Shown: one piece after another, positions 1 to 64,000 of the stretch | Position numbering within the stretch: the stretch's first letter is position 1 | How the letters are laid out: the number at the start of each line of letters is the position of its first letter | IMG/VR virus record: IMGVR_UViG_3300023184_000024 | Span: 62,001-126,000 of that record | Reading direction: 5' to 3' (one strand) | Length of the DNA: 64,000 nt | Made by a program: the position numbers and the translations under genes | Notes under the pieces: model-generated | What the model was told of the DNA's origin: nothing | What the model saw: the letters and a program-made list of their open reading frames with translations, nothing else | Database searches by the model: none

Positions 1-414
1 TTTGATGCAGTGGCATCAGCACCTGGATTAACTCTAACTGTTACTTTTGATCAAGAAACAGTGTTTGATGGCCCAGTAGATGGCAATGTTGTGCATGTAA
101 AACATCAATTCAATGATGACAGTGACCTCGATCATCTGCTAGAAATTACCATGCAAGGCAAAACCGCCAGAGATACCCAAGTCGACGAGCATGGCAACAT
201 TGTCAGCGATGTTACATTAACTGTTTCAAATATTGCGCTAGACGACATTGTGCTCAGCAGTTCCTTGCTGGCAAACTGCAATTATCATCATAATTTCAAT
301 GGCAGTCAACCTGATATCATTGATGAATTTCATGGTATAATGGGCTGTAATGGCACAGTGAAAATACCATTCAAATCGCCAATCTACATTTGGCTGCTTG
401 AAAACATGGCCTGA
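1..414 (+). CDS. Hypothetical protein, 5'-truncated by window edge
   Basis: Frame is open from base 1; the stop overlaps the next ATG (TGATG at 412-416). Confidence 0.6.
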   Translation, partial: FDAVASAPGLTLTVTFDQETVFDGPVDGNVVHVKHQFNDDSDLDHLLEITMQGKTARDTQVDEHGNIVSDVTLTVSNIALDDIVLSSSLLANCNYHHNFNGSQPDIIDEFHGIMGCNGTVKIPFKSPIYIWLLENMA

Positions 415-1394
415 TGACAACAGTTGATCAACTACACGAAATAGTTTTTGAAGCCACAAGTCATTGTAATCTGCATTGTCCACAATGCGAGCGTTATGAT
501 CAAGATGGATACCTTCATCCAAAGTTAACCCCTCAACACATCGATTTTGATCTTGTCAAGCAAAACATCAATGTTGCCCAGCTTGTTGGATTAAAGAATG
601 TAACCTTTGAAGGCAACTACGGCGACATATTGATGCACCCACGTGCTCGAGAGTTGTTTGATTTATTTTCAACAGTGGAACGTGTTGCAGCCACCACCAA
701 CGGAAGTTTACGCAACAAAGCTTGGTGGGCCGACCTAGGGCGCAACAGCAAAGTTGATGTTATGTTCAGCATAGATGGACTTGAAGATACCAACCATGTT
801 TACCGCATCAATTCAAACTGGCAACGCATCATGGAAAATGCAGAAAGTTTTATTTCTGCTGGTGGACAAGCATACTGGAAATTTATAGTATTCAAGCACA
901 ACGAACACCAACTTGATCAAGCAAGAGAACTGAGCAAGACCATGGGCTTCCAAGATTTCCATTGGCAGTACAGTGATCGCAGTTGGTTTCAAGGAAGAGT
1001 TTGGCCTGTCAAAGTTGAAGGGCAGTATCTCTACGACCTAGAACCCGCAAAATCAGTCACTGCCAATACCTCTACTCCAGCTGTGATTACTTTGGACAAG
1101 ATTAAAAAGAAGAATTATACCAATCCTGTGCAGAAGTGTTTTTTGCCACAAGGCAGGCTCTACATCAACAGCAAAGGGCATGTTTTGCCCTGTTGTATGA
1201 CCAGTGGCAAAACCTGGGGGCACGATCTTGAAAGCCGTATGTGGCAACGTTTAATAGGCGACATAAACAGCATTGATCTACATCATCACACACTTGAAGA
1301 TATATTAAACAGTGACTTTTATCAGCATCGTTTGATCAACAGTTTTTCCGGCAGTCCCTACACGCATCCTTCGTGTGTGGCCTATTGCGGATAA
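414..1394 (+). CDS. Radical SAM protein with SPASM/twitch-like C-terminus
   Basis: CNLHCPQC (CX3CX2C); TNGSL and FSIDGLE motifs; C-terminal C..LYINSKGHVLPCC...C..C. Confidence 0.9.
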   Translation: MTTVDQLHEIVFEATSHCNLHCPQCERYDQDGYLHPKLTPQHIDFDLVKQNINVAQLVGLKNVTFEGNYGDILMHPRARELFDLFSTVERVAATTNGSLRNKAWWADLGRNSKVDVMFSIDGLEDTNHVYRINSNWQRIMENAESFISAGGQAYWKFIVFKHNEHQLDQARELSKTMGFQDFHWQYSDRSWFQGRVWPVKVEGQYLYDLEPAKSVTANTSTPAVITLDKIKKKNYTNPVQKCFLPQGRLYINSKGHVLPCCMTSGKTWGHDLESRMWQRLIGDINSIDLHHHTLEDILNSDFYQHRLINSFSGSPYTHPSCVAYCG

Positions 1395-1396
1395 CG

Positions 1397-1404
1397 TATA
1401 AATA
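1397..1404 (+). promoter_or_regulatory. T4 gp55-type late promoter TATAAATA
   Basis: Exact TATAAATA 6 nt before the ATG at 1411. Related (A)TAAATA precedes ORFs at 5023, 12117, 14316, 35098, 41690, 52052 and 59508. Confidence 0.55.
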
Positions 1405-1410
1405 CCATAT

Positions 1411-2469
1411 ATGAAAAAATTAGTGATTATTCCCGGTGGCTTTCACCCGTTCCATGCAGGACACAAGGCTTTGTATGACAAAGCAGTTGAAGCATTTCCT
1501 TCAGCTGATGTTTATATTGCAGCCACTGATGATCGTAGTGAGCGACCGTTTCCTTTTGCTATCAAGAAAAAACTAGCACAACTGGCCGGTGTGCCACCAC
1601 ATAGATTTATACAAGTCAAGAGTCCGTTTAAACCCGACGAAATTACCAGCCACTATCCTGACAATGATACACAGTTAATATTTGTCAAGAGTCAAAAGAA
1701 TGCCAAAAATGGACCTGATCCTGAAGGACCATTCCCGGCCGAAGTAGATCCCAAAACCGGGCAATTGCCCTTAGTCACTCGCGGTGCTAGAAAAGGGCAA
1801 CCTGTGAGTGATTGGTTGCAGTACTACAAGCGCAATGGCCTTGCCCCAATGAGTCAACACGGTTATTTGAAGTACCTACCTGTGCATGAATTCAATGGCA
1901 TGACATCAGGCAGTGAAATTCGTGCCAAGTGGGCCAACTATGATGATGCTACCAAAGCACAGTTGGTTAACATCATGTACCCAACCACAGTTAATAATCC
2001 GAGACTCACAGACGTCACAGTCAAGCTCATGGACAACGGCATGGGCACCAACAACAAAAAACCAGCAGCCAAGCCAGTTGACGAAGATCAAGGAGCTGGT
2101 CAAGTGTTGGCCAAAAGCATAGCATTGGCTCCAGTGGGTCCAGTAGACACTGAAGTTGACGAAGCCACATTGGTCAACGATCCCGAAGAAGGAATTCAAA
2201 TTCGTCCCAACGGCGGCCTAGGTTCCTGGAATGAAGCCAGTCTTAAAAATAACCTGGTAAAACAATTGGTTGAAATAGTAGAAATGCTCAAGGTTGGTAA
2301 TTACCGTGGCGTTGAGCACTTGTTGTACAAGGGCGGTGCCATGCAGGCCAAAGTGCAGGCTTTGGCACGATTAGAAGACTTTAGTACCAAACAAGGTCGT
2401 CGTCCTATTGCTCAAGGCAAAGAAATAAATATCGGCGAAGATTACGTCGAAGAAGGTAGTTTAAAATGA
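1411..2469 (+). CDS. Cytidyltransferase-like (HIGH-motif) nucleotidyltransferase with acidic-linker C-terminal module
   Basis: IIPGGFHPFHAGH HIGH-type motif at N-terminus; SGSEIR (KMSKS-equivalent); PVDE/EVDE linkers before a separate tail domain. Confidence 0.8.
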   Translation: MKKLVIIPGGFHPFHAGHKALYDKAVEAFPSADVYIAATDDRSERPFPFAIKKKLAQLAGVPPHRFIQVKSPFKPDEITSHYPDNDTQLIFVKSQKNAKNGPDPEGPFPAEVDPKTGQLPLVTRGARKGQPVSDWLQYYKRNGLAPMSQHGYLKYLPVHEFNGMTSGSEIRAKWANYDDATKAQLVNIMYPTTVNNPRLTDVTVKLMDNGMGTNNKKPAAKPVDEDQGAGQVLAKSIALAPVGPVDTEVDEATLVNDPEEGIQIRPNGGLGSWNEASLKNNLVKQLVEIVEMLKVGNYRGVEHLLYKGGAMQAKVQALARLEDFSTKQGRRPIAQGKEINIGEDYVEEGSLK

Positions 2470-4094
2470 AAGCACGTGAGTTTATTACAGAAGCTGTTGA
2501 GGATAGAACCAGCTATCAAGTTGCCAAAATATTGGCCGACAAAGGCATCAAGTATGACTCTTCTCTTGAGTCCAAGTTAATAAGTGCTATCGGGGCAGTG
2601 ATGGTAAAAGAGTTGGGCATGAATCCAACCACAGTAAGAAACATTATCAGCTACGATGACGATTTCCTTGCTGACACTCTAAGCGAACTACAACACATGA
2701 ATCAAGGTGTGACAGAAGGCTCCAGAAACGCATATTTGAAACACAACAATTTAGTTGACATAGAAAAGCCACTGGCCGGACTAAAAAGTGAGTTTGAGAA
2801 ATTTTTACAAACGCATGACCCTGAAGAAAAACAAAAATATCAACAAGGTATAAAAAAACGAATTAAATCAGAACCAATGTCAGGACCAAAAGGCGTATTA
2901 CCAGAGCAAGGTGAAGGCAACTTTGCAGGTGATGCCCCGGTCAACATCGGCGGAGCAACAGTCAAGCGACTAGGAGTTGGCGACGCAGTAACATACTTTG
3001 GGCAACCGGCAAAGATCCTTGCACAATCAACGGATCGTAAACATTCTCGCATTACAATTACAAAGGGCATGGGCGGCGTTACTCAAAATGTGCTAACAAG
3101 TGATTTAAAACGAGTGGGGCAAGGTGTGGCGGAAGGCTCCTTAAACGAAGGGCAATATGAAATGATGATGCGTAATGGACAAGTGAAGAAGTTCATTGCC
3201 AAAGACGATGCTGATGCCAAGCGTATTGCCGCCGGCCACGGTGCTAAAAGCGTAATCAAGTTAAGAGGTGGTGTTCCTGCTGGTAAAATAGCAGAGCAAG
3301 GTGTGGCGGAAGGCTATGACCCTGTAGAATCAGATTACCAACAGTGGGAAGATATTCTAGTCAAGGACGGCTACAGGATGGCTGACCCTTCCGGTGCTTA
3401 CGCATTAAAACTAGTGGTAGGACATCAGGGTTCAGATTCTGATTGGGTATCTGCCATTAGAAATATTTTGGCCTATGTCAAACAGAATCGTGCTGTGCTT
3501 GGTAAAGCAGTAGCAGACAGAACTACTGTGAAAGATGCTATCATTGATATTAAAAACAAGTTCCCTCAACAGTATCAAGCGGCCCAACAACAGCAAGGTG
3601 TAGCAGAAGGTAAACCAGAAGTTGATTCACTTGTTACCGACACATCAAACATAATGCAAGGTCCAGAATTCAGTGATGCTGAACTAGCAATAAAGACGGT
3701 GCTAGGAGATAGAGCATTTAATGAACGCCGCAGTTATTACAGTTTCTTTATTAACCAACTGGTCGATATGTATGGTAAGCCTGAAGGATCAAAAACAGTA
3801 GATTCACTGGTCACCAACGCACTAGGCGTAATGCGTGGTCCAACAAGAAATGATGCTATAGCCGCATTAAAAACTGCGCTTGGAAATGAAGAATATAAGA
3901 GCCGTAGTACTTTTTATAAGTTATGGGTCAACCAAGCAGTTGACAAGTATAGTAAAAAAGGTGTAACTGAAAGTTCTGTGACCAAGAAGCCGCAGCCTTA
4001 CAACGAGCCAAACTGGGCTAAAAATTTGCCCAAAGATAAGTTGGATGCCATAGCTGGCCCACGCTACAAAAAAGATAAAAAACAAAAAAGCTAG
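2466..4094 (+). CDS. Modular putative internal head protein (CTS-like N-terminus, repeated QGVAEG linkers)
   Basis: Starts MKAREFITE; five QGV[AT]E-type linkers; tandem ~58-aa duplication near the C-terminus. Confidence 0.6.
   Translation: MKAREFITEAVEDRTSYQVAKILADKGIKYDSSLESKLISAIGAVMVKELGMNPTTVRNIISYDDDFLADTLSELQHMNQGVTEGSRNAYLKHNNLVDIEKPLAGLKSEFEKFLQTHDPEEKQKYQQGIKKRIKSEPMSGPKGVLPEQGEGNFAGDAPVNIGGATVKRLGVGDAVTYFGQPAKILAQSTDRKHSRITITKGMGGVTQNVLTSDLKRVGQGVAEGSLNEGQYEMMMRNGQVKKFIAKDDADAKRIAAGHGAKSVIKLRGGVPAGKIAEQGVAEGYDPVESDYQQWEDILVKDGYRMADPSGAYALKLVVGHQGSDSDWVSAIRNILAYVKQNRAVLGKAVADRTTVKDAIIDIKNKFPQQYQAAQQQQGVAEGKPEVDSLVTDTSNIMQGPEFSDAELAIKTVLGDRAFNERRSYYSFFINQLVDMYGKPEGSKTVDSLVTNALGVMRGPTRNDAIAALKTALGNEEYKSRSTFYKLWVNQAVDKYSKKGVTESSVTKKPQPYNEPNWAKNLPKDKLDAIAGPRYKKDKKQKS
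2703..3611 (+). repeat. Dispersed in-frame 18-bp repeat CAAGGTGTRRCRGAAGGY (QGVAEG)
   Basis: Copies at 2703-2720, 3120-3137, 3297-3314 (identical to 3120) and 3594-3611. Variants occur at 3957, in the 8297 ORF (QGVEE, RGVAEG) and in the 9792 ORF (QDLAEG). Confidence 0.85.
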
Positions 4095-4155
4095 AAATTT
4101 TTTGACGCTGTATTCTTCTATTAAATATACACACATATTTTATTAAAGAGGTAAT

Positions 4156-5019
4156 ATGGCTGAACAACAAATCCAAGTAAACGTAGACTATCTCCGTACC
4201 ACTCGCGTACATATTTGTATGCCGTGTTATGGCGGTATGTTAACAGAATCAACATTCATGAGTTATATTAAATGGGCCAATACATGCCGACAACTGGGCA
4301 TTGATTGGACCATGGAAACAATGACCAATGAAAGTTTGATTTCCCGAGCTAGAAACACATTAGTTGCTAAATTTTTAAACAACCCAACATCAACACACCT
4401 TATGTTTATTGATGCAGACATTGGCTGGGAACCATGGCACTTGTTAGTGTTATTGAATCGCCAAGTTGATGTGATTGGGGGATTATACCCAATGAAAACC
4501 TTGCCAATTAAATGGGTGGTAAATGGGTTTGACGGGGCCGAAGAAGGTGAAGATGGCTTGCAAGAAGTCAGCAAAACTGGCACTGGATTTATGCTGGTCA
4601 AGCGTGATGTATTTGAAAAACTCAATGCACACCCTGCTGTAAAATCATTTGCCAACGACATTGGTCTGCCCAAAGAGTTGGATCAACACTTGAAAACCTA
4701 TTACGACACTGCTGTGCGTGAAAACCGTTACTACAGCGAAGACTGGACTTTCTGTGAAAACTGGCGTGACATCGGTGGTAAAGTTTGGGTCGACAAACGT
4801 GTGTTACTCAAGCACAGCGGTAGTTATGTGTTTGATTTTGCCGCACAAGAACCTTTATACCGGTCATTGCACGATATAGCAATGCAGACACAGGCAGCAA
4901 ATAATGCGCTTGAGCAATCAGCTGAAACAGTGTTGGTTACTCCCACAGTGTTGGACACTAACGAGCCGGAAGCAGAGCCAGTAACTGATAAAAAACAAAA
5001 GTCTGGTAAAAAAGCATAA
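4156..5019 (+). CDS. Putative GT-A fold glycosyltransferase-like protein
   Basis: ICMPCYGG, ESLISRARN, MFIDADIGW (DxD), GTGFMLVKR and SEDWTFC motifs. Confidence 0.65.
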   Translation: MAEQQIQVNVDYLRTTRVHICMPCYGGMLTESTFMSYIKWANTCRQLGIDWTMETMTNESLISRARNTLVAKFLNNPTSTHLMFIDADIGWEPWHLLVLLNRQVDVIGGLYPMKTLPIKWVVNGFDGAEEGEDGLQEVSKTGTGFMLVKRDVFEKLNAHPAVKSFANDIGLPKELDQHLKTYYDTAVRENRYYSEDWTFCENWRDIGGKVWVDKRVLLKHSGSYVFDFAAQEPLYRSLHDIAMQTQAANNALEQSAETVLVTPTVLDTNEPEAEPVTDKKQKSGKKA

Positions 5020-5036
5020 CGGTAAATACAGTTCGT

Positions 5037-8000
5037 ATGGACATCAACGAACTGGAAACGTACCGTTTATCGGACGCAATTAAATTTAACAGCAATCTTA
5101 ACCCCCGTTTGTGGGGTGAAGATGAACAGCTTAGACCTGAGGTGCGAGAGCACCTTTTGTCTATTGCTGATGATTTTCGAGAATCTCTTGGCGTCAACGA
5201 TCTCAACGTCAAAGACATTACCATCAGCGGAAGTAATGCCGCTTATACATATACCCCGCACAGCGACATAGACCTGCATCTTGTAGTAGACTTGGACAAT
5301 GTCTGCAACAACGAAGTCTACCGAGAGTTGTTTGATGCTAAAAAATATCAATACAACAACGAACACAACTACAAAATACATGGCTATGATGTTGAACTGT
5401 ATGTTCAAGACAGCAAACAACCACACCATAGTTCCGGCATTTACTCAATAGTCAACAACGATTGGATCAAAGTACCTAGCCGTAGAAAACCCACCATTGA
5501 TGATATCAGCGTCAAAGGCAAGTATGTGGATCTAGGCAACCGCATCGAAGCTGCCCTGGCCAGTGGGGATATTGAATTAATCAAAACCCTGTGGCAAAAA
5601 TTAAAGACCATGCGGCAAGCTGGATTGGATAAAACTGGAGAGTTTGGTCCTGAGAATCTAGCATTTAAATTGCTACGCAGAGCTGGTATAATTGAAAAAT
5701 TAAAAACTGCCATCACACAGGCCAAAGATCAAGAACTCAGCTTAACTGAACGTAAGAAAAAGAAAAAAAGAGTGCGCTACGGCTACGGTGGTCATTTTTA
5801 TCCTGGGTATTCATTCAATGATAACTCTGCCGACGGTGGCGAAGGCGGCGGTGAAAGTGTAATGGAAAACAAAGACGTCAAAGACATACTACAACCATTT
5901 ATTGACAGTTGCGTAGAATATCTTGGCATCGAAAACCGCCCAAAAATTATATTAAAACGTGATCCGGAGTGGACACGCAGAAACGGCACGTTTGGACGGT
6001 TTGATCATGACACACATTCAGTGACGTTGGCTGTAACCGGTCGGCACACACTGGACATTCTTCGCACGTTGGCACATGAACTCACTCATGCCAAGCAAGA
6101 TGAATTGGCAGCATTGCCTGTGGATGCAGGTCAAACAGGATCTCCCTACGAAGATGAAGCAAATGCCATGGCTGGTCGAATCATGCGACATTGGGTCGAC
6201 CAGCATCCTGAATTCTTCAAAGACGTACCAGTTGAAGAATCTGTTAAAAGTAAATTAGCGGCAGCCGGGGCGGCAGTGTGCATAGCTGGAACACCAGGAT
6301 GTGCTACCACCACTGGCGATGCTATCCGTGGTGTGCAGGCAGCAGGAACAGCGGCGCAGACCATCAAGCACATGGGCCGAGCCGGTGCCGAAGAAGAGGT
6401 AATGCAACGACTTAAAAATGAACTGCGTCGACATCGTGGGCAAAATGTGCCCGAAGAAGTCACTGACGAGGATTACGATCCCAACGGCAAGCCACCTGGT
6501 CCTGAGTTCAAGCCTACTATGCCAGCAGGCACAGTCAAAGTAGATGTTAGTGATGTTTACGATTGGTATAAGCTGGGACAACACATCAGTGATCTAGAAG
6601 GATTGGGCCAGCATGATTTTGGCAGTGGACCCCCTAGTACCATCATGGCATTTGGCAGTGAAAAAGAAGAACACAAATACATTGACGCACTAAAGAAAAC
6701 AGGACTGACAACAACTGATATTGATCCGGTTGATGTGAATCAACCCAAGGGTATGCCGCGCCAGAAAGTTGATCCTACCTATAACGTGGATGAAGATAAA
6801 CAAAGTATAGACGAAGCTCAGATTAGCAAAAACATTCAACCAATTCTTGTAAAAAAAGGCTATGCATTTTTGGGCAAAGGTCAGGACCAAGATGCCTATC
6901 TAGCACCCGACGGAACTGTTCTCAAAATATTTGGTTACGGTCCAGGCGGTAAGTTATCCCAAGGACAACAAAGTTTCAAAGACTTTGCCGATTACTGCAT
7001 GGCAAAGCCAAACAATCCATTTTTGCCACAGTTTGGCGGCTGGGAACCTTTTGACTTTGAAGGTAAACGATATCTGCAGATCAACTGTGAAAGAATGTTT
7101 GATCTTAGCAAGTCTGGGTTGATCCTGGTTGGTTCCAGACTAGGGCAATTGGCAAGTTTGATACAGTCCAATGGTGCAGACCGTGGAGTTAATAAATTCC
7201 TAAGACGCCACGGAGATAAAGAAACAGGAAAACTAATGTCATTGGTTGGTGGGCGGCAACAATTTCTGTTGTTGGCCAACACCATTGAGCAACTGGATAA
7301 GCTTGCTGACCGAAAGGGATACAGACTTGATTTGCATGGCGGTAACTTTATGCTTGGCAGTGATGGCGAGATAGTCATTAATGATCCATTTTTTACTGGT
7401 AATTGGCGATTTGATGAATCTATAAATGAATCATTGGACCAACCCTATAAAATACTTCGATGGGAAAAGGGTGACTACGGTGATGTAGACGCAATAGCAC
7501 GATTAGATGACGGAACTTTTCTAAGCATTATGTTCAACAAGGGATTTAGTCAAGATACAAAAGAGGAAGCATGGAGTGTTGAGTTTTATAGAAACAACAG
7601 TCAAGAAAAGACAGGTGAGGGTGATCAACAGCGTGTGTTTGCCACTGTGTTAAGTGCTGTTCAAACATTTGTTTCTGACAGGGTGCCTGGCGCCAAGGGA
7701 AAATACAAACCCAATAAAGTATACTTTTCGGCCTCAAAAGAAGTTAAACCAGATGAGGATCAAAGGAAAGCAATGACCAGGGCAAGACTGTATGACAGTT
7801 TGGTTCAGCGTTATGCACGAGCATTAGGCTTTAGAGCGTTCCGTGCTGACACCGGCAACAAAGTAATGTACGAATTGAGTAGAATAAAACCAATAGCGGA
7901 AGATATTGCAGATGAAAGTGTACTTGGATTTTTAACAAGTCCTAATACTCCTGGTGAAAAAAAATCTAAGATAAGTTCTGCAGAAATGCGAAAGTATTTT

Positions 8001-8300
8001 GAAAAAGAAAAATCCAAAGAGCCGGCAAAATATAATAACGATAACAAACAAAAGCCTCAATATGTGTATACTAGATCAAATGAAGAGAAACAAGAGGTAG
8101 TCGAGTCCACAGGCTATATTCCTGTTAATGATCAAGAAGCACGTGATCCAAGATACAGCATGGCTATCACACAAGATATCAAACCCGGGGAAGTTCAGCG
8201 TCAGGCAGCTAAAATGGGCTTTAAAACTGATGCTGCCGGTGTGCCACCGTTGTTGATGGCCAAACTACAAAATCAACTAAAAGAGATCAAAGCAAAATGA
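5037..8300 (+). CDS. Multidomain protein: Pol-beta-like nucleotidyltransferase + zincin metallopeptidase + protein-kinase-like domain + unknown modules
   Basis: GSNA-x7-SDIDLH (5229-5279); LAHELTH HExxH (6075-6089); GKGQ loop (6873), VLKIF, DLHGGN (7329-7346), INDP; domains separated by E-rich linkers. Confidence 0.8.
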   Translation: MDINELETYRLSDAIKFNSNLNPRLWGEDEQLRPEVREHLLSIADDFRESLGVNDLNVKDITISGSNAAYTYTPHSDIDLHLVVDLDNVCNNEVYRELFDAKKYQYNNEHNYKIHGYDVELYVQDSKQPHHSSGIYSIVNNDWIKVPSRRKPTIDDISVKGKYVDLGNRIEAALASGDIELIKTLWQKLKTMRQAGLDKTGEFGPENLAFKLLRRAGIIEKLKTAITQAKDQELSLTERKKKKKRVRYGYGGHFYPGYSFNDNSADGGEGGGESVMENKDVKDILQPFIDSCVEYLGIENRPKIILKRDPEWTRRNGTFGRFDHDTHSVTLAVTGRHTLDILRTLAHELTHAKQDELAALPVDAGQTGSPYEDEANAMAGRIMRHWVDQHPEFFKDVPVEESVKSKLAAAGAAVCIAGTPGCATTTGDAIRGVQAAGTAAQTIKHMGRAGAEEEVMQRLKNELRRHRGQNVPEEVTDEDYDPNGKPPGPEFKPTMPAGTVKVDVSDVYDWYKLGQHISDLEGLGQHDFGSGPPSTIMAFGSEKEEHKYIDALKKTGLTTTDIDPVDVNQPKGMPRQKVDPTYNVDEDKQSIDEAQISKNIQPILVKKGYAFLGKGQDQDAYLAPDGTVLKIFGYGPGGKLSQGQQSFKDFADYCMAKPNNPFLPQFGGWEPFDFEGKRYLQINCERMFDLSKSGLILVGSRLGQLASLIQSNGADRGVNKFLRRHGDKETGKLMSLVGGRQQFLLLANTIEQLDKLADRKGYRLDLHGGNFMLGSDGEIVINDPFFTGNWRFDESINESLDQPYKILRWEKGDYGDVDAIARLDDGTFLSIMFNKGFSQDTKEEAWSVEFYRNNSQEKTGEGDQQRVFATVLSAVQTFVSDRVPGAKGKYKPNKVYFSASKEVKPDEDQRKAMTRARLYDSLVQRYARALGFRAFRADTGNKVMYELSRIKPIAEDIADESVLGFLTSPNTPGEKKSKISSAEMRKYFEKEKSKEPAKYNNDNKQKPQYVYTRSNEEKQEVVESTGYIPVNDQEARDPRYSMAITQDIKPGEVQRQAAKMGFKTDAAGVPPLLMAKLQNQLKEIKAK

Positions 8301-9790
8301 AAATTAAAGATCTAATATTAAAAGAAACAACTTTGGGTGGATTTCCAGTCAAGGTATTGAACATCCAAGATCAAGGTGTTGAAGAAGCTGGCAATGCCAA
8401 TAGTGGACGTCGTGGGCCAATGTCACCGCCAGACAATGCTCCGGTTACACCCGGACGAGTAGAAAAAACTGCCACAGGTATAAAACATCATGCTGACCCA
8501 AGTCGGTATGGTGGTCACAGTCCCAAACCTGAAGATGATCGTTTATTGGGCACACAACAAAGATGGAGATTGGATCGTGCTGTTCGTGGTGTGGCCGAAG
8601 GCACAGAAAAACGCTGTCTGCAATGTGGTATGAAGAACTGTAAATGCCCCGGAGACAGTTGCAAGTGCAAACCCGTTGCAGGATGGATTCCTGGTAAAGG
8701 TTTCAAGAAAGCCATAGAAGAAGCAATCAAGCTCAATGCACCACAGAAGTCATGGTCCAAGCAAGACATGCAGGATTACCTGACTCGCATTAAAACAGGT
8801 ACAAAAACCAAACAAGATAGATTCAAGCCTATTATTCACGGCAGCAATGTCAAAGCAATCACAAAAGACGATGGTACAGAAGAATGGGACCTGGAAGATC
8901 TAAAGCGTCAAATCACCACACCACCTAGAGCAATCCTTGGATCAAATGCCAAGATGAGCAAGAGTAAAAAAGAAGGTGCCATCACATACGACTTGACACT
9001 ACCAGCACTAAGCGGTATTGTTGTTGATGAAGACACTGGAGAGTTTGTAGAAATCACCACATGCCCAGGTGCCGGCGAATGTCAACTGTTCTGTTATGCT
9101 AGAAAAGGCGGCTATGTCATGTTCCCTGCCGCATCAATGAGTGCCGCACAAGCATTGAACTTCTTGGTCAATCACCCTGATGAATACATGGCAATGTTTG
9201 ACAGCGAAATCAAAAAAACAAAAGCACTGGCAGACAAAAATGGTATCAAGTTGTTGGTGCGTATTCATGATGCTGGCGACTTTTTCTCTAAAGAATACTG
9301 GGACCTAAGCAAGAAAGTGCAACTTAACAATCCAGATGTACGTTTTTACTTTTACAGCAAAATGGGAGAGCCAGTAACTGATCCAAATACGCCGTCTAAT
9401 ACATTGCCCAACTTCAGCGATGGTGGTGCCAAGAGTCGTGAAGTTAAGAAAGTTGAACTTTACAGAAATGCTGGCAAGAACTTAAAAGGTGCACCAACTA
9501 TTCCCAAAGACATGTTCCGCGAGTTGTTTGTTACTGATGCCAAAGGCAAATACGTCAAGGATGAACAAGGTCGCACACAGGTTAAAAGCCCAGAAGCATG
9601 GGAAAACTTTAAACAGAAGTTATCTACAAAATACAACATTGACCCTGGGTCAATTATCACATACGACCAAATGAATCGTATTCCCGAAGGACCCAAACCC
9701 AAATGGAACGTAGTTGTGTTCCCTGCAGGTCATGGTGACTTGGGTGCAACCCGACTTGATGTACAAAATCAATTTTTAATGTTCCACTGA
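8297..9790 (+). CDS. Gp88-like (radical-SAM-related) domain protein with N-terminal modules
   Basis: GSNAKMSKS, TCPGAGECQLFCYARKG, RIHDAGDF and FYFYSK motifs; Cys-rich CLQCGMKNCKC module; GVEE/GVAE/AIEE linkers. Confidence 0.65.
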   Translation: MKIKDLILKETTLGGFPVKVLNIQDQGVEEAGNANSGRRGPMSPPDNAPVTPGRVEKTATGIKHHADPSRYGGHSPKPEDDRLLGTQQRWRLDRAVRGVAEGTEKRCLQCGMKNCKCPGDSCKCKPVAGWIPGKGFKKAIEEAIKLNAPQKSWSKQDMQDYLTRIKTGTKTKQDRFKPIIHGSNVKAITKDDGTEEWDLEDLKRQITTPPRAILGSNAKMSKSKKEGAITYDLTLPALSGIVVDEDTGEFVEITTCPGAGECQLFCYARKGGYVMFPAASMSAAQALNFLVNHPDEYMAMFDSEIKKTKALADKNGIKLLVRIHDAGDFFSKEYWDLSKKVQLNNPDVRFYFYSKMGEPVTDPNTPSNTLPNFSDGGAKSREVKKVELYRNAGKNLKGAPTIPKDMFRELFVTDAKGKYVKDEQGRTQVKSPEAWENFKQKLSTKYNIDPGSIITYDQMNRIPEGPKPKWNVVVFPAGHGDLGATRLDVQNQFLMFH

Positions 9791-9791
9791 A

Positions 9792-10853
9792 ATGCGATCA
9801 CAAGAATTCATACGTGAGTACAAAGAAAAATTCAACCAGGCTGTGATGCAGCCGGGGTTCAAGTTCAGCCAGGAAATCAACGGTGTTGTTTATAAAGTAA
9901 TTAATAAAATAGGCATGCCCGAAATGCTGGCACTAGACAAACAAGGTCAAGTAATCGGCGCCGCAACATTTTGGAAACACCCTACTCAAACCGGATTAGA
10001 AAGCCTGAGCACACACGTAGACCAAGCATGGCAAGGCAAGGGCATTGCCGCAAACATGTATGCTGTGATGCGCATGCTGGGAGTAAACATATCGCCATCG
10101 TCTAATAGAACTAACATGGGCAAGGCCATGTGGGCCAAATGGAGCCGACAAGGTGATGCTAAACATCTAAAGAATTTAAATCCACGAACCAAAGAGCAAG
10201 ATCTAGCAGAAGGCCTGTCACATCCAGTTATCTGTGTTGATGTACAGCCAGAATACAACGGAGGACCATGGCCGCCTGCCAATCCAAAGTTTGTTCAAAT
10301 AATGAATTTTGTACAAAAACAAACTGGCCCTGTGCTGTTCTTTGTCAATGCCGAAGATCAAGGCTTGAGTGGAGATTCCGTTCAACAAATACAACAATTC
10401 TGGGACGAAACCTTGGGCACAGAAGGTGAAGAAGGTGAGGACGAGAATGGTGATTACTATTACAACGAGCCGGAGAGCCCGATTGACTGGCGCCGCTTTG
10501 AAATAGTAGACAAGGGCTACGGATACTTGCGTTCATGGATGGATCACGGAATTGAACCAAGTACCATCGTTGCAACCATACGTGAAATGTACGCACAACA
10601 AGTCTCAGACACTAGAGACCTAGAGTTCCCTGCCTTTAATCGTCGTACTACTACACAAAGTTTAATTCAAGGTGCCATAGAAGAAATGCAAGATGATCCA
10701 ATGACTGTGGGCTGGGCCAGTGTTGGTCAACTAAAGCGTTTTAACGGTGCCTACTTGGTTGGTGGTGGCAGAGAAGAATGCCTGCGTGAAGTAGAATTAT
10801 TAATGAATGCGTTTAATATTAAATATAAACGTATAGATAGCTTGGTGTATTAA
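9792..10853 (+). CDS. GNAT acetyltransferase domain fused to a cysteine-hydrolase-like domain; CTS-like N-terminus
   Basis: MRSQEFIRE; VDQAWQGKGIAANMY (acetyl-CoA motif A); second domain ICVDVQP...LVGGGREECL resembles the isochorismatase D/C motifs. Confidence 0.6.
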   Translation: MRSQEFIREYKEKFNQAVMQPGFKFSQEINGVVYKVINKIGMPEMLALDKQGQVIGAATFWKHPTQTGLESLSTHVDQAWQGKGIAANMYAVMRMLGVNISPSSNRTNMGKAMWAKWSRQGDAKHLKNLNPRTKEQDLAEGLSHPVICVDVQPEYNGGPWPPANPKFVQIMNFVQKQTGPVLFFVNAEDQGLSGDSVQQIQQFWDETLGTEGEEGEDENGDYYYNEPESPIDWRRFEIVDKGYGYLRSWMDHGIEPSTIVATIREMYAQQVSDTRDLEFPAFNRRTTTQSLIQGAIEEMQDDPMTVGWASVGQLKRFNGAYLVGGGREECLREVELLMNAFNIKYKRIDSLVY

Positions 10854-11339
10854 ATGAGAGCACAAGAGTTTATCACCGAAGGCAAGTTAAGTGTAGATGT
10901 GCCCAACGAAGCGTGGTTACAAGACAAGATTGACTATGCCAAAAGCAAAGGTCGTAACAGTTACGGTGTTCCATATATGGGTAGTACTACTGCTTCTGTT
11001 CAAGGAACTCCACCTAGAGTGCGTGTAATGAGATTAGCATCATTGCCGGGTATGCGCCATGAACAAACCAATGTGCGTCAAGATGACCTAAAGTGGTTGA
11101 TGGACTACATGGAACGCACAGGCAAGTTGCCACCCATGGGCAGTAACCCCGACCAAGAATACTTGCCCTACATCATGGTGGCATACAACGGTGAAGCATG
11201 GGTCAACGAAGGCAATCATCGTATCATGGCCGCTTATAGATTAAACTGGCAGGACATGCCCATTGAAATACGCTACTTTGATGGCGGCGAAAGAATTGCA
11301 ACAGGGCCAATGGCACCAGGCAAGATTGGACTAGCATGA
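10854..11339 (+). CDS. ParB/Srx N-terminal-like domain protein; CTS-like N-terminus
   Basis: MRAQEFITE; VNEGNHRIMAA matches the ParB GxxR motif. Confidence 0.65.
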   Translation: MRAQEFITEGKLSVDVPNEAWLQDKIDYAKSKGRNSYGVPYMGSTTASVQGTPPRVRVMRLASLPGMRHEQTNVRQDDLKWLMDYMERTGKLPPMGSNPDQEYLPYIMVAYNGEAWVNEGNHRIMAAYRLNWQDMPIEIRYFDGGERIATGPMAPGKIGLA

Positions 11340-11914
11340 GAGCCCAAGAGTTTGTTACTGAAACAATAAATCCAGATATTCTCAACAAGAGATTCCGGCA
11401 CAAACAAGTAATTGGTGATTACACTTACACAGCGTCAGTTGAGATGTTTATAGGTGAGCCGTTGTTGAACATCAAGGTTTATAATGGTGACACCGAAATA
11501 GGGCATGCCATGTTTGAAGTATTTCACTGGGAAGACCAACCATCTAAAAGCCACATAGAAAGCGGTGGCACCGAAGTTGATCCAAAATACAGAAACAAAG
11601 GTGTTGCTTCTACAATGTATGCCTATGCAAAAATGTTGGGCAATGATATTAGAGCCAGTTCTAATAGAACACCTCAAGGTAAGGCAATGTGGGCAGCCTG
11701 GGAAAAGTCGGGCGATGCGCAACACATAACTAGACCAGTTGAAGAAAACTTTGCAGATGGCAAAAAGCCTGGACGCAAAGGACTAGCCAAACGCTCAGGT
11801 GTTGACTGTAAACAAAGCGTGACCAAACTGCGTAACATTGCTGCCAACAGTTCTGGCGAACGACAAAGAATGGCACACTGGTGCGCCAACATGAAATCAG
11901 GCAAGAAAAAATGA
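11336..11914 (+). CDS. GNAT acetyltransferase domain plus basic C-terminal module; CTS-like N-terminus
   Basis: MRAQEFVTE; VDPKYRNKGVASTMY; PVEE linker, then NFADGKKPGRKG...HWCANMK module. Confidence 0.7.
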   Translation: MRAQEFVTETINPDILNKRFRHKQVIGDYTYTASVEMFIGEPLLNIKVYNGDTEIGHAMFEVFHWEDQPSKSHIESGGTEVDPKYRNKGVASTMYAYAKMLGNDIRASSNRTPQGKAMWAAWEKSGDAQHITRPVEENFADGKKPGRKGLAKRSGVDCKQSVTKLRNIAANSSGERQRMAHWCANMKSGKKK

Positions 11915-12108
11915 AAGCACAAGAGTTTATAACCAGGCCCAAACTCAAAGTTTATGCGGTAAAGATAAAACTACCACAGGGCGGATATAATAACATTGTT
12001 GACACAACTGTGATGGCAAAAAACCCTGAAATGGCTCGTCGTATTTTGCGTACCCAATATAATAATGCCAACATAATTGTGGGCCAGCCCAAAGAAATCA
12101 AACAATAA
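11911..12108 (+). CDS. Small hypothetical protein with CTS-like N-terminus
   Basis: True start is ATG 11911 (ATGA overlap with the previous stop): MKAQEFITRP. Confidence 0.7.
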   Translation: MKAQEFITRPKLKVYAVKIKLPQGGYNNIVDTTVMAKNPEMARRILRTQYNNANIIVGQPKEIKQ

Positions 12109-12126
12109 ATTCACGCTAAATACTGC

Positions 12127-12432
12127 GTGGATAATATATTTGTACAAGCTTGTTTTGACCTGCACTGTGAGTGGAAGGAAACTCCCCCATCGTATCGTGT
12201 TTTTGTAAACAACGAATTGTTTACAGAGCGAACGTATGTATGGACTGACTACTACTTAACAGAAATGTTGCAAATTGAAGCTCCTGCAGGACATTATCAA
12301 ATAACAATAGTTCCAATGGGGCCCGAAGCCGATACATTGATTGTCAACAATTGGGACATAGAATACGGAACTGCTCGATGGCTTACAAAAGAGTCTGAGT
12401 CATTTAAAAACACCTTGGAAATACACCCATGA
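12127..12432 (+). CDS. Hypothetical protein
   Basis: ORF in the operon, preceded by TAAATA at 12117. Confidence 0.55.
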   Translation: MDNIFVQACFDLHCEWKETPPSYRVFVNNELFTERTYVWTDYYLTEMLQIEAPAGHYQITIVPMGPEADTLIVNNWDIEYGTARWLTKESESFKNTLEIHP

Positions 12433-12599
12433 GATGGCGAGAAATAATGGAAAATATCAGCTCAGGGACCACTGGGGCCGGGTCAATTTCTGTGGTCAGC
12501 AATCCCATTGGGAAAGTAATTACCAGAACAGAGAATAAAAAAATAGGTAAATATTCTAATAGTCCAAACCCAACACCGTACAGTAAGAAAAAGGAATAA
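12429..12599 (+). CDS. 56-aa hypothetical protein (below ORF-track cutoff), CTS-like start
   Basis: MRWREIMENISSGTTGAGSISVVSNPIG...KKKE; fills the gap exactly, with ATGA overlap. Confidence 0.65.
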   Translation: MRWREIMENISSGTTGAGSISVVSNPIGKVITRTENKKIGKYSNSPNPTPYSKKKE

Positions 12600-12601
12600 G
12601 A

Positions 12602-13042
12602 ATGCTTGCCGAAGATTTAAAAACGTTATTAGCTACCCAATATGCATTGAGCATCAAAGCTCAGAATTTTCACTGGAATGTTGAAGGTCCGGACTTTGCT
12701 GAATACCATGACTTCTTTGCCAACTTCTACGAAGAAGTGTACGGCGCTGTTGATCGCATTGCCGAATATATTCGCACATTGGACGAGTACAGCCCCGGCA
12801 GTTTTGAACGTTTTCAAGAATTGTCAGCTATCCAGGGACAAATAAAAATTCCACGTGCCAGATTAATGATAGAAGAATTACTAAGTGATAACCAGACCAT
12901 GACTGATTTGTTAAACCAATGCTTTTCATCGGCCACGCAAGAAAACAATCAAGGTATTGCCAATTTCATAGCTGAACGGCTAGATGCACACGGCAAACAT
13001 GGCTGGATGTTGAGAAGTTTCCTCAAGGATAACCGGGCATGA
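12602..13042 (+). CDS. dps: Dps family ferritin-like DNA protection protein
   Basis: QNFHWNVEGPDF..YHDFF..FYEE...VDRIAEYIRTL; H/WML C-terminal motif. Confidence 0.92.
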   Translation: MLAEDLKTLLATQYALSIKAQNFHWNVEGPDFAEYHDFFANFYEEVYGAVDRIAEYIRTLDEYSPGSFERFQELSAIQGQIKIPRARLMIEELLSDNQTMTDLLNQCFSSATQENNQGIANFIAERLDAHGKHGWMLRSFLKDNRA

Positions 13043-13524
13043 GCAACGACATTTATAAAATTCTACAAAAGTTTGACGAGGCAGAAACTCCCAAACAACT
13101 TCCAGCTTTGTTTAAACCCAAAAATATTAGTCCTGTGTTAGGCGCCAACAAGGATAAAAAAGATCCCATGGACGGATATCTAGTTGGTGAAGATATTATT
13201 AGCACAGTTAAGAAAAAACTGGGAGATTATCTCAGCAACATCGAAGATGAAATTAAAAAAGATCCAGGACTGATAAAGCAGGAACTTAGTTCGCAGATTG
13301 ATCAGCCGGGACCAGCAGTAAAAACTATAACCACAGATGACGGGAATGAAATTAAAATTCACGGCAACGAAGACGATGGGTTTAGAATAACAATTAAAAA
13401 CAAACCATCTACTGCACACTTTGAAAACTTAGACCATGCTGTCATGGCCTGCGAGATGTTCTGCAATCGTAGAAGAACTCAGAATTTAAATGCAGACTAT
13501 GTGGAAGAAAAAAGCAACATTTAA
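13039..13524 (+). CDS. Hypothetical protein
   Basis: Overlapping operon ORF. Confidence 0.6.
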   Translation: MSNDIYKILQKFDEAETPKQLPALFKPKNISPVLGANKDKKDPMDGYLVGEDIISTVKKKLGDYLSNIEDEIKKDPGLIKQELSSQIDQPGPAVKTITTDDGNEIKIHGNEDDGFRITIKNKPSTAHFENLDHAVMACEMFCNRRRTQNLNADYVEEKSNI

Positions 13525-13554
13525 TTCCACAGCGGTTGACATTTTCTTGTTACG

Positions 13555-14319
13555 TTGATAATAATAAACTTTTTGCCTGGTGCTCTTGGGTTTTTAACTC
13601 TCAAGACTATTCATGCGCATTGGCCTACCCACTTTTTCTACGACAAGATTCACGACAATAGTACGTCAAACAATCACTCTGTACAGCCTAATTTATTTCT
13701 ATCAAACCAATCAGAAATAACCACTGGTCAATTGTCATTGTTGGATCAATTGTCCAAAACTCCGTCAATTGTGTTGGTACACAATCTAAAACTAATTCCC
13801 AGCAACATCATTGACAAATCTAATGTCTTTACAATTTCCTGCGATGTAGGCGCAGTTCGACAAGCTAATTTTTTATATTGGTTTAAAAATACAAAGTCTA
13901 CTTTTGAGTGGGTGCAACGTCAGAAACAATTTGATTTTTACCAGGCCGCATACCAAGAATTAGTGCGAATGTATCAACAACCGGACACTGTAGATCTAGG
14001 AACCTGCGTTGATTTTTGGAAGTTAAATCAGGTTGATTCGTTGATTCCTTTGCTGGATGCTGTTAAAAATGAGTACCAAATAGACCCGTATATTTTAAAG
14101 CATAAATGGTATGTTGATAATTACAATAGATCAGTTTCGCCAATGCATGAGAACTTGAAGATTTACAATTATTTCATAGAACTATTGCATGAATTAGATG
14201 AAAACCCAACTGAACTTCTAGGGCATCCTTACCAGGAAATATTAACTGCTGAATCCAGAGAAAAGTTAAAAACATGTATTGACTTTTTTCATCAGCTGTA
14301 TAAAAATCAAACTACATAA
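13555..14319 (+). CDS. Hypothetical protein (start uncertain)
   Basis: 254-aa ORF; N-terminus INFLPGALG resembles the 27370 ORF. Confidence 0.5.
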   Translation: MIIINFLPGALGFLTLKTIHAHWPTHFFYDKIHDNSTSNNHSVQPNLFLSNQSEITTGQLSLLDQLSKTPSIVLVHNLKLIPSNIIDKSNVFTISCDVGAVRQANFLYWFKNTKSTFEWVQRQKQFDFYQAAYQELVRMYQQPDTVDLGTCVDFWKLNQVDSLIPLLDAVKNEYQIDPYILKHKWYVDNYNRSVSPMHENLKIYNYFIELLHELDENPTELLGHPYQEILTAESREKLKTCIDFFHQLYKNQTT

Positions 14320-14346
14320 ATACAACGTTACTGGAGATAACAAAAA

Positions 14347-14946
14347 ATGACTAATCGAACTCTTGCAATTAAAGGTGTAGGCTTTCACGCTACACAAGCC
14401 TCTGTACGTGTAAAAATAGATGGAAATATAGTGTATGAAGGGCCTGTGCTCACTGATACCACAAACCCTTACAATCTACAAGGATCCCCGTTGATGACTG
14501 CCTTGGAAAACGGCGTACCAGTGCTTACACCAGTTTACTCCTGGGAAGAATCCATGGAATTTGCTGGTACGCACCAGTTGGAAATCATGGCCACAGCTGG
14601 AGACTTTTTGTACACTCATGCGCAATCAAATTTCATGCCAGTTGCTTTGAAAACTAACCCCACTGAGATGTTTTCCACTAGAAAAGCTATATGGATCAGT
14701 TGTTTTGCACAAGAGCAATCACCGGGCAACATTTATAGAGACCCAAACAGCAATGTTGTCATTGATGGCATTGAACAAGGAAGAACTGTGATTAGCTCCA
14801 ATCAGCACTACGGTCAATTTTATCGTGGTATCCAAGAAGGCAAGACTTTGACCTGCACTCTCAATATTTCTGCGGGTCTTGAAGAGCCATTATTTGCCCC
14901 ACCATGGGATTATACTATGGGTAGTTACTACGGATTTGAAGTTTAA
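14347..14946 (+). CDS. Hypothetical protein
   Basis: GGAG RBS and ATAAATA (14316) upstream. Confidence 0.65.
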   Translation: MTNRTLAIKGVGFHATQASVRVKIDGNIVYEGPVLTDTTNPYNLQGSPLMTALENGVPVLTPVYSWEESMEFAGTHQLEIMATAGDFLYTHAQSNFMPVALKTNPTEMFSTRKAIWISCFAQEQSPGNIYRDPNSNVVIDGIEQGRTVISSNQHYGQFYRGIQEGKTLTCTLNISAGLEEPLFAPPWDYTMGSYYGFEV

Positions 14947-14964
14947 TCAACCTTAAACTACAAT

Positions 14965-15016
14965 GGCGGCTGCTGCCAGGAGTCATAGGTCGCTACCTTG
15001 TGACGCCAAGTGAGCA
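14965..15016 (+). ncRNA. Candidate structured cis-regulatory RNA (hairpin/pseudoknot, SAM-SAH-riboswitch-like)
   Basis: GC-rich island in an AT-rich spacer; GUCAUA(14982)/UGUGAC(15004) stem; loop GCU can pair with AGC in GAGCA (15012-15016). Confidence 0.35.
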
Positions 15017-15028
15017 CAAACAACATCA

Positions 15029-15493
15029 ATGAATATCTGCCAGGTTCCATATCGAGCTCTCACCATAGACTTCGACGGTAATTGTTTTATTTGTCATCAT
15101 GCCAAATGGCTGCCCATGCCGGTTGGAAGAATCGAAAATATCACCGATTTACGCAATGTTTGGTCAAGCCCAATTGCACGTATGCTCCAACAAGACATCG
15201 AATTAAACCGATTCACTTGGTGTGCTACCAAACATTGTGGCATATTAAAACAACATCAGCAACTCGACCACTATCAAATCACAGTGATGTTAGATGGTTT
15301 AGCAGAGGATTCAGAATTAAATTGCACCATTGATCGGTTAAACAAACTGTTCTATCTACTTGACCAATTTACAGAATCGTGTATAATTAAAATCATAGGA
15401 ACAACATCAACTTTGGATTCTACAATTGTATCGTTGATCAACACTTATACTCCAACCAACCCCAAGCAAATTTTAAATATTCAATTAACCTAA
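15029..15493 (+). CDS. SPASM/twitch-like Fe-S domain protein
   Basis: CQVPY..LTIDFDGNCFIC...VG.I....VWSS...F..C...C pattern; no radical SAM core. Confidence 0.55.
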   Translation: MNICQVPYRALTIDFDGNCFICHHAKWLPMPVGRIENITDLRNVWSSPIARMLQQDIELNRFTWCATKHCGILKQHQQLDHYQITVMLDGLAEDSELNCTIDRLNKLFYLLDQFTESCIIKIIGTTSTLDSTIVSLINTYTPTNPKQILNIQLT

Positions 15494-15497
15494 ATAA

Positions 15498-15526
15498 TTG
15501 ACTTTTGTTTGGCCACACTGTATACT
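15498..15526 (+). promoter_or_regulatory. sigma70-type promoter
   Basis: TTGACT-N17-TATACT, then AAGGAG RBS and ATG 15545. Confidence 0.7.
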
Positions 15527-15544
15527 AGAACACAAGGAGAAATT

Positions 15545-15805
15545 ATGTTAGAAAAAACTTTTAATGGTGAACAAAAAATCAAGCTCACTCAACTGATCAA
15601 TGAAGGTATGCAGGTCATGCACGAAGTGGAAACACTCAATGCTGGTCTCAGTGATACCATCAAAGCAATAGCCGAAGAACTTGAAGTCAAACCCAGTGTG
15701 CTTAAAAAAGCCATCAGGGTAGCACACAAAGCAGAGTTTGGCAAGACGCAACAGGAACAGGTTCTTCTTGAAACAATTTTGACCACAGTCGGCAAAACTT
15801 TGTAA
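15545..15805 (+). CDS. Small DNA-binding protein (T4 DsbA/GapR-like)
   Basis: Helical L..LI.E......V......L.D.IK.IAEELEV pattern; AAGGAGA RBS supports start 15545. Confidence 0.5.
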   Translation: MLEKTFNGEQKIKLTQLINEGMQVMHEVETLNAGLSDTIKAIAEELEVKPSVLKKAIRVAHKAEFGKTQQEQVLLETILTTVGKTL

Positions 15806-15880
15806 ATAATTTATCAATGTATCGCCTACAGTACAGGCATGTAGAATGGTATGTGTGGGCCATAAGCCACCAGGAGCACA

Positions 15881-18538
15881 ATGAGTTACGTCGACGCACT
15901 TTTTGATCGTGAACACGATCGCATTCATGTTGTAGAAAGAAAAAATGGCATACGGGAATATCGAGAATATCCTGCCAGCTATATTTTTTACTATGACGAC
16001 CCACGTGGTAAATTTCGTAGTATTTTTGGCGGGTCTGTTTCAAGATTCAGCACACGCAACAACAAAGAGTTTCGCAAAGAAATACGTATTCAGAGCAGCC
16101 GCCAAATCTATGAAAGTGATATTAATCCTGTTTTTAGATGCTTTGAAGAAAACTACAAAGGCCAAGATGCTCCAAAATTGCACACAGCATTTTTTGACAT
16201 TGAAGTAGACTTTGATCCAGAGCGAGGCTTTAGTCCACCCAGTGACCCGTTCAACCCAATTACTGCAATTTCAGTTTACCTAGACTGGCTAGACCAACTG
16301 GTCACACTAGTGGTGCCACCTCGACACATGAGTCAAGAGACTGCTCAAGAAATTGCCAAAGAATTTGAAAATACCATTATCTTTGCCAACGAAGGTGAAC
16401 TGTTAAACACTTTTTTGGATCTCATTGATGATGCCGACGTACTAAGTGGATGGAACAGTGAAGGTTTTGATATTCCGTACACTGTGCAACGTATAACTCG
16501 AGTTCTTAGCAAAGACGATACTCGTAGATTTTGTTTATGGGGGCAATTACCTAAACAACGCACATTTGAAAGATTCGGTGCAGAAAATATCACATTTGAC
16601 TTGATTGGTCGTGTTCACATGGATTACATGCAGTTATATCGCAAATACACCTATGAAGAACGTCACAGTTATTCATTGGATGCAATCGGCGAGCACGAAC
16701 TAAACGAACGTAAGACTGCGTTCGAAGGCACATTGGATCAGTTGTACAATCAAAACTTTAAAACATTTATCGAGTACAACAGACAAGATACAATGTTACT
16801 GGCCAGATTAGATAAGAAATTACGTTTCTTAGATCTGGCCAACGAATTGGCACATGCCAACACTGTATTGCTACAAACCACCATGGGTGCAGTAGCAGTA
16901 ACCGAGCAAGCGATTATAAATGAAGCGCACGAAAGAGGCGTCGTAGTTCCTAACCGTAAAGAAAGATTCACAGATGAAGATACACAAGCCGCAGGTGCCT
17001 ATGTTGCTTATCCCAAAAAAGGCATCCACGAATGGGTCGGTGCAATTGACATTAACTCGCTCTACCCCTCAGCGATCCGCGCTCTTAACATGGCGCCCGA
17101 AACAATTATTGGACAACTCCGTCCGATAATGACCAATCGGATTATCAAAGAAAAAATTGATAAAGGTGCCAGTTTTGCGGCAGCCTGGGAAGGCCTGTTT
17201 GCCAGCTTGGAATATACCGCTGTGATGGAACAACAACGTGGCACAGAAATTACCATAGATTGGCAAAATGGTGAAGAGAGTGTTCACAGTGCCGCTGAAA
17301 TTTGGCAAATAGTTTTTAACAGTAATAACCCTTGGATTCTCAGTGCAAATGGCACCATCTTCAACTATGACCAGGAAGGCATCATTCCGGGCCTGCTTGC
17401 ACGATGGTACAGAGAACGTAAAGAACTACAAGTCAAGTTAAAAGAGTCAACAACCAAACAAGATCAAGAATTTTGGGACAAGAGACAGCTGGTCAAGAAG
17501 ATTAACTTGAACAGTTTGTATGGTGCTATTCTTAATCCCGGTTGTAGGTTCTTTGACAAACGCATTGGACAGAGTACTACGCTAACTGGTCGTAGTATTG
17601 CCAAGCACATGGACAGTTTTGTCAACGAGTGCATCACTGGCAAGTACGATCACACTGGTGACTCTATTATCTACGGGGACACTGACTCTGTTTATTTTAG
17701 TGCATGGCCGGTCCTTAAACAAGAAGTTGCCGAAGGACGAATGGAATGGAGCAAAGAAACTTGCATTGCTTTGTACGATTCCATTGCTGATCAAGTCAAT
17801 CAAAGTTTTCCTGGATTTATGGAACAAGCATTTCATTGTCCGAGAGATATGGGATCCATCATCAAAGGCGGTCGAGAGTTGATTGCTGATCGTAGCCTGT
17901 TTATTACTAAAAAACGATATGCTGTCAACATCTTTGACAAAGAGGGCAAACGAAAAGACGTTGACGGAAAAACTGGCTCTATCAAAGCAATGGGGCTTGA
18001 TTTAAAACGTTCCGACACTCCTAAAATTATTCAAGACTTCTTGTGGGAAATTCTAAATAATGTACTTGCTGGTTCTACTCGAGTAGACATCATTGAACGT
18101 ATACGAAAATTCAAGTACGAGTTCATGGAACGTCCTGGTTGGGAAAAAGGTAGTCCCAAGCGTGTTAACAATTTGACCAAGTACGGCAAAGAAGAAGAAC
18201 GACTTGGAAGAGCAAACATGCCAGGGCATGTGAGAGCGGCAATTAACTGGAATAATATGCGCAGGATGAATGGAGATAATTATTCAATGCAGATAGTAGA
18301 TGGTATGAAAACTATTGTGTGTAAACTTAAATCAAATGCGCTTGGTTGGACCAGCATTGGTTATCCCACAGATGAGATACATCTTCCACAATGGTTCAAA
18401 GAATTGCCATTTGACGATGCAGAAATGGAAGCCACTGTGGTTGATCAAAAGATCAGCAACCTACTTGGTGTTCTTGACTGGGACCTGAGCAGTGCAACTA
18501 ATACAGAAAACACTTTCCAAAATTTATTTGAATTCTAA
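15881..18538 (+). CDS. Family B DNA polymerase with 3'-5' exonuclease
   Basis: ExoI FFDIEV, ExoII GWNSEGFDIPY, ExoIII YNRQD; pol motifs DINSLYPS, KINLNSLYG, YGDTDS, KKRYA. Confidence 0.97.
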   Translation: MSYVDALFDREHDRIHVVERKNGIREYREYPASYIFYYDDPRGKFRSIFGGSVSRFSTRNNKEFRKEIRIQSSRQIYESDINPVFRCFEENYKGQDAPKLHTAFFDIEVDFDPERGFSPPSDPFNPITAISVYLDWLDQLVTLVVPPRHMSQETAQEIAKEFENTIIFANEGELLNTFLDLIDDADVLSGWNSEGFDIPYTVQRITRVLSKDDTRRFCLWGQLPKQRTFERFGAENITFDLIGRVHMDYMQLYRKYTYEERHSYSLDAIGEHELNERKTAFEGTLDQLYNQNFKTFIEYNRQDTMLLARLDKKLRFLDLANELAHANTVLLQTTMGAVAVTEQAIINEAHERGVVVPNRKERFTDEDTQAAGAYVAYPKKGIHEWVGAIDINSLYPSAIRALNMAPETIIGQLRPIMTNRIIKEKIDKGASFAAAWEGLFASLEYTAVMEQQRGTEITIDWQNGEESVHSAAEIWQIVFNSNNPWILSANGTIFNYDQEGIIPGLLARWYRERKELQVKLKESTTKQDQEFWDKRQLVKKINLNSLYGAILNPGCRFFDKRIGQSTTLTGRSIAKHMDSFVNECITGKYDHTGDSIIYGDTDSVYFSAWPVLKQEVAEGRMEWSKETCIALYDSIADQVNQSFPGFMEQAFHCPRDMGSIIKGGRELIADRSLFITKKRYAVNIFDKEGKRKDVDGKTGSIKAMGLDLKRSDTPKIIQDFLWEILNNVLAGSTRVDIIERIRKFKYEFMERPGWEKGSPKRVNNLTKYGKEEERLGRANMPGHVRAAINWNNMRRMNGDNYSMQIVDGMKTIVCKLKSNALGWTSIGYPTDEIHLPQWFKELPFDDAEMEATVVDQKISNLLGVLDWDLSSATNTENTFQNLFEF

Positions 18539-19479
18539 TGAAACTCAGTGACATTGTCGGATATAAGAACTTGCTAAACAGTCTTACTTGTTTAGAGAGC
18601 AAAGCTATGATCAATAAAGAGCTTGGACCATCGTTGCATGCAGTGTTAACTGGCTTGTTGACCAGCCCTGAAAAAGGCCAACTTTTGTGCAAGAACCTAG
18701 CAGACATTCATTCACAGATTGATGTTTATATACAAACCCTTGACAGTATCAAGGATGATGTTCAACAGTTAATCAACAACGCAGAACCAGACTATCTAAA
18801 TGAAAGCTTTAGATTATACTCTGAAGAAATGGTCAATGATTCGACCGTACATATTTTAAATCGCAGGTTGGCTATAACGCCTGAAACTGATGAGTTTATT
18901 AAAAATCGAATCTCAATTTACAGTGACTGGCAGCACCCAGGTATCATTCTACGTCCCGGCATCGAAAGCTGGATTACTAATCTAGTCGGGCTAGATCCTC
19001 TGTATCTAGTAGATGAACGAGAAGAGTTGGTTAGTCCTGCTCTGCGAAGATTCAATGCTGAATATCAACGACGACTACGGACTTACGAAGTCAACGAACA
19101 AGACAAGGCCCCAATTTTCAAAGATTTGCCCGATGGTCAGTTTAGCTTTTGTTTTGCGTATAACTTTTTTCATTACAAACCAATAAGCATATTTTCCCGG
19201 TATATTGAAGAAGCGTTTACTAAACTTAAACCAGGTGGCGTATTTGCATTGACCTTCAATGACGGTGATCGCGCTGGCGGAGTGGAATTGGCTGAACGCA
19301 ATTTTATGGTTTACACGCCATGGCATATGATTAAAAGCATTGCCGAAAAAACTGGCTATGAAATTTTACGCTATGATCAATTAGATCACGCTACCACATG
19401 GGTTGAAATCAAAAAACCCGGAGAACTAACCAGCCTTAGAGGGGGCCAATCTTTAGCCAGACTGGTTGCAAAACCCTAA
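18538..19479 (+). CDS. Hypothetical protein with class I methyltransferase-like C-terminus
   Basis: LPDGQFSFCFAYNFF and LKPGGVFALTF resemble Rossmann MTase strands; the SAM-binding GxG motif is not clear. Confidence 0.45.
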   Translation: MKLSDIVGYKNLLNSLTCLESKAMINKELGPSLHAVLTGLLTSPEKGQLLCKNLADIHSQIDVYIQTLDSIKDDVQQLINNAEPDYLNESFRLYSEEMVNDSTVHILNRRLAITPETDEFIKNRISIYSDWQHPGIILRPGIESWITNLVGLDPLYLVDEREELVSPALRRFNAEYQRRLRTYEVNEQDKAPIFKDLPDGQFSFCFAYNFFHYKPISIFSRYIEEAFTKLKPGGVFALTFNDGDRAGGVELAERNFMVYTPWHMIKSIAEKTGYEILRYDQLDHATTWVEIKKPGELTSLRGGQSLARLVAKP

Positions 19480-19518
19480 CAGACATGCTATAATTTTTAA
19501 CACAGGAGAATATTTAAT

Positions 19519-20250
19519 ATGAGAGACCACCTTCTAGATCTAGTAGAACACACATTTGACTTGGGTTGTATTGACCTAGTCAAAATTACTGGCAATGACC
19601 AGGAAACACTGATTGACGGCATTGCCGAGGATCGTAGTGTTGTAGTACAGGGACGTTTTTTAGCACCAGTATCTGAGTTTGTTGGCGTTTTTGGTATGCC
19701 AAACTTAAGCAAACTCAAGATTCTTTTAAACTTAGAAGCATACCGAGAAAATGCAAAAATCACAGTGTCGCGACAAACTCGCAACGGAGTTGATGCACCA
19801 GTGGGGTTGCACTTTGTGAATGAACACAACGATTTCAAGAACGACTATCGTTTTATGACTTCGGAAATTGTTGCTGAAAAACTTAAAACTGTAAAATTCA
19901 AAGGAGCAACCTGGCACATTGAATTTGAACCAACTGTGGCAGGAATTCAGCGTCTACGAATGCAGGCACAGGCCAATGCCGAGGAAGCCACATTCCAGGC
20001 ACGCACAGACAACGGAGATTTGAAGTTTATGTTTGGTGATCACAGCACACACGCCGGCGAGTTTGTGTTCCAACCCAGCATAAACGGTGAACTCAAACGT
20101 GCGTGGAGTTGGCCCAAGGTACAAATTATGTCAATTATGAGTTTGACCGGTGACAAGCTAATGAAAATCAGCGATGACGGCGCCGCACAAATTACTGTTA
20201 ACTCAGGCATTGCTGAATACAACTATATCTTGCCTGCACAAAGCAAATAA
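19519..20250 (+). CDS. Probable DNA polymerase sliding clamp (gp45-like)
   Basis: 243 aa, next to PolB, two-domain beta-rich pattern, C-terminal YNYILPA; AGGAG RBS. Inferred from size and synteny. Confidence 0.55.
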   Translation: MRDHLLDLVEHTFDLGCIDLVKITGNDQETLIDGIAEDRSVVVQGRFLAPVSEFVGVFGMPNLSKLKILLNLEAYRENAKITVSRQTRNGVDAPVGLHFVNEHNDFKNDYRFMTSEIVAEKLKTVKFKGATWHIEFEPTVAGIQRLRMQAQANAEEATFQARTDNGDLKFMFGDHSTHAGEFVFQPSINGELKRAWSWPKVQIMSIMSLTGDKLMKISDDGAAQITVNSGIAEYNYILPAQSK

Positions 20251-21101
20251 TGAAAACTGCCCACGATCCCATTGTTGATCCCAAAGTACAGGCCAGTATT
20301 CAACACATTGTCAACAACATTGACTGTGCTGACTTGTCGTTGGAGCAATGGGACTTGCAGGCATATCTAGATCAATTTGATCATTGGATAAAGTCCAGTT
20401 CTTATAATGCAATACAAGGACTAGATAGTTTTCCGGTAAGAGCATACAGTTGCGGCTCGTTAGAATCTATTGTGTCATTTGTTCATCGGCATGCTACAAA
20501 ACGTAGAATTAGATTTAGTCGTGCCGAATTCGTTGCCAGCAAGATTGCCGCAAACCATTGTCAATGTAATTGGTGTTTTCTTGAAGATGATGTTATCATG
20601 CCCAATGATGCTGTCATTATCAGTGCACCATTTTCTGGCAATGGGGGATACTATCCCGGCTTTAATAATCTGATTGACTTGTGTAACATCAACAATGTTC
20701 CGGTGTTGCTGGATATTTCTTATTATGGCATCAGTCATGGCATTGCTATAGATGTTGACCAACCATGCATCACCGATGTTGTGTGTAGTTTGAGCAAACC
20801 AATGAATGTGCAATTTAGACTTGGTATAAGGTTTTGTAAAACTGACCATGACGATCTTGTGCAAGTAAATTCAGATTTGAAATTGTTCAATCGATTCAGT
20901 GCCACAGTTGGCATTGAACTTATGAAGAATTACACGCACAATTGGTTTGTTGAAAAATATTTGCCCAAGCATAAAAATATTTGTAAACAACATAATTTAG
21001 AATCCACCAACACATTTACGTTGGCCATTGGTTCATCGCCCGAGTTTATGCGTAACGGGTTTTGTAGGGTTTGCATCACAGAAGAACTATTAAATGATTG
21101 A
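20250..21101 (+). CDS. Short PLP-dependent (fold type I) enzyme-like protein
   Basis: LLDISYYG (DxxY) and CSLSKPM..RLGIRF (SxSK lysine motif); paralog of 33463. Confidence 0.65.
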   Translation: MKTAHDPIVDPKVQASIQHIVNNIDCADLSLEQWDLQAYLDQFDHWIKSSSYNAIQGLDSFPVRAYSCGSLESIVSFVHRHATKRRIRFSRAEFVASKIAANHCQCNWCFLEDDVIMPNDAVIISAPFSGNGGYYPGFNNLIDLCNINNVPVLLDISYYGISHGIAIDVDQPCITDVVCSLSKPMNVQFRLGIRFCKTDHDDLVQVNSDLKLFNRFSATVGIELMKNYTHNWFVEKYLPKHKNICKQHNLESTNTFTLAIGSSPEFMRNGFCRVCITEELLND

Positions 21102-21675
21102 ATTTACAAAAAACTATCCCGGTGACTATCTGCATTGCGGGCAAATGGATTTGCCGTGGGAACAAATACACCGGGACTTGCAAACGGTTGCAGACGAACA
21201 AACTAAAAATTGGTCAATCATTGACAACGGTGCTTACCAGGATAATGCCAGTGTTCTACAAAATGAATACAAAAAATACGGTTACAATCAACACAACACA
21301 CAAAGTTGGAAAACCACAAACTTTGACCCTAAAATTAACTTCGAATGGGAAAATTTAATTGCTGAAGTATTGCCCTTGGACAATGCTGTTGTTACAATAC
21401 ACAGACAAGATCCAGGACAGGTGTTGCCTTGGCACATTGATCGATTTTTCATGCACAAGCGTTTGTATCCCAACGACGAAAGACCAATTTGGAGATTTCT
21501 GGTATTCTTGGAAGAATGGCAGAATGGACATGTATTGCAGGTAGGCAACTCCGTGTTGCATCACTGGCAACAAGGTGACACTGTAGTATGGACACCAGGA
21601 ACATGGCACTTGGCTGCCAACGTAGGTCTAAATAAAAAGTGGACTGCTAACATCACAGGATTTTTAAAAGTTTAA
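21094..21675 (+). CDS. 2OG-Fe(II) oxygenase / cupin-fold protein
   Basis: LPWHID (HxD) and distal WHLAAN His; double-stranded beta-helix pattern. Confidence 0.7.
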   Translation: MIEFTKNYPGDYLHCGQMDLPWEQIHRDLQTVADEQTKNWSIIDNGAYQDNASVLQNEYKKYGYNQHNTQSWKTTNFDPKINFEWENLIAEVLPLDNAVVTIHRQDPGQVLPWHIDRFFMHKRLYPNDERPIWRFLVFLEEWQNGHVLQVGNSVLHHWQQGDTVVWTPGTWHLAANVGLNKKWTANITGFLKV

Positions 21676-23240
21676 TGACGCAAGATAATTTAACCTCTAA
21701 GCAAAACGATTACGCTGTGTTTCTACCAGCAATATCGGGCTTCTATGCCACGTTCATAGGTAAACAGCGTGATCCTATGAACGGACCATATGTGGAGCCT
21801 GCACGTATGCCACAGGGCATGCCTGACATGGAACAGATGAATTGGCTCAACAGTCAACAGGCATTGTTTCCATACAAGTGGTCATTGTACTCAGGTGGTC
21901 ACGCCAACCTAGACTTGAACAAACAAGACTGGTCAGAAGACATGGTTCGTAATCGTGAACCTGGCACTGTAATCTTAGGCGACTCGGGTGGTTTCCAAAT
22001 TGCCAAAGGCCTATGGGAAGGTGACTGGAAAGCCAACTCGGGTTGCGGCAAGGCACAAAAGAAGCGCGATGCTGTGCTCAAGTGGTTAGACGGGGTTTCT
22101 GACTATGGCATGATCTTGGATATTCCCACATGGGTTATCCATGACAAGAAAGCATCAGCGGCTTGTCAAATTACCACACTGCAAGAAGCTGTGGATGCTA
22201 CCAAGTTCAACAATGAATACTTCATGGCTCATCGCAAGGGTGTTAAAAATGGTGGTGCCAAGTTCTTGAACGTGTTGCAGGGCGCCAATCATGCTGACGC
22301 AGATCGCTGGTACGACATGATGAAACACTACTGCGATCCTGCACAATACCCTGACACACATTTCAATGGGTGGTCAATGGGCGGACAAAACATGTGCGAT
22401 GTGCATTTGGTGCTACGACGACTAGTAGCACTGCGTCACGACAACCTGCTACAGCAAGGTGTTCATGATTGGATGCACTTCTTGGGCACATCAAAGTTGG
22501 AATGGGCTGTGTTACTCACCGTGATTCAAAGAGCAGTTAGAAAATACGTTAATCCGTCTTTTACTATCTCCTTTGATTGTGCCAGCCCATTCCTTGCCAC
22601 AGCCAATGGACAGGTCTACCATGAAATTGTGTTGCCGCACGATGGCAAGTGGTCATATAGAATGAATCCCATTGTAGATGACAAAAAGTATGCCGCAGAC
22701 ACAAGGCCCTTTGGGCAAGCAGTGGTAGCAGACGGTTTGGTTGATAAGTTTGATGAAAGCCCAATCAGTCTCAATTTGCAAATGAAAGACATTTGTTATT
22801 ACAAGCCTGGTGATTTGAACAAGATCGGTAAAGAAGGCAAGACTTCGTGGGATAGTTTTAGCTATGCCTTGCTGATGGGTCACAATGTTTGGTTGCATTT
22901 GGAATCTGTGCAACGTGCCAATCGTGAGTTTGATGCAGGCTCTAGACCCAGAATGATGTGGGATGTCAACGGCAGTCATGAAAAGTTTGAGGACATTGTT
23001 GAGGCCATATTTGCCACTCCAGATCGAGCCACAGCTGAGGCTATTATTGAGAACTATGATCGTTATTGGATGGATATTGTAGGTACACGTGGATTCAAAG
23101 GTAAAAAGGCAAAGAACGCACATACTCAATTCAATGCACTGTTTGAAATTGGAAAAGTTGAAGTTGACGGGGGATCCGATGATAGTGTACAATTAGATAC
23201 ACTGGCACTAGATCAACTTGAGCAGGAACAAAAAATATGA
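21675..23240 (+). CDS. tRNA-guanine transglycosylase superfamily protein, probable DNA 7-deazaguanine transglycosylase (DpdA-like)
   Basis: LGDSGGFQ, MILDIP, LNVLQG, HFLGTS and SFDCAS TGT-type motifs; lacks the tRNA-TGT zinc motif; co-occurs with folE/queD/queE. Confidence 0.75.
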   Translation: MTQDNLTSKQNDYAVFLPAISGFYATFIGKQRDPMNGPYVEPARMPQGMPDMEQMNWLNSQQALFPYKWSLYSGGHANLDLNKQDWSEDMVRNREPGTVILGDSGGFQIAKGLWEGDWKANSGCGKAQKKRDAVLKWLDGVSDYGMILDIPTWVIHDKKASAACQITTLQEAVDATKFNNEYFMAHRKGVKNGGAKFLNVLQGANHADADRWYDMMKHYCDPAQYPDTHFNGWSMGGQNMCDVHLVLRRLVALRHDNLLQQGVHDWMHFLGTSKLEWAVLLTVIQRAVRKYVNPSFTISFDCASPFLATANGQVYHEIVLPHDGKWSYRMNPIVDDKKYAADTRPFGQAVVADGLVDKFDESPISLNLQMKDICYYKPGDLNKIGKEGKTSWDSFSYALLMGHNVWLHLESVQRANREFDAGSRPRMMWDVNGSHEKFEDIVEAIFATPDRATAEAIIENYDRYWMDIVGTRGFKGKKAKNAHTQFNALFEIGKVEVDGGSDDSVQLDTLALDQLEQEQKI

Positions 23241-23746
23241 ATAGAGAAGGACACAACAATACCAAATTCTTTACCGGGGTAGAAGTAGAACATACTCCTG
23301 CGTTCGGTAAAAAAACATTGTTTGTAGTGGGGATACAACCAGTTGCTGACATTGCGTTAAATCTAAATGGGTGTGAGCACATTTATTTTGGTGCCAATAT
23401 GAGTTTCCCGTCAAGCATACGCACCAACGATGCTGTGTTCTGGAATCCATGGGAACATATGATTGAGCACTTTTTATCCAGAGGATATACGTGTACCTTA
23501 GACATCAATGTTTCTCAAGTAGAAGGCTTGCTAGAAACTGGATTATGCGAATACAACAATTTTATTCCCATGATATCTGTTAAGTTGCCGTATGCAAGAC
23601 AACTTGGATATAATGCCACAATCAAAATTGACGACAAAGATTTTGCCGCAACCAATCCAGGAGTTTGGTGTCATAGCGTACACGATTTGATGGCAAGAGA
23701 TAAATTCACAGACTGGAATCAATATAAAAAAGATGAGGTGTTATAA
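23237..23746 (+). CDS. Conserved hypothetical protein translationally coupled to the TGT-like gene
   Basis: ATGA overlap; FTGVEVEHTP..GKKTLFVVG and HIYFGAN motifs. Confidence 0.65.
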   Translation: MNREGHNNTKFFTGVEVEHTPAFGKKTLFVVGIQPVADIALNLNGCEHIYFGANMSFPSSIRTNDAVFWNPWEHMIEHFLSRGYTCTLDINVSQVEGLLETGLCEYNNFIPMISVKLPYARQLGYNATIKIDDKDFAATNPGVWCHSVHDLMARDKFTDWNQYKKDEVL

Positions 23747-23967
23747 TGAAAACGTTTGACACATTTGAAGAAGTACAAGGAATGATGCCTTGTGTTAAGA
23801 GACCTATTATTGTACATGCTAAGAAATTTGAATTTGACTTTCGTGTAAACACACTAGAAGGCAATTACAAACAGGGCAAAGCAGGCGATTATCTAATGCG
23901 TGGCATTGATGGCGAACTGTATATTTGCGATGGTCCTATCTTTGAACGAAGCTACGATTTTGTATGA
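23746..23967 (+). CDS. Small hypothetical protein (TLEG...GDYL type)
   Basis: Coupled ORF with a VNTLEG..GKAGDYLMRG..GELY..F..SY pattern. Confidence 0.6.
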   Translation: MKTFDTFEEVQGMMPCVKRPIIVHAKKFEFDFRVNTLEGNYKQGKAGDYLMRGIDGELYICDGPIFERSYDFV

Positions 23968-24152
23968 ACGAACGAATTAAAGAACTTGCCGAACAGGCCG
24001 GCTGGGACAATCATCACTCAAAATTTGATACTAGGATTGAAAAGTTCGCCGAGTTGATTGTGAAAGAAACTTTACAAATTGCTAGAGTGGGTATGGAGTT
24101 TGGACCCAGTATGGAAGAAGCAGTTTACACTTATTTCGGAGTTGAAGAATGA
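23964..24152 (+). CDS. MNERIKELA/EKFAELIV family small protein, copy 1
   Basis: Paralog of 24149 and 24740. Confidence 0.7.
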   Translation: MNERIKELAEQAGWDNHHSKFDTRIEKFAELIVKETLQIARVGMEFGPSMEEAVYTYFGVEE

Positions 24153-24439
24153 ACGAACGAATTAAAGAACTTGCTAGGCAAACTGGCATTATTGATGTAG
24201 AACTATTGAATGATTCACAGGCTAAGATGCTTGAAAAGTTCGCCGAGTTGATTGTTCGGGAATGTATCGGATGTTGTGAACAAGTTATTAGTGATCCTGT
24301 CCCTAAATCAGTTGACACTTGGCTTAACGGTGGTTCTCAATGTATTGACCAGATTAAACAACATTTCGGAGTTGATGGTATGTCAACGGAAGATAAAAAG
24401 ACCCTAATCAAAGAATTACTAGGAGTGAAGAATGATTGA
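24149..24439 (+). CDS. MNERIKELA/EKFAELIV family small protein, copy 2
   Basis: Shares N-terminal and EKFAELIV.EC blocks. Confidence 0.7.
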   Translation: MNERIKELARQTGIIDVELLNDSQAKMLEKFAELIVRECIGCCEQVISDPVPKSVDTWLNGGSQCIDQIKQHFGVDGMSTEDKKTLIKELLGVKND

Positions 24440-24743
24440 CTACTACGAAGCACTTAAAGAAATGCACCAGGGTAATGTGGTCAAATATGTTGGCACAGTG
24501 AATGGCAATGTGATGAGCGATAATGGTGCCAGTTTCTGTATGTGCCGTGGTTGTATCTTTCTTTTTGATGCGGGCGTAATCAAGTGGAACAAGTTGGGAT
24601 ATATGGTCTACGATCCAGACTTTCGTTATGAACTCACAGGTGAAACTGTGGATCCAAGAGCATGGAAACCAGAAAAGAAAACGGACCGTAAAGAGATTAA
24701 ATCAAAGTTAGGCTACAGCCGCATAGGAAGGAATAATGTATGA
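24432..24743 (+). CDS. Hypothetical protein
   Basis: Coupled ORF with GGAG RBS. Confidence 0.6.
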   Translation: MIDYYEALKEMHQGNVVKYVGTVNGNVMSDNGASFCMCRGCIFLFDAGVIKWNKLGYMVYDPDFRYELTGETVDPRAWKPEKKTDRKEIKSKLGYSRIGRNNV

Positions 24744-24943
24744 AAAAGATACCAATGTTAGAAAAGTTTGCCGCACAAAGTCTTGTTGAACACGACGGTG
24801 AGTTGATTTTTAGTAAAGAAAAGTTCGCCGAGTTGATTGTGGAAGAATGTGCCATGGTGATTGAGAAAAATTTATATAAAAATATTGGCTGGAACACTAG
24901 CAGGAAAGTTAAACAACATTTTGGAATTGAGGAAGAAGAATGA
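24740..24943 (+). CDS. EKFAELIV family small protein, copy 3
   Basis: EKFAELIVEECA...KQHFGIEE. Confidence 0.7.
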   Translation: MKKIPMLEKFAAQSLVEHDGELIFSKEKFAELIVEECAMVIEKNLYKNIGWNTSRKVKQHFGIEEEE

Positions 24944-25422
24944 GTCAAGTATACCTAATCAAACCGCTGAAAAAGAAAAGCATTGTCTACCACGTTGAGA
25001 TGTTCCGTGACAATCCTGACGGTAGCACTAGCTGGTTTAACATCGATGAAACATATCGTTGGGGCCAGGGCTTTATTGAAGCGGATATGGACTGCAATCT
25101 TCCTTGGCAAGGCGATACAGTTGCTTACGCTAAAATCGATGCAGGCTGGGGCTGTGAGTTTGACGACAGCATCAGCATTGAGTGGGAATTCAGCGATGAC
25201 ATCACCGAACTTGATCAACAAGAACTCAAAGAACTTTACTACGAAGGTGGTGCAGGTTGGCTTTATGATGGTGAACATGATTGGCAAGAAGAAGATGCCG
25301 CAGTACATATCATTGCACCATACCAAGTTGATTTATGCGAAGAAGATGGCACAGTCATTGAAGAAAACGTAAAATTAAAACCACGTCCTACTCCTAGTAA
25401 TGACTGGCCTTTCCCAAATTAA
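24940..25422 (+). CDS. Acidic hypothetical protein
   Basis: Coupled 160-aa ORF. Confidence 0.65.
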   Translation: MSQVYLIKPLKKKSIVYHVEMFRDNPDGSTSWFNIDETYRWGQGFIEADMDCNLPWQGDTVAYAKIDAGWGCEFDDSISIEWEFSDDITELDQQELKELYYEGGAGWLYDGEHDWQEEDAAVHIIAPYQVDLCEEDGTVIEENVKLKPRPTPSNDWPFPN

Positions 25423-25432
25423 AGGAATAATT

Positions 25433-25939
25433 ATGGCAACATGGACTATTAGAACACACTACAAAAAATCTTGTGAACAGATTGAGTATTTCTACAATCG
25501 CAAAAACGATGACAAAATTGTTGTGCATGACGGATTTCGACGTGCAGAGTTTACCATCGAAACCACTGATGATGAATTTCCGCAGATTGAGTTTACAGAA
25601 GTGCCAGGTGGCGATGGTAAAACAGACAGCATAGACTTATTCAGTTTGTCTGGTGACAATATTGAATCAACTGAAATGGTTGAAATGTACGATGGTGGTT
25701 GCTGGGGCGATGTCGAAATCGAAGTTGAGGATGAAGAAGAAGCAGAACGACTGCGTGAACTTATTCAAGAAGAAGGTGCGTGGGCACTAGAAGAAGACGG
25801 CGACGGCGATTGGTATCTAAGTGATACTGAATGTTGGGTCTGGGGACCACTAGAAATTGAAGACGAAGCAGGCAATGTGCGTATCATTTGCGCAGATGAG
25901 GATGGCAATGTCATCGACTTTGTAGAGGACAACGAATGA
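25433..25939 (+). CDS. Acidic hypothetical protein
   Basis: AAGGA RBS supports ATG 25433 (MATWTIRT). Confidence 0.65.
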   Translation: MATWTIRTHYKKSCEQIEYFYNRKNDDKIVVHDGFRRAEFTIETTDDEFPQIEFTEVPGGDGKTDSIDLFSLSGDNIESTEMVEMYDGGCWGDVEIEVEDEEEAERLRELIQEEGAWALEEDGDGDWYLSDTECWVWGPLEIEDEAGNVRIICADEDGNVIDFVEDNE

Positions 25940-26262
25940 AATGGTTTGATCGATGGTTTACCAACAAATGCAAACAAGCATTGGGCATTGAGGATGATAC
26001 TCGTGAAGAAGATGCGTATCAACCTATGACAAGTTCCAAGCAAAGACGTAACACTGTTATTAGTCGTCGGGATGATATGGACCTTCCCGACGGCGGCCTA
26101 AATATCCAAGTAAAGTCTGCACTTGGTGGCAAGATTGTCATCTTCCGTAACTACGATGAGCGCAATGATCGTAACTTGTACACCACCTATCTAATTCACG
26201 ACAGTGAAAACTTTGAGTCTAGCTTGGGCAAAATCATCACCATGGAAAGTATGAAGCTATGA
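25936..26262 (+). CDS. Hypothetical protein
   Basis: Coupled ORF. Confidence 0.6.
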   Translation: MKWFDRWFTNKCKQALGIEDDTREEDAYQPMTSSKQRRNTVISRRDDMDLPDGGLNIQVKSALGGKIVIFRNYDERNDRNLYTTYLIHDSENFESSLGKIITMESMKL

Positions 26263-26606
26263 TTAAAAATATTTCTTCGTCGGGCAAGTATCTTCAGGTG
26301 CAAGGTGGAAATAATGTATATCCTTACATCAGCCCCGGTGCTGCCAATGCCGGCCAATTAAGATTTAATACTAACACAAGCAATCTTGAAATATGGGACG
26401 GGGTTGCATGGAAAGACATCAATAACACCTACACCAGCATTGGCTTAACTGGCGAAGCCGAATTGTTGTTGGATTGGGCTCGTACCAAACGTGATGAAGA
26501 TATCAAGTTCCAAGCATTGGTAGAGTCACACCCTGGCGTCCAAGACCTAAAAGAAAAATTAGATATAATGGTTGCTTTGGTCAAGCAAGAAAAGTTCATT
26601 AAATGA
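26259..26606 (+). CDS. Hypothetical protein
   Basis: Coupled ORF. Confidence 0.6.
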   Translation: MIKNISSSGKYLQVQGGNNVYPYISPGAANAGQLRFNTNTSNLEIWDGVAWKDINNTYTSIGLTGEAELLLDWARTKRDEDIKFQALVESHPGVQDLKEKLDIMVALVKQEKFIK

Positions 26607-26623
26607 AACATGTGCGGCTCTGG

Positions 26624-26652
26624 TTGACTTTTATACAACAAAGCACTATAAT
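26624..26652 (+). promoter_or_regulatory. sigma70-type promoter
   Basis: GGTTGACT-N17-TATAAT upstream of the DpdL-like gene. Confidence 0.75.
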
Positions 26653-26678
26653 AACTTATACATTAACTGGAAAGAACT

Positions 26679-27122
26679 ATGAATCAAGAGCAACGAGATC
26701 GAATTGAAAGATGTAAACAATATGCAGATAGAAAAATCTGGGTTACCTTCCGCAAAGAAGGAATCCACAAATACCCCGCTGCCGCTAGTGATCCAATGCT
26801 GGCGACCGGTGATGAATATGATGTGTCTTTTCTTGGGGTGCCTCATCGACACATCTTTCATTTCCGAGTTTGGATCGATGTTTTTCATAATGATCGCGAT
26901 ATTGAATTCATCCAGTTCAAACGCTGGTTGGAAAAGCTCTATGCCGGCGGAACACTTGAACTCAACTTCAAAAGTTGCGAAATGATCTCAGATGATCTGT
27001 ACCTGCAGATTGCTCAAGGGTATCCTGACCGTTCGGTCTGGATTGAAGTGGCTGAAGATGGCGAGAACGGCGCTTTGATCAAATATGAAATTTCTCGCCC
27101 AAGTTTATCAATTGTAAATTAA
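26679..27122 (+). CDS. QueD-paralog T-fold protein, DpdL-like (putative 7-carboxy-7-deazaguanine decarboxylase)
   Basis: FLGVPHRHIF = LxxxHRHxF in place of QueD CxxxHGHxY; SCEMI and EVAEDGENG T-fold C-terminus. Confidence 0.65.
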   Translation: MNQEQRDRIERCKQYADRKIWVTFRKEGIHKYPAAASDPMLATGDEYDVSFLGVPHRHIFHFRVWIDVFHNDRDIEFIQFKRWLEKLYAGGTLELNFKSCEMISDDLYLQIAQGYPDRSVWIEVAEDGENGALIKYEISRPSLSIVN

Positions 27123-27133
27123 AAAGGAATAGT

Positions 27134-27373
27134 ATGGCCAAGCCTACAATCAAATCCAACCCACGTGTGGCCGAAATCCTCGAAGAGCTGGAAGGCTTTT
27201 TAGAATTCTGTCAAGACTATGGTTATCGGTATAACGAAGCCGACATGTATAACTTCAAGAGTTATGCATTCCAACAATACAGCAAATTCATGCAGGGCAA
27301 GAACGCTAAGAATATGTGGGACGAGGACACTCGAAGATTTGCTGGTTACACTAGTAGACCAACATATAGATGA
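27134..27373 (+). CDS. Hypothetical protein
   Basis: AAGGA RBS; 79 aa. Confidence 0.65.
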   Translation: MAKPTIKSNPRVAEILEELEGFLEFCQDYGYRYNEADMYNFKSYAFQQYSKFMQGKNAKNMWDEDTRRFAGYTSRPTYR

Positions 27374-28251
27374 TCAACATTATCTTTGTGCCTGGGACAT
27401 TTGGTACTACCGTTGAGTACGTACTAAGATCCCAGACTGTGCAAGGAACACCAATTGATACAAAAATTGCCAGTGATGGGTCAATGCACACAATAAACAA
27501 ATTGGCGCACTTTACCCATCCTGCAACAATTAAACAATTTTTCCAATCAGAGTACGATCCAACCACAATCACTACTCCTATATATGGATTTGCAGAAGTT
27601 ACCTTAGATCAAGTCTTGACAGTGTTCGAGGGGAAATCAACCCCGTTGGACAAGAATGTATTAATATATTGCTCGGACTTCAGCTGGGCAGAAATTAACA
27701 TTTTATTCAACTATCATAAAGTTGCAGTAGGAACTGAGTTTTGCAAAGGTTTACAAATCTTTGATGATCGAAGCTCGCCAGTTTTCAAGAACTATGACAC
27801 GTTTAGAGCTTGGCAATCTCAGCCCTTGTGGCAATGGAGGAACTGGTTCAGTGAGTACTATCCAAATTGGGTGTCTTCATGGATTTCCAGTGTCAATGAA
27901 GTGCCCGATTCGTTTTTAACAATTTCAAACCAAGAAATTTTATCAAACCCACACCAATCGTTGGAAAAAATTATTAGGCATTGCAATCTTGATTCTAAAT
28001 ATAGTCTCAATGAGTTTGCAACAGAATGGCAAGACAAACAACAATATGTCTTGCAAAATTATCAAACAATATGTACAATTAGAGATTGTATAGTTGACAA
28101 CCAGTATTTTGAATACAAACCGTTAAACATTGTAAGTGAAGCAATATTAAAACACAAGTTAAAAGATTCCGGATTTGTATTAAACGCAGATGGACTTGAT
28201 GTATTGCCACTTGACACTGTTGAATTGCGTAAATTACTATCATTGATATAA
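27370..28251 (+). CDS. Hypothetical protein (possible sulfotransferase/P-loop-like fold)
   Basis: IIFVPGTFGTTVEYVL N-terminal loop; assignment weak. Confidence 0.5.
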   Translation: MINIIFVPGTFGTTVEYVLRSQTVQGTPIDTKIASDGSMHTINKLAHFTHPATIKQFFQSEYDPTTITTPIYGFAEVTLDQVLTVFEGKSTPLDKNVLIYCSDFSWAEINILFNYHKVAVGTEFCKGLQIFDDRSSPVFKNYDTFRAWQSQPLWQWRNWFSEYYPNWVSSWISSVNEVPDSFLTISNQEILSNPHQSLEKIIRHCNLDSKYSLNEFATEWQDKQQYVLQNYQTICTIRDCIVDNQYFEYKPLNIVSEAILKHKLKDSGFVLNADGLDVLPLDTVELRKLLSLI

Positions 28252-28262
28252 AGGATGCTACA

Positions 28263-29462
28263 ATGAGAAAACTATTTTACATGGGCTTGGAAAGTTACGA
28301 AGCCCGTTACACACTACAGCTCACGGAATGGAACCGACGTGTGTTTGACCGTAGAGGTCTTGATGTCGTTTATGTTCCTGGAACCACTATTGACAATAGC
28401 CAAGCTATTTCAGTGGGGCAAGTGCTAGACGCACACGGACGCAGTTATTTCGGCATGAGCCAAATGATGAACTTAGTTCAACTAATGAAGAATGGAGAAG
28501 TTACCAATGCGGATGTTATCTACTTTGAAGACATGTTTCAACCCGGCATCGAGAGTCTTCCTTACATCCTTAATCAAGTTCCTGCTGATCAACGTCCTCG
28601 TGTGTATGTTCGTTGTCTTGCTCAGTCCATTGATCCTGATGACTTCGTACATGTATGGGGTATGGCGAAATGGATGGGCCTCTACGAACAAATGGTTAAC
28701 GAGTTCGTGGACGGGGTTCTTGCCACCAACGAGGAGATGGTTGCTCATATGCGCATTGCTGGATGGCGTGCTCCTATATATAATATTAGTGGCCTAGCAT
28801 TTGGCAAATCGGAAGTGCTAGAGCGCATTGGTGGTGTAGAGAATATCCGGCCTTTCCAGGATCGCAAGAGACGAGTTGGGTTTGCCGCAAGGTTTGATCA
28901 GGAAAAACAACCAGACTTTTACATGGACTTGATTGAGATGTATCACAATCAAGGACACCATAAGGACATCGAGTTTGCTATTTTCTCAGGCGGGCCGTTG
29001 CGTAGCAATAATCCAAAGTACTTGGAACGTGCTTACAAACTGGCAGGAGAGGGCAAACTCAACATTTATGAGGATCTAAAGAAGAACGATTACTATGATC
29101 TCCTCAACGATACTCGTGTGCTGTTTAATTGTGCTCTCCAAGATTGGGTCTCAAACACTGTCAGTGAAGCAGATACCCTCGGAGCCAACGTTCTATATCC
29201 TGCTTATCGCAGTTTCCCTGAAACTTTTGCAAATGACCCTAACAGGCTCTACATTCCCTGGAGTATAGATGATGCTTTCCATAAATTAGAAAATCTCCTT
29301 GACTCTCCACATCACAACATGGGCCTGATCAGTGACTGGAACGATGGCACAATTGATCGTGTTGTTGATATCATTGACGGTAATGGCGAGCAATGGAATC
29401 GTGCTGGTAATCGTTACCGGGACCATGTGGCTGGTGCTAAGTATCCTGTAAGGAAAATTTAA
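28263..29462 (+). CDS. GT-B fold glycosyltransferase
   Basis: FAARFDQEKQPD and LFNCALQDWVSNTVSEA..LGANVLYP (GT4-like E-x7-E region). Confidence 0.75.
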   Translation: MRKLFYMGLESYEARYTLQLTEWNRRVFDRRGLDVVYVPGTTIDNSQAISVGQVLDAHGRSYFGMSQMMNLVQLMKNGEVTNADVIYFEDMFQPGIESLPYILNQVPADQRPRVYVRCLAQSIDPDDFVHVWGMAKWMGLYEQMVNEFVDGVLATNEEMVAHMRIAGWRAPIYNISGLAFGKSEVLERIGGVENIRPFQDRKRRVGFAARFDQEKQPDFYMDLIEMYHNQGHHKDIEFAIFSGGPLRSNNPKYLERAYKLAGEGKLNIYEDLKKNDYYDLLNDTRVLFNCALQDWVSNTVSEADTLGANVLYPAYRSFPETFANDPNRLYIPWSIDDAFHKLENLLDSPHHNMGLISDWNDGTIDRVVDIIDGNGEQWNRAGNRYRDHVAGAKYPVRKI

Positions 29463-29465
29463 CCT

Positions 29466-30509
29466 ATGAATAAACAAACAGTTTTAGTCACTGGCGGCGC
29501 TGGATTTATCGGGCATCACATGATTCGGCGTTTGCTCAAGCATCCCGAGTACAATATTATTTCCCTGGATCGATTGGATTTTTCAGGTAACTTAAATCGC
29601 CTAGCTGAACTTGCACAAGAATTTGGCACAGACGAAATGCGTAGATTGCGTGTAATTCATCATGACCTTAAAGCAGAAATCAACCCACAACTAGCTGGAC
29701 AAATTGGCGACGTAGATTACATTGTTCACATGGCCGCTGGCAGTCATGTCACACGCAGTATTGAAAACCCTATGTTGTTTGTGCAAGACAATGTTGTAGG
29801 CACTTGTAACTTGTTGGACTATGCACGATTTTATTTGCCCAATCTAAAGAAGTTTATTAACTTTGGCACAGATGAAGTATTTGGATCAGCCCCCGAAGGT
29901 GTTGAGTATCAAGAGTATGATCGATACAACAGTCGCAGTCCATACTCAGCTACCAAAGCCGGCGCAGAAGAATTATGTGTGGCCTATGAAAACACATTTG
30001 GCATGCCCATCTACTGTACACATACCATGAATGTTTTTGGCGAGCGCCAGTCACCAGAAAAGTTTCTTGGGTTGGTCATGCGCAAGGTACTAGAAGATCA
30101 AGAAGTCACCATCCATTGTGACGAAAAGACCGGCACTGAAAGTGGGCTACGTCATTGGGTGCATGCCGCAGACGTTGCCGATGCTACTATGTTTATCATG
30201 AACTTGCCGCACAAAGAATTCCCCTTGCCCAATGACTTTGGTGGGGCCACTTGCCCCAAGTTTAACATTGTGGGACAGCGAGAAATCAGCAACCTCGAGG
30301 TGGCTCAACGTGTTGCTGACATAATGAAACGCAAGCTCAATTACACAATGGTAGGGTATGACACACAACGTCCCGGACATGACTTCCGGTACGCACTTAG
30401 TGGAGAATACATGAAGAGTCTAGGTTGGGAACCCAAATACGACTTTGACACTCGTCTTGAGCAAATGATAAACTGGACTCTTAAAAACTCTCGTTGGTTA
30501 AAGCTATGA
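29466..30509 (+). CDS. rmlB: dTDP-glucose 4,6-dehydratase (extended SDR)
   Basis: VTGGAGFIG, HMAAGSHV, TDEVFG, YSATK. Confidence 0.88.
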   Translation: MNKQTVLVTGGAGFIGHHMIRRLLKHPEYNIISLDRLDFSGNLNRLAELAQEFGTDEMRRLRVIHHDLKAEINPQLAGQIGDVDYIVHMAAGSHVTRSIENPMLFVQDNVVGTCNLLDYARFYLPNLKKFINFGTDEVFGSAPEGVEYQEYDRYNSRSPYSATKAGAEELCVAYENTFGMPIYCTHTMNVFGERQSPEKFLGLVMRKVLEDQEVTIHCDEKTGTESGLRHWVHAADVADATMFIMNLPHKEFPLPNDFGGATCPKFNIVGQREISNLEVAQRVADIMKRKLNYTMVGYDTQRPGHDFRYALSGEYMKSLGWEPKYDFDTRLEQMINWTLKNSRWLKL

Positions 30510-31714
30510 ATCACATACACGAAAATACAGAATGCCTTGCATGCGGCAGCACTAATATTCAAACGGCATTGGACCTTGGAGTTCAGCCGCTGGCAAACAG
30601 TTATAAGAAGTCTGTTGCTGATGCCGAAGAACGTTACCCATTAGCAGTGCGACTTTGCCAGGACTGCTATCATTTACAACTAAGCCACACAGTTGATCCT
30701 GAAATCATCTACAAAAACTATTTGTATGCCACAGGCACAAACAAAACCATTCGAGAATACTCCCAGTGGTTTGCTAATTTTTGTTTAGAATATCTTCCAG
30801 GGTCATCTAGTGTTCTTGACATTGGTTGCAACGATGGTACACAGCTAGATTACTTCAAGGAATTGGGGTTTAATACCTATGGTATTGATCCAGCTGAAAA
30901 CTTACACGAACGCAGTAGTGCAAATCACTTTGTGATATGTGACTTTTTTGGTCCCGATGCTGTGAGTCGTTTAGCCACAGCTGATTACAATATAATCACA
31001 GCACAAAATGTTTGTGCACACAATCCTGATCCTTTGAGATTTTTAAAATCATGCCGTGAGTTAATGCGTGAAGATACTTTGTTGTTTGTACAAACCAGCC
31101 AGGCCGATATGGTGTTGCACAATGAGTTTGACACCATTTATCATGAGCATGTCAACTTTTTTAATGCCAACAGTATGTTCAAATTGGCACAACGTGCTGG
31201 ACTACACCTAGTTGATGTTGTCAAGGCACCAATACATGGTAACAGTTATATCTTTGTACTGAGTTTAAAAAATAGTCGTCAGCATCACGTGCAAAATATC
31301 ATTGCCATGGAAGCACCATTGCTTGAAAAACGCACATATCAGCAATGGCGAGACATTGTAGAATTAAATGTAGATGCATTAAAATTCCATGTTGACCAAT
31401 ATCGCAGTCAAGGATACCGGTTAGTTGGATATGGTGCCGCAGCCAAAGGTAATACCTTGTTGAACTATGCCGAACTTGATTTAGATTTTATTGTTGACGA
31501 CAATCCGCTTAAACAAGGATTGTACACACCCGGACGTGCCATCCCAATTGTGGGCATTGAACGAGTAAAAAATTTAACTCAACAAGATCGTGTATTGTTT
31601 ATTCCGTTGGCTTGGAATTTCTTTGATGAGATTCGAGAACGCATTCTAGCTGTTCGTAAAAATGATCAAGATGAATTTCTTAGATATTTCCCCACAGTAG
31701 AATTGGTCAAATGA
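30506..31714 (+). CDS. NDP-hexose C-methyltransferase family protein
   Basis: N-terminal CLACG...CQDC zinc site; LDIGCNDG; IYHEHVNFF; GYGAAAKGNTLLNY. Confidence 0.88.
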   Translation: MNHIHENTECLACGSTNIQTALDLGVQPLANSYKKSVADAEERYPLAVRLCQDCYHLQLSHTVDPEIIYKNYLYATGTNKTIREYSQWFANFCLEYLPGSSSVLDIGCNDGTQLDYFKELGFNTYGIDPAENLHERSSANHFVICDFFGPDAVSRLATADYNIITAQNVCAHNPDPLRFLKSCRELMREDTLLFVQTSQADMVLHNEFDTIYHEHVNFFNANSMFKLAQRAGLHLVDVVKAPIHGNSYIFVLSLKNSRQHHVQNIIAMEAPLLEKRTYQQWRDIVELNVDALKFHVDQYRSQGYRLVGYGAAAKGNTLLNYAELDLDFIVDDNPLKQGLYTPGRAIPIVGIERVKNLTQQDRVLFIPLAWNFFDEIRERILAVRKNDQDEFLRYFPTVELVK

Positions 31715-32478
31715 AAAATTACCTAATCAAGGGTTTGCACAGAATTGGCAGTACCAAGTGGTGGCCCGGCAGCGATCGTAGCTGGGAAGGTGACTTATAT
31801 CCCATGTATGAAAAGATGAATGAATTAAGTAAACAAAGCTTTTTTCATTTTTTAGAAGGTGAATGGGAACTGATTAATCTTGTCAGCGAAGCAACGGATG
31901 TTAATCATGTGTTTAGACAACAGTTTCAAGCTATATGGGAAATTTGGCAACAGGAACCTTGTAACATTTTTTACTGCGGGTCTGACACACAAATGATCAA
32001 GCCCACCAAGGTGTTTGATCAATATCAGCATTTTCTACTGTTTAACTACACCGATCCAAAAAGTTTTGGTCCATGCACACACTTTCTCAATGCCGACGTT
32101 AGATATTACCCCAACACCATGAGTCGCGAAATGTGGAGTTGGGCATTGGCTCAAACCAAAGCACTTGACTGGTGGAACAGCGATCAGTTGTTATACAATC
32201 AGATGGTATGGAGCCAAGGGCTTGGAGCAGAAAAAGTAATTGATCCTCGTATGGCTTATCAAGGATTTATGTTGCCCGGTGATGAAGAAGTTCGAGCTAG
32301 ATCTGATCGCTGGAATGGATGTAAAATTGAAGACGCTCATCTCATACACTGGCATGGTAGTCGGGGAGCTCAAGCAAAACTACAACTAATGCAAGATATA
32401 AACAATCAATTGGGGGTACCAGTGGCGCCAGTGAGACCCATTACGCAACAGGTAATTGATATTTCACATATTAAATAA
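31711..32478 (+). CDS. Hypothetical protein, possible glycosyltransferase
   Basis: YCGSDTQM, FLNADVRY, IHWHGSRG; located in the sugar operon. Confidence 0.5.
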   Translation: MKNYLIKGLHRIGSTKWWPGSDRSWEGDLYPMYEKMNELSKQSFFHFLEGEWELINLVSEATDVNHVFRQQFQAIWEIWQQEPCNIFYCGSDTQMIKPTKVFDQYQHFLLFNYTDPKSFGPCTHFLNADVRYYPNTMSREMWSWALAQTKALDWWNSDQLLYNQMVWSQGLGAEKVIDPRMAYQGFMLPGDEEVRARSDRWNGCKIEDAHLIHWHGSRGAQAKLQLMQDINNQLGVPVAPVRPITQQVIDISHIK

Positions 32479-33466
32479 TAAACAGGTAATAAAATTGACC
32501 AATAAAAAAACTATAGTAGTAACTGGATCTTCGGGATACATCGGTGGTGAGATTGCACTTAAACTTCATGACCTAGGTCACAAAGTTATCGGCATCGACC
32601 GAGTTGTTGCACCCGACAGACTCAAGCCAGCGTTTCCCAACTTTGTTAATTTAAATTTTGGAGATCGGCAAACATTAGAGTATATTGCTAGCTGGAAACC
32701 AGATGCAATTATACACTGTGCAGGAAGTAGTCTAGTTGGATCTAGTGTGCGTGACCCATCTGAGTACTACAGTAACAATGTAGCACAAAGCATCAAACTT
32801 ATAGATATGATCAAAGAGCAGTTGCCAAACACCAGGATCATTTTTAGTTCTAGCGCATCTGTTTACGGAGTCCCATATTTAAATCCGTGCCACGAAGTTG
32901 ATCCCTGTGATCCGATCAGTCCCTACGGAGAAAGCAAACGTATGTTTGAGCAAATGCTTGGCAGTTATCACAAAGCATACGGGTTGGATTATGTATCATT
33001 TAGATTTTTTAATGCTTGTGGTGCCGACAGTCAAGGGAGACATGGTCAAAATCCTGGAGCAACACATATTATTAGTCGAGTGTTAGAAAGTATCTACCAC
33101 GATCAAGAGTTTACTCTCAACGGCGACCAATTCCCCACCGATGATGGCACATGCATCCGAGATTATGTGCATGTCGAAGATATTGCAAATGCTCACATAT
33201 CTGCACTAAATTTAGATATTCCGCCAGGAGTTTATAATTTAGGATCTGGAGTTGGCACAAGTAATAAACAAATTATCACTGCGGCAGAGAGAATCACAGG
33301 AAAAAAATTAAAACTAATCATAGGCCCAACTCGTGATGGTGATCCGGCAATGTTAACCGCAGACTCGGCCAAATTTGAAAGACTAGTTGGACCTTGGAGA
33401 ACATTTGACCTTGATGATATGATTACTCACGCATGGAATTGGCAACACACTAGGGAAAATGTATGA
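32456..33466 (+). CDS. galE: UDP-glucose 4-epimerase (start possibly TTG ~32495)
   Basis: TGSSGYIG, FSSSASVYG, YGESK, FRFFNACGA, CIRDYVHVED, YNLGSG. Confidence 0.9.
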   Translation: MIFHILNNKQVIKLTNKKTIVVTGSSGYIGGEIALKLHDLGHKVIGIDRVVAPDRLKPAFPNFVNLNFGDRQTLEYIASWKPDAIIHCAGSSLVGSSVRDPSEYYSNNVAQSIKLIDMIKEQLPNTRIIFSSSASVYGVPYLNPCHEVDPCDPISPYGESKRMFEQMLGSYHKAYGLDYVSFRFFNACGADSQGRHGQNPGATHIISRVLESIYHDQEFTLNGDQFPTDDGTCIRDYVHVEDIANAHISALNLDIPPGVYNLGSGVGTSNKQIITAAERITGKKLKLIIGPTRDGDPAMLTADSAKFERLVGPWRTFDLDDMITHAWNWQHTRENV

Positions 33467-34383
33467 CCGCAGTACCTACAATGAAAAATTTAAAAAAATT
33501 ACCTTACGGTGGTGCAAGTTATGTCAACGACCCCGAAATGCTTAAGTATGTCAATGATTTGCTGGCGCAAGGAGATGCCACTGAGTACTTGCAAGATTTA
33601 AACATACATCAAAAATTTGTAGAAAATTATCGTGCATGGATCAATTTATCTCGCCACAATAAATTTAAAAATCTAAATCAGTTTCCAATTAGTACTATTA
33701 GCCTTGGTACTTCAGAAAGTTTTGATAAGTTTTATCTAAAAAATTCTACTCGACGATTCAGATGCTTCAAAGGCGAATACATGTACCATGCTGCCAGCTG
33801 GAGAAACTATTTTCCAGGATGGTGCTATCTCGAAGAAGATTCTATTCAGGCAAATGATGCCTTGGTGATCAGCATGCCGTTTAGTGACACCGGTGATATA
33901 CATCCGGACATGGAAGGTGTATTAAGTATTTGCGATCGTCTAGGCGTTCCGGTACTAATTGACTGTGCATTTTTTGGTATTTGTAGAGACATAGAATTTG
34001 ACTTTGATCGTCCATGTATCACTGACATTGTGTTTAGTCTGAGTAAAACCTTTCCAGTCAGTCATGTTAGAATTGGTATGAGACTATCACGCAATGACGA
34101 TGATGACAGCCTGTTAGTACATCATAAAACCAATTACGTTAATCGTTTAGGCGCTTGGCTGGGAATCAAATTAATAGATCAGTATGGTCCAGATTGGAAT
34201 GTCAACAAATGGAGACCGGCACAAGAATTGTTTTGTCAACACTTGTCGGTTACCCCAAGCAAAACGGTGATATTTGGACTAGGAAAAAGTCATTGGTCGC
34301 AGTATAATAGAGGAACAAGTACAAATCGTTTGTGCTTTGCCAACTACTTAAGCAACGGATTATTGCCCAATGATAGATATTGA
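33463..34383 (+). CDS. Short PLP-dependent (fold type I) enzyme-like protein
   Basis: LIDCAFFG and FSLSKTF..SHVRIG motifs; paralog of 20250. Confidence 0.65.
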   Translation: MTAVPTMKNLKKLPYGGASYVNDPEMLKYVNDLLAQGDATEYLQDLNIHQKFVENYRAWINLSRHNKFKNLNQFPISTISLGTSESFDKFYLKNSTRRFRCFKGEYMYHAASWRNYFPGWCYLEEDSIQANDALVISMPFSDTGDIHPDMEGVLSICDRLGVPVLIDCAFFGICRDIEFDFDRPCITDIVFSLSKTFPVSHVRIGMRLSRNDDDDSLLVHHKTNYVNRLGAWLGIKLIDQYGPDWNVNKWRPAQELFCQHLSVTPSKTVIFGLGKSHWSQYNRGTSTNRLCFANYLSNGLLPNDRY

Positions 34384-35101
34384 GTTACTGACCAGTAAGT
34401 ATGATCCCAAAGATTATTCTATAGACTATGCTCACGGTCAACCAGTTCCTTGGATTGTATTTGATGACTTTTTACCCGAAGACATTTTACTTGCAGTCCA
34501 AGAAGAAATAGAATTAATCCCGAAACACATGTGGAGCAAATTTACACGCAACGGCAGTTTTATGTTAGAGTGTAATAATCTTAAGTATGCACCCAGGATA
34601 CGAGACTTGGTATTAAATTTTAACAGTGGAGAATTCATTCATTGGTTAGAAGCAATCACTGGGACTACAAAAGTGATACCAGACCCGCACTTGATTGGTG
34701 CTGGGTTAATGAGGTGTGGTGCAGGACACAATTTAAAACTTCACACCGACTTTAACTGGAATGAACAACTCCATCTCAATAGAAAACTCAGCATGATTTT
34801 ATACGTCAGCAAAGAATGGGAAACTGAATGGGGTGGGTCTTTGGAATTTTGGGATTTTGAAAAAACTCAGTGTCTACATCGAGTTGACCCCAAACCCAAT
34901 CGGCTGTTGATCTGGGATTATGATGAGCGTCTTATACACGGTCATCCTTTGCCCATCGACTGTCCAGATGATGCCAGCAGAGATGGGCTTAGATTATTCT
35001 ACTTCGGTAGTAACGCAACGCCGTTGAATGCGCCGCATCGTAGTCTTTATTGGTTCGATGATCAAAACAATAAATCGTATGATCGTAGAGAAAATCAATA
35101 A
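34370..35101 (+). CDS. 2OG-Fe(II) oxygenase (prolyl-4-hydroxylase-like)
   Basis: LKLHTDFN (HxD), WGGSLEFW, IHGH, R..LRLFY. Confidence 0.85.
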   Translation: MIDIELLTSKYDPKDYSIDYAHGQPVPWIVFDDFLPEDILLAVQEEIELIPKHMWSKFTRNGSFMLECNNLKYAPRIRDLVLNFNSGEFIHWLEAITGTTKVIPDPHLIGAGLMRCGAGHNLKLHTDFNWNEQLHLNRKLSMILYVSKEWETEWGGSLEFWDFEKTQCLHRVDPKPNRLLIWDYDERLIHGHPLPIDCPDDASRDGLRLFYFGSNATPLNAPHRSLYWFDDQNNKSYDRRENQ

Positions 35102-35106
35102 ATATC

Positions 35107-35128
35107 TTTGTCACACAAAGGTGACAAA
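35107..35128. promoter_or_regulatory. Perfect inverted repeat TTTGTCAC-N6-GTGACAAA upstream of folE
   Basis: 8-bp perfect palindrome between a late-promoter-like ATAAATA (35098) and the folE RBS. Confidence 0.45.
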
Positions 35129-35166
35129 CTTTTCAATTATTAATCCGTGTAAGGAAGGAAAACAAA

Positions 35167-35847
35167 ATGAGTTATAACAAAACTAAATGCGACCCCGAGT
35201 TGGGTCAACGTGTACATCAACATTTACTCAAATGTGGAGTCGAGACTCCAACATTTCAACACAGTGTTGATCGCAAAGACAAAATTGATCTAATAGAGCG
35301 TGACTTCAAACACATCATGGAAGTGTTGGGGTTAGATCTCAGTGACGATAGCCTCATGGACACTCCCAAACGTGTGGCCAAGATGTATGTCAATGAAATC
35401 TTTTGGGGGCTAGACTACGAAGCATTTCCCAAATGTACCACAGTAGACAACAAAATGAAGTACGATGAAATGGTGGTCGAGCGCAATGTCAACGTGCAAA
35501 GTAACTGCGAGCACCACTTTGTTGTCATCGATGGGGTGGCCACTGTGGGTTACATTCCCAAACAAAAAGTACTTGGCTTGTCCAAGATTAATCGTGTTGT
35601 TGAATACTTTAGCAAACGCCCTCAAATTCAAGAACGCTTGACCGAGCAAGTGTACTATGCTCTACAATATATTTTGGAAACAGACGACATTGCAGTTGTT
35701 GTAGATGCGCAACACTACTGTGTCAAGAGTCGTGGTGTTGAGGATGTGGGTAGCTCAACGGTTACCAGCAAGCTTGGTGGAGTATTTAAAAATGATCCAT
35801 CGGTGCGTGTAGAGTTTATGAACATTGTCAACAATTGTAATCGATAA
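35167..35847 (+). CDS. folE: GTP cyclohydrolase I
   Basis: TPKRVAK, SNCEHHF, GLSKINR, RPQIQERLT, HYCVKSRG. Confidence 0.96.
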   Translation: MSYNKTKCDPELGQRVHQHLLKCGVETPTFQHSVDRKDKIDLIERDFKHIMEVLGLDLSDDSLMDTPKRVAKMYVNEIFWGLDYEAFPKCTTVDNKMKYDEMVVERNVNVQSNCEHHFVVIDGVATVGYIPKQKVLGLSKINRVVEYFSKRPQIQERLTEQVYYALQYILETDDIAVVVDAQHYCVKSRGVEDVGSSTVTSKLGGVFKNDPSVRVEFMNIVNNCNR

Positions 35848-36479
35848 TGAATTATCAGGTATTACACGACCAAGGCAAGATTATGTGTTACATTGGCAAT
35901 ACTTTGCCAAACCAGATGTACCACAATCATTACTCTAAGCACCGTCCTAGTGAATTACTGAGATTTGAGGAAGTCTTAGAAAAAGACTCTCAGTGGTTCC
36001 GGGCACGGCAGTTTATGGTAGCCAACACAGATGTGTCATTCAGAAAGCAAGTGGTTGAAGGTCTTGCTAAATTTTCACCTCACTATTTTTCTTTGGTATC
36101 TAACAATACCACTGTTGGTGTTGACACAAAAATCGGGCATAACGTAGTAATCAATGACTTTAATTTTTTATGGGACAACGTGGTCATTGGTGACCATTGC
36201 ACAATCACAACCCACTGTACTATTAGCCATGGCACAGTGATTGGAAACTTTTGTTTTATTGCTCCTTACTCTTATATTTGTTTCACTACACTAGGGCAAG
36301 GGGTGATTGTTGGACTGCGTAGCTCGTTTATTGCCAAGCCTGAAGCTCTAGTACATGTAGCAGACTGGACAAACTTTGTCATGGATAGTCGAGTAAATAT
36401 GCCAATTGTAAAATCCGGCACTTATCGAGGCCACAAGTTGATTGCACAAGAAACTAGTTTAGATAAAAAAATACTATGA
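35847..36479 (+). CDS. Hexapeptide-repeat (LbH) acetyltransferase, PglD/NeuD-like
   Basis: Repeated [IV]GxxxxI hexapeptides (IGHNVVI, IGDHCTI, IGNFCFI, LGQGVIV). Confidence 0.75.
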   Translation: MNYQVLHDQGKIMCYIGNTLPNQMYHNHYSKHRPSELLRFEEVLEKDSQWFRARQFMVANTDVSFRKQVVEGLAKFSPHYFSLVSNNTTVGVDTKIGHNVVINDFNFLWDNVVIGDHCTITTHCTISHGTVIGNFCFIAPYSYICFTTLGQGVIVGLRSSFIAKPEALVHVADWTNFVMDSRVNMPIVKSGTYRGHKLIAQETSLDKKIL

Positions 36480-37714
36480 ACACATCTCAAAAACACATAT
36501 ATGCATCATGCGTACTAGGAAGTCTAATTGCCTGGTATGATTTTATCATTTTTGGAACTGCCACCGCATTGGTATTTTCGCAGTTGTTCTTTCCTGGCAT
36601 GGGGTATATCATTCCCATGTTGGTGTTTGCTGTAGGTTTTCTTAGCAGGCCTTTGGGAAGTTTTATCATAGGACATATCGGTGACAAGATTGGCCGCCGC
36701 AAAACATTGTTGGCAACGTTGTTGTTAACTGGTGCATCAAGTGTGTTAATTGGATTACTGCCAACTTATGCCGACATAGGTGTTACCGCCACAGTGCTTC
36801 TTGTTCTTTGCCGAATTCTGCAAACATTTGCGTTGGGCGGTGAATGGTCGGCTGCTAGTACAATGATGCTAGAGCACAATGTTGAAAAACCCAACAAGGG
36901 ATTTTTAGGTAGTACACTATCAAGCGGTCTGGCATTGGCATCGGCACTGTCAGCAGGGGCATGGGCATTGGCATCAGCTTGGGGCACTGAATTTTTAATG
37001 TCCTGGGGTTGGCGCATTCCGTTCTTGTTTAGCTTTGTGTTGGTTGGGCTTGGTGTGTACATGAGATACCGGGTTTTAGAAACTCCAGTTTTTGAATCAA
37101 CTCAGAAAGTAAAGAACCCAACCGCTAGCTTGCTAATCAATCATTGGCCAAAAGTATTACTGGGTGCGGCATCCACCCAAGTTGGTGCTGTATGGTGGTA
37201 TGGCATCACTGTGTTTGGATTTGCCTACATGGCTAACACACTCAAAATTGATCGGGCAGTAATTAATCAAACATGGTTTTATTTTACTCCGTTGTTGTTC
37301 TCAGCCCTGCTGTTCTTTGGATGGGTGGGTGATAAATTTTCAAGATTGTTGCTGTATAGAACCTGTGCAATACTTTCTATACTACTGGTCTATCCTATAT
37401 TTTTATTACTGGGCCAAGGAAATATTGTACTCCCGATATTTTTAGCAATTATTGTTATACAATCAATGTCGTTTGCATCTGACCCAACGTTTTTTACTGA
37501 ACTATTTCCAGCAGAACTCAGACAGGTTGGCAGCGGTGTTACAAAGAGCCTGTCAACTTTGCTGGCTGGAGGCATTGTACCATTGGTTGCACAACAATTA
37601 ATGGTTACCTACAATGACATCATGTATGTGGCTCACCTGTTTATTGCACTAAGCGTTGTACAAGTGCTGGCCACAGTGATGATAAAAAAGCATTATGAAC
37701 AACGTATCCAATAG
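36476..37714 (+). CDS. MFS transporter, metabolite:H+ symporter (ShiA/ProP-like)
   Basis: WYDFIIFG, RPLG..IIGHIGDKIGRRKTL, GLLPTYADIG, GGEW, WGWRIPF, ELFPAELRQVG; about 12 hydrophobic segments. Confidence 0.92.
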   Translation: MNTSQKHIYASCVLGSLIAWYDFIIFGTATALVFSQLFFPGMGYIIPMLVFAVGFLSRPLGSFIIGHIGDKIGRRKTLLATLLLTGASSVLIGLLPTYADIGVTATVLLVLCRILQTFALGGEWSAASTMMLEHNVEKPNKGFLGSTLSSGLALASALSAGAWALASAWGTEFLMSWGWRIPFLFSFVLVGLGVYMRYRVLETPVFESTQKVKNPTASLLINHWPKVLLGAASTQVGAVWWYGITVFGFAYMANTLKIDRAVINQTWFYFTPLLFSALLFFGWVGDKFSRLLLYRTCAILSILLVYPIFLLLGQGNIVLPIFLAIIVIQSMSFASDPTFFTELFPAELRQVGSGVTKSLSTLLAGGIVPLVAQQLMVTYNDIMYVAHLFIALSVVQVLATVMIKKHYEQRIQ

Positions 37715-39161
37715 TCTCACAGAAAAAAACAGATACAATGAAAAAACTGCTTACATTTGCGGCAACACTGAATTAACGTTTGCTGACGTTTACATTCGCA
37801 GTCGGGCTGCCGCAACTTACCTAGCTGAGCTGGGTGTAGTTTCCAGAGAAAAAGTTTTATTTGTAATGGAAGACTGCCTTGAATGGCCGTTGTTTTTCCA
37901 CGGGTGTGTTATGATAGGAGCAATACCAGTTGTGCTGAGTCCCAAGACTGACATTGACATGCTACAAAGAATTTGCGATGTCACTGGTGCAAAAAATATC
38001 ATAACAAACCACAACTTATCAACTTTGCTCGATAACCCAAACTTGGTCATCATTGAACCCAATGACAACTACAAATCATCCGATCCCTACACAAATTTCT
38101 ATGACTTCAGACCCACCGACGATGTTGTTTATTTCTCAACGTCAGGTACTACCGGATATCCAAAACTGGTAATGCATTGTCACCAGGTGGTCGAAAACTT
38201 TACCACTTCTGCATTTCCCTGGCACATAACTGACCATAGCATTGTTTGTTGTGGTGCAAAAATGTCATTTGGCTTTGGGTGGATTGTACAAGTTCTCGGT
38301 TGTCTTGTTTTTCAATCGACTCATATAATATTACCTTCTGATTTTGATTTAAGAAAAATTCCCAACAACATCAACGAACATTCTGCAACTCATTTGTTTA
38401 CAAACCCAACTGTGTTGCAAATGATGCTTAAGTTTGACCATGTGGTTTTAGGAAACCATTTAGAATATATATGGTGCGGTGGCGAGCCGTTGCCTCAGTC
38501 TGTGATACGAGCCTGCATAGAAAAGTTCAACAGGTACCCTGGCGACACCTACGGTCTCAGCGAGTCACCATGTAGCACTATTTTAAACGATCCAAACAAC
38601 TATCGCATAGGTTCAATTGGAAAACCAGCACTGGGAGTAGAATGTCGCATAGTAGATGATGAGTACAACGACTGCGAAATTAACACGCCCGGTAGACTAT
38701 TGATCAAGTCAAATTTATTGTCAACTGGCTACTACAATGACCAATTCAATACCGAAAAAACATTCCAGGACAACTGGTTACACACCAACGATGTTGTGTA
38801 CAAAGATCAAGATGAATATTTTTACTTTGTAGGAAGATTGGACCAATATGTTAAAATTCGTGGACGTTTTGTAAGTGCTCTAGAAATTGAAAACATACTG
38901 TTGGGATACTCAGACATACTTGAGGCCAGTGTCACTTTTGCCAAAAAAGGTGCCGATGACTTCATGGAAGCATTTGCTTTTGTGGTAATAGAAAACCCCA
39001 AGATAAGCATCACTGATATACGAGCAAGATTAACGTCTGAACGATACCCTAGTCATTTGATTCCTAGGAACATTTTTATAACAAATACCTTGCCAAAAAC
39101 GGTTACTAATAAAAAAATACGGGTGTTTTCAACACTGATGGATTGGAAAAATACCGGTTGA
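37695..39161 (+). CDS. ANL-superfamily acyl-adenylating enzyme (benzoate-CoA-ligase-like)
   Basis: FSTSGTTGYPK (A3), YGLSE (A5), HTND..YFYFVGRLD..KIRG (A7/A8), LPKTVTNKK (A10). Confidence 0.88.
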   Translation: MNNVSNSLTEKNRYNEKTAYICGNTELTFADVYIRSRAAATYLAELGVVSREKVLFVMEDCLEWPLFFHGCVMIGAIPVVLSPKTDIDMLQRICDVTGAKNIITNHNLSTLLDNPNLVIIEPNDNYKSSDPYTNFYDFRPTDDVVYFSTSGTTGYPKLVMHCHQVVENFTTSAFPWHITDHSIVCCGAKMSFGFGWIVQVLGCLVFQSTHIILPSDFDLRKIPNNINEHSATHLFTNPTVLQMMLKFDHVVLGNHLEYIWCGGEPLPQSVIRACIEKFNRYPGDTYGLSESPCSTILNDPNNYRIGSIGKPALGVECRIVDDEYNDCEINTPGRLLIKSNLLSTGYYNDQFNTEKTFQDNWLHTNDVVYKDQDEYFYFVGRLDQYVKIRGRFVSALEIENILLGYSDILEASVTFAKKGADDFMEAFAFVVIENPKISITDIRARLTSERYPSHLIPRNIFITNTLPKTVTNKKIRVFSTLMDWKNTG

Positions 39162-39186
39162 CACCAAATTCTATTACTGCTATACT
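39158..39186 (+). promoter_or_regulatory. sigma70-type promoter
   Basis: GGTTGACA-N17-TATACT upstream of the S8 protease gene. Confidence 0.75.
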
Positions 39187-39211
39187 AACAGTTCTTTAAT
39201 TAGGAGTCTAC

Positions 39212-41173
39212 ATGAAAGTAAAACCTTTAGCACTAGCCATTACACAGCTATTGTCCTATCCAGTATTTGCACAATCGTTTATGGGCACACCCACTCCGGT
39301 GTTTAGTACCAACCCAAATCAATGGTTAAACAGCACAACAATTAATAAAGCCAACGAAACAATCAAGGCAAACTATGCTTGGAGTCGCGGATGGACCGGC
39401 AAAGGCAGTACCATTCTAATCATGGACACCGGTATCGATGTCAACAATGTTGACTTTGCCGGCAAAATCAAATATCAACTTGATATCAGCAAAACTGGTA
39501 TCCAGGACACTGTCGGGCACGGTACTCACACTGCTGGAATTGCTGCCGCGGCCTTCAACAATGTTGGTATCACCGGCGTGGCCTTTGATGCCAATCTTGC
39601 CATTGCTAAATTAAGCAATACTTCCAATGTCACCAGCGGCCAAGCACTACAGGCCCTGAATTGGGCACGTCAATATTCGGATATAACTGTGGCCAACTTT
39701 AGTGCCAACACTGCATATTCGTCTGCATACACCAAAAGTGTGACACAGTTTGCACCAGGTGTTTATTCCAGTAGCGACAAAAACTACGGTGGCGTCAACT
39801 ATTATAATTTAGAGAAACCTGAATCTTGGGCGTCAGCACTGAGCCCAAACATGGTTCTCACCGTCAGTGCTGGTAACTCTGCAAATCCATATCCACAGAA
39901 TCCAGCTACATTTGCCGCGGCCACTGACCGGTCGGGAAAATTAGTGTTGAACGGCCAAATGATAATTGTGGGCAATTGGAATACACTAGCAGGACGGGTA
40001 GAAGGTGCACAGGCAGGACACGTCTGCAAAAACATTGTCGGTACAACTTGCAAAGACACATTCCGAACTTCCGACTTTTATATTTTAGCACCAGGCATGT
40101 CTGTAGTCAGCGATGCCATTGGCGGCGGAGTTAAAGCAATGAGCGGAACCAGTCAGGCCGCACCACAGGTTGCAGGAGCAGTGGCAGTTATTGGCCAAAT
40201 GTGGCCATACATGACTCCTGCCAATCAAGTTCAGTTGTTGCTAAAAACAGCCAACAAGAACTTGCCTAACTACAATGTCAATGTCATGGGACAAGGTTTA
40301 CTAGATCTCGAAGCCGCAACAAGGCCGGTTGGTCCATTGGGGATTTCAATGACTGGGCGTACTGGCGTTGTTGTTCCTATTTCCGGGGCAATTGCACTCA
40401 GCAATACCGGCACACAAACAGTGTCTAAATTAAGTTCAATTTCAGCAGTTGATTCGTTTCAAAGAGATTTCACTGTGAATTTATCACCAATGGTGGTAAA
40501 GAATTCGCTGATGGCTGATTCCATTACCATGGATGCAGACCCAGGATTCAGCTGGAGTGGACGGTGGACTGGATTGGTAGCTGGACAAAATCAGTCTGCG
40601 CCACTATCGGGCGTTCAATCTTCCAATGGCGACAGCACTGTCACCATCGACTCGAAAGCCTTTGACCCCAAAGCTGAAAGGTCGCATCAACTCACATTGA
40701 CCAACAGCAAATTCAATCCTTTTGTAAACTTTTCTGGAGCATGGGGACAAACAACTGGATCTACCACTTTAGAATACAGCATGTCACAACAGTTTGATTC
40801 TGGGTGGTGGGCACAAGTTGGTGCAATGCAAACATCAGTAAATCACACCGCAGGCTTGGTTAGTAGTGTAACTCCTGTTAGTGCGCTACATGCTGTGGGT
40901 GGCCGACAAATTGGAGATTTAAATGTGTTTGCTGGCATTAAGCCTACAGTGGTGCACGGCTATGTAAATATGCTGGCACCAACCAGTGTAGATGCCGATG
41001 GTGTTATGTCTTATACTCAAATTAAAAATAATCTAGCAGGCTCTGCAACTGTGGGCTATGCTGGATTTAAATGGACGCATAGTGTCAGTCGAGAAGGTAA
41101 GTTGACTTTCCGAGGACAGGTAGCACAAGACGGTAGTGCCAATGCCAAACTATATTACATACATCAACTATGA
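39212..41173 (+). CDS. Secreted subtilisin (S8) serine protease with beta-rich C-terminal domain (autotransporter-like)
   Basis: Signal peptide MKVKPLALA...VFA; triad IMDTGID, GHGTH, SGTSQAAP; VSAGN oxyanion residue. Confidence 0.9.
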   Translation: MKVKPLALAITQLLSYPVFAQSFMGTPTPVFSTNPNQWLNSTTINKANETIKANYAWSRGWTGKGSTILIMDTGIDVNNVDFAGKIKYQLDISKTGIQDTVGHGTHTAGIAAAAFNNVGITGVAFDANLAIAKLSNTSNVTSGQALQALNWARQYSDITVANFSANTAYSSAYTKSVTQFAPGVYSSSDKNYGGVNYYNLEKPESWASALSPNMVLTVSAGNSANPYPQNPATFAAATDRSGKLVLNGQMIIVGNWNTLAGRVEGAQAGHVCKNIVGTTCKDTFRTSDFYILAPGMSVVSDAIGGGVKAMSGTSQAAPQVAGAVAVIGQMWPYMTPANQVQLLLKTANKNLPNYNVNVMGQGLLDLEAATRPVGPLGISMTGRTGVVVPISGAIALSNTGTQTVSKLSSISAVDSFQRDFTVNLSPMVVKNSLMADSITMDADPGFSWSGRWTGLVAGQNQSAPLSGVQSSNGDSTVTIDSKAFDPKAERSHQLTLTNSKFNPFVNFSGAWGQTTGSTTLEYSMSQQFDSGWWAQVGAMQTSVNHTAGLVSSVTPVSALHAVGGRQIGDLNVFAGIKPTVVHGYVNMLAPTSVDADGVMSYTQIKNNLAGSATVGYAGFKWTHSVSREGKLTFRGQVAQDGSANAKLYYIHQL

Positions 41174-41580
41174 CCTACAACATAATCACAGATCTCGAAC
41201 AAGCACAAGAAAACAAAATTGCGCCATGGGATGATCTCAACGAGGATCTCACAGATTATCACGTAGCTGTATTCCGAGACCGATTTCCGGTTACCAATGG
41301 ACACTTGTTGTTCGTGCCTAAATACAATGTTCATGCCGTGATCATGGATTGTTTTGAAATGGCTCTTAAAAAAGGGCAGGACATGGTAGCACAAGGTGAA
41401 TGTGATGCGTTCAATGTTGGTATCAACATGGGCCAGGCTGCTGGTCAGACTGTGATGTATCCACATGTGCATTTAATTCCTAGACGGGTAGGCGATTGTG
41501 CAGATCCTGTAGGCGGTGTGCGTGGCGTAGTTTCTGGTCAAGCGAACTACAAAACCCACAGTTACCAGGAACCAAAATGA
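41170..41580 (+). CDS. HIT family hydrolase
   Basis: FPVTNGHLLFVP; GQTVMYPHVHLIPR histidine triad. Confidence 0.92.
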   Translation: MTYNIITDLEQAQENKIAPWDDLNEDLTDYHVAVFRDRFPVTNGHLLFVPKYNVHAVIMDCFEMALKKGQDMVAQGECDAFNVGINMGQAAGQTVMYPHVHLIPRRVGDCADPVGGVRGVVSGQANYKTHSYQEPK

Positions 41581-41693
41581 TTATAATAACAAACTATACC
41601 AGAGATATTCAACTGCCATATGAAGAAGGATTACTGGAATGGCTACAGCAACAGTATCCTGCTTCTAAATATCAGTTAGTCGAATTAGAATAA
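41577..41693 (+). CDS. 38-aa hypothetical protein
   Basis: ATGA overlap with the HIT stop; MIIITNYTRDIQLPY... Confidence 0.5.
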   Translation: MIIITNYTRDIQLPYEEGLLEWLQQQYPASKYQLVELE

Positions 41694-41703
41694 ATATTCT
41701 TTT

Positions 41704-41768
41704 AAGCGGTCTTTGGCTTCATCCCGCTTTACAAACTCTGCCAGCCTATGCTACAATTAACATAGGAG
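41704..41768 (+). ncRNA. Candidate riboswitch-like leader of queD (H-type pseudoknot plus SD-sequestering hairpin)
   Basis: AAGCGG(41704)/CCGCTT(41729); loop TGGC(41714)/GCCA(41743); CCTATG(41745)/CATAGG(41766) overlaps SD AGGAG. Confidence 0.5.
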
Positions 41769-41775
41769 AAACAGC

Positions 41776-42327
41776 ATGCAATCATCAACACAAGAATTAA
41801 TCAACCACATGGAAGATAACTTCTCAAACACTAGACCGGTAGTTTACAAATATACTAGTACCAAAGAGTATCACGACGCATTTCCATGTGCGTACAGACA
41901 ATGGAGGGCCGACAGTCATTGTAACTTGATACACGGTTATTCGTTTAGTATGAAATTTTACTTTGGCACCAACGACCTAGATGTTCGCAACTGGGCGGCC
42001 GACTATGGTGGTTTAAAAGAACTAAAAAAGACACTAGAAGATCAATTTGACCACACTCTAATTGTGGCACAAGATGATCCAGAGATGGCAACATACAACT
42101 TGTTGGTAGAGAAAAAAATGGCCAAGGTAGTTGTACTGCCTAAATTGGGATGTGAAGGCTTGAGTGACATGCTGTACAAGTATGTGAATGGTGTTTACAT
42201 TCCAGAGATGTGGGGACCAGGAGAGGCTGCTAGACTTTGGTGTTATCGTGTGGAAGTGCGCGAAACGCAAGCAAACATGGCTTTCCGTGAAGGTCACCGC
42301 GAGTGGAATGAAGACCTATTTGCATAA
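41776..42327 (+). CDS. queD: 6-carboxy-5,6,7,8-tetrahydropterin synthase
   Basis: SHCNLIHGYS (CxxxHG), LEDQFDHTLI, GCEGL, EVRETQAN. Confidence 0.88.
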   Translation: MQSSTQELINHMEDNFSNTRPVVYKYTSTKEYHDAFPCAYRQWRADSHCNLIHGYSFSMKFYFGTNDLDVRNWAADYGGLKELKKTLEDQFDHTLIVAQDDPEMATYNLLVEKKMAKVVVLPKLGCEGLSDMLYKYVNGVYIPEMWGPGEAARLWCYRVEVRETQANMAFREGHREWNEDLFA

Positions 42328-42354
42328 TACTTAATTTAATAAAGGAAACATAAC

Positions 42355-42873
42355 ATGAAAAATATACCCAACGTAACATTTGCCTTCCGCGAAGGCGACG
42401 AAACTCCCAAAGATGGCGGCTGCCCAATCGGAGGAGAATTTGTTTTTAAAACCACAGCAGATTTGTTTGCCAACAAACGTGTGGTAGTGTTCAGCTTGCC
42501 AGGTGCATTCACACCAACTTGCAGTACCTACCAATTGCCAGGATTTGAGCAACAGTATGCTGAGTTCAAAGCCAAAGGCATTGATGAAATTTACTGCATC
42601 AGTGTCAACGACGCATTTGTCATGAATGCTTGGGCACAAGCATTAAACATCAAAAATGTCAAAGTCATTCCTGACGGTGCGGCTGGATTTACATCAGGCA
42701 TGAACATGCTGGTTGATCTGAGTGCTATTGGATTTGCCTGGCGCAGTCGACGTTATGCGGCCATTATCAACAACGGTGTGGTGGAACACATGTTCGAGGA
42801 ACCAGCATCAAGTGACAACGACCCTGATCCATACGGCGTTTCCAGTCCTGAGAATGTGATGAAGCATCTGTAA
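42355..42873 (+). CDS. Peroxiredoxin (Prx5-like redoxin)
   Basis: SLPGAFTPTCS, SVNDAFVM, RSRRYA. Confidence 0.93.
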   Translation: MKNIPNVTFAFREGDETPKDGGCPIGGEFVFKTTADLFANKRVVVFSLPGAFTPTCSTYQLPGFEQQYAEFKAKGIDEIYCISVNDAFVMNAWAQALNIKNVKVIPDGAAGFTSGMNMLVDLSAIGFAWRSRRYAAIINNGVVEHMFEEPASSDNDPDPYGVSSPENVMKHL

Positions 42874-42881
42874 GAAAAATT

Positions 42882-43247
42882 ATGTTTAGTGTTTTAAAGT
42901 TTATATACATACTGTTTAAGGCTTTTAGAGACGGAATCAATCCCAATCTTAACAGTCTACGTTATGCGCCAACTTATGTAAAATATCTAACTAGCATTTT
43001 GTTGGCCTGTTTCTGGTGTTTGGCTTTTGGAATTTACATTGGTGAATTACTGACCATTGGTTATAACATGATTGGACACATTGCTCTCATCAGCATGGCC
43101 TTTGCCACAGGTATTGTCATGCAGGTGTTTAAACGCACATACGGCCCTAGACAGGGCTCAGTGGATTATTTACGTATGCCTGACAGAAGCAGCCGGTGCG
43201 ATGAACTTACAGATGAACAGCGCAGAGAATTGGCCACAAGAATATGA
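42882..43247 (+). CDS. Small membrane protein
   Basis: Two hydrophobic segments. Confidence 0.6.
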   Translation: MFSVLKFIYILFKAFRDGINPNLNSLRYAPTYVKYLTSILLACFWCLAFGIYIGELLTIGYNMIGHIALISMAFATGIVMQVFKRTYGPRQGSVDYLRMPDRSSRCDELTDEQRRELATRI

Positions 43248-43408
43248 ACGATTTAAAATTTACCACAGCCGGCGAATACATGACAGATGACAAGTGTGAC
43301 GGTACTTGCATCATAAATGCAGAAGATGAATGCTGGTGTGGTCGCAAGTGGGACGGAGAGAAAATGTGTGCATCAATGGCAGATGACAATGTGTACTACG
43401 GAGCATAA
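43244..43408 (+). CDS. 54-aa Cys-containing hypothetical protein (below ORF-track cutoff)
   Basis: MNDLKFTTAGEY...CDGTC...CWCG; fills the gap with ATGA overlap. Confidence 0.55.
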   Translation: MNDLKFTTAGEYMTDDKCDGTCIINAEDECWCGRKWDGEKMCASMADDNVYYGA

Positions 43409-43410
43409 TC

Positions 43411-44061
43411 ATGTTAGAAACAATTTGCGATACATTAGTTGAAGCATATAGACGCAACTGGATTACCAGTCGTGATGGCAATGTCTCAATTCGTCATCAC
43501 GACCGTGATCACTTTTACATCACGCCCAGTGGTGTGCGTAAACAGACAATGCAACCGGATCAGTTTAAGAAGATTGGGATTGAACAAGGCTACTATGACC
43601 AACCTCCTAGACCATACTATTCTTGGAAAGAATTGGCATATACAGACATTAGTGAGAAGCTAAAACCTAGTGGAGAAATACCACTACACTTTGGATTACA
43701 ACGAGAAATGGGTCAACATAGAGACGATGTTAGAGTTGTAGTTCATTTACACCCCACTTACTGCATTGCCGCAATGCATGCCGGTATTGATTTAAGCACT
43801 ATCAGCAAAGCGTTTCCAGAACTTAATCGTTATACCAAGGTAGCACCCAATGTGGGAGATGTGCCACCTATCAGCCAAGAGCTTGCGGATCAATGCCATA
43901 AAAATCTTGGATTAGATAATGCAGGTAACATTGAGTATGATATAGTAGGTATCAAAGGTCACGGTGTTGTTGCCATTGACACAAGCCCATGGCGTGCATT
44001 TGAACACATTGAACGATTAGAACATATTTGTCAAATCGTATTAGCATCAGGTAAATTTTAA
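43411..44061 (+). CDS. Class II aldolase/adducin family protein
   Basis: SRDGNVS, YITPSG, PSGEIPLH, VVHLHP, IKGHGVVA. Confidence 0.88.
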   Translation: MLETICDTLVEAYRRNWITSRDGNVSIRHHDRDHFYITPSGVRKQTMQPDQFKKIGIEQGYYDQPPRPYYSWKELAYTDISEKLKPSGEIPLHFGLQREMGQHRDDVRVVVHLHPTYCIAAMHAGIDLSTISKAFPELNRYTKVAPNVGDVPPISQELADQCHKNLGLDNAGNIEYDIVGIKGHGVVAIDTSPWRAFEHIERLEHICQIVLASGKF

Positions 44062-44071
44062 GGAGAAAATT

Positions 44072-44761
44072 ATGTTTGGAACAACTTATACCGGTGGAAT
44101 TGCATATCGTTCTGCCAGCGAAATCAACTCAGCAATGGGCCGTGTCTATGGACATATGAGTCTTGCTGTTATTGTATCAATGATTGTTAGTTACTTTGTA
44201 GGCACTAGCCCAGAGTTATTAGCATTCTTTTTTACTGGCATGCTAAAGTGGATTGTGATCTTTGCACCATTGGTAGCAATCTTTGGTATCACTATTTTGC
44301 TAAACGCAAGTCCAACTAAACAGATGGCACAGTTATGCTTACACGGCTTCGCGGCGCTGATGGGACTGAGTTTTGCCACAATATTTGCTGTGTTCACTAT
44401 GGGCAGTATTGTGTCAGCATTTATGGGTGCGGCAATACTGTTTAGTGTTATGAGTGGCTATGGGTACTTTACCAAACAGAGCCTAGATAGTGTTGGTAAG
44501 TTTATGTTTGTGGGATTGATTGCTATCATCATTGCCAGCATTGTCAATATCTTTATTGGTAGCACAGTTATGCAAATGGTAATCAGTGCGTTGGCAATCA
44601 TCATCTTTCTTGGATTGACTGCATATGATACTCAAAAGATTCGAGAAGAAGTCAGCTTAGATACCAGCGATGTTGTGGAGATTCGCGGAGCACTAACACT
44701 TTACATGGATTTTATCAACCTGTTTATCAATCTCTTAAATCTGTTTGGTGATAGAAAATAA
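44072..44761 (+). CDS. Bax inhibitor-1/YccA family membrane protein
   Basis: Seven hydrophobic segments; GLTAYDTQKI and ALTLYMDFINLF. Confidence 0.9.
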   Translation: MFGTTYTGGIAYRSASEINSAMGRVYGHMSLAVIVSMIVSYFVGTSPELLAFFFTGMLKWIVIFAPLVAIFGITILLNASPTKQMAQLCLHGFAALMGLSFATIFAVFTMGSIVSAFMGAAILFSVMSGYGYFTKQSLDSVGKFMFVGLIAIIIASIVNIFIGSTVMQMVISALAIIIFLGLTAYDTQKIREEVSLDTSDVVEIRGALTLYMDFINLFINLLNLFGDRK

Positions 44762-44778
44762 TATATCACTGACAAAAT

Positions 44779-44970
44779 ATGAATAGTTTAGAAAAAATTT
44801 GGGCAAGAGCAACTGGTCATTTGATGGGGTCTTCGGATTCTGATAGACCAGACGTTCCTATTCTCACATTGAGAGAAGCCAGGATTGCACTGTTTTTAAA
44901 AACTTTCTGGGTCATACTACATGTAATAACATGTGGTTTTATCATAGCAAATGTGATACATAATTGGTAG
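44779..44970 (+). CDS. Small hypothetical membrane protein
   Basis: WARATGHLMG..D.D.PDVP pattern with a hydrophobic tail. Confidence 0.6.
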   Translation: MNSLEKIWARATGHLMGSSDSDRPDVPILTLREARIALFLKTFWVILHVITCGFIIANVIHNW

Positions 44971-44973
44971 AAG

Positions 44974-45783
44974 ATGACAAATACTAACATAACTTTATTA
45001 TTACCGACAAGAGGTCGGCCCGACGCACTGGATCGAAGCATTACTAGTTTACTTGACAATGCCGAGCACCCTGAGTCTATTCAATGGTTGTTGGCATTTG
45101 ACAACGATGACCGTGAGTCTTATCAACATTTCAAAGACAATGTTTTGAAAAAAATCAAAGATTCCGGCGGTACATACAGTTGCATGGAGTTTCCTCCACT
45201 GGGGTATGGTCGCTTGCACGAATATCTAAATGCACTTGCCAAACACGGCACCGGAGATTGGTTTGTGTTTTGGAATGATGATGCAGTCATGATAGACAAA
45301 GGTTGGGACACTGTTATTACCAGCCATACTGGGACATTTTGTGTGCAAGCATTTAATACACACAACATGCATCCTTACAGTATATTTCCTATTATTCCAA
45401 AAGAATGGTATGCGTTGTTGGGGCATCTTAGCCAACACTCGCTCAACGATGCTTGGATCAGTCAGATTGCTTGGATGTTAGATATCATGGTAAGAATTCC
45501 TGTCAAAGTAGAACATGACAGATTTGATCTCACAGGAAAGAACGAAGACGCTACTTATAAAAATAGAGAAGTGTTTGAAGGCAACCCCCGTGATCCTAGA
45601 GATTTTAATCATGTGTTGAATCGAAAAAAACGATATGATGAAGGTCAAATCATTGCAACCTATCTTGAATCCAAAGGGTTAGACATGACCCACTGGCACC
45701 AAATAAAGTCAGGAAAAAAAGATCCTTGGAGTAAAATGTTGGCCAGTGATGTCAACCATCAGATGGTAAGAGTTGAGCCTTAG
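44974..45783 (+). CDS. GT-A (family 2-like) glycosyltransferase
   Basis: LLLPTRGRP; FWNDDAVM DxD; FPIIPKEW; DAWISQ. Confidence 0.7.
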   Translation: MTNTNITLLLPTRGRPDALDRSITSLLDNAEHPESIQWLLAFDNDDRESYQHFKDNVLKKIKDSGGTYSCMEFPPLGYGRLHEYLNALAKHGTGDWFVFWNDDAVMIDKGWDTVITSHTGTFCVQAFNTHNMHPYSIFPIIPKEWYALLGHLSQHSLNDAWISQIAWMLDIMVRIPVKVEHDRFDLTGKNEDATYKNREVFEGNPRDPRDFNHVLNRKKRYDEGQIIATYLESKGLDMTHWHQIKSGKKDPWSKMLASDVNHQMVRVEP

Positions 45784-45794
45784 AAACACACGCA

Positions 45795-46541
45795 ATGATT
45801 GCAACAAACGAAGCGCAAGAGATACAGTTTCCGCAAAACGATAAAATATTAGATCAAGTAATTGATTCAATTCGGCATGAGAGAAAAGAGCACTTACAAG
45901 ATCCATATTATCTTGAATATAAACTACTTCCTAAACTAGGGTTAAGTGATCGATTGATACAACATTATCCAGATCATCTACATCAATATTGTGGGACAGG
46001 AGTTGATAGTTTGCAGTATCCCAATCAATTTTCAAAATATCTTGCACACTTGGCAACTAAAAAAATCAAGTCCTACGCAGAAATAGGTTGTTATAAAGGT
46101 GGTGCATTTATCATTGCTTGCGAATATCTAAGTAGATTTCACGAATTAGAAATGTGCATTGCCTGTGATCCGTGGCCCAGATACATCATGATGCAGTACG
46201 CCGAACGCAGGCCCAACGTGGTCTACATCACAGACAGCAGTCATAACCCAAAATTTAAAGATCTATACCTGTCTAGAAAATGGGATATGACGTTTATAGA
46301 TGGTAACCAATCCTATCAAAGTGTTGTGCAGGACTACAACATGGTGAGTTCTAATACAAAAATGTTTGCTGTAAATAATATAAAAAATGTATTTTATCCC
46401 GGACCTCAACAATGTTGGGATGAGATTAAAACCTTGCATAAAAAAGATCAACTCATTGAATGGACTGATCAATACGACGATGTGCTGTTGCGCATGCGTG
46501 GGTCAGTCATGGGAATTGGATTTGTAGAGCATTCTGGTTAA
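45795..46541 (+). CDS. Methyltransferase-like protein
   Basis: YAEIGCYKGG, ACDPWP, FIDGNQSY..V..DY. Confidence 0.65.
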   Translation: MIATNEAQEIQFPQNDKILDQVIDSIRHERKEHLQDPYYLEYKLLPKLGLSDRLIQHYPDHLHQYCGTGVDSLQYPNQFSKYLAHLATKKIKSYAEIGCYKGGAFIIACEYLSRFHELEMCIACDPWPRYIMMQYAERRPNVVYITDSSHNPKFKDLYLSRKWDMTFIDGNQSYQSVVQDYNMVSSNTKMFAVNNIKNVFYPGPQQCWDEIKTLHKKDQLIEWTDQYDDVLLRMRGSVMGIGFVEHSG

Positions 46542-46587
46542 ACATGTTAATTTAATCTATTGCTTTTTCTTTGTAAACCTGTTATAA

Positions 46588-47715
46588 TTGTTAATGACTA
46601 GCCTGTTAGACACCGAGCAACATTGGGATAATAAAAATTGCGAATACGATTTGCAGACTTATAACTGGCCTGCGTGGACTCTGAAAGTCATACAAGAAAT
46701 TGTACCCGAAGTCACAGAGTTAGAAAAATTACACACATTCCTTGACCCTGCTGGCGTTGTCAAGGTCACACAACATGTGCAAAATGCATGTAGTCGACAA
46801 GAATTTATGACAATGTTTGATCAATTTGCCAATGACATTGTACCTCAAAGGATTGACAACAAGCAATACCTAGTGCAAAGACAAGGCACACTTAGAGTTG
46901 TTGTCCCAAATCAATCTTCTTACCATCGACGCTTGCCATTTCACAATGATTTTTTTGCTGGTAACGGTCGTGGATTAAGAACCGTTTGGATCCCGTTGAC
47001 CAAATCATATTATTCTAATACCATGTGGATGGTTGATCTGCCCACATCTAGGCGACTGGCACGACAGTTGGTTCAAGAAAAATGGAAACTGGAACGGTTT
47101 GAAAAAGAATGCATGAAGTATGCCTTTCCAGTTAACCTAAGCCCTGGACAATGCCATTTGTTTTTACAAGAGCACTTACATGGCAATGTCAACAATGAAG
47201 AAAACTATACCAGGGTGAGTTTAGATATGCGAATAATGGTCAGAGGCGAAGAGTACGGCCGCAAGACACCCGGGGGCTATCTACGGTTACCCGGTGATTA
47301 CGGCACCCCCAACAAAGATTATTCAGGCAAAACTTTTTTAACCTACGCTAGTTGGAATTCAGAATACTCAAGGCACATTCCGTTGCCCATGCAAAGATCT
47401 ATAATAGAACGATACTGTTCATCAAACAACATTAGATACAACGAGTATGCAGCCGATTTTGATCATTTGGATTATCAACCAGCATTGGAACAATGCATAC
47501 AACACAAGCCAGACGGTATAGTACTAACTAGTATGTTTTCATTGACAGATGATAAAACACGCAGAGACGAACTACTTGACTTGGCACTAGACTTGGGTGT
47601 ACAATTACATTTTGCCAACGAATGTTGTGCATTATGCAATCGGGTAGATCTCGAGAAAGTACAAACTTATTTAAACTTTGGGTTGGTCAAAAGCCGACCA
47701 TATGAATGGGAATAA
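46588..47715 (+). CDS. Fusion of 2OG-Fe(II) oxygenase and sporadic-carbohydrate-cluster-like domain
   Basis: LPFHND (HxD), HLHGNVNN.E..TRVSLDMR; C-terminal IPLPMQR.II..YC...DGIVL.S.FSL...LHFANE. Confidence 0.6.
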   Translation: MLMTSLLDTEQHWDNKNCEYDLQTYNWPAWTLKVIQEIVPEVTELEKLHTFLDPAGVVKVTQHVQNACSRQEFMTMFDQFANDIVPQRIDNKQYLVQRQGTLRVVVPNQSSYHRRLPFHNDFFAGNGRGLRTVWIPLTKSYYSNTMWMVDLPTSRRLARQLVQEKWKLERFEKECMKYAFPVNLSPGQCHLFLQEHLHGNVNNEENYTRVSLDMRIMVRGEEYGRKTPGGYLRLPGDYGTPNKDYSGKTFLTYASWNSEYSRHIPLPMQRSIIERYCSSNNIRYNEYAADFDHLDYQPALEQCIQHKPDGIVLTSMFSLTDDKTRRDELLDLALDLGVQLHFANECCALCNRVDLEKVQTYLNFGLVKSRPYEWE

Positions 47716-47729
47716 CACAGGAAGCGCAC

Positions 47730-48614
47730 ATGGAAAAAATTACATACACAGAAATCTTTTACAGTTTGCAAGGCGAGGGACGTTGGGCAGGAGTGCCCAG
47801 TGTTTTCTTCCGCACATTTGGCTGTAATCTTCGTTGCAAGAAATTCGGCAGGGATCGCAATGAAGTCATCGACGGGCCTAACCCCGAAGTTGTTGAGATC
47901 ATTCGCAACATTGACAAGTACAACAAGTTTGAAGAATTGCCATTGGTGACTTCGGGCTGTGACACTTATGCCAGTATCTATCCAGAATTTAAAAAGTTCA
48001 ACGAGCAGGGCACAGTTGAAGAAATTGTGGGCAAGATGCATGACATGATCCCGGGACAGCAATGGAGTGGAGTCAACGGGCTAGATGACGTACACTTGGT
48101 GATCACAGGTGGTGAACCGTTTTTGGCATATCAACAACTGTACCCAGAAATGATTCAACAGTGTCGGGATCGTGGACTGAGGAATCTAACATTCGAAACC
48201 AACGGTACTCAACCATTGTACGACAATGTTCGTGAATACTTGTTTGAAGAGTTTACTCGCCATGGCAGGGATTATGACCGGTTGACATTCAGTGTCAGTC
48301 CCAAGCTTCCGTGTTCAGGTGAGTCTTGGGACAAGGCCATCAATCCCAAGATCATCAAAGAGTATGAAAGTGTGGGCATGACTTACTTGAAGTTTGTTGT
48401 GGGCACTGAGCAGGACTTGCGTGATGTAGACCGTGCTGTGGAAGAGTTCCGTAGTGCAGGGTTTGGTGGGCCTGTGTATTTGATGCCCATTGGTGGTGTG
48501 CCGGGTGTATACAATCTAAATACACAACAAGTTGCCACCTTGGCCATGCGCCGTGGCTATCGCTACAGTCCAAGACTGCAAGTTGATATCTGGCGCAATG
48601 CCTGGGGTACATAA
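47730..48614 (+). CDS. queE: 7-carboxy-7-deazaguanine synthase (radical SAM)
   Basis: EIFYSLQGEG, FFRTFGCNLRC..(40 aa)..GCDT, ITGGEP, ETNGT, SVSPKL, PRLQVDIW. Confidence 0.9.
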   Translation: MEKITYTEIFYSLQGEGRWAGVPSVFFRTFGCNLRCKKFGRDRNEVIDGPNPEVVEIIRNIDKYNKFEELPLVTSGCDTYASIYPEFKKFNEQGTVEEIVGKMHDMIPGQQWSGVNGLDDVHLVITGGEPFLAYQQLYPEMIQQCRDRGLRNLTFETNGTQPLYDNVREYLFEEFTRHGRDYDRLTFSVSPKLPCSGESWDKAINPKIIKEYESVGMTYLKFVVGTEQDLRDVDRAVEEFRSAGFGGPVYLMPIGGVPGVYNLNTQQVATLAMRRGYRYSPRLQVDIWRNAWGT

Positions 48615-48615
48615 T

Positions 48616-49011
48616 ATGAAATTTTTAGATAACATAAAAAAGAAGTTTAAAAAACCTGCGCCAGCGCCGGTAGAAAAACCACATCCAGAAAAAAAGAAAA
48701 GCGAAAAAGATCGTGCCAGTGAAAAGGGAGAACCATATGTGGCTATCTTAAGCCTCGAAGTGGACCCAGATAATTTACATGCCGGAGCCTTTGAGCTAGA
48801 TTGGAATGACAAGTTTGTAGCAAACTTGGTAAGGGCAGGCTACCGGATGGGCCCAAAAGATGCTGATTCAGACATAGTCGATCGGTGGTTTCAAAATGTA
48901 TGCAGACACGTTGTAATGGAAACATGGGAACAAGAACAAGCAATGAATCCTCCAATACAACGATATACCAAGAGTAAAGACCTTGGCGATGGACGTCGGG
49001 AGGTTTCATGA
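48616..49011 (+). CDS. Hypothetical protein
   Basis: Start ATG 48616 (MKFLDNIKK); GAFELDWN..F motif. Confidence 0.6.
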   Translation: MKFLDNIKKKFKKPAPAPVEKPHPEKKKSEKDRASEKGEPYVAILSLEVDPDNLHAGAFELDWNDKFVANLVRAGYRMGPKDADSDIVDRWFQNVCRHVVMETWEQEQAMNPPIQRYTKSKDLGDGRREVS

Positions 49012-49196
49012 ATAAACAAAGTATTAATGAACGCATGACAGAACTGGCAATGCCAATTGAGCAACAAATTTTAATGTGTGACAGCAGAGAAGAGTTGCTG
49101 ATGATGGCCTGTGTTATGTTGCAACGCACACGAGAAATATTTGATCTAGAACTTGGCGAGCCAGGTAGAAAAGAAATGTTCAAGGAGTATGTATGA
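49008..49196 (+). CDS. Hypothetical protein
   Basis: GGAGG RBS, ATGA overlap. Confidence 0.6.
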   Translation: MNKQSINERMTELAMPIEQQILMCDSREELLMMACVMLQRTREIFDLELGEPGRKEMFKEYV

Positions 49197-49669
49197 TTTT
49201 TAACCACATCAAAGACCTCAAAGCCGAAGGCAAACGAATCGGCATCACATTCAGTCAATTTGATTTATTGCATGCTGGACACATAGCAATGTTGGCCGAA
49301 GCAAAGAATCACTGCGATTATTTGATTGCGGGATTACAAACAGATGCCAGCGTTGATCGTCCAGATTCAAAAAATCCCCCTGTGCAAAGCATTGTGGAAC
49401 GACAAATACAACTGAGTGCTTGTCGCTTTGTAGATGAAATTGTTGTTTACACCACAGAACGAGATTTAGTAGACTTGATACTCACACTGCCAATTGATGT
49501 GCGCATCCTGGGAAAAGAGTACGAAGACACCAACTTCACAGGTCGTAACGAAGGTGCGGCGTTGCAAATTGAACATGTGTTTAACAGCAGAGACCATTCG
49601 TTCTCTTCAAGTAGCTTGAGAAAACGTGTATACAATGCAGAAGCAGAAAAACTACTGCCAAAGATATGA
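49193..49669 (+). CDS. Cytidylyltransferase (TagD-like)
   Basis: FSQFDLLHAGH, ERQIQL.AC.FVDE, FSSSSLRKR. Confidence 0.88.
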   Translation: MIFNHIKDLKAEGKRIGITFSQFDLLHAGHIAMLAEAKNHCDYLIAGLQTDASVDRPDSKNPPVQSIVERQIQLSACRFVDEIVVYTTERDLVDLILTLPIDVRILGKEYEDTNFTGRNEGAALQIEHVFNSRDHSFSSSSLRKRVYNAEAEKLLPKI

Positions 49670-50373
49670 TTTTATATGTAAACGGTGATAGTCATGCTGC
49701 CGCGGCCGAAGCAGTTAACCAACATGCATTTGCCGAGGACGACGGCCAGTATTTTTACATGGGCAGGTCTCCGCACCCTGATAACATAGCAGTTAGTTGG
49801 GGCAAACGTCTGTCAGAAATTGTCAAAGCAGTTTTTCATTGCCAAGCGGAATCTGCCAGCAGTAATCAACGTATTATTCGCACTGCCCGCGAGTGGGTTG
49901 CCAATCATCAATTAGATCATCCTCGTACAGTGATGATCATTCAATGGAGCACCTGGGAACGACAAGAATGGTTGATTGATGGTACATACTATCAAATTAA
50001 CGCATCGGGCATAGACACAGTACCCGACAGTCACAAAGAAAAATACAAACAGTTTGTAGCTGACATTGATTGGGAACAGGTAACAATACAAGCCCACAAC
50101 GAAATTTGGGAATTCCACAAAGAACTGGAATCTCAAAACATCAAACATGTATTTTTCAACGGGAATAATTGTTTTGACAAGTATGTCACAGATCGTCGAG
50201 ACTGGAAAGAATCATATATTGGACCATATGATCCTGCCCAGACCTTTGATGGGTGGTTAAAAAACAACGGGTTTGACACAGTTTCGCCCAATTCCTGGCA
50301 TTACGACAAAGAAGCTCATACAGCCTGGAGTCGTTTTATGTTACAATACTGTATAGCCAACAAACTAATATAA
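49666..50373 (+). CDS. SGNH-hydrolase-like hypothetical protein
   Basis: YVNGDSH (GDS); C-terminal WHY..EAH. Confidence 0.5.
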   Translation: MILYVNGDSHAAAAEAVNQHAFAEDDGQYFYMGRSPHPDNIAVSWGKRLSEIVKAVFHCQAESASSNQRIIRTAREWVANHQLDHPRTVMIIQWSTWERQEWLIDGTYYQINASGIDTVPDSHKEKYKQFVADIDWEQVTIQAHNEIWEFHKELESQNIKHVFFNGNNCFDKYVTDRRDWKESYIGPYDPAQTFDGWLKNNGFDTVSPNSWHYDKEAHTAWSRFMLQYCIANKLI

Positions 50374-50378
50374 CCTCA

Positions 50379-51401
50379 ATGAACTACCTACTGATAGACA
50401 CTGCTAACATGTTTTTCCGGGCACGGCACGTGGCCTTTCGAGCCGCTGATCCCTGGGAAAAAGTAGGCTCAGCATTGCATATCACATTGAGTGCAATTAA
50501 CAAAGTCTACAAAAAATTCAATGTAGACCATGTAATTTTTGCACTGGAAGGTCGAAGCTGGCGCAAAGACTTTTACACTCCGTACAAGCGCAATCGCAGT
50601 GATGCTAGAGCCGCACACACCGAATCTGAACAAGAAGAAGATAAACTGTTTTGGGAAACGTTCGACAGCTTCACTAAATACTTGAGTGAACAAACAAATT
50701 GTTCTGTTATTAGACATGAGCAAGCAGAAGCCGATGATATCATAGCCCGGTGGATCGCACTACATCCTGAAGATCAACACACAATTGTGTCAAGCGACAC
50801 AGATTTTGTTCAGCTTTTGGCAAACAATGTACAACAGTACAATGGCATTTCGGATGAGCTATTGACCATTGATGGTATATTTGATGCCAAGGGCAAGCCG
50901 GTGATTGATAAGAAAACCAAAGCACCCAAGACGATTCCTGATCCTTCTTGGCTGTTGTTTGAAAAAATCATGCGTGGCGACACCAGTGACAATGTGTTTT
51001 CGGCTTTTCCGGGTGTGCGTGAAAAAGGTACCAAGAACAAAGTGGGTCTAAGAGAAGCATTTGCTGACAAAGATAAAAAAGGCTATTCTTGGAATAATAT
51101 GATGCTTCAGCGTTGGGTTGACCACAATGGTGACGAACATAGGGTATTAGACGATTATGAACGCAATCAAATTCTCATTGACTTGACTGCGCAACCCGAA
51201 CACATCAAAGAAAAAGTCGATGTTGCCATCAAAGAACAAGTTAGTCACAAAGACACCGGACAGGTTGGTGTGAGATTTATGAAATTCTGCGGTCGTTACG
51301 AACTTAACCGTGCCAGTGAGTCAGCTGAACAATACAGTCAATGGCTCAATCAAACTTATAAAGGAGTATTAAATGATTATAGCGAAACCAGTGATACCTA
51401 A
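50379..51401 (+). CDS. rnh: RNase H / 5'-3' exonuclease (T4 Rnh-like, FEN family)
   Basis: LIDTANMFFR, EADDIIA, SSDTDFVQL, GDTSDNV. Confidence 0.9.
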   Translation: MNYLLIDTANMFFRARHVAFRAADPWEKVGSALHITLSAINKVYKKFNVDHVIFALEGRSWRKDFYTPYKRNRSDARAAHTESEQEEDKLFWETFDSFTKYLSEQTNCSVIRHEQAEADDIIARWIALHPEDQHTIVSSDTDFVQLLANNVQQYNGISDELLTIDGIFDAKGKPVIDKKTKAPKTIPDPSWLLFEKIMRGDTSDNVFSAFPGVREKGTKNKVGLREAFADKDKKGYSWNNMMLQRWVDHNGDEHRVLDDYERNQILIDLTAQPEHIKEKVDVAIKEQVSHKDTGQVGVRFMKFCGRYELNRASESAEQYSQWLNQTYKGVLNDYSETSDT

Positions 51402-51816
51402 TCAGTATTGGATACTCAAAAAAGACAACCAAAAAGTTGGAAATATTGAAGCAGTGGATGATGGGTTTTCTGTTAAAATCAACAACAACATCACAAGATT
51501 TAAAACCATTAACATGGTTGAGCAACGGGTGGGAGTCAATTTTGAAACATTGAACCGCTGTCCATTAAATGAAAATCCAAATCAAGTGCATGATTATCCC
51601 ACTAATGGAAAACCTCATAATTCGTTGTTTGATGTACAACATCAATTGCCATTATGGACCAAAGATGGAAAATCCAAGTCTTGGTATGCGGCAGGATGGT
51701 ACCGTGTGCGAATAGAACGCCATTGGAAAACTGTGCAATGCCCAAAGCTGATTACTCTTAAAAGATACGAGTACAAAGGTCCTTTCTACACACAAGACGA
51801 AGCGGCCAGATCATGA
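51373..51816 (+). CDS. Hypothetical protein
   Basis: AAGGAG RBS; overlaps the rnh end. Confidence 0.65.
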   Translation: MIIAKPVIPNQYWILKKDNQKVGNIEAVDDGFSVKINNNITRFKTINMVEQRVGVNFETLNRCPLNENPNQVHDYPTNGKPHNSLFDVQHQLPLWTKDGKSKSWYAAGWYRVRIERHWKTVQCPKLITLKRYEYKGPFYTQDEAARS

Positions 51817-52034
51817 GTTTACACATCAATAGATTCATTGACAAACTCAAGGCCTCGGACAGTCGCGGCCAAAGAGACTTCATCATGACCATGTCAGAAG
51901 CCAAAGACCTTCATGCTGACATCACCAAGTTGCTGTTGGGACTTCATGTGCTACATGAACAAACACAGGCAAAAGCCGCATCAATGGCTCAAACAGACGA
52001 CATCGAAGTTGAAATACAAGGATCTTCATTTTAA
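51813..52034 (+). CDS. Hypothetical protein
   Basis: Coupled ORF. Confidence 0.6.
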   Translation: MSLHINRFIDKLKASDSRGQRDFIMTMSEAKDLHADITKLLLGLHVLHEQTQAKAASMAQTDDIEVEIQGSSF

Positions 52035-52076
52035 AACTACCCACATTAAGCATAAATAAAATGTAGGGAGTTTTCA

Positions 52077-52382
52077 ATGAGTAGACCAAAACCCAAAGTC
52101 CTATTAGACTTAACTAATAAGACCAGTTATAAAACCGAACAAGTTCTGGCAGCCGAAGGCATTTGGGCAGTATTCTTTGACGGCCAGCCAATCAACCTTA
52201 AAACCAGTAACCTGTTGGTGCAGTATCCTGGACCAAAGTATAAAAAGGTAAGTTTTTCAAACCAAGGTCACGCCATTAATTTGGCCAAAAAATTAAACAC
52301 ACAATTTCGGTCAGATAAATTTTCAGTGGTGTTGTTGACATCTGGTCAACAAATCTTTCCCAATGAAAACAGTAAAGCGTGA
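52077..52382 (+). CDS. Hypothetical protein
   Basis: ATAAATA (52052) and GGGAG RBS upstream; YKKVSFSN.GHA motif. Confidence 0.7.
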   Translation: MSRPKPKVLLDLTNKTSYKTEQVLAAEGIWAVFFDGQPINLKTSNLLVQYPGPKYKKVSFSNQGHAINLAKKLNTQFRSDKFSVVLLTSGQQIFPNENSKA

Positions 52383-52725
52383 TCTCACTGAGCACATCTT
52401 AAATTTGTTGCCCGAGGGTAACCAAATTACAATAGACCAAGCACTTAAAACATGGTATCAAAATATTAGACCCAATGGCGGTCTGCGATTAACCAGTGCT
52501 GGTTATCAGGTCCTGCAGTTATTGAATATCGAATCTTGGACGATAGAATTTGATAATATTAAAAAACATATTTCTCAACGAGAATTGCTGAGCTTAGACC
52601 ATAAAATCAAATACCCTTATTACATTGATTTTAAAGGCAAACGTCTTATTCTATTTTCCAGTAAAGAAGCAATGTTGGCTACACTCTACGGGGACCTAAA
52701 AAAATTCCTTGAAAATTACAGTTGA
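52363..52725 (+). CDS. Hypothetical protein
   Basis: Overlapping operon ORF. Confidence 0.6.
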   Translation: MKTVKRDLTEHILNLLPEGNQITIDQALKTWYQNIRPNGGLRLTSAGYQVLQLLNIESWTIEFDNIKKHISQRELLSLDHKIKYPYYIDFKGKRLILFSSKEAMLATLYGDLKKFLENYS

Positions 52726-52750
52726 CCAGAAATTCAACTTCGGTTATACT
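52722..52750 (+). promoter_or_regulatory. sigma70 early promoter (cassette 1)
   Basis: TTGACC-N17-TATACT. Confidence 0.8.
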
Positions 52751-52777
52751 GTAAGTACAGTAAAAGAAAGGGAATAT

Positions 52778-52945
52778 ATGTCAAAATATACATTTATTGT
52801 TAACCCTAAAGTTAAAGAGATATTGGAATTATCCGATAAACTCCGTGAATGTTTAGAGTATCCCAACAGCGAAAACTCAAGGGATGAGCGACACTACTCA
52901 GAGCATTTTGAAGCTGAGATTATCAAGGTTATCAAGAGAAAATAA
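52778..52945 (+). CDS. 55-aa hypothetical early protein
   Basis: True start is ATG 52778 downstream of the promoter and a GGGA RBS. Confidence 0.6.
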   Translation: MSKYTFIVNPKVKEILELSDKLRECLEYPNSENSRDERHYSEHFEAEIIKVIKRK

Positions 52946-52948
52946 CCA

Positions 52949-53015
52949 ATAATATTATCGATAATCCCGATAATATTATCGATAATCCAGCTTAATCCAG
53001 CTTATATTCCAGCTT
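52949..53015. repeat. Tandem palindromic repeats in intergenic DNA
   Basis: ATAATATTATCGATAATCC at 52949 and 52970, each containing the palindrome ATTATCGATAAT; then three TCCAGCTT units. Confidence 0.8.
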
Positions 53016-53071
53016 GTTGTTAAAAAACAACACAGATTTTGGTTGACCAGAATTGCAAGATCGGTTATAAT
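53016..53071 (+). promoter_or_regulatory. GTTG-N8-CAAC operator plus sigma70 promoter (cassette 2)
   Basis: GTTG(53016)-N8-CAAC(53031); TTGACC(53043)-N17-TATAAT(53071). Confidence 0.8.
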
Positions 53072-53077
53072 ACTAGT

Positions 53078-53416
53078 ATGGAAATTAAAAAAGCAACCCG
53101 CAAAAAACGTGCAGATCGCACTCACATCATTTACCGCATTGAGAGCGGTGCAGACTTCTACATTGGTGTCACAGCCAAAACAGAAAGCACTGTTTTGAAG
53201 AGTGTAAAAACACGCATCAACAAGCACATCTATCGCTCACGTAGCGAAGACAAAAGCTGGGCCTTGTACGAAGCAATTCGTGCTCGCGGCACTGGTGCTT
53301 TCCAGTTCCGTATCGTTGCAGTTGTGCGTGGCAAAACAGAAGCTCACACCGCAGAACGTGCTCTGATCCGTGAACTCAAGCCCAACTTGAACACCGATGT
53401 ACGTGGTGTTGTTTAA
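53078..53416 (+). CDS. GIY-YIG-like nuclease domain protein
   Basis: IIYRIE...FYIGVT; R...H; HxAE..LI..LKPNLN; start ATG 53078. Confidence 0.7.
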
Positions 53417-53464
53417 ACGCAACACTACATTTTGGTTGACCAGAATTCGCCAATTTCGTATAAT
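53408..53464 (+). promoter_or_regulatory. GTTG-N8-CAAC operator plus sigma70 promoter (cassette 3)
   Basis: GTTG(53408)-N8-CAAC(53423); TTGACC(53436)-N17-TATAAT(53464); AAGGAG RBS. Confidence 0.85.
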
Positions 53465-53494
53465 ACGAGTATAGTAAACAAAAAGGAGTCAAAT

Positions 53495-53779
53495 ATGTCA
53501 TACGTAATCGTTGCAAAAGGTACCGGTTTAATTGTCACAGACGGTCCCAACAAAACCCGTGCCTACAAAACATTTGGTGCCGCTAAAGCAACTCGTACCC
53601 GTCTCTGCACCAAAGCAGGGTGGACAGAAGACCAACTCAACATTGTGGATCGCATCACTTACACCGCTCCCCAGAGACGGATGACTGTACTCAACTTGAT
53701 GACAGGCAAGCCTGTTGAGATTGATGCTGACACACCTTGGGCTTGCCGTGTAGACAGCGAAACATACTGGAGCAATTAA
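53495..53779 (+). CDS. Hypothetical early protein
   Basis: True start ATG 53495 after AAGGAG; C-terminal TPW.C.VDSETYW motif. Confidence 0.7.
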   Translation: MSYVIVAKGTGLIVTDGPNKTRAYKTFGAAKATRTRLCTKAGWTEDQLNIVDRITYTAPQRRMTVLNLMTGKPVEIDADTPWACRVDSETYWSN

Positions 53780-53780
53780 T

Positions 53781-54011
53781 ATGACAAATATCGCACCACG
53801 TTCTTTTACATTTGATGTCGTAGTAAGAGAAACTGCCGATGGTCGTGTCACCCGGTCCTCCACAGGCGGACCATGGCTACGATTGGCCAGAAAAATGGCC
53901 AAAGCTGGCACAGCCCGACTTGCAGTACAAGGCGGCGGCGTTATGGGGTACGGACGCTCATATGATGTTGGTTATTCTAAGTTGATTTATACAGTAACGG
54001 AGATTGTATAA
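53781..54011 (+). CDS. Hypothetical protein
   Basis: Coupled ORF. Confidence 0.55.
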   Translation: MTNIAPRSFTFDVVVRETADGRVTRSSTGGPWLRLARKMAKAGTARLAVQGGGVMGYGRSYDVGYSKLIYTVTEIV

Positions 54012-54154
54012 TGAAAGTCATTTACAACGGTTTGCTGGCAGGTTGGTACATTGTGCGTGGCGCACATCAAACACCCATTTCGGGCAGATTTGACAGTAAA
54101 GAATTGGCACTGGCCCATTTGCGTAGACGCAATCCTTTTCACACAGGAATTTAA
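54011..54154 (+). CDS. 47-aa hypothetical protein (below ORF-track cutoff)
   Basis: TAATG overlap; MKVIYNGLLAGWYIVRGAHQTPISGRF. Confidence 0.6.
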   Translation: MKVIYNGLLAGWYIVRGAHQTPISGRFDSKELALAHLRRRNPFHTGI

Positions 54155-54155
54155 A

Positions 54156-54557
54156 ATGGAAGTCTATATTGAAGGTCGTACAAAGGCCTGTAAATTTGTA
54201 GAGTCATTGATTCCCTCCATGCTGGAACAATTGAAGCTGACCAAAAGCCGAAAACTCTTGCACATCATTCTTGACCCCGATATCGACGAGCTTGGCAGTA
54301 CCATTCCATTGGATGGCATAGACACTTACTTGGTGGTTCTCAAGCCCACCCGAGACTTGTTTGCCTTGGGTGCTACCTTGGCGCACGAGCTCACCCATGT
54401 GTCACAATTTGCCAAAGGCACTCTACAGGTCACACCCAAAGGAAAGAAATGGCGTGGCAAGTTCTACGGCCGCAACGTCCCGTATCTAAATCAACCTTGG
54501 GAAATACAAGCATTTTCCAAGCAAGAAATTGTAATGCGCAGGGCCATAGAGCTTTGA
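54156..54557 (+). CDS. Zincin-like HExxH protein
   Basis: TLAHELTHVSQ; PWEIQA; AGGA RBS supports ATG 54156. Confidence 0.75.
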   Translation: MEVYIEGRTKACKFVESLIPSMLEQLKLTKSRKLLHIILDPDIDELGSTIPLDGIDTYLVVLKPTRDLFALGATLAHELTHVSQFAKGTLQVTPKGKKWRGKFYGRNVPYLNQPWEIQAFSKQEIVMRRAIEL

Positions 54558-54723
54558 TGTTGTGCAAAACCAGCCCCAAATCAGTGGCTAAAAGTAGTAC
54601 TTGAGTTTGCAGTTTTAACCCCTAAAACTAGTACTAAAGTACACATTTTTCTCTGTCAGGGTGTTTAATTTCCCTAGATGTTGTGCAAACGCATCTTAGC
54701 ACACAAAAACAGCGTAAAACCGC

Positions 54724-54755
54724 GGTTGACCAGAAATACCCATTTTGCTATAATA
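54724..54755 (+). promoter_or_regulatory. sigma70 promoter (cassette 4), 32 bp identical to 55029-55060
   Basis: GGTTGACCAGAAATACCCATTTTGCTATAATA. Confidence 0.85.
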
Positions 54756-54783
54756 CGAGTATAGTAAGAAAAAGGAGCTAAAA

Positions 54784-55011
54784 ATGATTCATCAAAACAT
54801 ACAAAAACTCATCAATGATTACCAGGAAATTCTGGACCGAGATCCCATGGATCAGAAGGAAGACACTCAAAGCATTCTCACTCGCTTTGCCCAAGTATTG
54901 GCCACAGAGCTAGGCGAAATCGTAGTAGCAAGTCCTTACATGGAAGGCGTTCACATGTACTTTGACGAGAAGATTGCTCGCTATGAAATTAAGCAAGCAG
55001 TAGGGTTGTAA
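54784..55011 (+). CDS. Hypothetical early protein
   Basis: AAGGAG RBS after the promoter. Confidence 0.7.
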   Translation: MIHQNIQKLINDYQEILDRDPMDQKEDTQSILTRFAQVLATELGEIVVASPYMEGVHMYFDEKIARYEIKQAVGL

Positions 55012-55060
55012 AAAAACAACGGTATTTTGGTTGACCAGAAATACCCATTTTGCTATAATA
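55005..55060 (+). promoter_or_regulatory. GTTG-N8-CAAC operator plus sigma70 promoter (cassette 5)
   Basis: GTTG(55005)-N8-CAAC(55020); TTGACC(55031)-N17-TATAAT(55059). Confidence 0.85.
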
Positions 55061-55089
55061 GAAGTATAGTAAGAAACAAGGAGCACTAA

Positions 55090-55467
55090 ATGACTACAGA
55101 CTTCAAAAGTTGGGACGAGTTAAGCGATTTGGAACAAGCCCAAGCCACTTTTTGGGACATGTATAAGGACGCCTACGGTGTTCGTCCCCGTGGTGTTGAT
55201 ACCTCTGCTTGGACTCTTGATGATTTTACATCTGAGTTTGTGATCCTTGGTCAAGCCATTGACCGTGAAGAGACAGCTCGCAAGGCGTCAGAAGCTCAGG
55301 CTGTCACAGCCTTTGAGCGCCGTATTGCTGAATTGATCAGCACAGGCGCCCGGGACTATGAAATGGCTCTGCGCTGGATTCACGAAGCCGAAGAGACTCG
55401 TGGCGACGATGACTATCTTGCCTGGACTCTGGGCTTGCCCTATCAATACTTCCGCAAAGCGGCTTAA
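55090..55467 (+). CDS. Hypothetical early protein
   Basis: AAGGAG RBS; YKDAYGVRPRG motif. Confidence 0.72.
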   Translation: MTTDFKSWDELSDLEQAQATFWDMYKDAYGVRPRGVDTSAWTLDDFTSEFVILGQAIDREETARKASEAQAVTAFERRIAELISTGARDYEMALRWIHEAEETRGDDDYLAWTLGLPYQYFRKAA

Positions 55468-55476
55468 GGAGCAACA

Positions 55477-55899
55477 ATGAAACACACTATTCTACTAGAA
55501 AATGGTACATATCTGCAGGTCAATGACCTGGGCTGGACTGAGCGTAAGACGCCCCGGCAGTACAAAAACCTGGCAGAAGCCCAACATCATTTACAATGGG
55601 GCATTGCCATGTGCCACACCAATGTCAAACTCAGAACAGACTACATTGCGGCCTATCATCGAGACAAAACTAGATTTGAAAAGGCTGTTGCCAAAGAACA
55701 GTCTCTAATCAAAAAGCTAGAGACACAACCTTATAACAAGGTAGCAGATCAGATTAAGAAAGCACTATTCAACATTGATCAACTCACTGTTAAGTTTTAT
55801 CCCAAAAGCCGTCTTGAGGACTTCAAGCGTGACACCAAGTTTTTGGCGAGTGCCAAAAGAGTACTGGCCAACAACCCCAGAGTTGTTGCTTTAGGTTGA
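55477..55899 (+). CDS. Hypothetical protein
   Basis: AAGGAG RBS. Confidence 0.68.
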   Translation: MKHTILLENGTYLQVNDLGWTERKTPRQYKNLAEAQHHLQWGIAMCHTNVKLRTDYIAAYHRDKTRFEKAVAKEQSLIKKLETQPYNKVADQIKKALFNIDQLTVKFYPKSRLEDFKRDTKFLASAKRVLANNPRVVALG

Positions 55900-55924
55900 C
55901 CAAAAAGGTCCAATTTAGTATAAT
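55896..55924 (+). promoter_or_regulatory. sigma70 promoter (cassette 6)
   Basis: TTGACC-N17-TATAAT, then CATAGTAAGAAAAAGGAG. Confidence 0.85.
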
Positions 55925-55953
55925 ACAAGCATAGTAAGAAAAAGGAGAACACA

Positions 55954-56265
55954 ATGATTGCAGAACTAAATCGATTAAAAGCATTAAAAGAAAGCCCCAG
56001 CCGTGGCGTCAGGGATGAGATTGAGATTTCTCAACTGGAAACTATGCTGGGCCAGAGTGCCTATTATGATCAACGACATGGCGGTCCTTACGATCGCGGT
56101 CAGGCAGACAGCTACTACGGTCGCGACTATATGCCGCATTACTTTGTGAGAGACACTCACCGTAGTCCTAGAATTGACATGGCGCAGATGACTGAGCATG
56201 AGATTGTGGCCTATACCGCAGGCTATCGCGACAACGAAGCCAATGGCGATAAGAAGGAGTGGTAA
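55954..56265 (+). CDS. Hypothetical early protein
   Basis: RHGGPYDRG.ADSYY motif; AAGGAG RBS. Confidence 0.7.
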   Translation: MIAELNRLKALKESPSRGVRDEIEISQLETMLGQSAYYDQRHGGPYDRGQADSYYGRDYMPHYFVRDTHRSPRIDMAQMTEHEIVAYTAGYRDNEANGDKKEW

Positions 56266-56266
56266 G

Positions 56267-56452
56267 ATGAGTAAGATGAGCGATTTATCAATTGAAATTG
56301 ACAGCATGCTAGAAGCAGGTTACTTGCCTGTGACCATTGCTAGAAATCTAGAAATCCCAGTGACCTGGGTCTACGAAACCGCCGACGTAGATACCGATGC
56401 GGACGAGGACATCACCGATGAACTCAGCCCATTTGAAACCATCAACAGTTAA
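56267..56452 (+). CDS. Hypothetical protein
   Basis: Start ATG 56267 after AAGGAG. Confidence 0.55.
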   Translation: MSKMSDLSIEIDSMLEAGYLPVTIARNLEIPVTWVYETADVDTDADEDITDELSPFETINS

Positions 56453-56461
56453 GGAACTGCC

Positions 56462-56863
56462 ATGACCATGCCTGCTGGAAAGTATTACATTGGTGACTTG
56501 TGCTATGTCATGCATGACGAATGGGACGAGTGTTGTAGCCTTTTCTTTCCCACTAACCAAAGTGGCCGTGGCGTAGAAGGTGAGTTCCAACTACGTGACG
56601 GGCGACAATTTGCCAGCTTTGGTACTGCCTACGGCGATGGCGAATACTACGACAACATGGGCGACAGTCATTGCGTGGACTCGGGGTCAATTGGTTGTAT
56701 CCGTGTGGCGGACATTCGCGATGAAACCTACGGCAACATTGAATCTTTGGGTTCCGTTGTGGAATTTAAAGAACCCTTTGAAGTTGAAAAAGTAGGCAGA
56801 GGCCTGCTGAAATTTGGACACGTGGAAATTGATACAGATCCTGTCTATGACGAAACCTATTAA
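56462..56863 (+). CDS. Hypothetical protein
   Basis: YYIGDLCYV, TAYGDGEY, VDSGSIGC motifs; AAGGA RBS. Confidence 0.7.
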   Translation: MTMPAGKYYIGDLCYVMHDEWDECCSLFFPTNQSGRGVEGEFQLRDGRQFASFGTAYGDGEYYDNMGDSHCVDSGSIGCIRVADIRDETYGNIESLGSVVEFKEPFEVEKVGRGLLKFGHVEIDTDPVYDETY

Positions 56864-57167
56864 CAAGTTAGTTGACAATGGCCGGGTGGCGGTGTTATAC
56901 TCGCCGGGCTTTGGCGCAGGTTGGTCAACTTGGAATCAAGGAGTGCCAGATCTCATGTTTGATCCTGCTATTGTAAAATTTGTAGAGGATGACCAATGGG
57001 CAGAGTTAAACACCTATGTCACACTCAAGTACCCGGGTATCTACACAGGCGGCATGAGAGACTTGGCTGTAGCCTGGCTACCTGTGGGTACTGAGTTTCG
57101 AATCGGCGAACACGACGGTGCAGAAAACATTGAGGTAAAAGACAACCAACTTTGGTTTGTTGCCTAA
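56847..57167 (+). CDS. Hypothetical protein
   Basis: VAVLYSPGFGAGWSTW motif; start approximate. Confidence 0.65.
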   Translation: MTKPINKLVDNGRVAVLYSPGFGAGWSTWNQGVPDLMFDPAIVKFVEDDQWAELNTYVTLKYPGIYTGGMRDLAVAWLPVGTEFRIGEHDGAENIEVKDNQLWFVA

Positions 57168-57227
57168 TTGCATTGACTTGTAATTGGATTTGCTGTAAAA
57201 TTTGACTTTAAACAAAGGGTATTAACT

Positions 57228-57749
57228 ATGATCACTCTCAAAGAATGGATGGAAACCGTTGACTATCGTATCACAGAAGGCAGTGAATACACTTGGAATT
57301 GTTTTGGCAACAATTCCTACAGTCTAGATTCATGGAATGGTGAACAAGATGGTCACGCATTCCATATTATTTTTGATACTCGCACACAGGAAGTTTATCA
57401 AGTTGATGCTCACGACTACAAGAACCGTCGTAGTTATCGAATGACCAATCCCGACTATCTTGACGCCTACAACAAGTCAGTTAAACATCATAGCATCAAT
57501 GATGTTGCCTATGATGATGTTAAATTTATTGACTTGGAAGTTGAGGAAGATTGGCTTGAAAAAGCTCGTTGTATCTTCCTTGGCAACGATTACGACACGC
57601 GAGTACAATTGCCCATAGATTTTTCAGATGAGGAACTGTTGACTCACATGAAGGCCGCACATGACATGGATATTACATTTAATCAATACGTTGTGCAGGC
57701 CCTGACAGCGGCCATAGACAATCATCGTACAACGCAGGAGTCAAAATGA
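57228..57749 (+). CDS. Hypothetical protein
   Basis: 173-aa ORF after a TTGACT..TAAAAT promoter-like site. Confidence 0.7.
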   Translation: MITLKEWMETVDYRITEGSEYTWNCFGNNSYSLDSWNGEQDGHAFHIIFDTRTQEVYQVDAHDYKNRRSYRMTNPDYLDAYNKSVKHHSINDVAYDDVKFIDLEVEEDWLEKARCIFLGNDYDTRVQLPIDFSDEELLTHMKAAHDMDITFNQYVVQALTAAIDNHRTTQESK

Positions 57750-58054
57750 ATATTGTAAAACCACACCCAAATGTTTATATACGCACCACAGTGAACATTG
57801 ACTTGAGTGCCGAACAATGGGGACTGCACACAAGTTCGTTTTCTCGAACAATGGTTGAGAAGGTTGCTACATTCCTTAACAAAAAAGTCACACATACCTT
57901 TAACATTGGGTGTGATAGAAAAACTGTGGAAGAACACTTTAATTGTCTAGCAGATCATTTTAAATTATACGGTGCCACTAACAAGAATACTCAAGCTATT
58001 CTTAAAGGCTTGCTGGATGAACTGTTTAGTAGCCGTGCTATTAACAAAAAATGA
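57746..58054 (+). CDS. Hypothetical protein
   Basis: AGGAG RBS, coupled. Confidence 0.6.
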   Translation: MNIVKPHPNVYIRTTVNIDLSAEQWGLHTSSFSRTMVEKVATFLNKKVTHTFNIGCDRKTVEEHFNCLADHFKLYGATNKNTQAILKGLLDELFSSRAINKK

Positions 58055-58377
58055 CCGATGACCAGCAATTGTTTTGGGACATTATTTCCTGCAATTATTC
58101 TCGCATCAGCCATGTCTGGGGGCGAGAAATGCAGGACTTGGTCATGAGAAACAAGATGAAAAAGTTTCACCGTATGGCTGACAACTGTGTTTCTGCTGTG
58201 TTGTTGTGGCCCGCTGATGCCAGAGCTCGGGCAGTAAAAACTTGGTTGAGCAGTTATCGGTTACCATTTGATCCCAGGCGAATGGACTCATTTGATGATT
58301 TTCATAAAACAACTGCTTCGTACATTTTTAACAATGCTAAACATATCCACAGCTACGATGAGAATTTGACTACATAA
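58051..58377 (+). CDS. Hypothetical protein
   Basis: Coupled ORF. Confidence 0.55.
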   Translation: MTDDQQLFWDIISCNYSRISHVWGREMQDLVMRNKMKKFHRMADNCVSAVLLWPADARARAVKTWLSSYRLPFDPRRMDSFDDFHKTTASYIFNNAKHIHSYDENLTT

Positions 58378-58385
58378 AAGATCAC

Positions 58386-58462
58386 GGGCCGTTAGCTCAT
58401 TAGGTTAGAGCAGTGGACTCATAATCCATTGGTGGAGTGTTCGAATCACTCACGGCCCACCA
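58386..58462 (+). tRNA. tRNA with CAT anticodon, probably Ile2 (lysidine type)
   Basis: GGGCCGT/ACGGCCC acceptor, CUCAUAA loop, encoded CCA; D/anticodon arms resemble E. coli ileX. Confidence 0.85.
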
Positions 58463-58481
58463 AATATATTGAAAGACTAAA

Positions 58482-58730
58482 ATGAAAACAACAGATAAAA
58501 AAATCAAAGTTGAATTTGCACCAGGTGCGTTTGATGATTTCGAAGGCACACAAGAAGAGCTGGATCAACTGCAAGAAGAACTGTTGACATTGTTTTCTGA
58601 GTTGACTCCTGAAGAATTGTCGTTGAGAAGTATGCCAGTTGATCTTGATGCGTTGAGTGCCGAAGATCCTGATGTTGCTGAAAAGATTGCAAACTTTTTA
58701 GGCGATGATGCTACACGAGTACTGCAATAA
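58482..58730 (+). CDS. Acidic hypothetical protein
   Basis: 82-aa ORF. Confidence 0.6.
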   Translation: MKTTDKKIKVEFAPGAFDDFEGTQEELDQLQEELLTLFSELTPEELSLRSMPVDLDALSAEDPDVAEKIANFLGDDATRVLQ

Positions 58731-59290
58731 TGGCCAAGATTGCTAAAAGTCCTGACCGACATACCTTTCAAAAAGAAGGTTATATTAAACGCATGAAAGA
58801 ACAGGGCAAAGAGCCAAATCCCGACTACGTTGAAATGTATAAAACTTGGCGTGTGCAGGATGAGGCTAACGTAGTAGATCCTGCTTGGCAAAAAGACAAC
58901 ATGGAGTACGACTTGCGTGTTGCAACTTGGATCTGCGACAAAGCCAAGGCCAGCGAGGCATACGCTCAAAACTTGTATGCGGCCATGTGCAACAGAGACT
59001 TCATGAAAAACGACGTTATGCCAATACTCAAAGATCAGCGTTGGAGTGCCAGTTGGCGTCATGCAGGAGGCATTGTTGCTGACATGCGGGAAGAAGGTGA
59101 CTATATTGATTGGTACTGCTCGGGCATTGGCGGTACGATGGCTGGCGGCAATGAGTCTGATCCTGCAATAGAAGAGGCCATACTGGCTAGAAAAAATTAC
59201 GTGCCAGAGGGCACCATCACTGACGAGATACGAGAAGATTTATTCCGACTGGGTTGGATTGTGTTGGAAGAAGACGACAACGACCAGTGA
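58730..59290 (+). CDS. Hypothetical protein
   Basis: YAQNLYAAMCN, WRHAGGIVAD, DYIDWYCSG motifs. Confidence 0.7.
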   Translation: MAKIAKSPDRHTFQKEGYIKRMKEQGKEPNPDYVEMYKTWRVQDEANVVDPAWQKDNMEYDLRVATWICDKAKASEAYAQNLYAAMCNRDFMKNDVMPILKDQRWSASWRHAGGIVADMREEGDYIDWYCSGIGGTMAGGNESDPAIEEAILARKNYVPEGTITDEIREDLFRLGWIVLEEDDNDQ

Positions 59291-59499
59291 CGCAGGTAAC
59301 ACTTTTACATATCAATGTTGACAAGGTATTTCAAATAGTTGGCACCTTGAAATCACAGGGCTATCAACTTGGCATTGATTTTGATTTTGCTTACTATCAA
59401 AGCCGATGGGACGAAATGATCGGGGAAATCCCTAGATCAACAATCTTTACTTTTTATTCTGACAGCGTGGCGCTATGGTTTAGTTTAAAGTACCGTTGA
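59287..59499 (+). CDS. Hypothetical protein
   Basis: GTGA overlap start at 59287. Confidence 0.55.
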   Translation: MTQVTLLHINVDKVFQIVGTLKSQGYQLGIDFDFAYYQSRWDEMIGEIPRSTIFTFYSDSVALWFSLKYR

Positions 59500-59519
59500 T
59501 TGACGTGTAAATACTTTGA

Positions 59520-61274
59520 ATGACACACTCGATTGCACTAGTACAAGCCAATGATATAATAGGTAACAATGTTAGGTTACCATTGGCCATCGGTGTACTT
59601 TGGCAGCAGGCAATGACTAGTACACTTAATTCTAACAAGTGGGAATTAGAAAAAATAGTTCACGCTAAATTACCCGTAAACGAAACAGCACAACAATTGT
59701 CGCACTGCGATGTTGTTGCATTTAGTTGCTATGTGTGGAACTTTGAATACCACATGCAACTGGCACAAGCTATTAAAAAAATAAACCCAACTTGCTTTGT
59801 AGTAGTTGGTGGTCCTCAAATACACACAGGGTTTGTGGACTTTTGGCCAGCATGGGGACACTGCATAGACTTTGCATTACTGGGCGAAGGTGACAACAGT
59901 TTTTGCCAATTGTTGGAACAGTGGCCCGCCCAACAAAGCAGTGCCATTCCGGGTGCCTGGACCAAAGACTGGTGTCAAGGCGAAGCACCAAGAACTGAAA
60001 ACCTAACTACATTACCCAGTCCGTACTTGAACGGATTCTACGATTCAATCATCCAAGAAGAAACAGCCAAGGGCCATTATATTGAAGCTGTGCTCCAGAC
60101 CAATCGAGGATGCCCATACCATTGTACTTTTTGTGAAGAAGGCAAAGAGTACAAAAATAAAATGTTCTTCTACGACGAAAAACAAATACGCCAAGAAATA
60201 GAATGGTTTGGTATCAACAAAATTGAAATGGTGGACATTGCCGATGACAATTGGGGAATTGCTGACAGAGATGTTGACCTCATGCAGTATATCTGTGAAA
60301 CAAAACTCAAATACGGATACCCCAACGTGCTCGATGCCACGTATGCCAAGAATGCTCCTGATCGATTATGGGCAATTGCCAAGATAGATCATCGATTCGG
60401 AACCAAGTTGATCAGAGGTATAACATTTGCATATCAAAGCAACAACACAGAAACACTGTCTGCAATTAAAAGATTCAATCTTGTGCCAGACAAGCAGTAC
60501 CAACTGATCAAAAAGCTAAAAAGTATCGGAACTCCTACCTACGTAGAAATGATCTGGCCACTGCCGTATGAAACATATCAAACATTTTGTCAGGGCATTG
60601 ACGACACAATCGACCTAGGACTTGATACTTGGTTACAAGTGTACACCTTGGGTATGAGTCCTTCCACTGATTTATATGATGATTTCGTCAACAGCTACGA
60701 CTTGGCTGCTAGTAAAAGTAATCAAAGTTTTATACCTGCGTTTGCAACCCCTGTCAGTAATAAGTGGGTGACCAACGAAACAATGATACAAGGGCAGGTA
60801 TTTTATACGTGGCTAGCGGTGCTGTATTATTTTGGGTTTGCAAGGCCTGTACTTGAATGGTTTAAATTATCAAAGGGACAAACAATCACTCAAACTGTTG
60901 ATAAATTCATTGAGTTTGCCGGCTCAGACACAACGTTGTGTGCATACAAAGAAAAAATCAACAACTACTGGCAACAAAGTATTTTAAAACAACCATTGCC
61001 TGACATTGGTATGTTTAAAAATTCCACAGACTTTTGGCAACCATACACGCATCTGGCCAGCTGGTTACAACACGATCATGACAATTTTATAGTCAGCGTC
61101 GGCGAATTTTTAGAATCACAACAGTTAGATACATCGGACATATCAAGGTTGACAGAGAAACTCAAACACTGTATAGTTAAGTTTTCCCACAGTGATGCTG
61201 ACAAGTTTTTTAATTTTTGCCAGCAATACTATTTCTACAAACGAAAATCTGGTGCATCTTATGTGTCGCCATAA
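59520..61274 (+). CDS. Cobalamin-binding radical SAM protein
   Basis: N-terminal LPLAIGVL, AFSCYVWN and VVGGPQ (B12-binding domain); TNRGCPYHCTFC. Confidence 0.88.
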   Translation: MTHSIALVQANDIIGNNVRLPLAIGVLWQQAMTSTLNSNKWELEKIVHAKLPVNETAQQLSHCDVVAFSCYVWNFEYHMQLAQAIKKINPTCFVVVGGPQIHTGFVDFWPAWGHCIDFALLGEGDNSFCQLLEQWPAQQSSAIPGAWTKDWCQGEAPRTENLTTLPSPYLNGFYDSIIQEETAKGHYIEAVLQTNRGCPYHCTFCEEGKEYKNKMFFYDEKQIRQEIEWFGINKIEMVDIADDNWGIADRDVDLMQYICETKLKYGYPNVLDATYAKNAPDRLWAIAKIDHRFGTKLIRGITFAYQSNNTETLSAIKRFNLVPDKQYQLIKKLKSIGTPTYVEMIWPLPYETYQTFCQGIDDTIDLGLDTWLQVYTLGMSPSTDLYDDFVNSYDLAASKSNQSFIPAFATPVSNKWVTNETMIQGQVFYTWLAVLYYFGFARPVLEWFKLSKGQTITQTVDKFIEFAGSDTTLCAYKEKINNYWQQSILKQPLPDIGMFKNSTDFWQPYTHLASWLQHDHDNFIVSVGEFLESQQLDTSDISRLTEKLKHCIVKFSHSDADKFFNFCQQYYFYKRKSGASYVSP

Positions 61275-61327
61275 TGTTGTTTTTTGACAACATACTGGTT
61301 GACAAGGTATAAATAAACACATATAAT
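61275..61327 (+). promoter_or_regulatory. TGTTG-N8-CAACA operator plus sigma70 promoter of the attenuator/tRNA region
   Basis: GTTG(61276)-N8-CAAC(61291); TTGACA(61299)-N17-TATAAT(61327). Confidence 0.8.
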
Positions 61328-61337
61328 AGAGACTATA

Positions 61338-61448
61338 ATGAACTCCGCTCATTTAAACGCACTGTCAGGACAGCAGAAAACTACAAGTTATTTGTGGTCA
61401 CCTGTCTGCCCACGTACAATTGATAATGAGATACCGGGTTCTGAGTAG
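61338..61448 (+). CDS. Putative 36-aa leader peptide
   Basis: MNSAHLNALSGQQKTTSYLWSPVCPRTIDNEIPGSE*; begins near the predicted TSS; the stop lies in the 5' arm of the antiterminator. Confidence 0.45.
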   Translation: MNSAHLNALSGQQKTTSYLWSPVCPRTIDNEIPGSE

Positions 61449-61513
61449 AATCAAATTTAACACATTTTTTACTCAGAACCCCGGGAATTAAAACTTCCGG
61501 GGTTTTGTTTTTT
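61436..61513 (+). terminator. Intrinsic terminator with overlapping antiterminator hairpin (attenuator)
   Basis: GGGTTCTGAGTA(61436)/TACTCAGAACCC(61481) 12-bp stem overlaps terminator AACCCCGG(61477)...CCGGGGTT(61504) plus T-tract. Confidence 0.75.
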
Positions 61514-61521
61514 AGGACAAC

Positions 61522-61689
61522 ATGAAAACAGAAAACGATTTATATAAAAGAATTGAAGAGAAGAACAACATCTTGTGCAAAGATCTGTACAAACAGCTCA
61601 TTGACGGTAAAATGCAACGAGCTTCTATTCAGCATCGAGCACATCAGAAATTAAAAGATACTACAAAATCTTCTCAGAAATCAATGTAG
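61522..61689 (+). CDS. 55-aa basic hypothetical protein (below ORF-track cutoff)
   Basis: AGGA RBS; first ORF after the terminator. Confidence 0.5.
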   Translation: MKTENDLYKRIEEKNNILCKDLYKQLIDGKMQRASIQHRAHQKLKDTTKSSQKSM

Positions 61690-61793
61690 TATCAAAGTGT
61701 TGACAGGAAACGAGGTCCTGTGCTACACTCAAAACAAGCACAAACGGGCGGTAACGAGGATGGCTTATCTTTTTGTAGATAAAAAAATTCGTT

Positions 61794-61858
61794 ATATTGA
61801 AGCATTCTTGTCCATGGAGTTGGGAACGGGAAGATAAACCGTGAGAGTGTTTCAATAT
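61794..61858 (+). other. Long hairpin in tRNA-cluster spacer
   Basis: ATATTGAAGCATTCT / AGAGTGTTTCAATAT, 15-bp stem with GU pairs. Confidence 0.6.
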
Positions 61859-61888
61859 GCACATTCCTCAGAGTGTGTTATTGAATTT

Positions 61889-61963
61889 ATCGCTGTCGTT
61901 CAACGAACAGGACACCATGCTACGAACGTGGGAATGGAGGTTTGATTCCTTCCAGCGATACCA
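61889..61963 (+). tRNA. tRNA-Arg(ACG), non-canonical elbow
   Basis: ATCGCTG/CAGCGAT acceptor, CUACGAA loop, CCA; D-loop G18A19 and T-loop U56. Confidence 0.8.
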
Positions 61964-61965
61964 GG

Positions 61966-61994
61966 TTGACCAATAATTGGTTTGGTAGTATAAT
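61966..61994 (+). promoter_or_regulatory. sigma70-type promoter
   Basis: GGTTGACC-N17-TATAAT directly after tRNA-Arg. Confidence 0.8.
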
Positions 61995-62015
61995 TTGTTT
62001 TTTAAGGAGAAGTGT

Positions 62016-62210
62016 ATGAAGCACAAGATGATCGTGCCACAACGTAACCCCTTCGTTGTGTTGGCACTAAAACGCAAAGCGGGTAGTCATCGCAAGAGCA
62101 ACAAAGCTCTGCGTCGATGCGAAAAATCTAGGGATCGTGGTGAAGCGGTATCACAGCAGACTTTTAATCTGCCAATCCCGAGTTCGAATCTCGGCGGTCC
62201 CACCATATAA
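62016..62210 (+). CDS. Small basic protein whose 3' end overlaps tRNA-Lys
   Basis: AAGGAG RBS; QRNPFVVLALKRKAGSHRKSNKALRR; the frame continues through the tRNA. Confidence 0.5.
   Translation: MKHKMIVPQRNPFVVLALKRKAGSHRKSNKALRRCEKSRDRGEAVSQQTFNLPIPSSNLGGPTI
62131..62205 (+). tRNA. tRNA-Lys(TTT)
   Basis: GCAGA-CTTTTAA-TCTGC anticodon arm; TTCGAAT; CCA. Confidence 0.92.
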
Positions 62211-62271
62211 AAACACATTGGTGTTGGTTTAACAAATAAGTAAACCTAGTTATAGTGTGTTTCTATATGGT
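62202..62271 (+). other. Long hairpin in tRNA-cluster spacer
   Basis: ACCATATA/TATATGGT plus AAACACAT/GTGTGTTT and inner GGTTTA/TAAACC. Confidence 0.6.
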
Positions 62272-62277
62272 AGAGTT

Positions 62278-62367
62278 GGAACGGTCCCATAATGGTATTG
62301 GAGCGGATTGCTAATCCGTCGAGTGGTGAAAGCCGCTTTCTGGGTTCAAGTCCCAGTCGTTCCGCCA
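62278..62367 (+). tRNA. tRNA-Ser(GCT)
   Basis: TTGCTAA loop, long variable arm, G73, CCA. Confidence 0.93.
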
Positions 62368-62374
62368 ACATTTT

Positions 62375-62450
<76 letters not shown>

Positions 62451-62457
62451 AACATAT

Positions 62458-62533
<76 letters not shown>

Positions 62534-62541
62534 ATTTCTTA

Positions 62542-62633
62542 ACCTCGGTAGTTTAACGGTAAAACAGCGGATTTATATCCCGTGCGCAACAGATAATTGG
62601 CCAATGTGGGTTCAACTCCCGCCCGAGGTACCA
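62542..62633 (+). tRNA. tRNA with TAT anticodon (nominal Ile-AUA) and a 22-nt variable arm
   Basis: ACCTCGG/CCGAGGT acceptor, TTTATAT loop (anticodon 62574-62576), 7/5 fold, A73, CCA. Confidence 0.75.
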
Positions 62634-62641
62634 TCAAGTTT

Positions 62642-62715
62642 GTATCCATAGTGTAATGGCAGCATCGCGGTCTCCAAAACCGTCAGTCTAGGTTCGAGTC
62701 CTAGTGGGTACGCCA
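62642..62715 (+). tRNA. tRNA-Trp(CCA)
   Basis: GCGGT-CTCCAAA-ACCGT; G73, CCA. Confidence 0.94.
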
Positions 62716-62731
62716 AATAAAGGAGCATAGT

Positions 62732-63337
62732 ATGCCAGCAGTATTTTTAGTCAGTGATACACACTTCGGACACGCTGGTGTGTGTCGCTTCATGCACCCC
62801 GATGATCCTGAAGTAAAATTACGGCCGTGGACTGATCCCGATGAGATGGATGAGGAAATGGTGCGACGATGGAACGACCGTGTGCGACCCAACGACAAGG
62901 TCTACCATTTGGGCGATGTTGTCATCAACCGTAAGGCCATGAAAACCTTGCATCGCTTGAATGGTGACAAGGTGTTGATACGCGGCAACCATGACATCTT
63001 CCGTGACGAGGAGTACAGAGAACACTTTCGTGAGTTGCGAGCATACCATGTCATGAACGGAATGATCTTGAGTCATATTCCTGTGCACGAAGCCAGCTTG
63101 GGCAGGTTTGGTACAAACATTCACGGACACTTGCACGCCAGTCGTGTAAAGAAAGTGCGTGGCTACGATGTCGAAACAGGTACCATGTTGTACAGCAACG
63201 AGATTGATCCACGCTACCATTGTGTCTGCGTAGAACAAACCGACTACACGCCCATCTTGTTTGAAGATGTGATCAAACGCATTGAAGCAGAAGGCGGTAG
63301 TGTGGGATTTAAAAACGGCAACGGACCAACTATGTAA
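62732..63337 (+). CDS. Calcineurin-like metallophosphoesterase
   Basis: SDTHFGH, HLGDV, RGNHD, LSHIP, HGHLH. Confidence 0.92.
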   Translation: MPAVFLVSDTHFGHAGVCRFMHPDDPEVKLRPWTDPDEMDEEMVRRWNDRVRPNDKVYHLGDVVINRKAMKTLHRLNGDKVLIRGNHDIFRDEEYREHFRELRAYHVMNGMILSHIPVHEASLGRFGTNIHGHLHASRVKKVRGYDVETGTMLYSNEIDPRYHCVCVEQTDYTPILFEDVIKRIEAEGGSVGFKNGNGPTM

Positions 63338-63342
63338 TACAT

Positions 63343-63417
63343 CGCGGGGTGGAGAAGTGGTAACTCATCGGGCTCATAACCCGAAGATCGACGGTTCGAA
63401 TCCGTCCCCCGCAACCA
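63343..63417 (+). tRNA. Initiator tRNA-fMet(CAT)
   Basis: C1:A72 mismatch, GGG/CCC anticodon stem, CCA. Confidence 0.94.
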
Positions 63418-63418
63418 A

Positions 63419-63883
63419 TTACTGAGTAATTTGCCCTGTTACAGCATCCACATGCACAGGTTGGCGATCAGCAAATGTAAAATCATAAAAAGGATTGCCT
63501 CGATAATCAACAGTTTGGCGTAATCTACAGAACAACCAAACATTTGTGATACCTGCTTTGGTCATAGCCTGTTGTGCTTGAGCACAACTCAGTGTAGGTG
63601 GATATACAAATGCCTGACACTCAGCCACACGAGAGTCATCAAAAGTGGGACCAGTGGCATTGCCCGTAATGTCAACAGTTATAGCATAAGGCTTGGTATC
63701 TTCGGATCCTTGCCAGCAGGTATACATAGTGCCATTATGGTCAGCCTCAGCAAGATAAAATTTAGATCCGTTTTGATGTAGATCCATAAGGCTTTTGGCT
63801 CCCCAGATCTGTTGATCAAAACTCAAGGGAGACAACAACCTTAGTCGTCGTAAATACTGTTTTATACGTGTTATTATTGACAT
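63419..63883 (-). CDS. Hypothetical protein with PepSY-like C-terminus (only minus-strand gene)
   Basis: AAGGA RBS upstream on the minus strand; LSCAQAQQAM...YDFTF...VHVDAVTGQI. Confidence 0.6.
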   Translation of the reverse strand: MSIITRIKQYLRRLRLLSPLSFDQQIWGAKSLMDLHQNGSKFYLAEADHNGTMYTCWQGSEDTKPYAITVDITGNATGPTFDDSRVAECQAFVYPPTLSCAQAQQAMTKAGITNVWLFCRLRQTVDYRGNPFYDFTFADRQPVHVDAVTGQITQ

Positions 63884-63936
63884 AATTACATTTCCTTTTG
63901 TTGATAATACTTATTTAATTAATGTTAAACATCAAT

Positions 63937-64000
63937 GCCTGGTTAGTTCAGCGGTAGAACTCCGTCTTTACACGGCGGCTGTCGGCGGTTCGATCCCGTC
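63937..64000 (+). tRNA. tRNA-Val(TAC), truncated by window end
   Basis: CCGTC-TTTACAC-GGCGG anticodon arm; GGTTCGATCCC T-arm. Confidence 0.88.

What the first reader, a model, noticed from the sequence alone, without database searches (positions are those of the whole stretch)
53016..61291. Recurrent GTTG-N8-CAAC palindrome just upstream of -35 boxes
Seen: exact GTTG-N8-CAAC at 53016, 53408, 55005 and 61276, each 7-12 nt before TTGAC; variants GTTG-N8-CAGC (54559) and GTTG-N8-CATC (54680). The spacer length is fixed while its sequence varies. Five of the six sites overlap or directly follow the upstream stop codon. Inference: an operator for an unidentified dimeric phage or host regulator (activator position) or a recombinase site marking cassette boundaries, linking early cassettes and the tRNA attenuator into one regulon.
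Basis: partly seen in the sequence, partly recalled or inferred. Interest (0 to 1): 0.6.

Follow-up and report, generated by a model that had tools for sequence, protein, structure and literature searches.

The report
Conserved dyad capping phage early-promoter cassettes
The GTTG-N8-CAAC palindrome is real: it is the core of an 18-bp dyad at the upstream edge of a shuffled, roughly 95-bp early-promoter cassette found in one clade of uncultivated giant phages, and it looks more like a sequence-specific recognition site than an ordinary terminator, though what reads it is unknown.

Summary
The four exact sites (53016, 53408, 55005, 61276) are confirmed. Each lies 7-12 nt before a near-consensus sigma70 promoter. 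The two "variants" (54559, 54680) do not fit the family.

The full motif is T-GTTG-Y-(A/T)6-R-CAAC-A, centred near -54 of the inferred start. Genome-wide, 9 of 32 GTTG-N8-CAAC sites abut a promoter, against 0-1 for any other spacing.

The composite (dyad plus GGTTGACC-N17-TATAAT) occurs in at least 118 IMG/VR stretches and in none of 596 Gb of prokaryote genomes. Among 712 non-redundant promoter-like sites, 100 carry the exact core. Pairs 1, 2 and 4 never vary, and only one alternative half-site exists (GTGGC), with hybrids. The family has fixed spacing, an A- or T-tract centre, strict Y/R positions without covariation and rarely a T-run after the stem, and a few sites also carry a true terminator. 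These features favour sequence-specific recognition over a generic hairpin.

The architecture and the cassette shuffling among relatives match PeSLs of T4-like phages, here in a different jumbo-phage lineage. The half-site and position resemble P2 Ogr sites, but the spacing differs and no Ogr homologue is present.

No binding protein is identified, and an RNA stem-loop role is not excluded.

The parts
53015..53032 (.). Dyad 1 (core 53016-53031, loop A6; TGTTGTT/AACAACA can pair as 7 bp)
   Evidence: RNA MFE -5.8 kcal/mol
53043..53071 (+). Sigma70-type promoter TTGACC-N17-TATAAT, 11 nt after dyad 1. It drives a leaderless GIY-YIG ORF.
53078..53416 (+). GIY-YIG homing-endonuclease-like ORF (112 aa). 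Its ATG lies 6 nt after the -10 box. Its last codons and stop form the left arm and loop of dyad 2.
53407..53424 (.). Dyad 2 (core 53408-53423). It contains the TAA stop of the GIY-YIG ORF, and the stem can extend to 10 pairs.
   Evidence: -13.5 kcal/mol
53436..53464 (+). Promoter 12 nt after dyad 2, followed by the conserved leader, SD and an ATG at 53495
55004..55021 (.). Dyad 3 (core 55005-55020). It contains the TAA stop of ORF 54784-55011. The flanks are G/G, not T/A.
   Evidence: -4.1 kcal/mol
55031..55059 (+). Promoter 10 nt after dyad 3, then leader, SD and an ATG at 55090
61275..61292 (.). Dyad 4 (core 61276-61291, T-rich loop), directly after the TAA of the radical-SAM ORF 59520-61274
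   Evidence: -7.7 kcal/mol
61299..61327 (+). Perfect-consensus promoter TTGACA-N17-TATAAT, 7 nt after dyad 4. Its transcript runs into the terminator at 61474-61507, ahead of the tRNA cluster.
54559..54574 (.). Not a family member: position 12 is C and no promoter lies within 150 nt.
54680..54695 (.). Not a family member. It is the second copy of the direct repeat GATGTTGTGCAAA and part of a different conserved palindrome (TGTGC-N12-GCACA) that is also seen in relatives.
54726..54754 (+). Promoter of the same class without a dyad
55869..55888 (+). Inverse-order hairpin CAACAAC-N6-GTTGTTG, 7 nt before promoter 55896-55924. It is conserved in a relative (L070).
52722..52750 (+). Promoter of the same class embedded in the 3' end of ORF 52363-52725, with no dyad
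61474..61507 (+). Canonical intrinsic terminator (13 pairs, T-run, -20.5 kcal/mol). It shows what a real terminator looks like in this phage.

Best explanation
GTTG-N8-CAAC is the invariant core of an 18-20-bp dyad, (G)T-GTTG-Y-(A/T)6-R-CAAC-A(C). The dyad is the optional upstream block of a modular early-promoter cassette of about 95 bp. The order is: upstream stop codon, dyad, short A/T tract, GGTTGACC-N17-TATAAT, conserved leader, Shine-Dalgarno and ATG (some genes are leaderless). The cassette is shared by a clade of uncultivated phages of about 330-365 kb (IMG/VR). It flanks small ORFan and homing-endonuclease genes, and these genes are inserted, deleted and swapped among relatives by recombination within the conserved module. 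This is the PeSL principle described for T4-like phages, and these points are shown here. What follows is inferred. The dyad itself acts on double-stranded DNA as a sequence-specific site for a dimeric protein. That protein would sit at about -54, in the zone where the RNA polymerase alpha C-terminal domains and class-I-type activators such as P2 Ogr work, and it would modulate a subset of the strong host-RNAP-dependent early promoters. Whether it activates, represses or insulates cannot be told. The protein is unidentified and may be a phage ORFan product or a host factor.
For: Promoter linkage is specific to the N8 spacing: 9 of 32 sites against 0-1 for other spacings. The composite pattern occurs in at least 118 IMG/VR stretches and in none of 596 Gb of prokaryote genomes. 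Relatives of 330-364 kb carry 2-11 copies of the 18-mer, against 0-2 for the reversed control. Five cultured relatives carry 0-1.

Conservation is all-or-none. Among 712 non-redundant promoter-like sites there are 100 exact cores. Pairs 1, 2 and 4 show neither single nor compensatory variants, with 0-1 each.

Position 5 is always Y and position 12 always R (93 of 93), with no covariation: C/G is seen 8 times against 9.6 expected, and C/A mismatches make up 27%. Top-strand and bottom-strand wobble combinations are equally common, so there is no strand asymmetry of the kind an RNA helix would show.

The centre is an A-tract or a T-tract and almost never self-complementary. This distal A/T tract is 92-96% AT at -52 to -56 in dyad promoters. 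Dyad-less promoters of the same class show 59-72% there, so the tract belongs to the dyad and not to the promoter.

The gap to the -35 box peaks at 10-11 nt, with a minor class at 21-29 nt.

Only 18 of 102 sites have a terminator-grade T-run after the stem. RNA MFE averages -7 kcal/mol, against -14 to -20 for real terminators in these phages. Twelve of 113 sites also carry a canonical terminator, 7 before and 5 after the dyad.

Cassette architecture and shuffling are shown. The PeSL definition comes from PMC2839356 and PMC4122927.

The annotated P2 Ogr sites share the half-site (TGTTGT; pF is GTTG-N14-CAAC) and the position (-55 to -58). The Ralstonia P2-like motif TGTTGT-N13-ACAACA is reported in PMC5694545.
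Against: No binding protein was found. The genome has no Ogr_Delta, HTH_3, HTH_17 or RHH_1 match.

There is some evidence for base pairing. The flanking pair outside T/A covaries: 49 Watson-Crick pairs against 33 expected, and still 23-24 against 16 with one site per context, p about 0.003-0.01. The only alternative core, GTGG..CCAC, is a symmetric double change seen 8 times. It is often flanked by an A-run and a T-run like a true terminator.

Other promoters of the class carry unrelated hairpins or canonical terminators at the same place.

Five sites have a terminator between the dyad and the promoter, which puts the dyad too far away for a -54 operator.

The promoters are already consensus-strength, so an activator seems unnecessary. 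The same promoter works without the dyad in relatives.

The transcription start, and therefore the -54 position, is inferred from the -10 box and not measured.
Confidence: 0.45

Rival explanations
1. PeSL-type stem-loop acting in RNA. The palindrome is transcribed at the 3' end of the upstream gene and folds into a 5-10-bp hairpin. The hairpin attenuates or terminates read-through, or stabilises or processes the 3' end, and so insulates each strong promoter from the one before. The conserved sequence reflects common descent and recombination among cassettes, or recognition of the hairpin by an RNA-binding factor.
For: The layout of stop codon, stem-loop, AT-rich tract, sigma70 promoter, SD and ATG is that of the PeSLs of PST/T4 and nt-1/KVP40. 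The stop codon lies inside the dyad or no more than 5 nt before it in 47 of 96 sites. Contiguous stems are mostly 6-8 pairs, and MFE is -7.5 against -1.8 kcal/mol for shuffles. The outer pair covaries. The GTGG..CCAC variant is compensatory and terminator-like. Canonical terminators occupy the same slot in other cassettes. Site 53408 passes the simple terminator scan.
Against: 82% of sites lack a T-run after the stem, and the stems are weak compared with this clade's real terminators. No compensatory change occurs at pairs 1, 2 or 4 in more than 100 independent sites. Pair 5/12 does not covary, and C-A mismatches are as common as G-U. The loop length is fixed, unlike in ordinary terminators. 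Twelve sites already have a canonical terminator next to the dyad, 7 of them upstream of it, so the dyad would seldom be transcribed there.
Confidence: 0.3
2. Recombination or mobility site. The dyad, as duplex or as an extruded hairpin, is recognised and cut or synapsed by a phage nuclease or recombinase. This makes it the preferred crossover point for cassette exchange, in an integron-attC-like or REP/RAYT-like logic.
For: The dyads sit at cassette boundaries, and a GIY-YIG cassette is flanked by two of them. Hybrid dyads with one half of each type (GTGGC..ACAAC 3, GTTGY..GCCAC 4) look like crossovers inside the loop. In RB49 a PeSL mini-circle junction was mapped inside the loop. There are dyad presence/absence polymorphisms at orthologous junctions.
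Against: The breakpoints of exchanges between relatives are spread over the whole module (left arm, gap, -35, spacer, leader). They are not concentrated at the dyad, as expected for homologous recombination. No recombinase was linked to the site, and I ran no search for integrase or HUH transposase families. The dyad is far shorter than attC or REP elements.
Confidence: 0.1
3. No function of its own. The arms are hitch-hiking flanks of an upstream A/T tract (a distal UP-element subsite), or a relic of the module's ancestor that is kept uniform by gene conversion.
For: The centre of the dyad is an A/T tract at about -52 to -56, where a distal UP subsite would lie, and a second A/T tract sits at -38 to -42.
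Against: Dyad-less promoters of the same class have no distal A/T tract. The arms are invariant, while the gap, the promoter spacer and the loop next to them diverge freely. That pattern indicates selection on the arms, not homogenisation.
Confidence: 0.1

Closest known systems
PeSLs (promoter-early stem-loops) of T4-like phages (Arbiol et al. 2010, PMC2839356; Comeau et al. 2014, PMC4122927)
   Same: A composite of a short stem-loop directly upstream of an AT-rich tract and a strong sigma70-like early promoter, with SD and ATG at the 3' edge. Many copies lie between small ORFan genes, and relatives show insertion, deletion and replacement of those genes at the modules. The stem sequence is characteristic of each phage group.
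   Different: The host phage is not T4-like. Its closest cultured relatives by DNA polymerase and RNase H are Atu_ph07, Phosso, PA5oct and Rak2-like jumbo phages, at 42-51% aa identity. The stem is AT-rich, weak and mostly without a T-run, whereas the tested PeSL stem-loop was a strong terminator. The core is invariant with fixed spacing, and in 12 of 113 sites it co-occurs with separate canonical terminators. Only about a quarter of the promoters carry it.
Ogr/Delta activator sites of P2/P4-type late promoters (TGT-N12-ACA centred near -55)
   Same: The half-site is the same: P2 sites begin with TGTTGT, pF reads GTTG..CAAC, and the Ralstonia P2-like phages have TGTTGT..ACAACA. Both are dyad-symmetric. 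The centre lies at -55 to -58 in the annotated P2 record, against about -54 here. The outer bases also read TGT-N12-ACA.
   Different: The spacing between GTTG and CAAC is 8 here, 14 in P2 pF, and about 15 in phiRSY1. P2 late promoters lack a good -35 box and depend on the activator, whereas these promoters are consensus. No Ogr_Delta zinc-finger gene is present in the genome.
Intrinsic (rho-independent) terminators
   Same: An inverted repeat directly after a stop codon. The rarer GTGGC-W6-GCCAC form with A-run and T-run flanks fits the definition.
   Different: The stem has 2-3 G-C pairs and the MFE is about -7 kcal/mol. 82% of sites lack the T-run. The stem sequence is invariant instead of freely covarying.
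UP element / alpha-CTD binding region of strong promoters
   Same: A/T tracts at about -40 and about -54 upstream of a consensus -35 box.
   Different: The distal tract occurs only together with the conserved arms, and UP elements have no GTTG/CAAC arms.
PpsR/CrtJ operators (TGT-N12-ACA) and CRP-type 5-N6-5 operators
   Same: The outer TGT-N12-ACA spacing. The GTTGY-N6-RCAAC geometry (pentamers 11 bp apart) is that of helix-turn-helix dimers such as CRP; this comparison rests on my own knowledge.
   Different: The half-site sequence differs. Those proteins are host regulators of specific regulons, and no link to this phage or its unknown host was shown. This is only a lead from the literature search.

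Membership tests
PeSL (promoter-early stem-loop cassette) | Near-consensus sigma70-like early promoter within the repeated motif | tested here: met
   TTGACC/TTGACA-N17-TATAAT at 53043, 53436, 55031 and 61299. About 42 such promoters occur in the genome, almost all on the + strand.
PeSL (promoter-early stem-loop cassette) | [quoted passage not shown] | tested here: met
   Stems are mostly 6-8 pairs and the mean MFE is about -7 kcal/mol. There is an A/T tract at -38 to -42.
PeSL (promoter-early stem-loop cassette) | SD and start codon of the downstream gene at the 3' edge; located between small ORFan genes in variable regions | tested here: met
   Conserved leader with AAGGAG and ATG. The flanked ORFs have no Pfam or PHROG function, except the GIY-YIG ORF.
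PeSL (promoter-early stem-loop cassette) | Association with insertion, deletion or replacement of genes between close relatives | tested here: met
   In relatives, 52949-53497 joins directly to 55024-55490, and many other joins fall at modules.
PeSL (promoter-early stem-loop cassette) | The stem-loop works as a transcription terminator or attenuator | tested here: inconclusive
   By sequence criteria only 18 of 102 sites have a T-run, and the stems are weak.
PeSL (promoter-early stem-loop cassette) | Formation of cassette mini-circles | not testable with these tools
   This needs inverse PCR or reads.
PeSL (promoter-early stem-loop cassette) | Host phage is a T4-like myovirus | tested here: not met
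   The best cultured matches are Atu_ph07, Phosso, PA5oct and Rak2-like jumbo phages, at 42-51% aa identity.
Ogr/Delta-type activator site | Dyad with TGT-N12-ACA centred about -55 from the start | tested here: met
   T(-1) is present in 89% and A(+17) in 96% of sites, which gives TGT-N12-ACA. The centre is at about -54 for the modal gap, although the transcription start is inferred.
Ogr/Delta-type activator site | Same half-site spacing as the characterised sites | tested here: not met
   P2 pF is GTTG-N14-CAAC, and pV has about 13. Here the spacing is N8.
Ogr/Delta-type activator site | A cognate Ogr/Delta zinc-finger protein is encoded | tested here: not met
   PF04606 finds nothing in the genome at E <= 10.
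Ogr/Delta-type activator site | Activator-dependent promoter lacking a good -35 box | tested here: not met
   The promoters have a consensus -35 box.
Intrinsic terminator | G+C-rich stem followed at once by a T-run | tested here: not met
   82% of sites lack the T-run. The core has 2 G-C pairs. Of the four window sites, only 53408 passes the scan.
Operator of a dimeric DNA-binding protein | Dyad symmetry with invariant half-sites, fixed spacing, and independent evolution of the two halves | tested here: met
   Caveat: pair 3 and the outer flank pair covary.
Operator of a dimeric DNA-binding protein | A protein that binds it | not testable with these tools
   No candidate was found. The DsbA-like gene does not track the motif.
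Integron attC-like / REP-like recombination site | Crossovers confined to the site; a cognate recombinase | tested here: not met
   Breakpoints are spread through the module. I ran no search for a recombinase.

The most novel reading that the evidence does not exclude
The dyad is not a transcription signal. It is the recognition hairpin or duplex of a cassette-exchange machinery in jumbo phages, an attC-like site. Its two half-site alleles (GTTGY and GTGGC) recombine within the loop, which gives these phages an integron-like way to trade early genes.
Probability: 0.08. Interest if true: 0.85.

Novelty: new variant of a known kind. Interest (0 to 1): 0.5.

Why it matters
If the dyad is a protein-binding site, it defines a sub-regulon of early genes in a widespread clade of uncultivated giant phages. 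These genes are mostly ORFans and homing endonucleases, the likely host-takeover and anti-defence repertoire. It would also point to a regulator with no recognisable DNA-binding fold.

Independently of mechanism, the result extends promoter/stem-loop cassette shuffling (PeSLs) beyond T4-like phages. It shows that the boundary element can be under sequence-specific selection, not merely structural selection. The 44-55-bp composite is also a specific marker for this clade, with more than 118 hits in IMG/VR and none in 596 Gb of prokaryote genomes. It could be used to find the phages, delimit their early gene cassettes, and build strong portable promoters.

Tried and rejected
- **Close relatives among deposited phages:** a megablast of 52900-56900 found none.
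- **Genome identity:** a paper search for the genome size found nothing.
- **Host clue:** the composite pattern has no hit in genome contigs, so no host or prophage was identified. The host remains unknown.
- **Phage-encoded regulator:** Ogr_Delta, HTH_3, HTH_17 and RHH_1 all give nothing in the genome. Pfam and PHROGs on the cassette ORFs give only GIY-YIG and unknown families.
it matches a PHROG annotated as a transcriptional regulator. It is a core gene present in all five dyad-less cultured relatives as well as the five dyad-bearing ones, so it is rejected as a specific candidate.
- **Rfam:** only tRNAs appear in 52000-64000.
- **'The dyad belongs to the upstream gene':** I considered this after seeing identical promoters with and without it. 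I dropped it because other pairs show the dyad travelling with the downstream promoter and gene.
- **'The dyad is simply the distal UP subsite':** rejected, because dyad-less promoters lack that A/T tract.
- **Identity with the P2 TGT-N12-ACA site:** rejected on spacing.
- **Primary P4 delta paper:** PMC177091 is not held.
- **Sampling caveat:** the second IMG/VR sample is biased against short-gap dyads. Loci already fetched kept their old ids, so I used it only for variants and not for frequencies.

Full report
**Source of the window**

The window is bases 62001-126000 of a single 352,754-bp virus record (IMG/VR) with direct terminal repeats, rated complete. No deposited phage is close at the DNA level.

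By protein, the nearest cultured phages are jumbo phages. The RNase H-like ORF is 51% identical to Pseudomonas phage PA5oct. The DNA polymerase is 42-50% identical to Sinorhizobium phage Phosso, Agrobacterium phage Atu_ph07 and Rak2-like coliphages. The phage is therefore not T4-like. The host is unknown.

**The observation**

GTTG-N8-CAAC occurs exactly at 53016, 53408, 55005 and 61276. The window holds nine matches against 2.2 expected, and no shuffle out of 100 reaches nine.

Each of the four sites ends 7-12 nt before a promoter matching 11 or 12 of the 12 consensus positions of TTGACA-N17-TATAAT.

In the whole genome the raw count (32) is unremarkable beside other spacings (11-34). However, nine of the 32 lie within 25 nt upstream of a + strand promoter, against none or one for every other spacing from 0 to 16. 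The signal is thus a specific association between the N8 palindrome and promoters.

The two "variants" at 54559 and 54680 exist as written, but they are two copies of a direct repeat flanking a 121-bp ORF-free stretch. They break the family's rules (below) and are 150 and 30 nt from the next -35. I do not count them as members.

**Anatomy of the cassette**

The promoters belong to one class of about 42 in this genome, nearly all on the + strand. They share GGTTGACC, a 17-nt spacer ending in TGC, TATAAT, a conserved leader and AAGGAG.

- Nine or ten of these promoters carry the palindrome.
- The genes they drive are short ORFs without known families, plus a 112-aa GIY-YIG endonuclease-like ORF.
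- That ORF's ATG lies six bases after the -10 box, which predicts a leaderless mRNA.
- Its last codons and stop form the left arm and loop of the next palindrome.

**Distribution**

I searched for the composite pattern: palindrome, 7-13 nt, GGTTGACC-N17-TATAAT.

| Collection or genome set | Result |
|---|---|
| 596 Gb of prokaryote genomes | none |
| Five near-complete relatives of 330-364 kb (DsbA-like protein 72-81% identical) | 2-11 copies of the 18-mer TGTTGY-N6-RCAACA; reversed control 0-2 |
| Five cultured relatives (Atu_ph07, Phosso, 121Q, a Vibrio jumbo phage, PA5oct) | 0-1 copies |

The element is therefore a trait of one uncultivated clade.

**The motif and how it evolves**

I pooled this genome and the fetched loci and removed near-duplicates. 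Of 337 promoters, 93 have the exact core and only 7 have one mismatch. The rest are at background.

Alignment of the 93 gives T-GTTG-Y-(A/T)6-R-CAAC-A:

- The base before the core is T in 89% of sites, and the base after it is A in 96%.
- Position 5 is always a pyrimidine and position 12 always a purine.
- The centre is an A-run (about 70%) or a T-run (about 25%), and almost never self-complementary.

Positions 5 and 12 do not covary. C/G occurs 8 times against 9.6 expected, C/A mismatches make up 27%, and wobble combinations are equally common for either strand.

A wider set of 712 non-redundant promoter-like sites holds 100 exact cores:

- Core pairs 1, 2 and 4 show neither single nor compensatory variants (0-1 each).
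- Only pair 3 varies: GTGG..CCAC occurs 8 times, and the hybrids GTGG..CAAC and GTTG..CCAC occur 3 and 4 times.
- There are thus two half-site types, GTTGY and GTGGC, which also occur combined.

Set against this, the first pair outside T/A covaries. There are 49 Watson-Crick pairs against 33 expected, and still 23-24 against 16 with one site per upstream context. The GTGGC-W6-GCCAC form often has A-run and T-run flanks and folds at about -14 kcal/mol, like a true terminator.

**Is it a terminator?**

- The common form folds at -4 to -13 kcal/mol, with a mean of -7. The window's sites fold at -5.8, -13.5, -4.1 and -7.7. Canonical terminators in these phages fold at -14 to -20.
- Only 18 of 102 sites have five or more T in the eight bases after the stem.
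- Twelve of 113 sites carry a separate canonical terminator as well, seven before and five after the dyad.
- The upstream ORF's stop codon lies inside the dyad or within 5 nt in 47 of 96 sites. That fits tight packing as well as a 3'-end role.
- Other promoters of the class carry canonical terminators or unrelated hairpins in the same slot.

**Position relative to the promoter**

The gap from CAAC to TTGAC peaks at 10-11 nt (range 7-13), with a minor class at 21-29. If transcription starts 7 nt after the -10 box, which is inferred and not measured, the dyad centre is near -54.

All promoters of the class have an A/T tract at -38 to -42. The tract at -52 to -56 is 92-96% AT in dyad-bearing promoters and only 59-72% in the others. 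The spacer therefore belongs to the dyad and is not a general UP subsite.

**Cassette shuffling**

In relatives, the GIY-YIG cassette (52949-53497) is joined directly to the homologue of 55024-55490. The five ORFs between them here are absent there, and many other joins fall at the modules.

A block-wise comparison of 143 distinct instances shows breakpoints at the left arm, in the loop, in the gap, in the promoter and in the leader. The dyad can travel with the upstream gene or with the downstream promoter and gene. The same promoter occurs with and without it. This pattern fits homologous recombination within a conserved module and not a single crossover site.

**Comparison with known systems**

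The layout and the shuffling match PeSLs of T4-like phages. These are promoter-early stem-loop cassettes, described as composite promoter-terminator motifs that mediate modular shuffling. In PST and nt-1 the stem-loops sit just upstream of the promoter, and each phage group has its own stem consensus. What differs here:

- the phage lineage;
- the weak, AT-rich, invariant stem;
- the frequent lack of a T-run;
- in 12 of 113 sites, coexistence with real terminators.

The half-site and position also recall the Ogr/Delta activator sites of P2-type late promoters, reported as TGT-N12-ACA (PMC3931495) and as TGTTGT-N13-ACAACA in Ralstonia P2-like phages (PMC5694545). In the annotated P2 record the sites begin with TGTTGT, pF reads GTTG-N14-CAAC, and the centres lie 55-58 bp before the starts. 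Here the outer bases also read TGT-N12-ACA. But the GTTG/CAAC spacing is 8 rather than 14, the promoters have a consensus -35, and no Ogr_Delta gene is present. The dyad may work like such a site, but it is not a member of that family.

**Candidate proteins**

No HTH_3, HTH_17 or RHH_1 domain is detectable in the genome.

It is a core gene beside the DNA polymerase and is present in all five dyad-less cultured relatives as well. It does not track the motif.

**Verdict**

The well-supported part is this. The dyad is the upstream block of a PeSL-like early-promoter cassette that is shuffled among a clade of uncultivated jumbo phages.

The role of the dyad itself is unresolved. I favour a sequence-specific site for a dimeric protein at about -54 (0.45) over an RNA stem-loop or attenuator (0.30), a recombination site (0.10) or no function of its own (0.10). 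Four observations drive this ranking:

- the core never shows compensatory change;
- the spacing and the Y/R positions are fixed without pairing;
- the T-run is usually missing;
- true terminators sometimes sit beside the dyad.

The covariation at pair 3 and at the outer pair, and the terminator-like GTGGC form, keep the structural reading alive. RNA data could not be obtained.

Noticed in passing
window 53043-53416: The GIY-YIG endonuclease-like ORF (112 aa) starts 6 nt after the -10 box, with no Shine-Dalgarno, so a leaderless mRNA is predicted. Leaderless starts of homologous small GIY-YIG ORFs recur behind the same promoter module in many IMG/VR relatives. About 27% of dyad promoters are leaderless, against about 13% of dyad-less ones (hand count).
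   Followed up: partly
window 52946-53015: The intergenic stretch before dyad 1 is built of short direct repeats: ATAATATTATCGATAATCC twice, then CCAGCTTA-like units three times. The simple scan reads part of it as a 17-pair hairpin on the - strand. Related 'ataatcc...ccagc' repeats precede the same cassette in relatives.
   Followed up: no
window 54556-54700: A direct repeat GATGTTGTGCAAA (54556 and 54677) flanks a 121-bp ORF-free segment containing AGTAGTACT / ACTAGTACT motifs. The second copy is part of a palindrome TGTGC-N12-GCACA that is conserved before the same promoter in relatives (L084, L139). This may be a recombination scar or a small RNA. There is no Rfam hit.
   Followed up: partly
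relatives, e.g. L033, L010, L047, L123; window 54590-54640: A second sequence-conserved palindrome family (AAAAGTAGTACT - loop - AGTACTACTTTT, and AATACTYRAGTATT variants) lies upstream of promoters or of the GTTG dyad. The core AGTAC-N3-AGTAC resembles the cyanobacterial LexA-box consensus as I recall it. This was not tested.
   Followed up: no
genome 14790-14826 (outside the window); loci L127, L131, L134, L135, L147: A third palindrome family, GGTTAGT/GGTAAGT - loop - ACTAACC, occurs in the same slot before promoters of this class.
   Followed up: no
loci L006, L020, L041, L115, L120, L139, L144, L168, L209: An alternative dyad, GTGGC-W6-GCCAC, has the same geometry, often with A-run and T-run flanks (terminator-like, about -14 kcal/mol). 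Hybrids with the GTTGY half occur, and L041 carries a GTTG dyad, a canonical terminator and a GTGG dyad in one intergenic region.
   Followed up: yes
window 55869-55888: An inverse-order hairpin CAACAAC-N6-GTTGTTG uses the same arm sequence with the arms swapped. It lies directly before promoter 55896 and is conserved in relative L070.
   Followed up: partly
window 61299-61520: A perfect-consensus promoter is followed, after about 150 nt without an ORF of 40 aa or more on the + strand, by a strong canonical terminator (61474-61507). A 55-aa ORF and the tRNA cluster come next (10 tRNAs from 58386 to the window end, the last one cut). No Rfam family matches the leader.
   Followed up: partly
window 59520-61274: A 584-aa ORF has B12-binding and radical-SAM domains, both just below Pfam's cut-offs. 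It ends directly at dyad 4.
   Followed up: no
relatives G002, G003, G004; loci L001, L093, L138, L145: The 18-mer TGTTGTCATAATACAACA recurs inside a conserved coding region. It matches the dyad pattern but is explained by protein conservation and not by a promoter.
   Followed up: partly

What the first reader, a model, noticed from the sequence alone, without database searches (positions are those of the whole stretch)
61299..61513. Leader-peptide transcription attenuator upstream of the phage tRNA cluster
Seen: consensus promoter, then a 36-codon ORF, then a perfect 12-bp hairpin (61436-61481) that overlaps and excludes an intrinsic terminator (61477-61513). The leader stop codon lies in the hairpin 5' arm. 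Known: this is classical attenuation geometry, where complete translation blocks the antiterminator and early stalling permits read-through. The leader contains AAC/AAT, AAA, ACA, AGT, TGG, CGT and ATA codons, read by the downstream Asn, Lys, Thr, Ser, Trp, Arg and UAU tRNAs (this could be partly chance). Inference: a sensor that raises phage tRNA output when host tRNAs are depleted or cleaved by anticodon nucleases. I know of no described phage tRNA attenuator. Downstream promoters (61700, 61966) mean control may be partial or limited to the 55-aa ORF.
Basis: partly seen in the sequence, partly recalled or inferred. Interest (0 to 1): 0.8.

Follow-up and report, generated by a model that had tools for sequence, protein, structure and literature searches.

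The report
Phage promoter-proximal hairpin–terminator switch
Behind a perfect promoter in an uncultured 353-kb phage lies a strongly conserved 180-base leader in which a hairpin competes with a terminator; it probably throttles a small gene and the first tRNA downstream, but the proposed tRNA-sensing leader peptide is not shown.

Summary
A 12/12 sigma-70 promoter (61299-61327) is followed by a 36-codon ORF (61338-61448) whose stop lies in the 5' arm of a perfect 12-bp hairpin (H1). H1 shares CCC 61479-81, or up to 6 nt, with the only strong intrinsic terminator in the 64-kb window.

Two strain haplotypes differ by 33.5% at four-fold sites. Even so, 61294-61356 and 61425-61507 are the two longest identical runs in 2 kb, loops included.

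Upstream RNA engages the terminator's 5' arm more strongly here (-10 kcal/mol) than at any of 73 terminators from related phages. Masking H1's 5' arm, as a ribosome at codons 30 to stop would, raises the modelled terminator probability from 0.03-0.5 to 1.0. orf55 has no promoter of its own, and in two strains neither does tRNA-Arg.

The tRNA-sensor reading is not supported:
- Codons read by the downstream tRNAs are not enriched (10/36 against 23.5%, P=0.33), and there is no codon run.
- There is no Shine-Dalgarno sequence, and the AUG lies 3 nt from the predicted start.
- The peptide evolves neutrally.
- Most of the tRNAs have their own promoters.
- Only this phage species carries the element, so covariation cannot be tested.

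Best guess (0.4): a translation-coupled attenuator that reads through by default.

Side finding: a widespread small ORF family with no stop codon of its own runs into tRNA genes.

The parts
61275..61292 (+). Small AT-rich hairpin (TGTTGT / TTTTTG / ACAACA) just after the stop codon of the B12-binding radical-SAM gene. Similar hairpins precede paralogous promoters.
   Evidence: Read. Similar copies at 53016-53031 and 55005-55020. The A61287G change in haplotype 2 keeps a wobble pair.
61299..61327 (+). Sigma-70-type promoter TTGACA-17-TATAAT (12/12). It is a diverged member of a phage promoter family (GGTTGACC-17-TATAAT-N5-TATAGT...).
   Evidence: Invariant from -35 to +22 between haplotypes (run 61294-61356).
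61334..61339 (+). Second TATAAT, corresponding to the family's TATAGT element. It holds the predicted transcription start (A61335) and the first two bases of the ATG.
   Evidence: Promoter alignment. The start site is inferred from the usual 7-8 nt distance and pyrimidine-purine rule, not measured.
61338..61448 (+). 36-codon ORF (MNSAHLNALSGQQKTTSYLWSPVCPRTIDNEIPGSE), stop TAG in the 5' arm of H1. No Shine-Dalgarno sequence.
   Evidence: Open in both haplotypes, with no indels. The peptide is 75% identical between haplotypes, against 91.6% for the neighbouring gene.
61340..61353 (+). Segment 1 (GAACUCCGCUCAUU). It can pair with segment 2 and resembles segment 3 (GAACCCCG).
   Evidence: MFE and RNAalifold consensus. 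The gain from pairing is -10.8 kcal/mol against -4.9 +/- 2.5 in shuffles, P=0.019. Invariant.
61357..61424 (+). Variable centre of the leader (14 substitutions in 68 nt). It contains a conserved small hairpin, 61380-61386 / 61392-61398.
   Evidence: One compensatory pair, C61371-G61404 to A-U.
61425..61441 (+). Segment 2 (AAUGAG AUAC CGGGUUC), the partner of segment 1. It overlaps the base of the H1 5' arm.
61434..61484 (+). Hairpin H1, the candidate antiterminator. The perfect 12-bp core is 61436-47 / 61470-81 with a 22-nt A/U-rich loop. An outer CC:GG extension has a bulged C.
   Evidence: Invariant, loop included. It engages the terminator's 5' arm by -10 kcal/mol, beyond all 73 natural terminators compared.
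61479..61513 (+). Intrinsic terminator: 8-bp G+C-rich stem, 8-nt loop, U tract TTTTGTTTTTT.
   Evidence: It is the only strong terminator in the window. Invariant apart from one extra T in the U tract of haplotype 2.
61514..61689 (+). orf55 with its ribosome-binding site (AGGA 61514-17; AAGG in haplotype 2) and ATG 61522. It is the first gene that depends on read-through.
   Evidence: Five synonymous against six nonsynonymous codon changes. It is an ORFan restricted to this phage species.
61700..61729 (+). Promoter TTGACA-18-TACACT before tRNA-Arg. It is present in the window, L088 and L090 and absent in L087 and L089.
61889..61963 (+). tRNA-Arg(ACG), the first tRNA downstream. In L087 and L089 it has no promoter between it and the terminator.

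Best explanation
The region 61299-61513 is a promoter-proximal conditional terminator (an attenuator in the broad sense). It sits at the head of a transcription unit that carries orf55 and continues into tRNA-Arg and the tRNA cluster.

Proposed mechanism:
- Host RNA polymerase starts at about A61335 from a consensus promoter.
- As the RNA emerges, hairpin H1 forms and holds the first 3-6 bases of the terminator's 5' arm. This weakens the terminator, so the default state is partial read-through.
- If a ribosome that began at AUG 61338 reaches roughly codon 30 or the stop codon before the polymerase leaves the U tract, it covers H1's 5' arm. The full terminator then forms and transcription stops.
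- Slow or failed translation of the 36 codons therefore increases read-through.

On this reading the element reports general translation capacity and is not tuned to the seven downstream tRNAs.

Shown: the parts, their strong conservation, the unusual engagement of the terminator arm, and the lack of a promoter for orf55.
Inferred: the start site, translation of the ORF, and the switching itself.
For: - Promoter, ORF, H1 and terminator are present as described.
- 61425-61507 (83 nt) and 61294-61356 (63 nt) are the two longest identical runs in a 2-kb comparison of haplotypes that differ at 33.5% of four-fold sites.
- Pairing of the terminator's 5' arm to upstream RNA gains -10.0 kcal/mol. For 73 terminators from related phage loci the figure is -2.0 +/- 2.3, with a minimum of -8.5.
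- With a 30-nt ribosome mask, P(terminator base pairs) is 1.0 for A-site codon 32 or the stop, 0.03-0.5 for earlier positions and 0.2 for free RNA, in both haplotypes.
- The same on/off profile along the ORF appears in the E. coli thrL and pheL positive controls.
- The stop codon lies inside H1's 5' arm. The frame is open in both haplotypes after 14 substitutions with no indel.
- orf55's ribosome-binding site starts 1 nt after the U tract, with no promoter between. L087 and L089 also lack a promoter before tRNA-Arg.
- The phage does use start codons at the transcript 5' end. Gene 53078-53416 starts 7 nt after the -10 of family promoter P53043, and L095 1714-1932 does likewise.
Against: - There is no Shine-Dalgarno sequence, and the AUG is predicted at +4. 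Short leaders cut leaderless initiation several-fold (PMC8459731).
- The ATG sits in a promoter-proximal element that is untranslated in six paralogous promoters, so it may be incidental.
- The ORF is open by chance in 16% of shuffles.
- Codon-usage score is 0.012 per codon, below 99.7% of in-frame windows of real genes.
- There are no tandem regulatory codons.
- The overlap with the core terminator stem is only 3 G-C pairs and the two states are isoenergetic, so H1 is a weak antiterminator.
- The invariant loops (30 nt without a change; 0.665^30 is about 5e-6) are not required by this model.
- Free RNA is predicted to be antiterminated, unlike the classical attenuators.
- There are no relatives beyond one species, so there is no covariation evidence.
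Confidence: 0.4

Rival explanations
1. The same hairpin/terminator switch is flipped by something other than a ribosome. A phage or host RNA-binding protein, a small RNA or a ligand would recognise the invariant H1 loop or the 5' end and decide between H1 and the terminator. The ORF would be incidental.
For: - Every base of the 22-nt H1 loop, the 8-nt terminator loop, the 17-nt promoter spacer and the first 22 transcribed bases is invariant at 33.5% neutral divergence. A ribosome-only model does not need this.
- There is no Shine-Dalgarno sequence.
- The ATG lies in a family promoter element.
- orf55 depends on read-through.
Against: - No Rfam family matches. The best hits have E of 0.29 or more and lie far below gathering scores.
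- No candidate factor was identified.
- This reading leaves unexplained the ORF ending exactly in H1's 5' arm and staying open (joint chance about 0.07).
Confidence: 0.2
2. It is a free-standing small-RNA gene. The consensus promoter and strong terminator produce an abundant RNA of about 175-180 nt that acts in trans. The conserved 5' end or H1 loop would serve as a seed, and the two 3' hairpins and U tail as a chaperone platform. orf55 would be fed only by leakage. A dual role is possible, as with the attenuator-derived sRNA rnTrpL of Sinorhizobium (PMC6614838, listed).
For: - It pairs the strongest promoter with the strongest terminator in the region.
- The conservation pattern is invariant 5' 22 nt, variable centre and invariant 3' 83 nt including loops.
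- The consensus fold has a closing helix and one compensatory pair.
- The peptide is not under selection.
Against: - No target in the 64-kb window pairs with the conserved segments better than with shuffled seeds.
- orf55, with a maintained ribosome-binding site, sits directly behind the U tract without a promoter.
- The unusual overlap of H1 with the terminator has no role in this reading.
Confidence: 0.2
3. It is an ordinary, constitutively leaky terminator with an adjacent stabilising hairpin. It merely sets a fixed ratio between a strong promoter and the downstream genes, and the overlap and the ORF are coincidences.
For: - The MFE of the whole leader holds both hairpins side by side.
- The overlap with the core stem is only 3 nt and branch migration is isoenergetic.
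- The downstream tRNAs have promoters of their own.
Against: - Engagement of the terminator arm exceeds that of all 73 natural terminators compared.
- Invariance of the loops and the 5' end is more than a fixed-strength terminator needs.
- The phage otherwise hardly uses canonical terminators.
Confidence: 0.15
4. The 36-codon ORF is a normal small-protein gene, and H1 plus the terminator is simply its 3' end.
For: The frame is open in both haplotypes.
Against: - 9 of 10 changed codons are nonsynonymous.
- Substitutions fall 7/3/4 on codon positions 1/2/3, against 42/19/143 in the neighbouring gene. The binomial P for 4 or fewer of 14 at position 3 is about 0.002, by my arithmetic.
- No family hit in Pfam, NCBIfam or PHROGs.
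- The ORF is never called as a gene.
Confidence: 0.03

Closest known systems
Ribosome-mediated attenuators of amino-acid operons (E. coli thrL, pheL, trpL, hisL, leuL)
   Same: A short ORF lies upstream of an intrinsic terminator, with an alternative hairpin that takes the terminator's 5' arm. A ribosome near the stop codon frees the terminator. In the same masking model, thrL and pheL show the same position-dependent profile.
   Different: - The classical leaders have Shine-Dalgarno sites and runs of cognate codons (peptides printed).
- They terminate when untranslated: arm engagement in free RNA is 0, against -9.6 here.
- Here there is no codon run and no Shine-Dalgarno sequence, and the AUG is at +4.
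- The overlap is only 3-6 nt, and the regulated genes are an ORFan and tRNAs.
- No Rfam leader family matches (His_leader 18 bits against 49 needed).
Translation-stress-sensing leader-ORF attenuators of antibiotic-resistance genes (for example the mef(E)/mel leader, PMC4335068, abstract seen; the wider class is recalled from memory)
   Same: The logic is the same: normal translation of a short upstream ORF allows termination, and ribosome stalling or slowing gives read-through. No amino-acid-specific codon run is needed.
   Different: Those elements sense drug-stalled ribosomes at defined peptide motifs and are bacterial. Here no stalling motif is known and translation of the ORF is unproven.
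Lambda PR'-tR' unit (6S RNA) with sigma-dependent promoter-proximal pause and Q antitermination (from memory, not tested)
   Same: A strong promoter, a -10-like hexamer at the very start of the transcript, a terminator about 180-190 nt downstream, and downstream genes that need read-through.
   Different: The -10-like element here is a trait of a whole promoter family whose other members have no terminator. The upstream gene is a radical-SAM enzyme, not a Q-like protein. No Q-binding element was identified.
Attenuator-derived trans-acting sRNA rnTrpL (PMC6614838, PMC7968998; abstracts)
   Same: A terminated leader transcript that could have a function of its own. That would explain why the loops and the 5' end are invariant.
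   Different: No target was found, and there is no sequence relationship.

Membership tests
Leader-peptide (ribosome-mediated) transcription attenuator | Intrinsic terminator between the promoter and the first regulated gene | tested here: met
   Terminator at 61479-61513. The orf55 ribosome-binding site is at 61514, with no promoter between.
Leader-peptide (ribosome-mediated) transcription attenuator | Alternative (antiterminator) helix that uses part of the terminator's 5' arm | tested here: met
   H1 takes 61479-81, or up to 61484 with a bulge. The gain is -10.0 kcal/mol against -2.0 +/- 2.3 for 73 natural terminators. The overlap is short and the two states are isoenergetic.
Leader-peptide (ribosome-mediated) transcription attenuator | Short ORF with a working translation start in the leader | tested here: inconclusive
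   An ATG ORF is present and open in both haplotypes. However, there is no Shine-Dalgarno sequence, the AUG is predicted at +4, and the ORF was never called as a gene. Leaderless genes do exist in this phage. Translation cannot be measured here.
Leader-peptide (ribosome-mediated) transcription attenuator | ORF end placed so that a terminating ribosome masks the antiterminator | tested here: met
   The stop, 61446-48, lies inside H1's 5' arm. The masking model gives P(terminator)=1.0 for codons 32 to stop and a sharp change at codons 29-30.
Leader-peptide (ribosome-mediated) transcription attenuator | Run or enrichment of codons for the sensed amino acid or tRNA | tested here: not met
   There are no tandem codons. 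10 of 36 codons are read by the seven downstream tRNAs, against 23.5% in 72 phage genes (P=0.33).
Leader-peptide (ribosome-mediated) transcription attenuator | Anti-antiterminator (1:2) pairing that gives termination when the leader is untranslated | tested here: inconclusive
   A 13-bp interrupted helix, 61340-53 with 61425-41, is better than shuffles (P=0.019 for segment 2; P=0.07-0.18 for the H1 arm alone). It does not keep H1 off the terminator arm in prefix folds.
Leader-peptide (ribosome-mediated) transcription attenuator | Alternative stems kept by covariation in relatives | not testable with these tools
   Only two haplotypes exist in all collections searched, and they are identical across both stems.
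T-box tRNA-sensing riboswitch | Match to the T-box covariance model (Stem I, specifier loop, T-box sequence) | tested here: not met
   No T-box match at E up to 10 in 61250-61900, or at E up to 1 in the 13.7-kb locus.
Any curated Rfam family (leaders, riboswitches, sRNAs) | Score at or above the family's gathering threshold | tested here: not met
   The best hits are SpF39 at 24 bits (60 needed), rnk leader at 21 (55) and His_leader at 18 (49).
Lambda-type Q antitermination unit (PR'-tR') | Promoter-proximal -10-like pause element together with an adjacent antiterminator gene and its binding element | tested here: inconclusive
   A -10-like TATAAT lies at 61334-39, but it is shared with terminator-less family promoters. 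The upstream gene is a B12-binding radical-SAM enzyme. No search for Q-like genes elsewhere in the genome was made.
Trans-acting small RNA | Own promoter and terminator, with a conserved single-stranded seed that has complementary targets | tested here: inconclusive
   Promoter, terminator and a conserved 5' end are present. No phage target in the window scores above shuffled-seed level. Host targets cannot be examined because the host is unknown.

The most novel reading that the evidence does not exclude
A lytic jumbo phage carries a leader-ORF attenuator that senses failing translation in the infected cell, for instance after host tRNAs are cut or depleted by a defence system. It answers by letting its strongest early promoter read into orf55, tRNA-Arg(ACG) and the tRNA cluster. 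The single conserved CGU codon (61413-15) sits at the last position where a stalled ribosome still leaves H1 intact, and that position gave the lowest modelled terminator probability (0.03-0.06). In strains without P61700, tRNA-Arg(ACG) is the tRNA that depends on read-through.
Probability: 0.15. Interest if true: 0.75.

Novelty: new variant of a known kind. Interest (0 to 1): 0.45.

Why it matters
Phage tRNAs are now known to counter tRNA-targeting defences (for example PMC11555353, listed). How phages regulate their tRNA genes is barely studied, and two full-text searches found no description of an attenuator in a phage tRNA region.

If this element does couple read-through to translation capacity, it would be a simple feedback loop by which a phage raises its own translation supplies when the host's fail.

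Even if the trigger is something else, this is a clearly selected regulatory RNA of about 180 nt in an uncultured 353-kb phage. It is defined well enough to be synthesised and tested in vitro with E. coli RNA polymerase.

Tried and rejected
- GenBank phages: near, distant and protein searches found no relative of the region, only tRNA-Arg matches.
- Radical-SAM gene as anchor: the best relative is 59% identical, and its neighbours are not syntenic.
- Metallophosphoesterase gene as anchor: at least 594 relatives and 80 loci fetched, but only the gene itself is conserved. The leader, orf55 and the 36-aa ORF are absent by blastn and tblastn.
- orf55 protein search: only its own cluster and one 93% variant, whose 503-bp contig starts inside the terminator loop.
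- Exact DNA pattern scans of IMG/VR and JGI metagenomes returned only the source contig.
- More distant phages that share the ORF64/tRNA-Lys module (L093, L095, L096) have consensus promoters among their tRNAs but no terminator or leader of this kind.
- No covariance model was built, because two haplotypes that are identical in the stems would give a sequence-only model.
- Codon-tRNA enrichment was rejected.
- sRNA targets in the window were rejected.
- DNA half-site GGGTTCTGAGTA as a repeated operator: there are no further copies above chance.
- Minus-strand terminator function was rejected by reading the sequence. No T tract follows either hairpin on that strand.
- My first 'arm engagement' control on E. 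coli leaders gave 0 for free RNA, as the classical model predicts. It became informative only with ribosome masks.
- ArfA homology of ORF64 is not supported by Pfam, NCBIfam, PHROGs, PDB sequence or profile searches, or the ESM Atlas.
Full report
SOURCE AND SETTING

The window is part of IMGVR_UViG_3300023184_000024, a 352,754-bp viral contig. Nearly all genes lie on the + strand.

From about 52.7 kb onward the window holds a run of host-type promoters and small ORFs, followed by a tRNA cluster. ARAGORN finds 9 tRNAs in the window and 17 in the locus that extends 3.3 kb past it.

The finding lies between a B12-binding radical-SAM gene (59520-61274) and a 55-codon ORF (61522-61689). tRNA-Arg(ACG) follows at 61889.

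THE OBSERVATION

- Promoter: TTGACA 61299, 17 nt, TATAAT to 61327. It is the only 12/12 promoter match in 56-64 kb.
- ORF: ATG 61338 to TAG 61446-48.
- Hairpin H1: a perfect 12-bp stem, 61436-47 / 61470-81, with a 22-nt loop.
- Terminator: CCCCGGGA 61479-86 / UUCCGGGG 61495-502, followed by UUUUGUUUUUU.

Two refinements apply.
- First, H1 can grow to 15 bp inward. It can also add CC61434-35:GG61483-84 with one bulged C, so it can hold up to six bases of the terminator's 5' arm before the 3' arm is made (prefix folds).
- Second, 'excludes' overstates the case. 'H1 full + upper 5 bp of the terminator' (-23.6 kcal/mol) and 'H1 9 bp + full terminator' (-23.3) are isoenergetic, and the MFE of the whole leader contains both hairpins.

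The leader folds far better than shuffles (z = -4.66). This terminator is the only one of its quality in 64 kb; elsewhere the scans give chance-level counts.

RELATIVES

No GenBank phage resembles the region.
- The radical-SAM gene has no relative between 59% and 90% identity, and the distant ones are not syntenic.
- The metallophosphoesterase gene inside the tRNA cluster (62732-63337) has at least 594 relatives in IMG/VR at 80-93% amino-acid identity. Only the gene itself is shared. Neither the leader DNA nor the 36-aa or 55-aa products occur in the 80 loci fetched.
- orf55 is an ORFan.
- Exact-pattern scans of IMG/VR and JGI metagenomes returned only the source contig.

Strain-level contigs were found through protein clusters: L086 (identical) and L087, L088 and L089 (a second haplotype). 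The comparative evidence therefore rests on two haplotypes.

WHAT THE TWO HAPLOTYPES SAY

In the radical-SAM gene they differ at 11.1% of bases and at 33.5% of four-fold degenerate sites (60 of 179). Differences fall 42/19/143 on codon positions 1/2/3.

Against that background, the two longest identical runs in 2 kb are these:
- 61425-61507 (83 nt): segment 2, H1 with its loop, and the terminator with its loop.
- 61294-61356 (63 nt): the -35 element through +22.

At the neutral rate, 83 unchanged bases have a probability of about 2e-15, and the 30 loop bases alone about 5e-6 (my arithmetic).

The 68 nt between them (61357-61424) carry 14 substitutions (20.6%) and no indel.
- The substitutions fall 7/3/4 on codon positions.
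- They change 9 of the 10 affected codons at the amino-acid level.
- The peptide is therefore not under selection. With 70% expected at position 3, the binomial P for 4 or fewer of 14 is about 0.002.
- This excludes an ordinary small-protein gene but not a leader peptide.

The frame remains open, which happens in 47% of random trials. It is open in the first place in 16% of dinucleotide shuffles.

RNAalifold on the pair gives the following:
- a closing helix, 61340-53 with 61425-41;
- a central stem with one compensatory change, C61371-G61404 to A-U;
- a conserved small hairpin, 61380-98;
- H1 and the terminator.

One compensatory pair proves nothing.

IS THE HAIRPIN-TERMINATOR OVERLAP MEANINGFUL?

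I measured how much free energy the terminator's 5' arm gains by pairing with upstream RNA before its own 3' arm exists.
- For 73 distinct terminators in the related phage loci this is -2.0 +/- 2.3 kcal/mol, with a minimum of -8.5.
- Here it is -10.0.

With a 30-nt ribosome mask moved along the ORF, the arm stays engaged (-10 to -12) for A-site codons 1-28. It is released (-1) from codon 30 to the stop. In partition-function terms, the terminator's bottom pairs go from 0.03-0.5 to 1.0, in both haplotypes.

The same procedure was run on E. coli K-12 leaders fetched from the annotated genome. It gives the expected pattern for thrL and pheL: engagement when the ribosome sits on the Thr/Ile or Phe codons, and none at the stop. 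The signals for trpL, hisL and leuL are weaker.

One clear difference emerges. The classical leaders show no engagement in free RNA, so they terminate when untranslated. This leader is engaged in free RNA (-9.6). The 61340-53 / 61425-41 helix is better than chance (P = 0.019) but does not displace H1 in the prefix folds. The predicted default is therefore read-through, with termination only when translation is completed in time.

IS THE ORF TRANSLATED?

This is the weak point.

P61299 is a diverged member of a promoter family at 52720, 53041, 53434, 54724, 55029 and 55894. The family pattern is GGTTGACC-17-TATAAT-N5-TATAGTAAGAAAAAGGAG-N-ATG. Its second TATAAT (61334-39) corresponds to the family's TATAGT element, which contains the likely start site and is untranslated in the paralogues. 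Those paralogues then carry strong Shine-Dalgarno sites.

Here the ATG is formed by TATAAT+G, there is no Shine-Dalgarno sequence, and the predicted start (A61335) leaves a 3-nt leader.

Reporter data for Caulobacter give about 0.45 x i^-0.91 of leaderless efficiency, roughly 17% at 3 nt. The same paper reports E. coli as more sensitive (PMC8459731).

On the other side, this phage group does use 5'-terminal start codons.
- The called gene 53078-53416 begins 7 nt after the -10 of P53043.
- L095 1714-1932 begins 7 nt after a 12/12 promoter.

No gene caller ever called the 36-codon ORF. Its codon-usage score is below 99.7% of real in-frame windows, though above 98.9% of off-frame ones.

THE tRNA LINK

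The leader's codons that are read by the seven downstream tRNAs number 10 of 36. The expectation from 72 genes in the window is 23.5% (P = 0.33). There is no run of any codon.

tRNA-Lys onward have their own promoters at 61966 and 62229. What strictly depends on read-through is orf55.
- Its ribosome-binding site starts 1 nt after the U tract.
- The site is kept as AGGA or AAGG in the two haplotypes.
- Its substitutions are half synonymous.

In L087 and L089 the stretch between orf55 and tRNA-Arg is replaced by unrelated sequence without a recognisable promoter. In those strains tRNA-Arg(ACG) also depends on read-through. No terminator follows, so read-through from the strongest promoter of the region would add to transcription of the whole cluster.

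RIVAL READINGS

- A non-ribosomal trigger would explain the invariant loops, spacer and 5' end. No Rfam family comes near threshold and no factor is known.
- A free-standing small RNA fits the conservation pattern. No target in the window pairs better than with shuffled seeds, and this reading gives the overlap no role.
- A fixed leaky terminator is hard to square with the outlier engagement value and the loop conservation.
- More distant phages that share the neighbouring ORF64/tRNA-Lys module have promoters among their tRNAs but nothing like this leader. The element is a species-level invention, not a general feature of these tRNA clusters.

VERDICT

The feature is real, selected and unusual. 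I rate a translation-coupled attenuator with default read-through as the single most likely mechanism (0.4). It would sense general translation capacity and would not be tuned to specific tRNAs. The specific tRNA-depletion sensor is possible but unsupported (0.15).

No described phage tRNA attenuator turned up in two full-text searches.

SIDE FINDING

The ORF at 62016-62210 has its own promoter and a strong AAGGAG site. It has no stop codon before tRNA-Lys (62131-62205), and it reads through the tRNA.
- Its first ~38 residues (MK.K....RNPFVVLALKRKAGSHRKSNKALRR.EK) define a family of 52 clusters at 90% identity and 590 representative clusters at 50% identity.
- The family has variable tails.
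- 65 of 165 tails match three-frame translations of phage tRNA genes, against 5 of 165 reversed controls.
- An AGT/TCG switch at the invariant serine shows selection on the protein.
- One relative (L096) also encodes a tmRNA.
- No Pfam, NCBIfam, PHROGs or PDB match exists.

RNase P cleavage at the tRNA 5' end would leave a non-stop mRNA. That is the expression logic of the rescue factors ArfA and BrfA (PMC8012679). This is a lead, not a result.

Noticed in passing
window 62016-62210 (with tRNA-Lys 62131-62205); L093 5001-5195; L095 1929-2105; L096 5001-5177: A small basic ORF with a strong ribosome-binding site has no stop codon of its own and runs into the tRNA-Lys gene. Its ~38-aa N-terminus defines a large uncharacterised family of 590 clusters at 50% identity. 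At least 39% of the family's variable tails are translated tRNA genes. Cleavage by RNase P would give a non-stop mRNA, as for ArfA and BrfA. There is no hit in Pfam, NCBIfam, PHROGs or PDB.
   Followed up: partly
window 52720-52785, 53041-53090, 53434-53499, 54724-54789, 55029-55094, 55894-55959, and 61297-61340: A family of near-consensus promoters has a conserved second -10-like hexamer (TATAGT) 5 nt after the TATAAT and a shared 5' UTR (AAGAAAAAGGAG). Each is preceded by a small GTTGT...ACAAC hairpin. The function of the second hexamer is unknown; it could be start-site context or a sigma-dependent pause.
   Followed up: partly
window 53078-53416; L095 1714-1932: These genes have an ATG lying 7 nt after the -10 hexamer of a strong promoter, so they are apparently leaderless mRNAs in this phage group.
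   Followed up: partly
L001 11480-11900, 12300-12560, 12830-13030 (contig bases just past the window end): Long G+C-rich, structured-looking spacers lie between tRNA genes, each behind a promoter or a tRNA, with no Rfam match. The only hit is a 23-bit sub-threshold match to permuted tmRNA at 12271-12492. They may be unknown stable RNAs.
   Followed up: no
L096 2018-2396: A related 285-kb phage contig encodes a tmRNA (tag ANDEQFALAA) inside its tRNA region, 2.6 kb upstream of its copy of the stop-less ORF.
   Followed up: no
window 61690-61888; L087 2590-2788; L090 215-408: The spacer between orf55 and tRNA-Arg exists in three unrelated versions among strains. All end in the same hairpin (CACATT...AGTGTG) just before the tRNA. 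One version lacks the promoter.
   Followed up: partly
window 62732-63337 and loci L006-L084: The metallophosphoesterase gene is conserved at 80-93% amino-acid identity in at least 594 viral contigs, while its flanks are unrelated. In most relatives a terminator with covarying stem sequences follows it directly; here a tRNA-Met does. It behaves like a mobile cassette of tRNA regions.
   Followed up: partly
window 62542-62633: tRNA-Ile(UAU) is 92 nt long, with a large insertion or variable arm. L095 has a similar 91-nt tRNA-Ile(UAU).
   Followed up: no
window 61848-61861, 62258-62275; L001 12548-12565: The motif AGTGTGTTTC(A/T)ATATG recurs shortly before tRNA genes or tRNA runs. It may be a start or processing signal.
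   Followed up: no
window 61149-61203: An 11/12 promoter match (TTGACA-17-TATAGT) lies inside the 3' end of the radical-SAM gene. It is conserved in L087 and followed by a 46-nt run with no strain differences (61158-61203), which is unusual for coding sequence here.
   Followed up: no

Follow-up and report, generated by a model that had tools for sequence, protein, structure and literature searches.

Bacteria usually read the isoleucine codon AUA with tRNA-Ile2, a tRNA with anticodon CAU and discriminator A73 that is modified to lysidine by TilS and coexists with tRNA-Ile(GAU). In Mycoplasma mobile and some Firmicutes, AUA is instead read without TilS by a class I tRNA-Ile with an unmodified-type UAU anticodon, and these organisms rely on an isoleucyl-tRNA synthetase (IleRS) with Arg or Lys at the wobble-reading site (PMC3575796). 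Long variable arms (V-arms) are otherwise found in class II tRNAs (Leu, Ser, Tyr, Sec), in which a hairpin is inserted between positions 45 and 46 and total length is 90-95 nt. The UAU anticodon and a long V-arm occur together in nematode nev-tRNA-Ile(UAU), a Leu-type class II body charged with Leu by LeuRS in vitro (PMC4300185, PMC3333845), and in bacterial allo-tRNA(UAU), which has 8/4 or 9/3 acceptor/T stems. Hairpins that present the cognate anticodon nucleotides to a synthetase from a non-standard position include one in yeast HisRS mRNA (PMC6542539). The E. coli thrS operator and viral tRNA-like structures such as BMV TLS-Tyr are further examples.

Here, we describe a phage tRNA with anticodon UAU that combines a class I core with an extra hairpin, whose loop resembles the anticodon loop of tRNA-Ile(GAU), and we assess whether this hairpin may let the host synthetase accept the tRNA. 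The window analyzed is a 64,000-nt stretch, bases 62001-126000 of a complete 352,754-bp IMG/VR phage record with direct terminal repeats, which comes from lake or freshwater samples. The genome encodes 29 tRNAs and a tmRNA; the latter was called by ARAGORN as a permuted gene with the tag peptide ANDEQFALAA at G000:C1:136733-137133, outside the window (G000:C1 denotes sequence of this phage record).

A conserved family of tRNAs with anticodon UAU

ARAGORN calls a 92-nt tRNA(tat) at window 62542-62633 (+). The Rfam tRNA model (RF00005) scores 54.1 bits (gathering score 29, E 7e-10), with a 19-nt insert in the variable region and a single non-pair at 31:39. An initial annotation based on the sequence alone had described a 7/5 cloverleaf with anticodon UAU, an A31:C39 mismatch, a 22-nt variable arm, A73, and CCA, and this observation is confirmed in every detail. 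The features, in window coordinates, are as follows.

62278..62715 (+), tight tRNA block Ser(GCU)-Thr(UGU)-Asn(GUU)-Ile(UAU)-Trp(CCA) with 7-8-nt spacers; the UAU tRNA lies inside it
62542..62633 (+), whole tRNA gene, 92 nt, anticodon UAU, CCA encoded
62542..62548 (+), acceptor stem 5' strand (7 bp), pairing with 62623-62629
62551..62565 (+), D arm, 4-bp stem GUUU/AAAC, loop AACGGUA
62567..62583 (+), decoding anticodon arm, stem GCGGA/CCCGU with G27·U43 and A31·C39, loop UUUAUAU, anticodon UAU at 62574-62576
62584..62605 (+), 22-nt variable region: 2-nt linker, hairpin, then the 4-nt tail CAAU, which behaves like class I positions 45-48
62586..62601 (+), V-arm hairpin GCAA-CAGAUAA-UUgGC, 4 bp, with a bulged G at 62599
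62590..62596 (+), 7-nt V-arm loop CAGAUAA, a mimic of the tRNA-Ile(GAU) anticodon loop CUGAUAA, with GAU at 62592-62594
62606..62622 (+), T arm GUGGG-UUCAACU-CCCGC, 5-bp stem
62630..62633 (+), discriminator A73 (62630) and encoded CCA (62631-62633)
58386..58462 (+), tRNA(CAU), probably the lysidine-dependent Ile2 type, a second AUA decoder in the same phage

A promoter-like site lies at 62229-62256, but such sites are no more frequent here than in shuffled sequence. The tRNA block is followed directly by a 201-aa calcineurin-like metallophosphoesterase (62732-63337, +), relatives of which occur in at least 593 viral contig stretches. A 584-aa ORF at 59520-61274 (+) has weak matches, slightly below threshold, to the B12-binding and radical-SAM families. 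The initial annotation had also proposed that the tRNA(CAU) is of the Ile2 type, which is partly supported: it has C4-G69 and C5-G68, which are TilS determinants in E. coli, and its E. coli matches are mostly annotated tRNA-Ile, although two are annotated tRNA-Lys.

To determine whether the tRNA is conserved, we first used the metallophosphoesterase gene to collect 80 related phage loci. In those loci, every tRNA(TAT), at L032, L033, L043, and L076 (L numbers designate loci retrieved for comparison), is 92-93 nt long. GenBank Vibrio phages carry an annotated 93-nt tRNA-Ile of the same build; these are henriette 12B8 and the Luma/Achelous/Brizo group, which infects V. harveyi and V. campbellii. 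An Acinetobacter phage has one as well. A megablast search of the tRNA cluster against GenBank phages, in contrast, found only the neighboring tRNA-Asn, in phiKZ-like phages. An IMG/VR scan for the V-arm motif, with the anticodon left free, hit more than 119 contigs, and all 121 of their tRNAs (90 unique) have anticodon TAT. A scan that fixed only the anticodon arm and left the V-arm free brought in further, more divergent members. Finally, a scan of one genome per bacterial species found 51 carriers, including Xanthomonas, Stenotrophomonas, Pseudoxanthomonas, Microbulbifer, and Marinobacter. In all, we collected 165 unique homologs (119 viral, 46 bacterial), all with anticodon UAU. Part of this set was retrieved with patterns that fix the V-arm loop (the IMG/VR motif scan and the bacterial scan), but the subsets retrieved without that constraint, i.e., the related phage loci and the anticodon-arm scan, agree with the rest.

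In the bacterial genomes, the gene sits either in tRNA arrays or as a solitary copy. The X. translucens copy lies in an island with a phage-type integrase, while the Microbulbifer copy (L247:2510-2601) lies among ordinary chromosomal genes. The latter is about 0.9 kb from a DTW-domain gene (L247:3519-4112, +), of the family of tRNA acp3U transferases that modify the variable loop, although this proximity may be chance.

The cloverleaf is supported by covariation. Folding of the single sequence was uninformative (MFE z-score of -0.34, and RNAfold preferred a shifted 4-nt anticodon loop), but covariation is decisive: over 55 non-redundant homologs, 95.9% of cells pair, against 38-53% when partners are slid, and 18 of 25 pairs change on both sides. 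These include all seven acceptor pairs, with 100% of cells paired, and four of five T-stem pairs; the layout is 7/5 in all homologs. The first acceptor pair, 1:72 (alignment columns 2:96), is G·U in 29 of the 55 representatives and A-U in 11, so U72 is favored; the window tRNA has A1-U72. A73 is present in 162 of 165 sequences. Of the minor E. coli IleRS determinants U12-A23, C29-G41, and C4-G69, U12-A23 is kept in 162 of 165 sequences while 11:24 and 13:22 covary, position 29:41 is G-C rather than C-G, and position 4:69 is variable.

The decoding arm is equally constrained. U33, U34, A35, U36, and A37 are invariant in 165 sequences, and G27·U43 is invariant among the 55 aligned members. The A31·C39 "mismatch" is a conserved trait and not damage: 31:39 is A·C in 105, G-C in 30, and G·U in 23 of 165 sequences.

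The variable-arm hairpin and its loop

The tRNA has a class I core. The D stem has 4 bp, the Levitt pair covaries (A15:U48 in 141 sequences and G15:C48 in 21), and the nucleotide at position 46 follows 13:22, such that U-A goes with A46 and C-G or U·G goes with G46. Thus, this is a class I tRNA with a hairpin inserted at the site where class II arms sit. The hairpin is a real helix: its two inner pairs switch between A-U/A-U and G-C/C-G in 20 and 18 of 55 sequences and are never unpaired. Where the V-arm was left free in the search, the stem covaries (AA/UU, GC/GC, GA/UC, AC/GU) while the loop stays C-A/U-G-A-U-A/U-A. Across the family, the stem is 4-5 bp.

In one alignment of all 165 sequences, the 7-nt loop reads C(162) A(160) G(165) A(165) U(164) A(154) A(163), and the bulged G in the 3' strand is present in 164. 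This is the anticodon loop of tRNA-Ile(GAU), CUGAUAA, with one change, and several members have exactly CUGAUAA. The initial annotation missed this main point, that the loop of the arm carries GAU. The copy is not perfect, since most members have A rather than U at the second loop position, 11 have U at the equivalent of position 37, and the bulged G has no counterpart in tRNA-Ile. The one member without GAU (L229:10125-10214, -) has the loop UGGACUG, with the Val anticodon GAC, while its decoding anticodon is still UAU; no CCA is encoded. It amounts to a natural test case for the identity model discussed below.

Other long tRNAs in these arrays have different arms. Over-long class I-isotype tRNAs (Lys, Glu, Thr, Gly, Cys) have short arms capped by GAAA-type loops; loci L268, L279, L228, L233, L182, and L185 hold Lys, Glu, Asn, Thr, Gly, Cys, and Ile(GAU) tRNAs of 83-90 nt with such short GAAA-capped extra arms. 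L032 and L033 have a 99-nt tRNA-Pro(UGG) call with a long insert, next to a normal tRNA-Pro. The Ser, Leu, and Tyr arms of the phage itself have small loops of 3-5 nt as drawn. Conversely, tRNA-Leu genes (UAG, UAA, CAA, CAG) of only 74-78 nt, which lack the long V-arm that bacterial tRNA-Leu normally has, are common in these phage and island tRNA arrays (G000:C1:132055-132131, outside the window, and 86 genes in the retrieved loci).

We considered several origins and roles for the hairpin. An intron or artifact is unlikely because the arm is conserved with compensatory changes. In four lake metatranscriptomes, RNA-library contigs cover relatives of the tRNA, hairpin included; no joint or deletion over 62584-62605 was found, and one relative's contig spans it, though such contigs show presence only, not transcription or RNA ends, and cannot exclude DNA carry-over. 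Descent from the neighboring tRNA-Ser(GCU) was suggested by nearly identical anticodon stems, but with the hairpin removed, the body is about 60% identical to many isotypes and has no consistent nearest paralog in 97 comparisons, so this idea was dropped. Pairing of the V-loop with the tRNA's own anticodon (AUAA with UUAU) has no support, as the 11 members with U at the critical position have an unchanged anticodon.

It is also unlikely that the hairpin is a neutral relic of a tandem duplication of the anticodon arm, or that the molecule has a non-translational role such as titrating IleRS. The length arithmetic fits a duplication (76 + 17 = 93 nt), and in a Trp family described below, the two arms are visibly similar in sequence; in the Ile family, however, they are not alike, so duplication remains only a possible origin there. 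The invariant loop, together with hairpin, acceptor, and T stems that are saturated with compensatory changes, indicates selection rather than recency, and the encoded CCA, A73, canonical T and D loops, and position inside tRNA operons all point to a working tRNA.

Another possibility, which we consider very unlikely, is a two-headed decoder in which either arm can serve on the ribosome, so that one tRNA reads AUA through UAU and AUU/AUC through GAU. The hairpin does have anticodon-arm dimensions, a few members have a canonical CUGAUAA loop with U33, and the Trp-family hairpins are perfect 5-bp, U33 anticodon arms. However, 160 of 165 Ile-family sequences have A in place of the near-universal U33, the stem carries a bulge, these phages also encode a normal tRNA-Ile(GAU), and no precedent is known.

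AUA decoding, synthetase identity, and a parallel Trp-type family

The initial annotation had inferred either a TilS-independent AUA decoder resistant to host nucleases or a tRNA that inserts Leu or Ser at AUA by mistranslation or codon reassignment; this interpretation is only partly supported. Its reading as an extra AUA decoder that does not need lysidine is supported in outline: the tRNA has U34, the phage encodes no TilS-type enzyme, and the gene coexists with a CAU Ile2-like tRNA. We found nothing that speaks for nuclease resistance.

Insertion of Leu or Ser is not supported. AUA accounts for 1,628 codons in a crude gene set, which is 15.1 per 1000 codons and 24% of Ile codons. We aligned AUA sites with relatives, a check that the initial annotation had suggested, and found Ile codons 51% of the time, Val 19%, Leu 10%, Met 4%, and Ser under 2%. 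This is the same profile as at AUU and AUC sites, whereas UUA and CUA sites show 68% Leu. This is indirect evidence that AUA means Ile, and we see no sign of reassignment, although the comparison cannot exclude low-level mistranslation. That the long arm makes the tRNA a substrate for LeuRS, SerRS, or TyrRS, so that AUA is partly or wholly read as Leu, Ser, or Tyr, is therefore very unlikely. The nematode and allo-tRNA precedents and A73, which fits LeuRS and TyrRS, are compatible with it, but the core is class I, the V-loop has 7 nt and a fixed sequence, G73 is absent, and most members have C2-G71, reported as an anti-determinant for E. coli SerRS.

Why would a U34 tRNA carry a GAU hairpin? 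The anticodon and A73 are the strong determinants for IleRS (PMC9976931); in the window tRNA, the decoding arm has U34 rather than G34 or lysidine-34, and GAU occurs only in the V-arm loop. E. coli IleRS charges a UAU tRNA poorly, a single W905R change raises UAU specificity 20-fold, and Trp at that site is typical of bacteria that have tilS (PMC3575796). The same paper notes bacteria that carry both tilS and a tRNA-Ile(TAT) gene yet have the Trp form, which left their charging unexplained. It notes Ferrimonas balearica and Cyanothece PCC 7424 as puzzling. We checked five bacterial carriers of the long tRNA (Microbulbifer, Marinobacter, X. translucens, a Nitrospirales MAG, and a Rhodospirillales MAG), the host of this phage being unknown. 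All five have a bona fide TilS, which rules out TilS loss in these carriers, and all five have the C-x-R-C-W (Trp) motif in IleRS. The phage itself encodes no class Ia synthetase.

A second family offers an independent parallel. Locus L203 also holds a 96-nt tRNA with anticodon UCA (L203:5558-5653), which ARAGORN labels SeC. Its body is Trp-like with G73, and its V-arm is a 5-bp stem with the loop GUCCAAA. A scan that fixed only the UCA anticodon arm, leaving the V-arm free, returned 58 unique long tRNAs. Of the 42 that are not Sec-like, 41 carry UCCA in the V-arm loop, and in 32 of those it is a clean 7-nt NUCCANN loop, mostly CUCCAAA or GUCCAAA, on 29 different stems; only 1 of 16 genuine tRNA-Sec genes is flagged. 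These Trp-type genes (UGA readers), at L203 and about 40 further loci among L314-L426, are 93-100 nt long. The anticodon is a major TrpRS determinant. In both families, the decoding arm differs from the mimic only at position 34, where it has U so as to read an A-ending codon. The families differ in amino acid system, the Trp-type hairpin is a perfect 5-bp arm with U33, and the Trp-type family is absent from this window's phage. This parallel is the strongest argument that the hairpin is an identity element and not some other structural feature.

Altogether, we suggest that this is a functional elongator tRNA that decodes AUA as isoleucine without lysidine, and that its two arms divide the work. 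In this view, the UAU arm, with canonical U33 and A37, would pair with AUA on the ribosome, while the GAU hairpin would offer host IleRS the anticodon nucleotides it needs, either by taking the place of the anticodon arm during charging or through a kink at the conserved bulged G. This would give phages and mobile islands a portable AUA decoder that is independent of TilS and works with an unadapted host IleRS, which the phage would need given its AUA usage. We give this reading a probability of roughly 0.5. The sequence comparisons establish that the gene is real, conserved, and structured, that the hairpin and its loop are under strong constraint, and that AUA sites behave as Ile; that IleRS reads or even touches the hairpin, and that the tRNA is charged with Ile, is inference from sequence alone. 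Class I synthetases approach the tRNA with the variable region facing solvent, so a V-arm in the usual class II position should not reach the anticodon-binding domain, and the model needs an arm swap or an unusual geometry. Furthermore, some Firmicute-type IleRS enzymes accept UAU without any such arm, and 13 class I tRNA(UAU) genes exist in phages, so the arm is not universally needed.

Alternatively, but less likely, this may be an ordinary AUA-reading tRNA-Ile that IleRS charges through its own UAU arm, perhaps after U34 is modified. The hairpin would then serve another partner, such as a modification enzyme (e.g., the t6A machinery, which reads U36-A37-A38-type loops), a phage or host protein, or a tertiary contact that tunes decoding so that UAU does not misread AUG. 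The conservation of the bulged G and the anticodon stem suggests specific contacts beyond a simple mimic, the 31:39 pair is held as a wobble-type pair, and UAU tRNAs misread AUG on E. coli ribosomes, so accuracy tuning would be useful. However, this does not explain why the loop should be exactly the Ile anticodon triplet or why Trp-type UCA tRNAs carry exactly the Trp anticodon loop, and carriers have the IleRS form reported to read U34 poorly.

More broadly, and more tentatively, phages and mobile islands may use a general trick, in which the anticodon arm of a tRNA is duplicated, the wobble base is changed in the copy that the ribosome uses, and the original is kept as a V-arm hairpin that the synthetase reads. 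This would separate which amino acid is attached from which codon is read, giving TilS-independent AUA reading in the Ile family (UAU plus a GAU hairpin) and UGA-to-Trp reading with unmodified host enzymes in the Trp family (UCA plus a CCA hairpin). Synthetases that read the anticodon tie codon meaning to tRNA identity, which is a main barrier to changing the genetic code, so a natural tRNA that carries its identity signal on a separate arm would be a new principle of tRNA recognition. It would explain how phages bring AUA and UGA decoders into hosts whose IleRS and TrpRS reject U34, and it would give synthetic biologists a ready scaffold for reassigning codons without engineering the enzyme. 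The idea is directly testable because the tRNA occurs in cultured Vibrio phages and in Xanthomonas, Microbulbifer, and Marinobacter strains. Annotation pipelines currently label these genes plain tRNA-Ile, or tRNA-Sec for the Trp family.

Comparison with described tRNAs and anticodon mimics

Dedicated AUA decoders, UAU tRNAs with long arms, and anticodon-mimic RNAs are already described; what is new here is the anticodon-loop mimic in the V-arm and its parallel in a Trp family. Our literature search, which was not exhaustive and so cannot exclude prior description, covered nev-tRNA-Ile(UAU), allo-tRNAs, the M. mobile system, anticodon-mimic RNAs, and a 2025 preprint that screens phage suppressor tRNAs, and it found no description of a tRNA whose variable arm copies an anticodon arm.

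Like tRNA-Ile2, the window tRNA has A73, coexists with tRNA-Ile(GAU), and would be a dedicated AUA decoder, and a probable Ile2 copy is encoded in the same phage; it differs in having U at position 34, in needing no TilS step on our reading, and in carrying an extra 16-nt hairpin, while the carriers tested keep TilS as well. It shares the UAU anticodon with the class I tRNA-Ile(UAU) of M. mobile and some Firmicutes, but the carriers tested have the Trp form of IleRS rather than Arg or Lys, and the tRNA brings a GAU hairpin instead. It shares the position of the inserted hairpin and the total length with class II tRNAs but has a class I core (4-bp D stem, 13:22:46 triple), a 7-nt loop of fixed sequence against 3-5 variable nt, and an anticodon that is not Leu, Ser, or Tyr. 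In contrast to the Leu-type bodies of nev-tRNAs and the 8/4 or 9/3 stems of allo-tRNAs, it is 7/5 with a class I core and an Ile-anticodon loop in the arm. Finally, the thrS operator, HisRS mRNA, and BMV TLS-Tyr also present cognate anticodon nucleotides to a synthetase in a stem-loop, but those are regulatory or genomic RNAs, whereas here the mimic would sit inside a working tRNA and serve its own aminoacylation.
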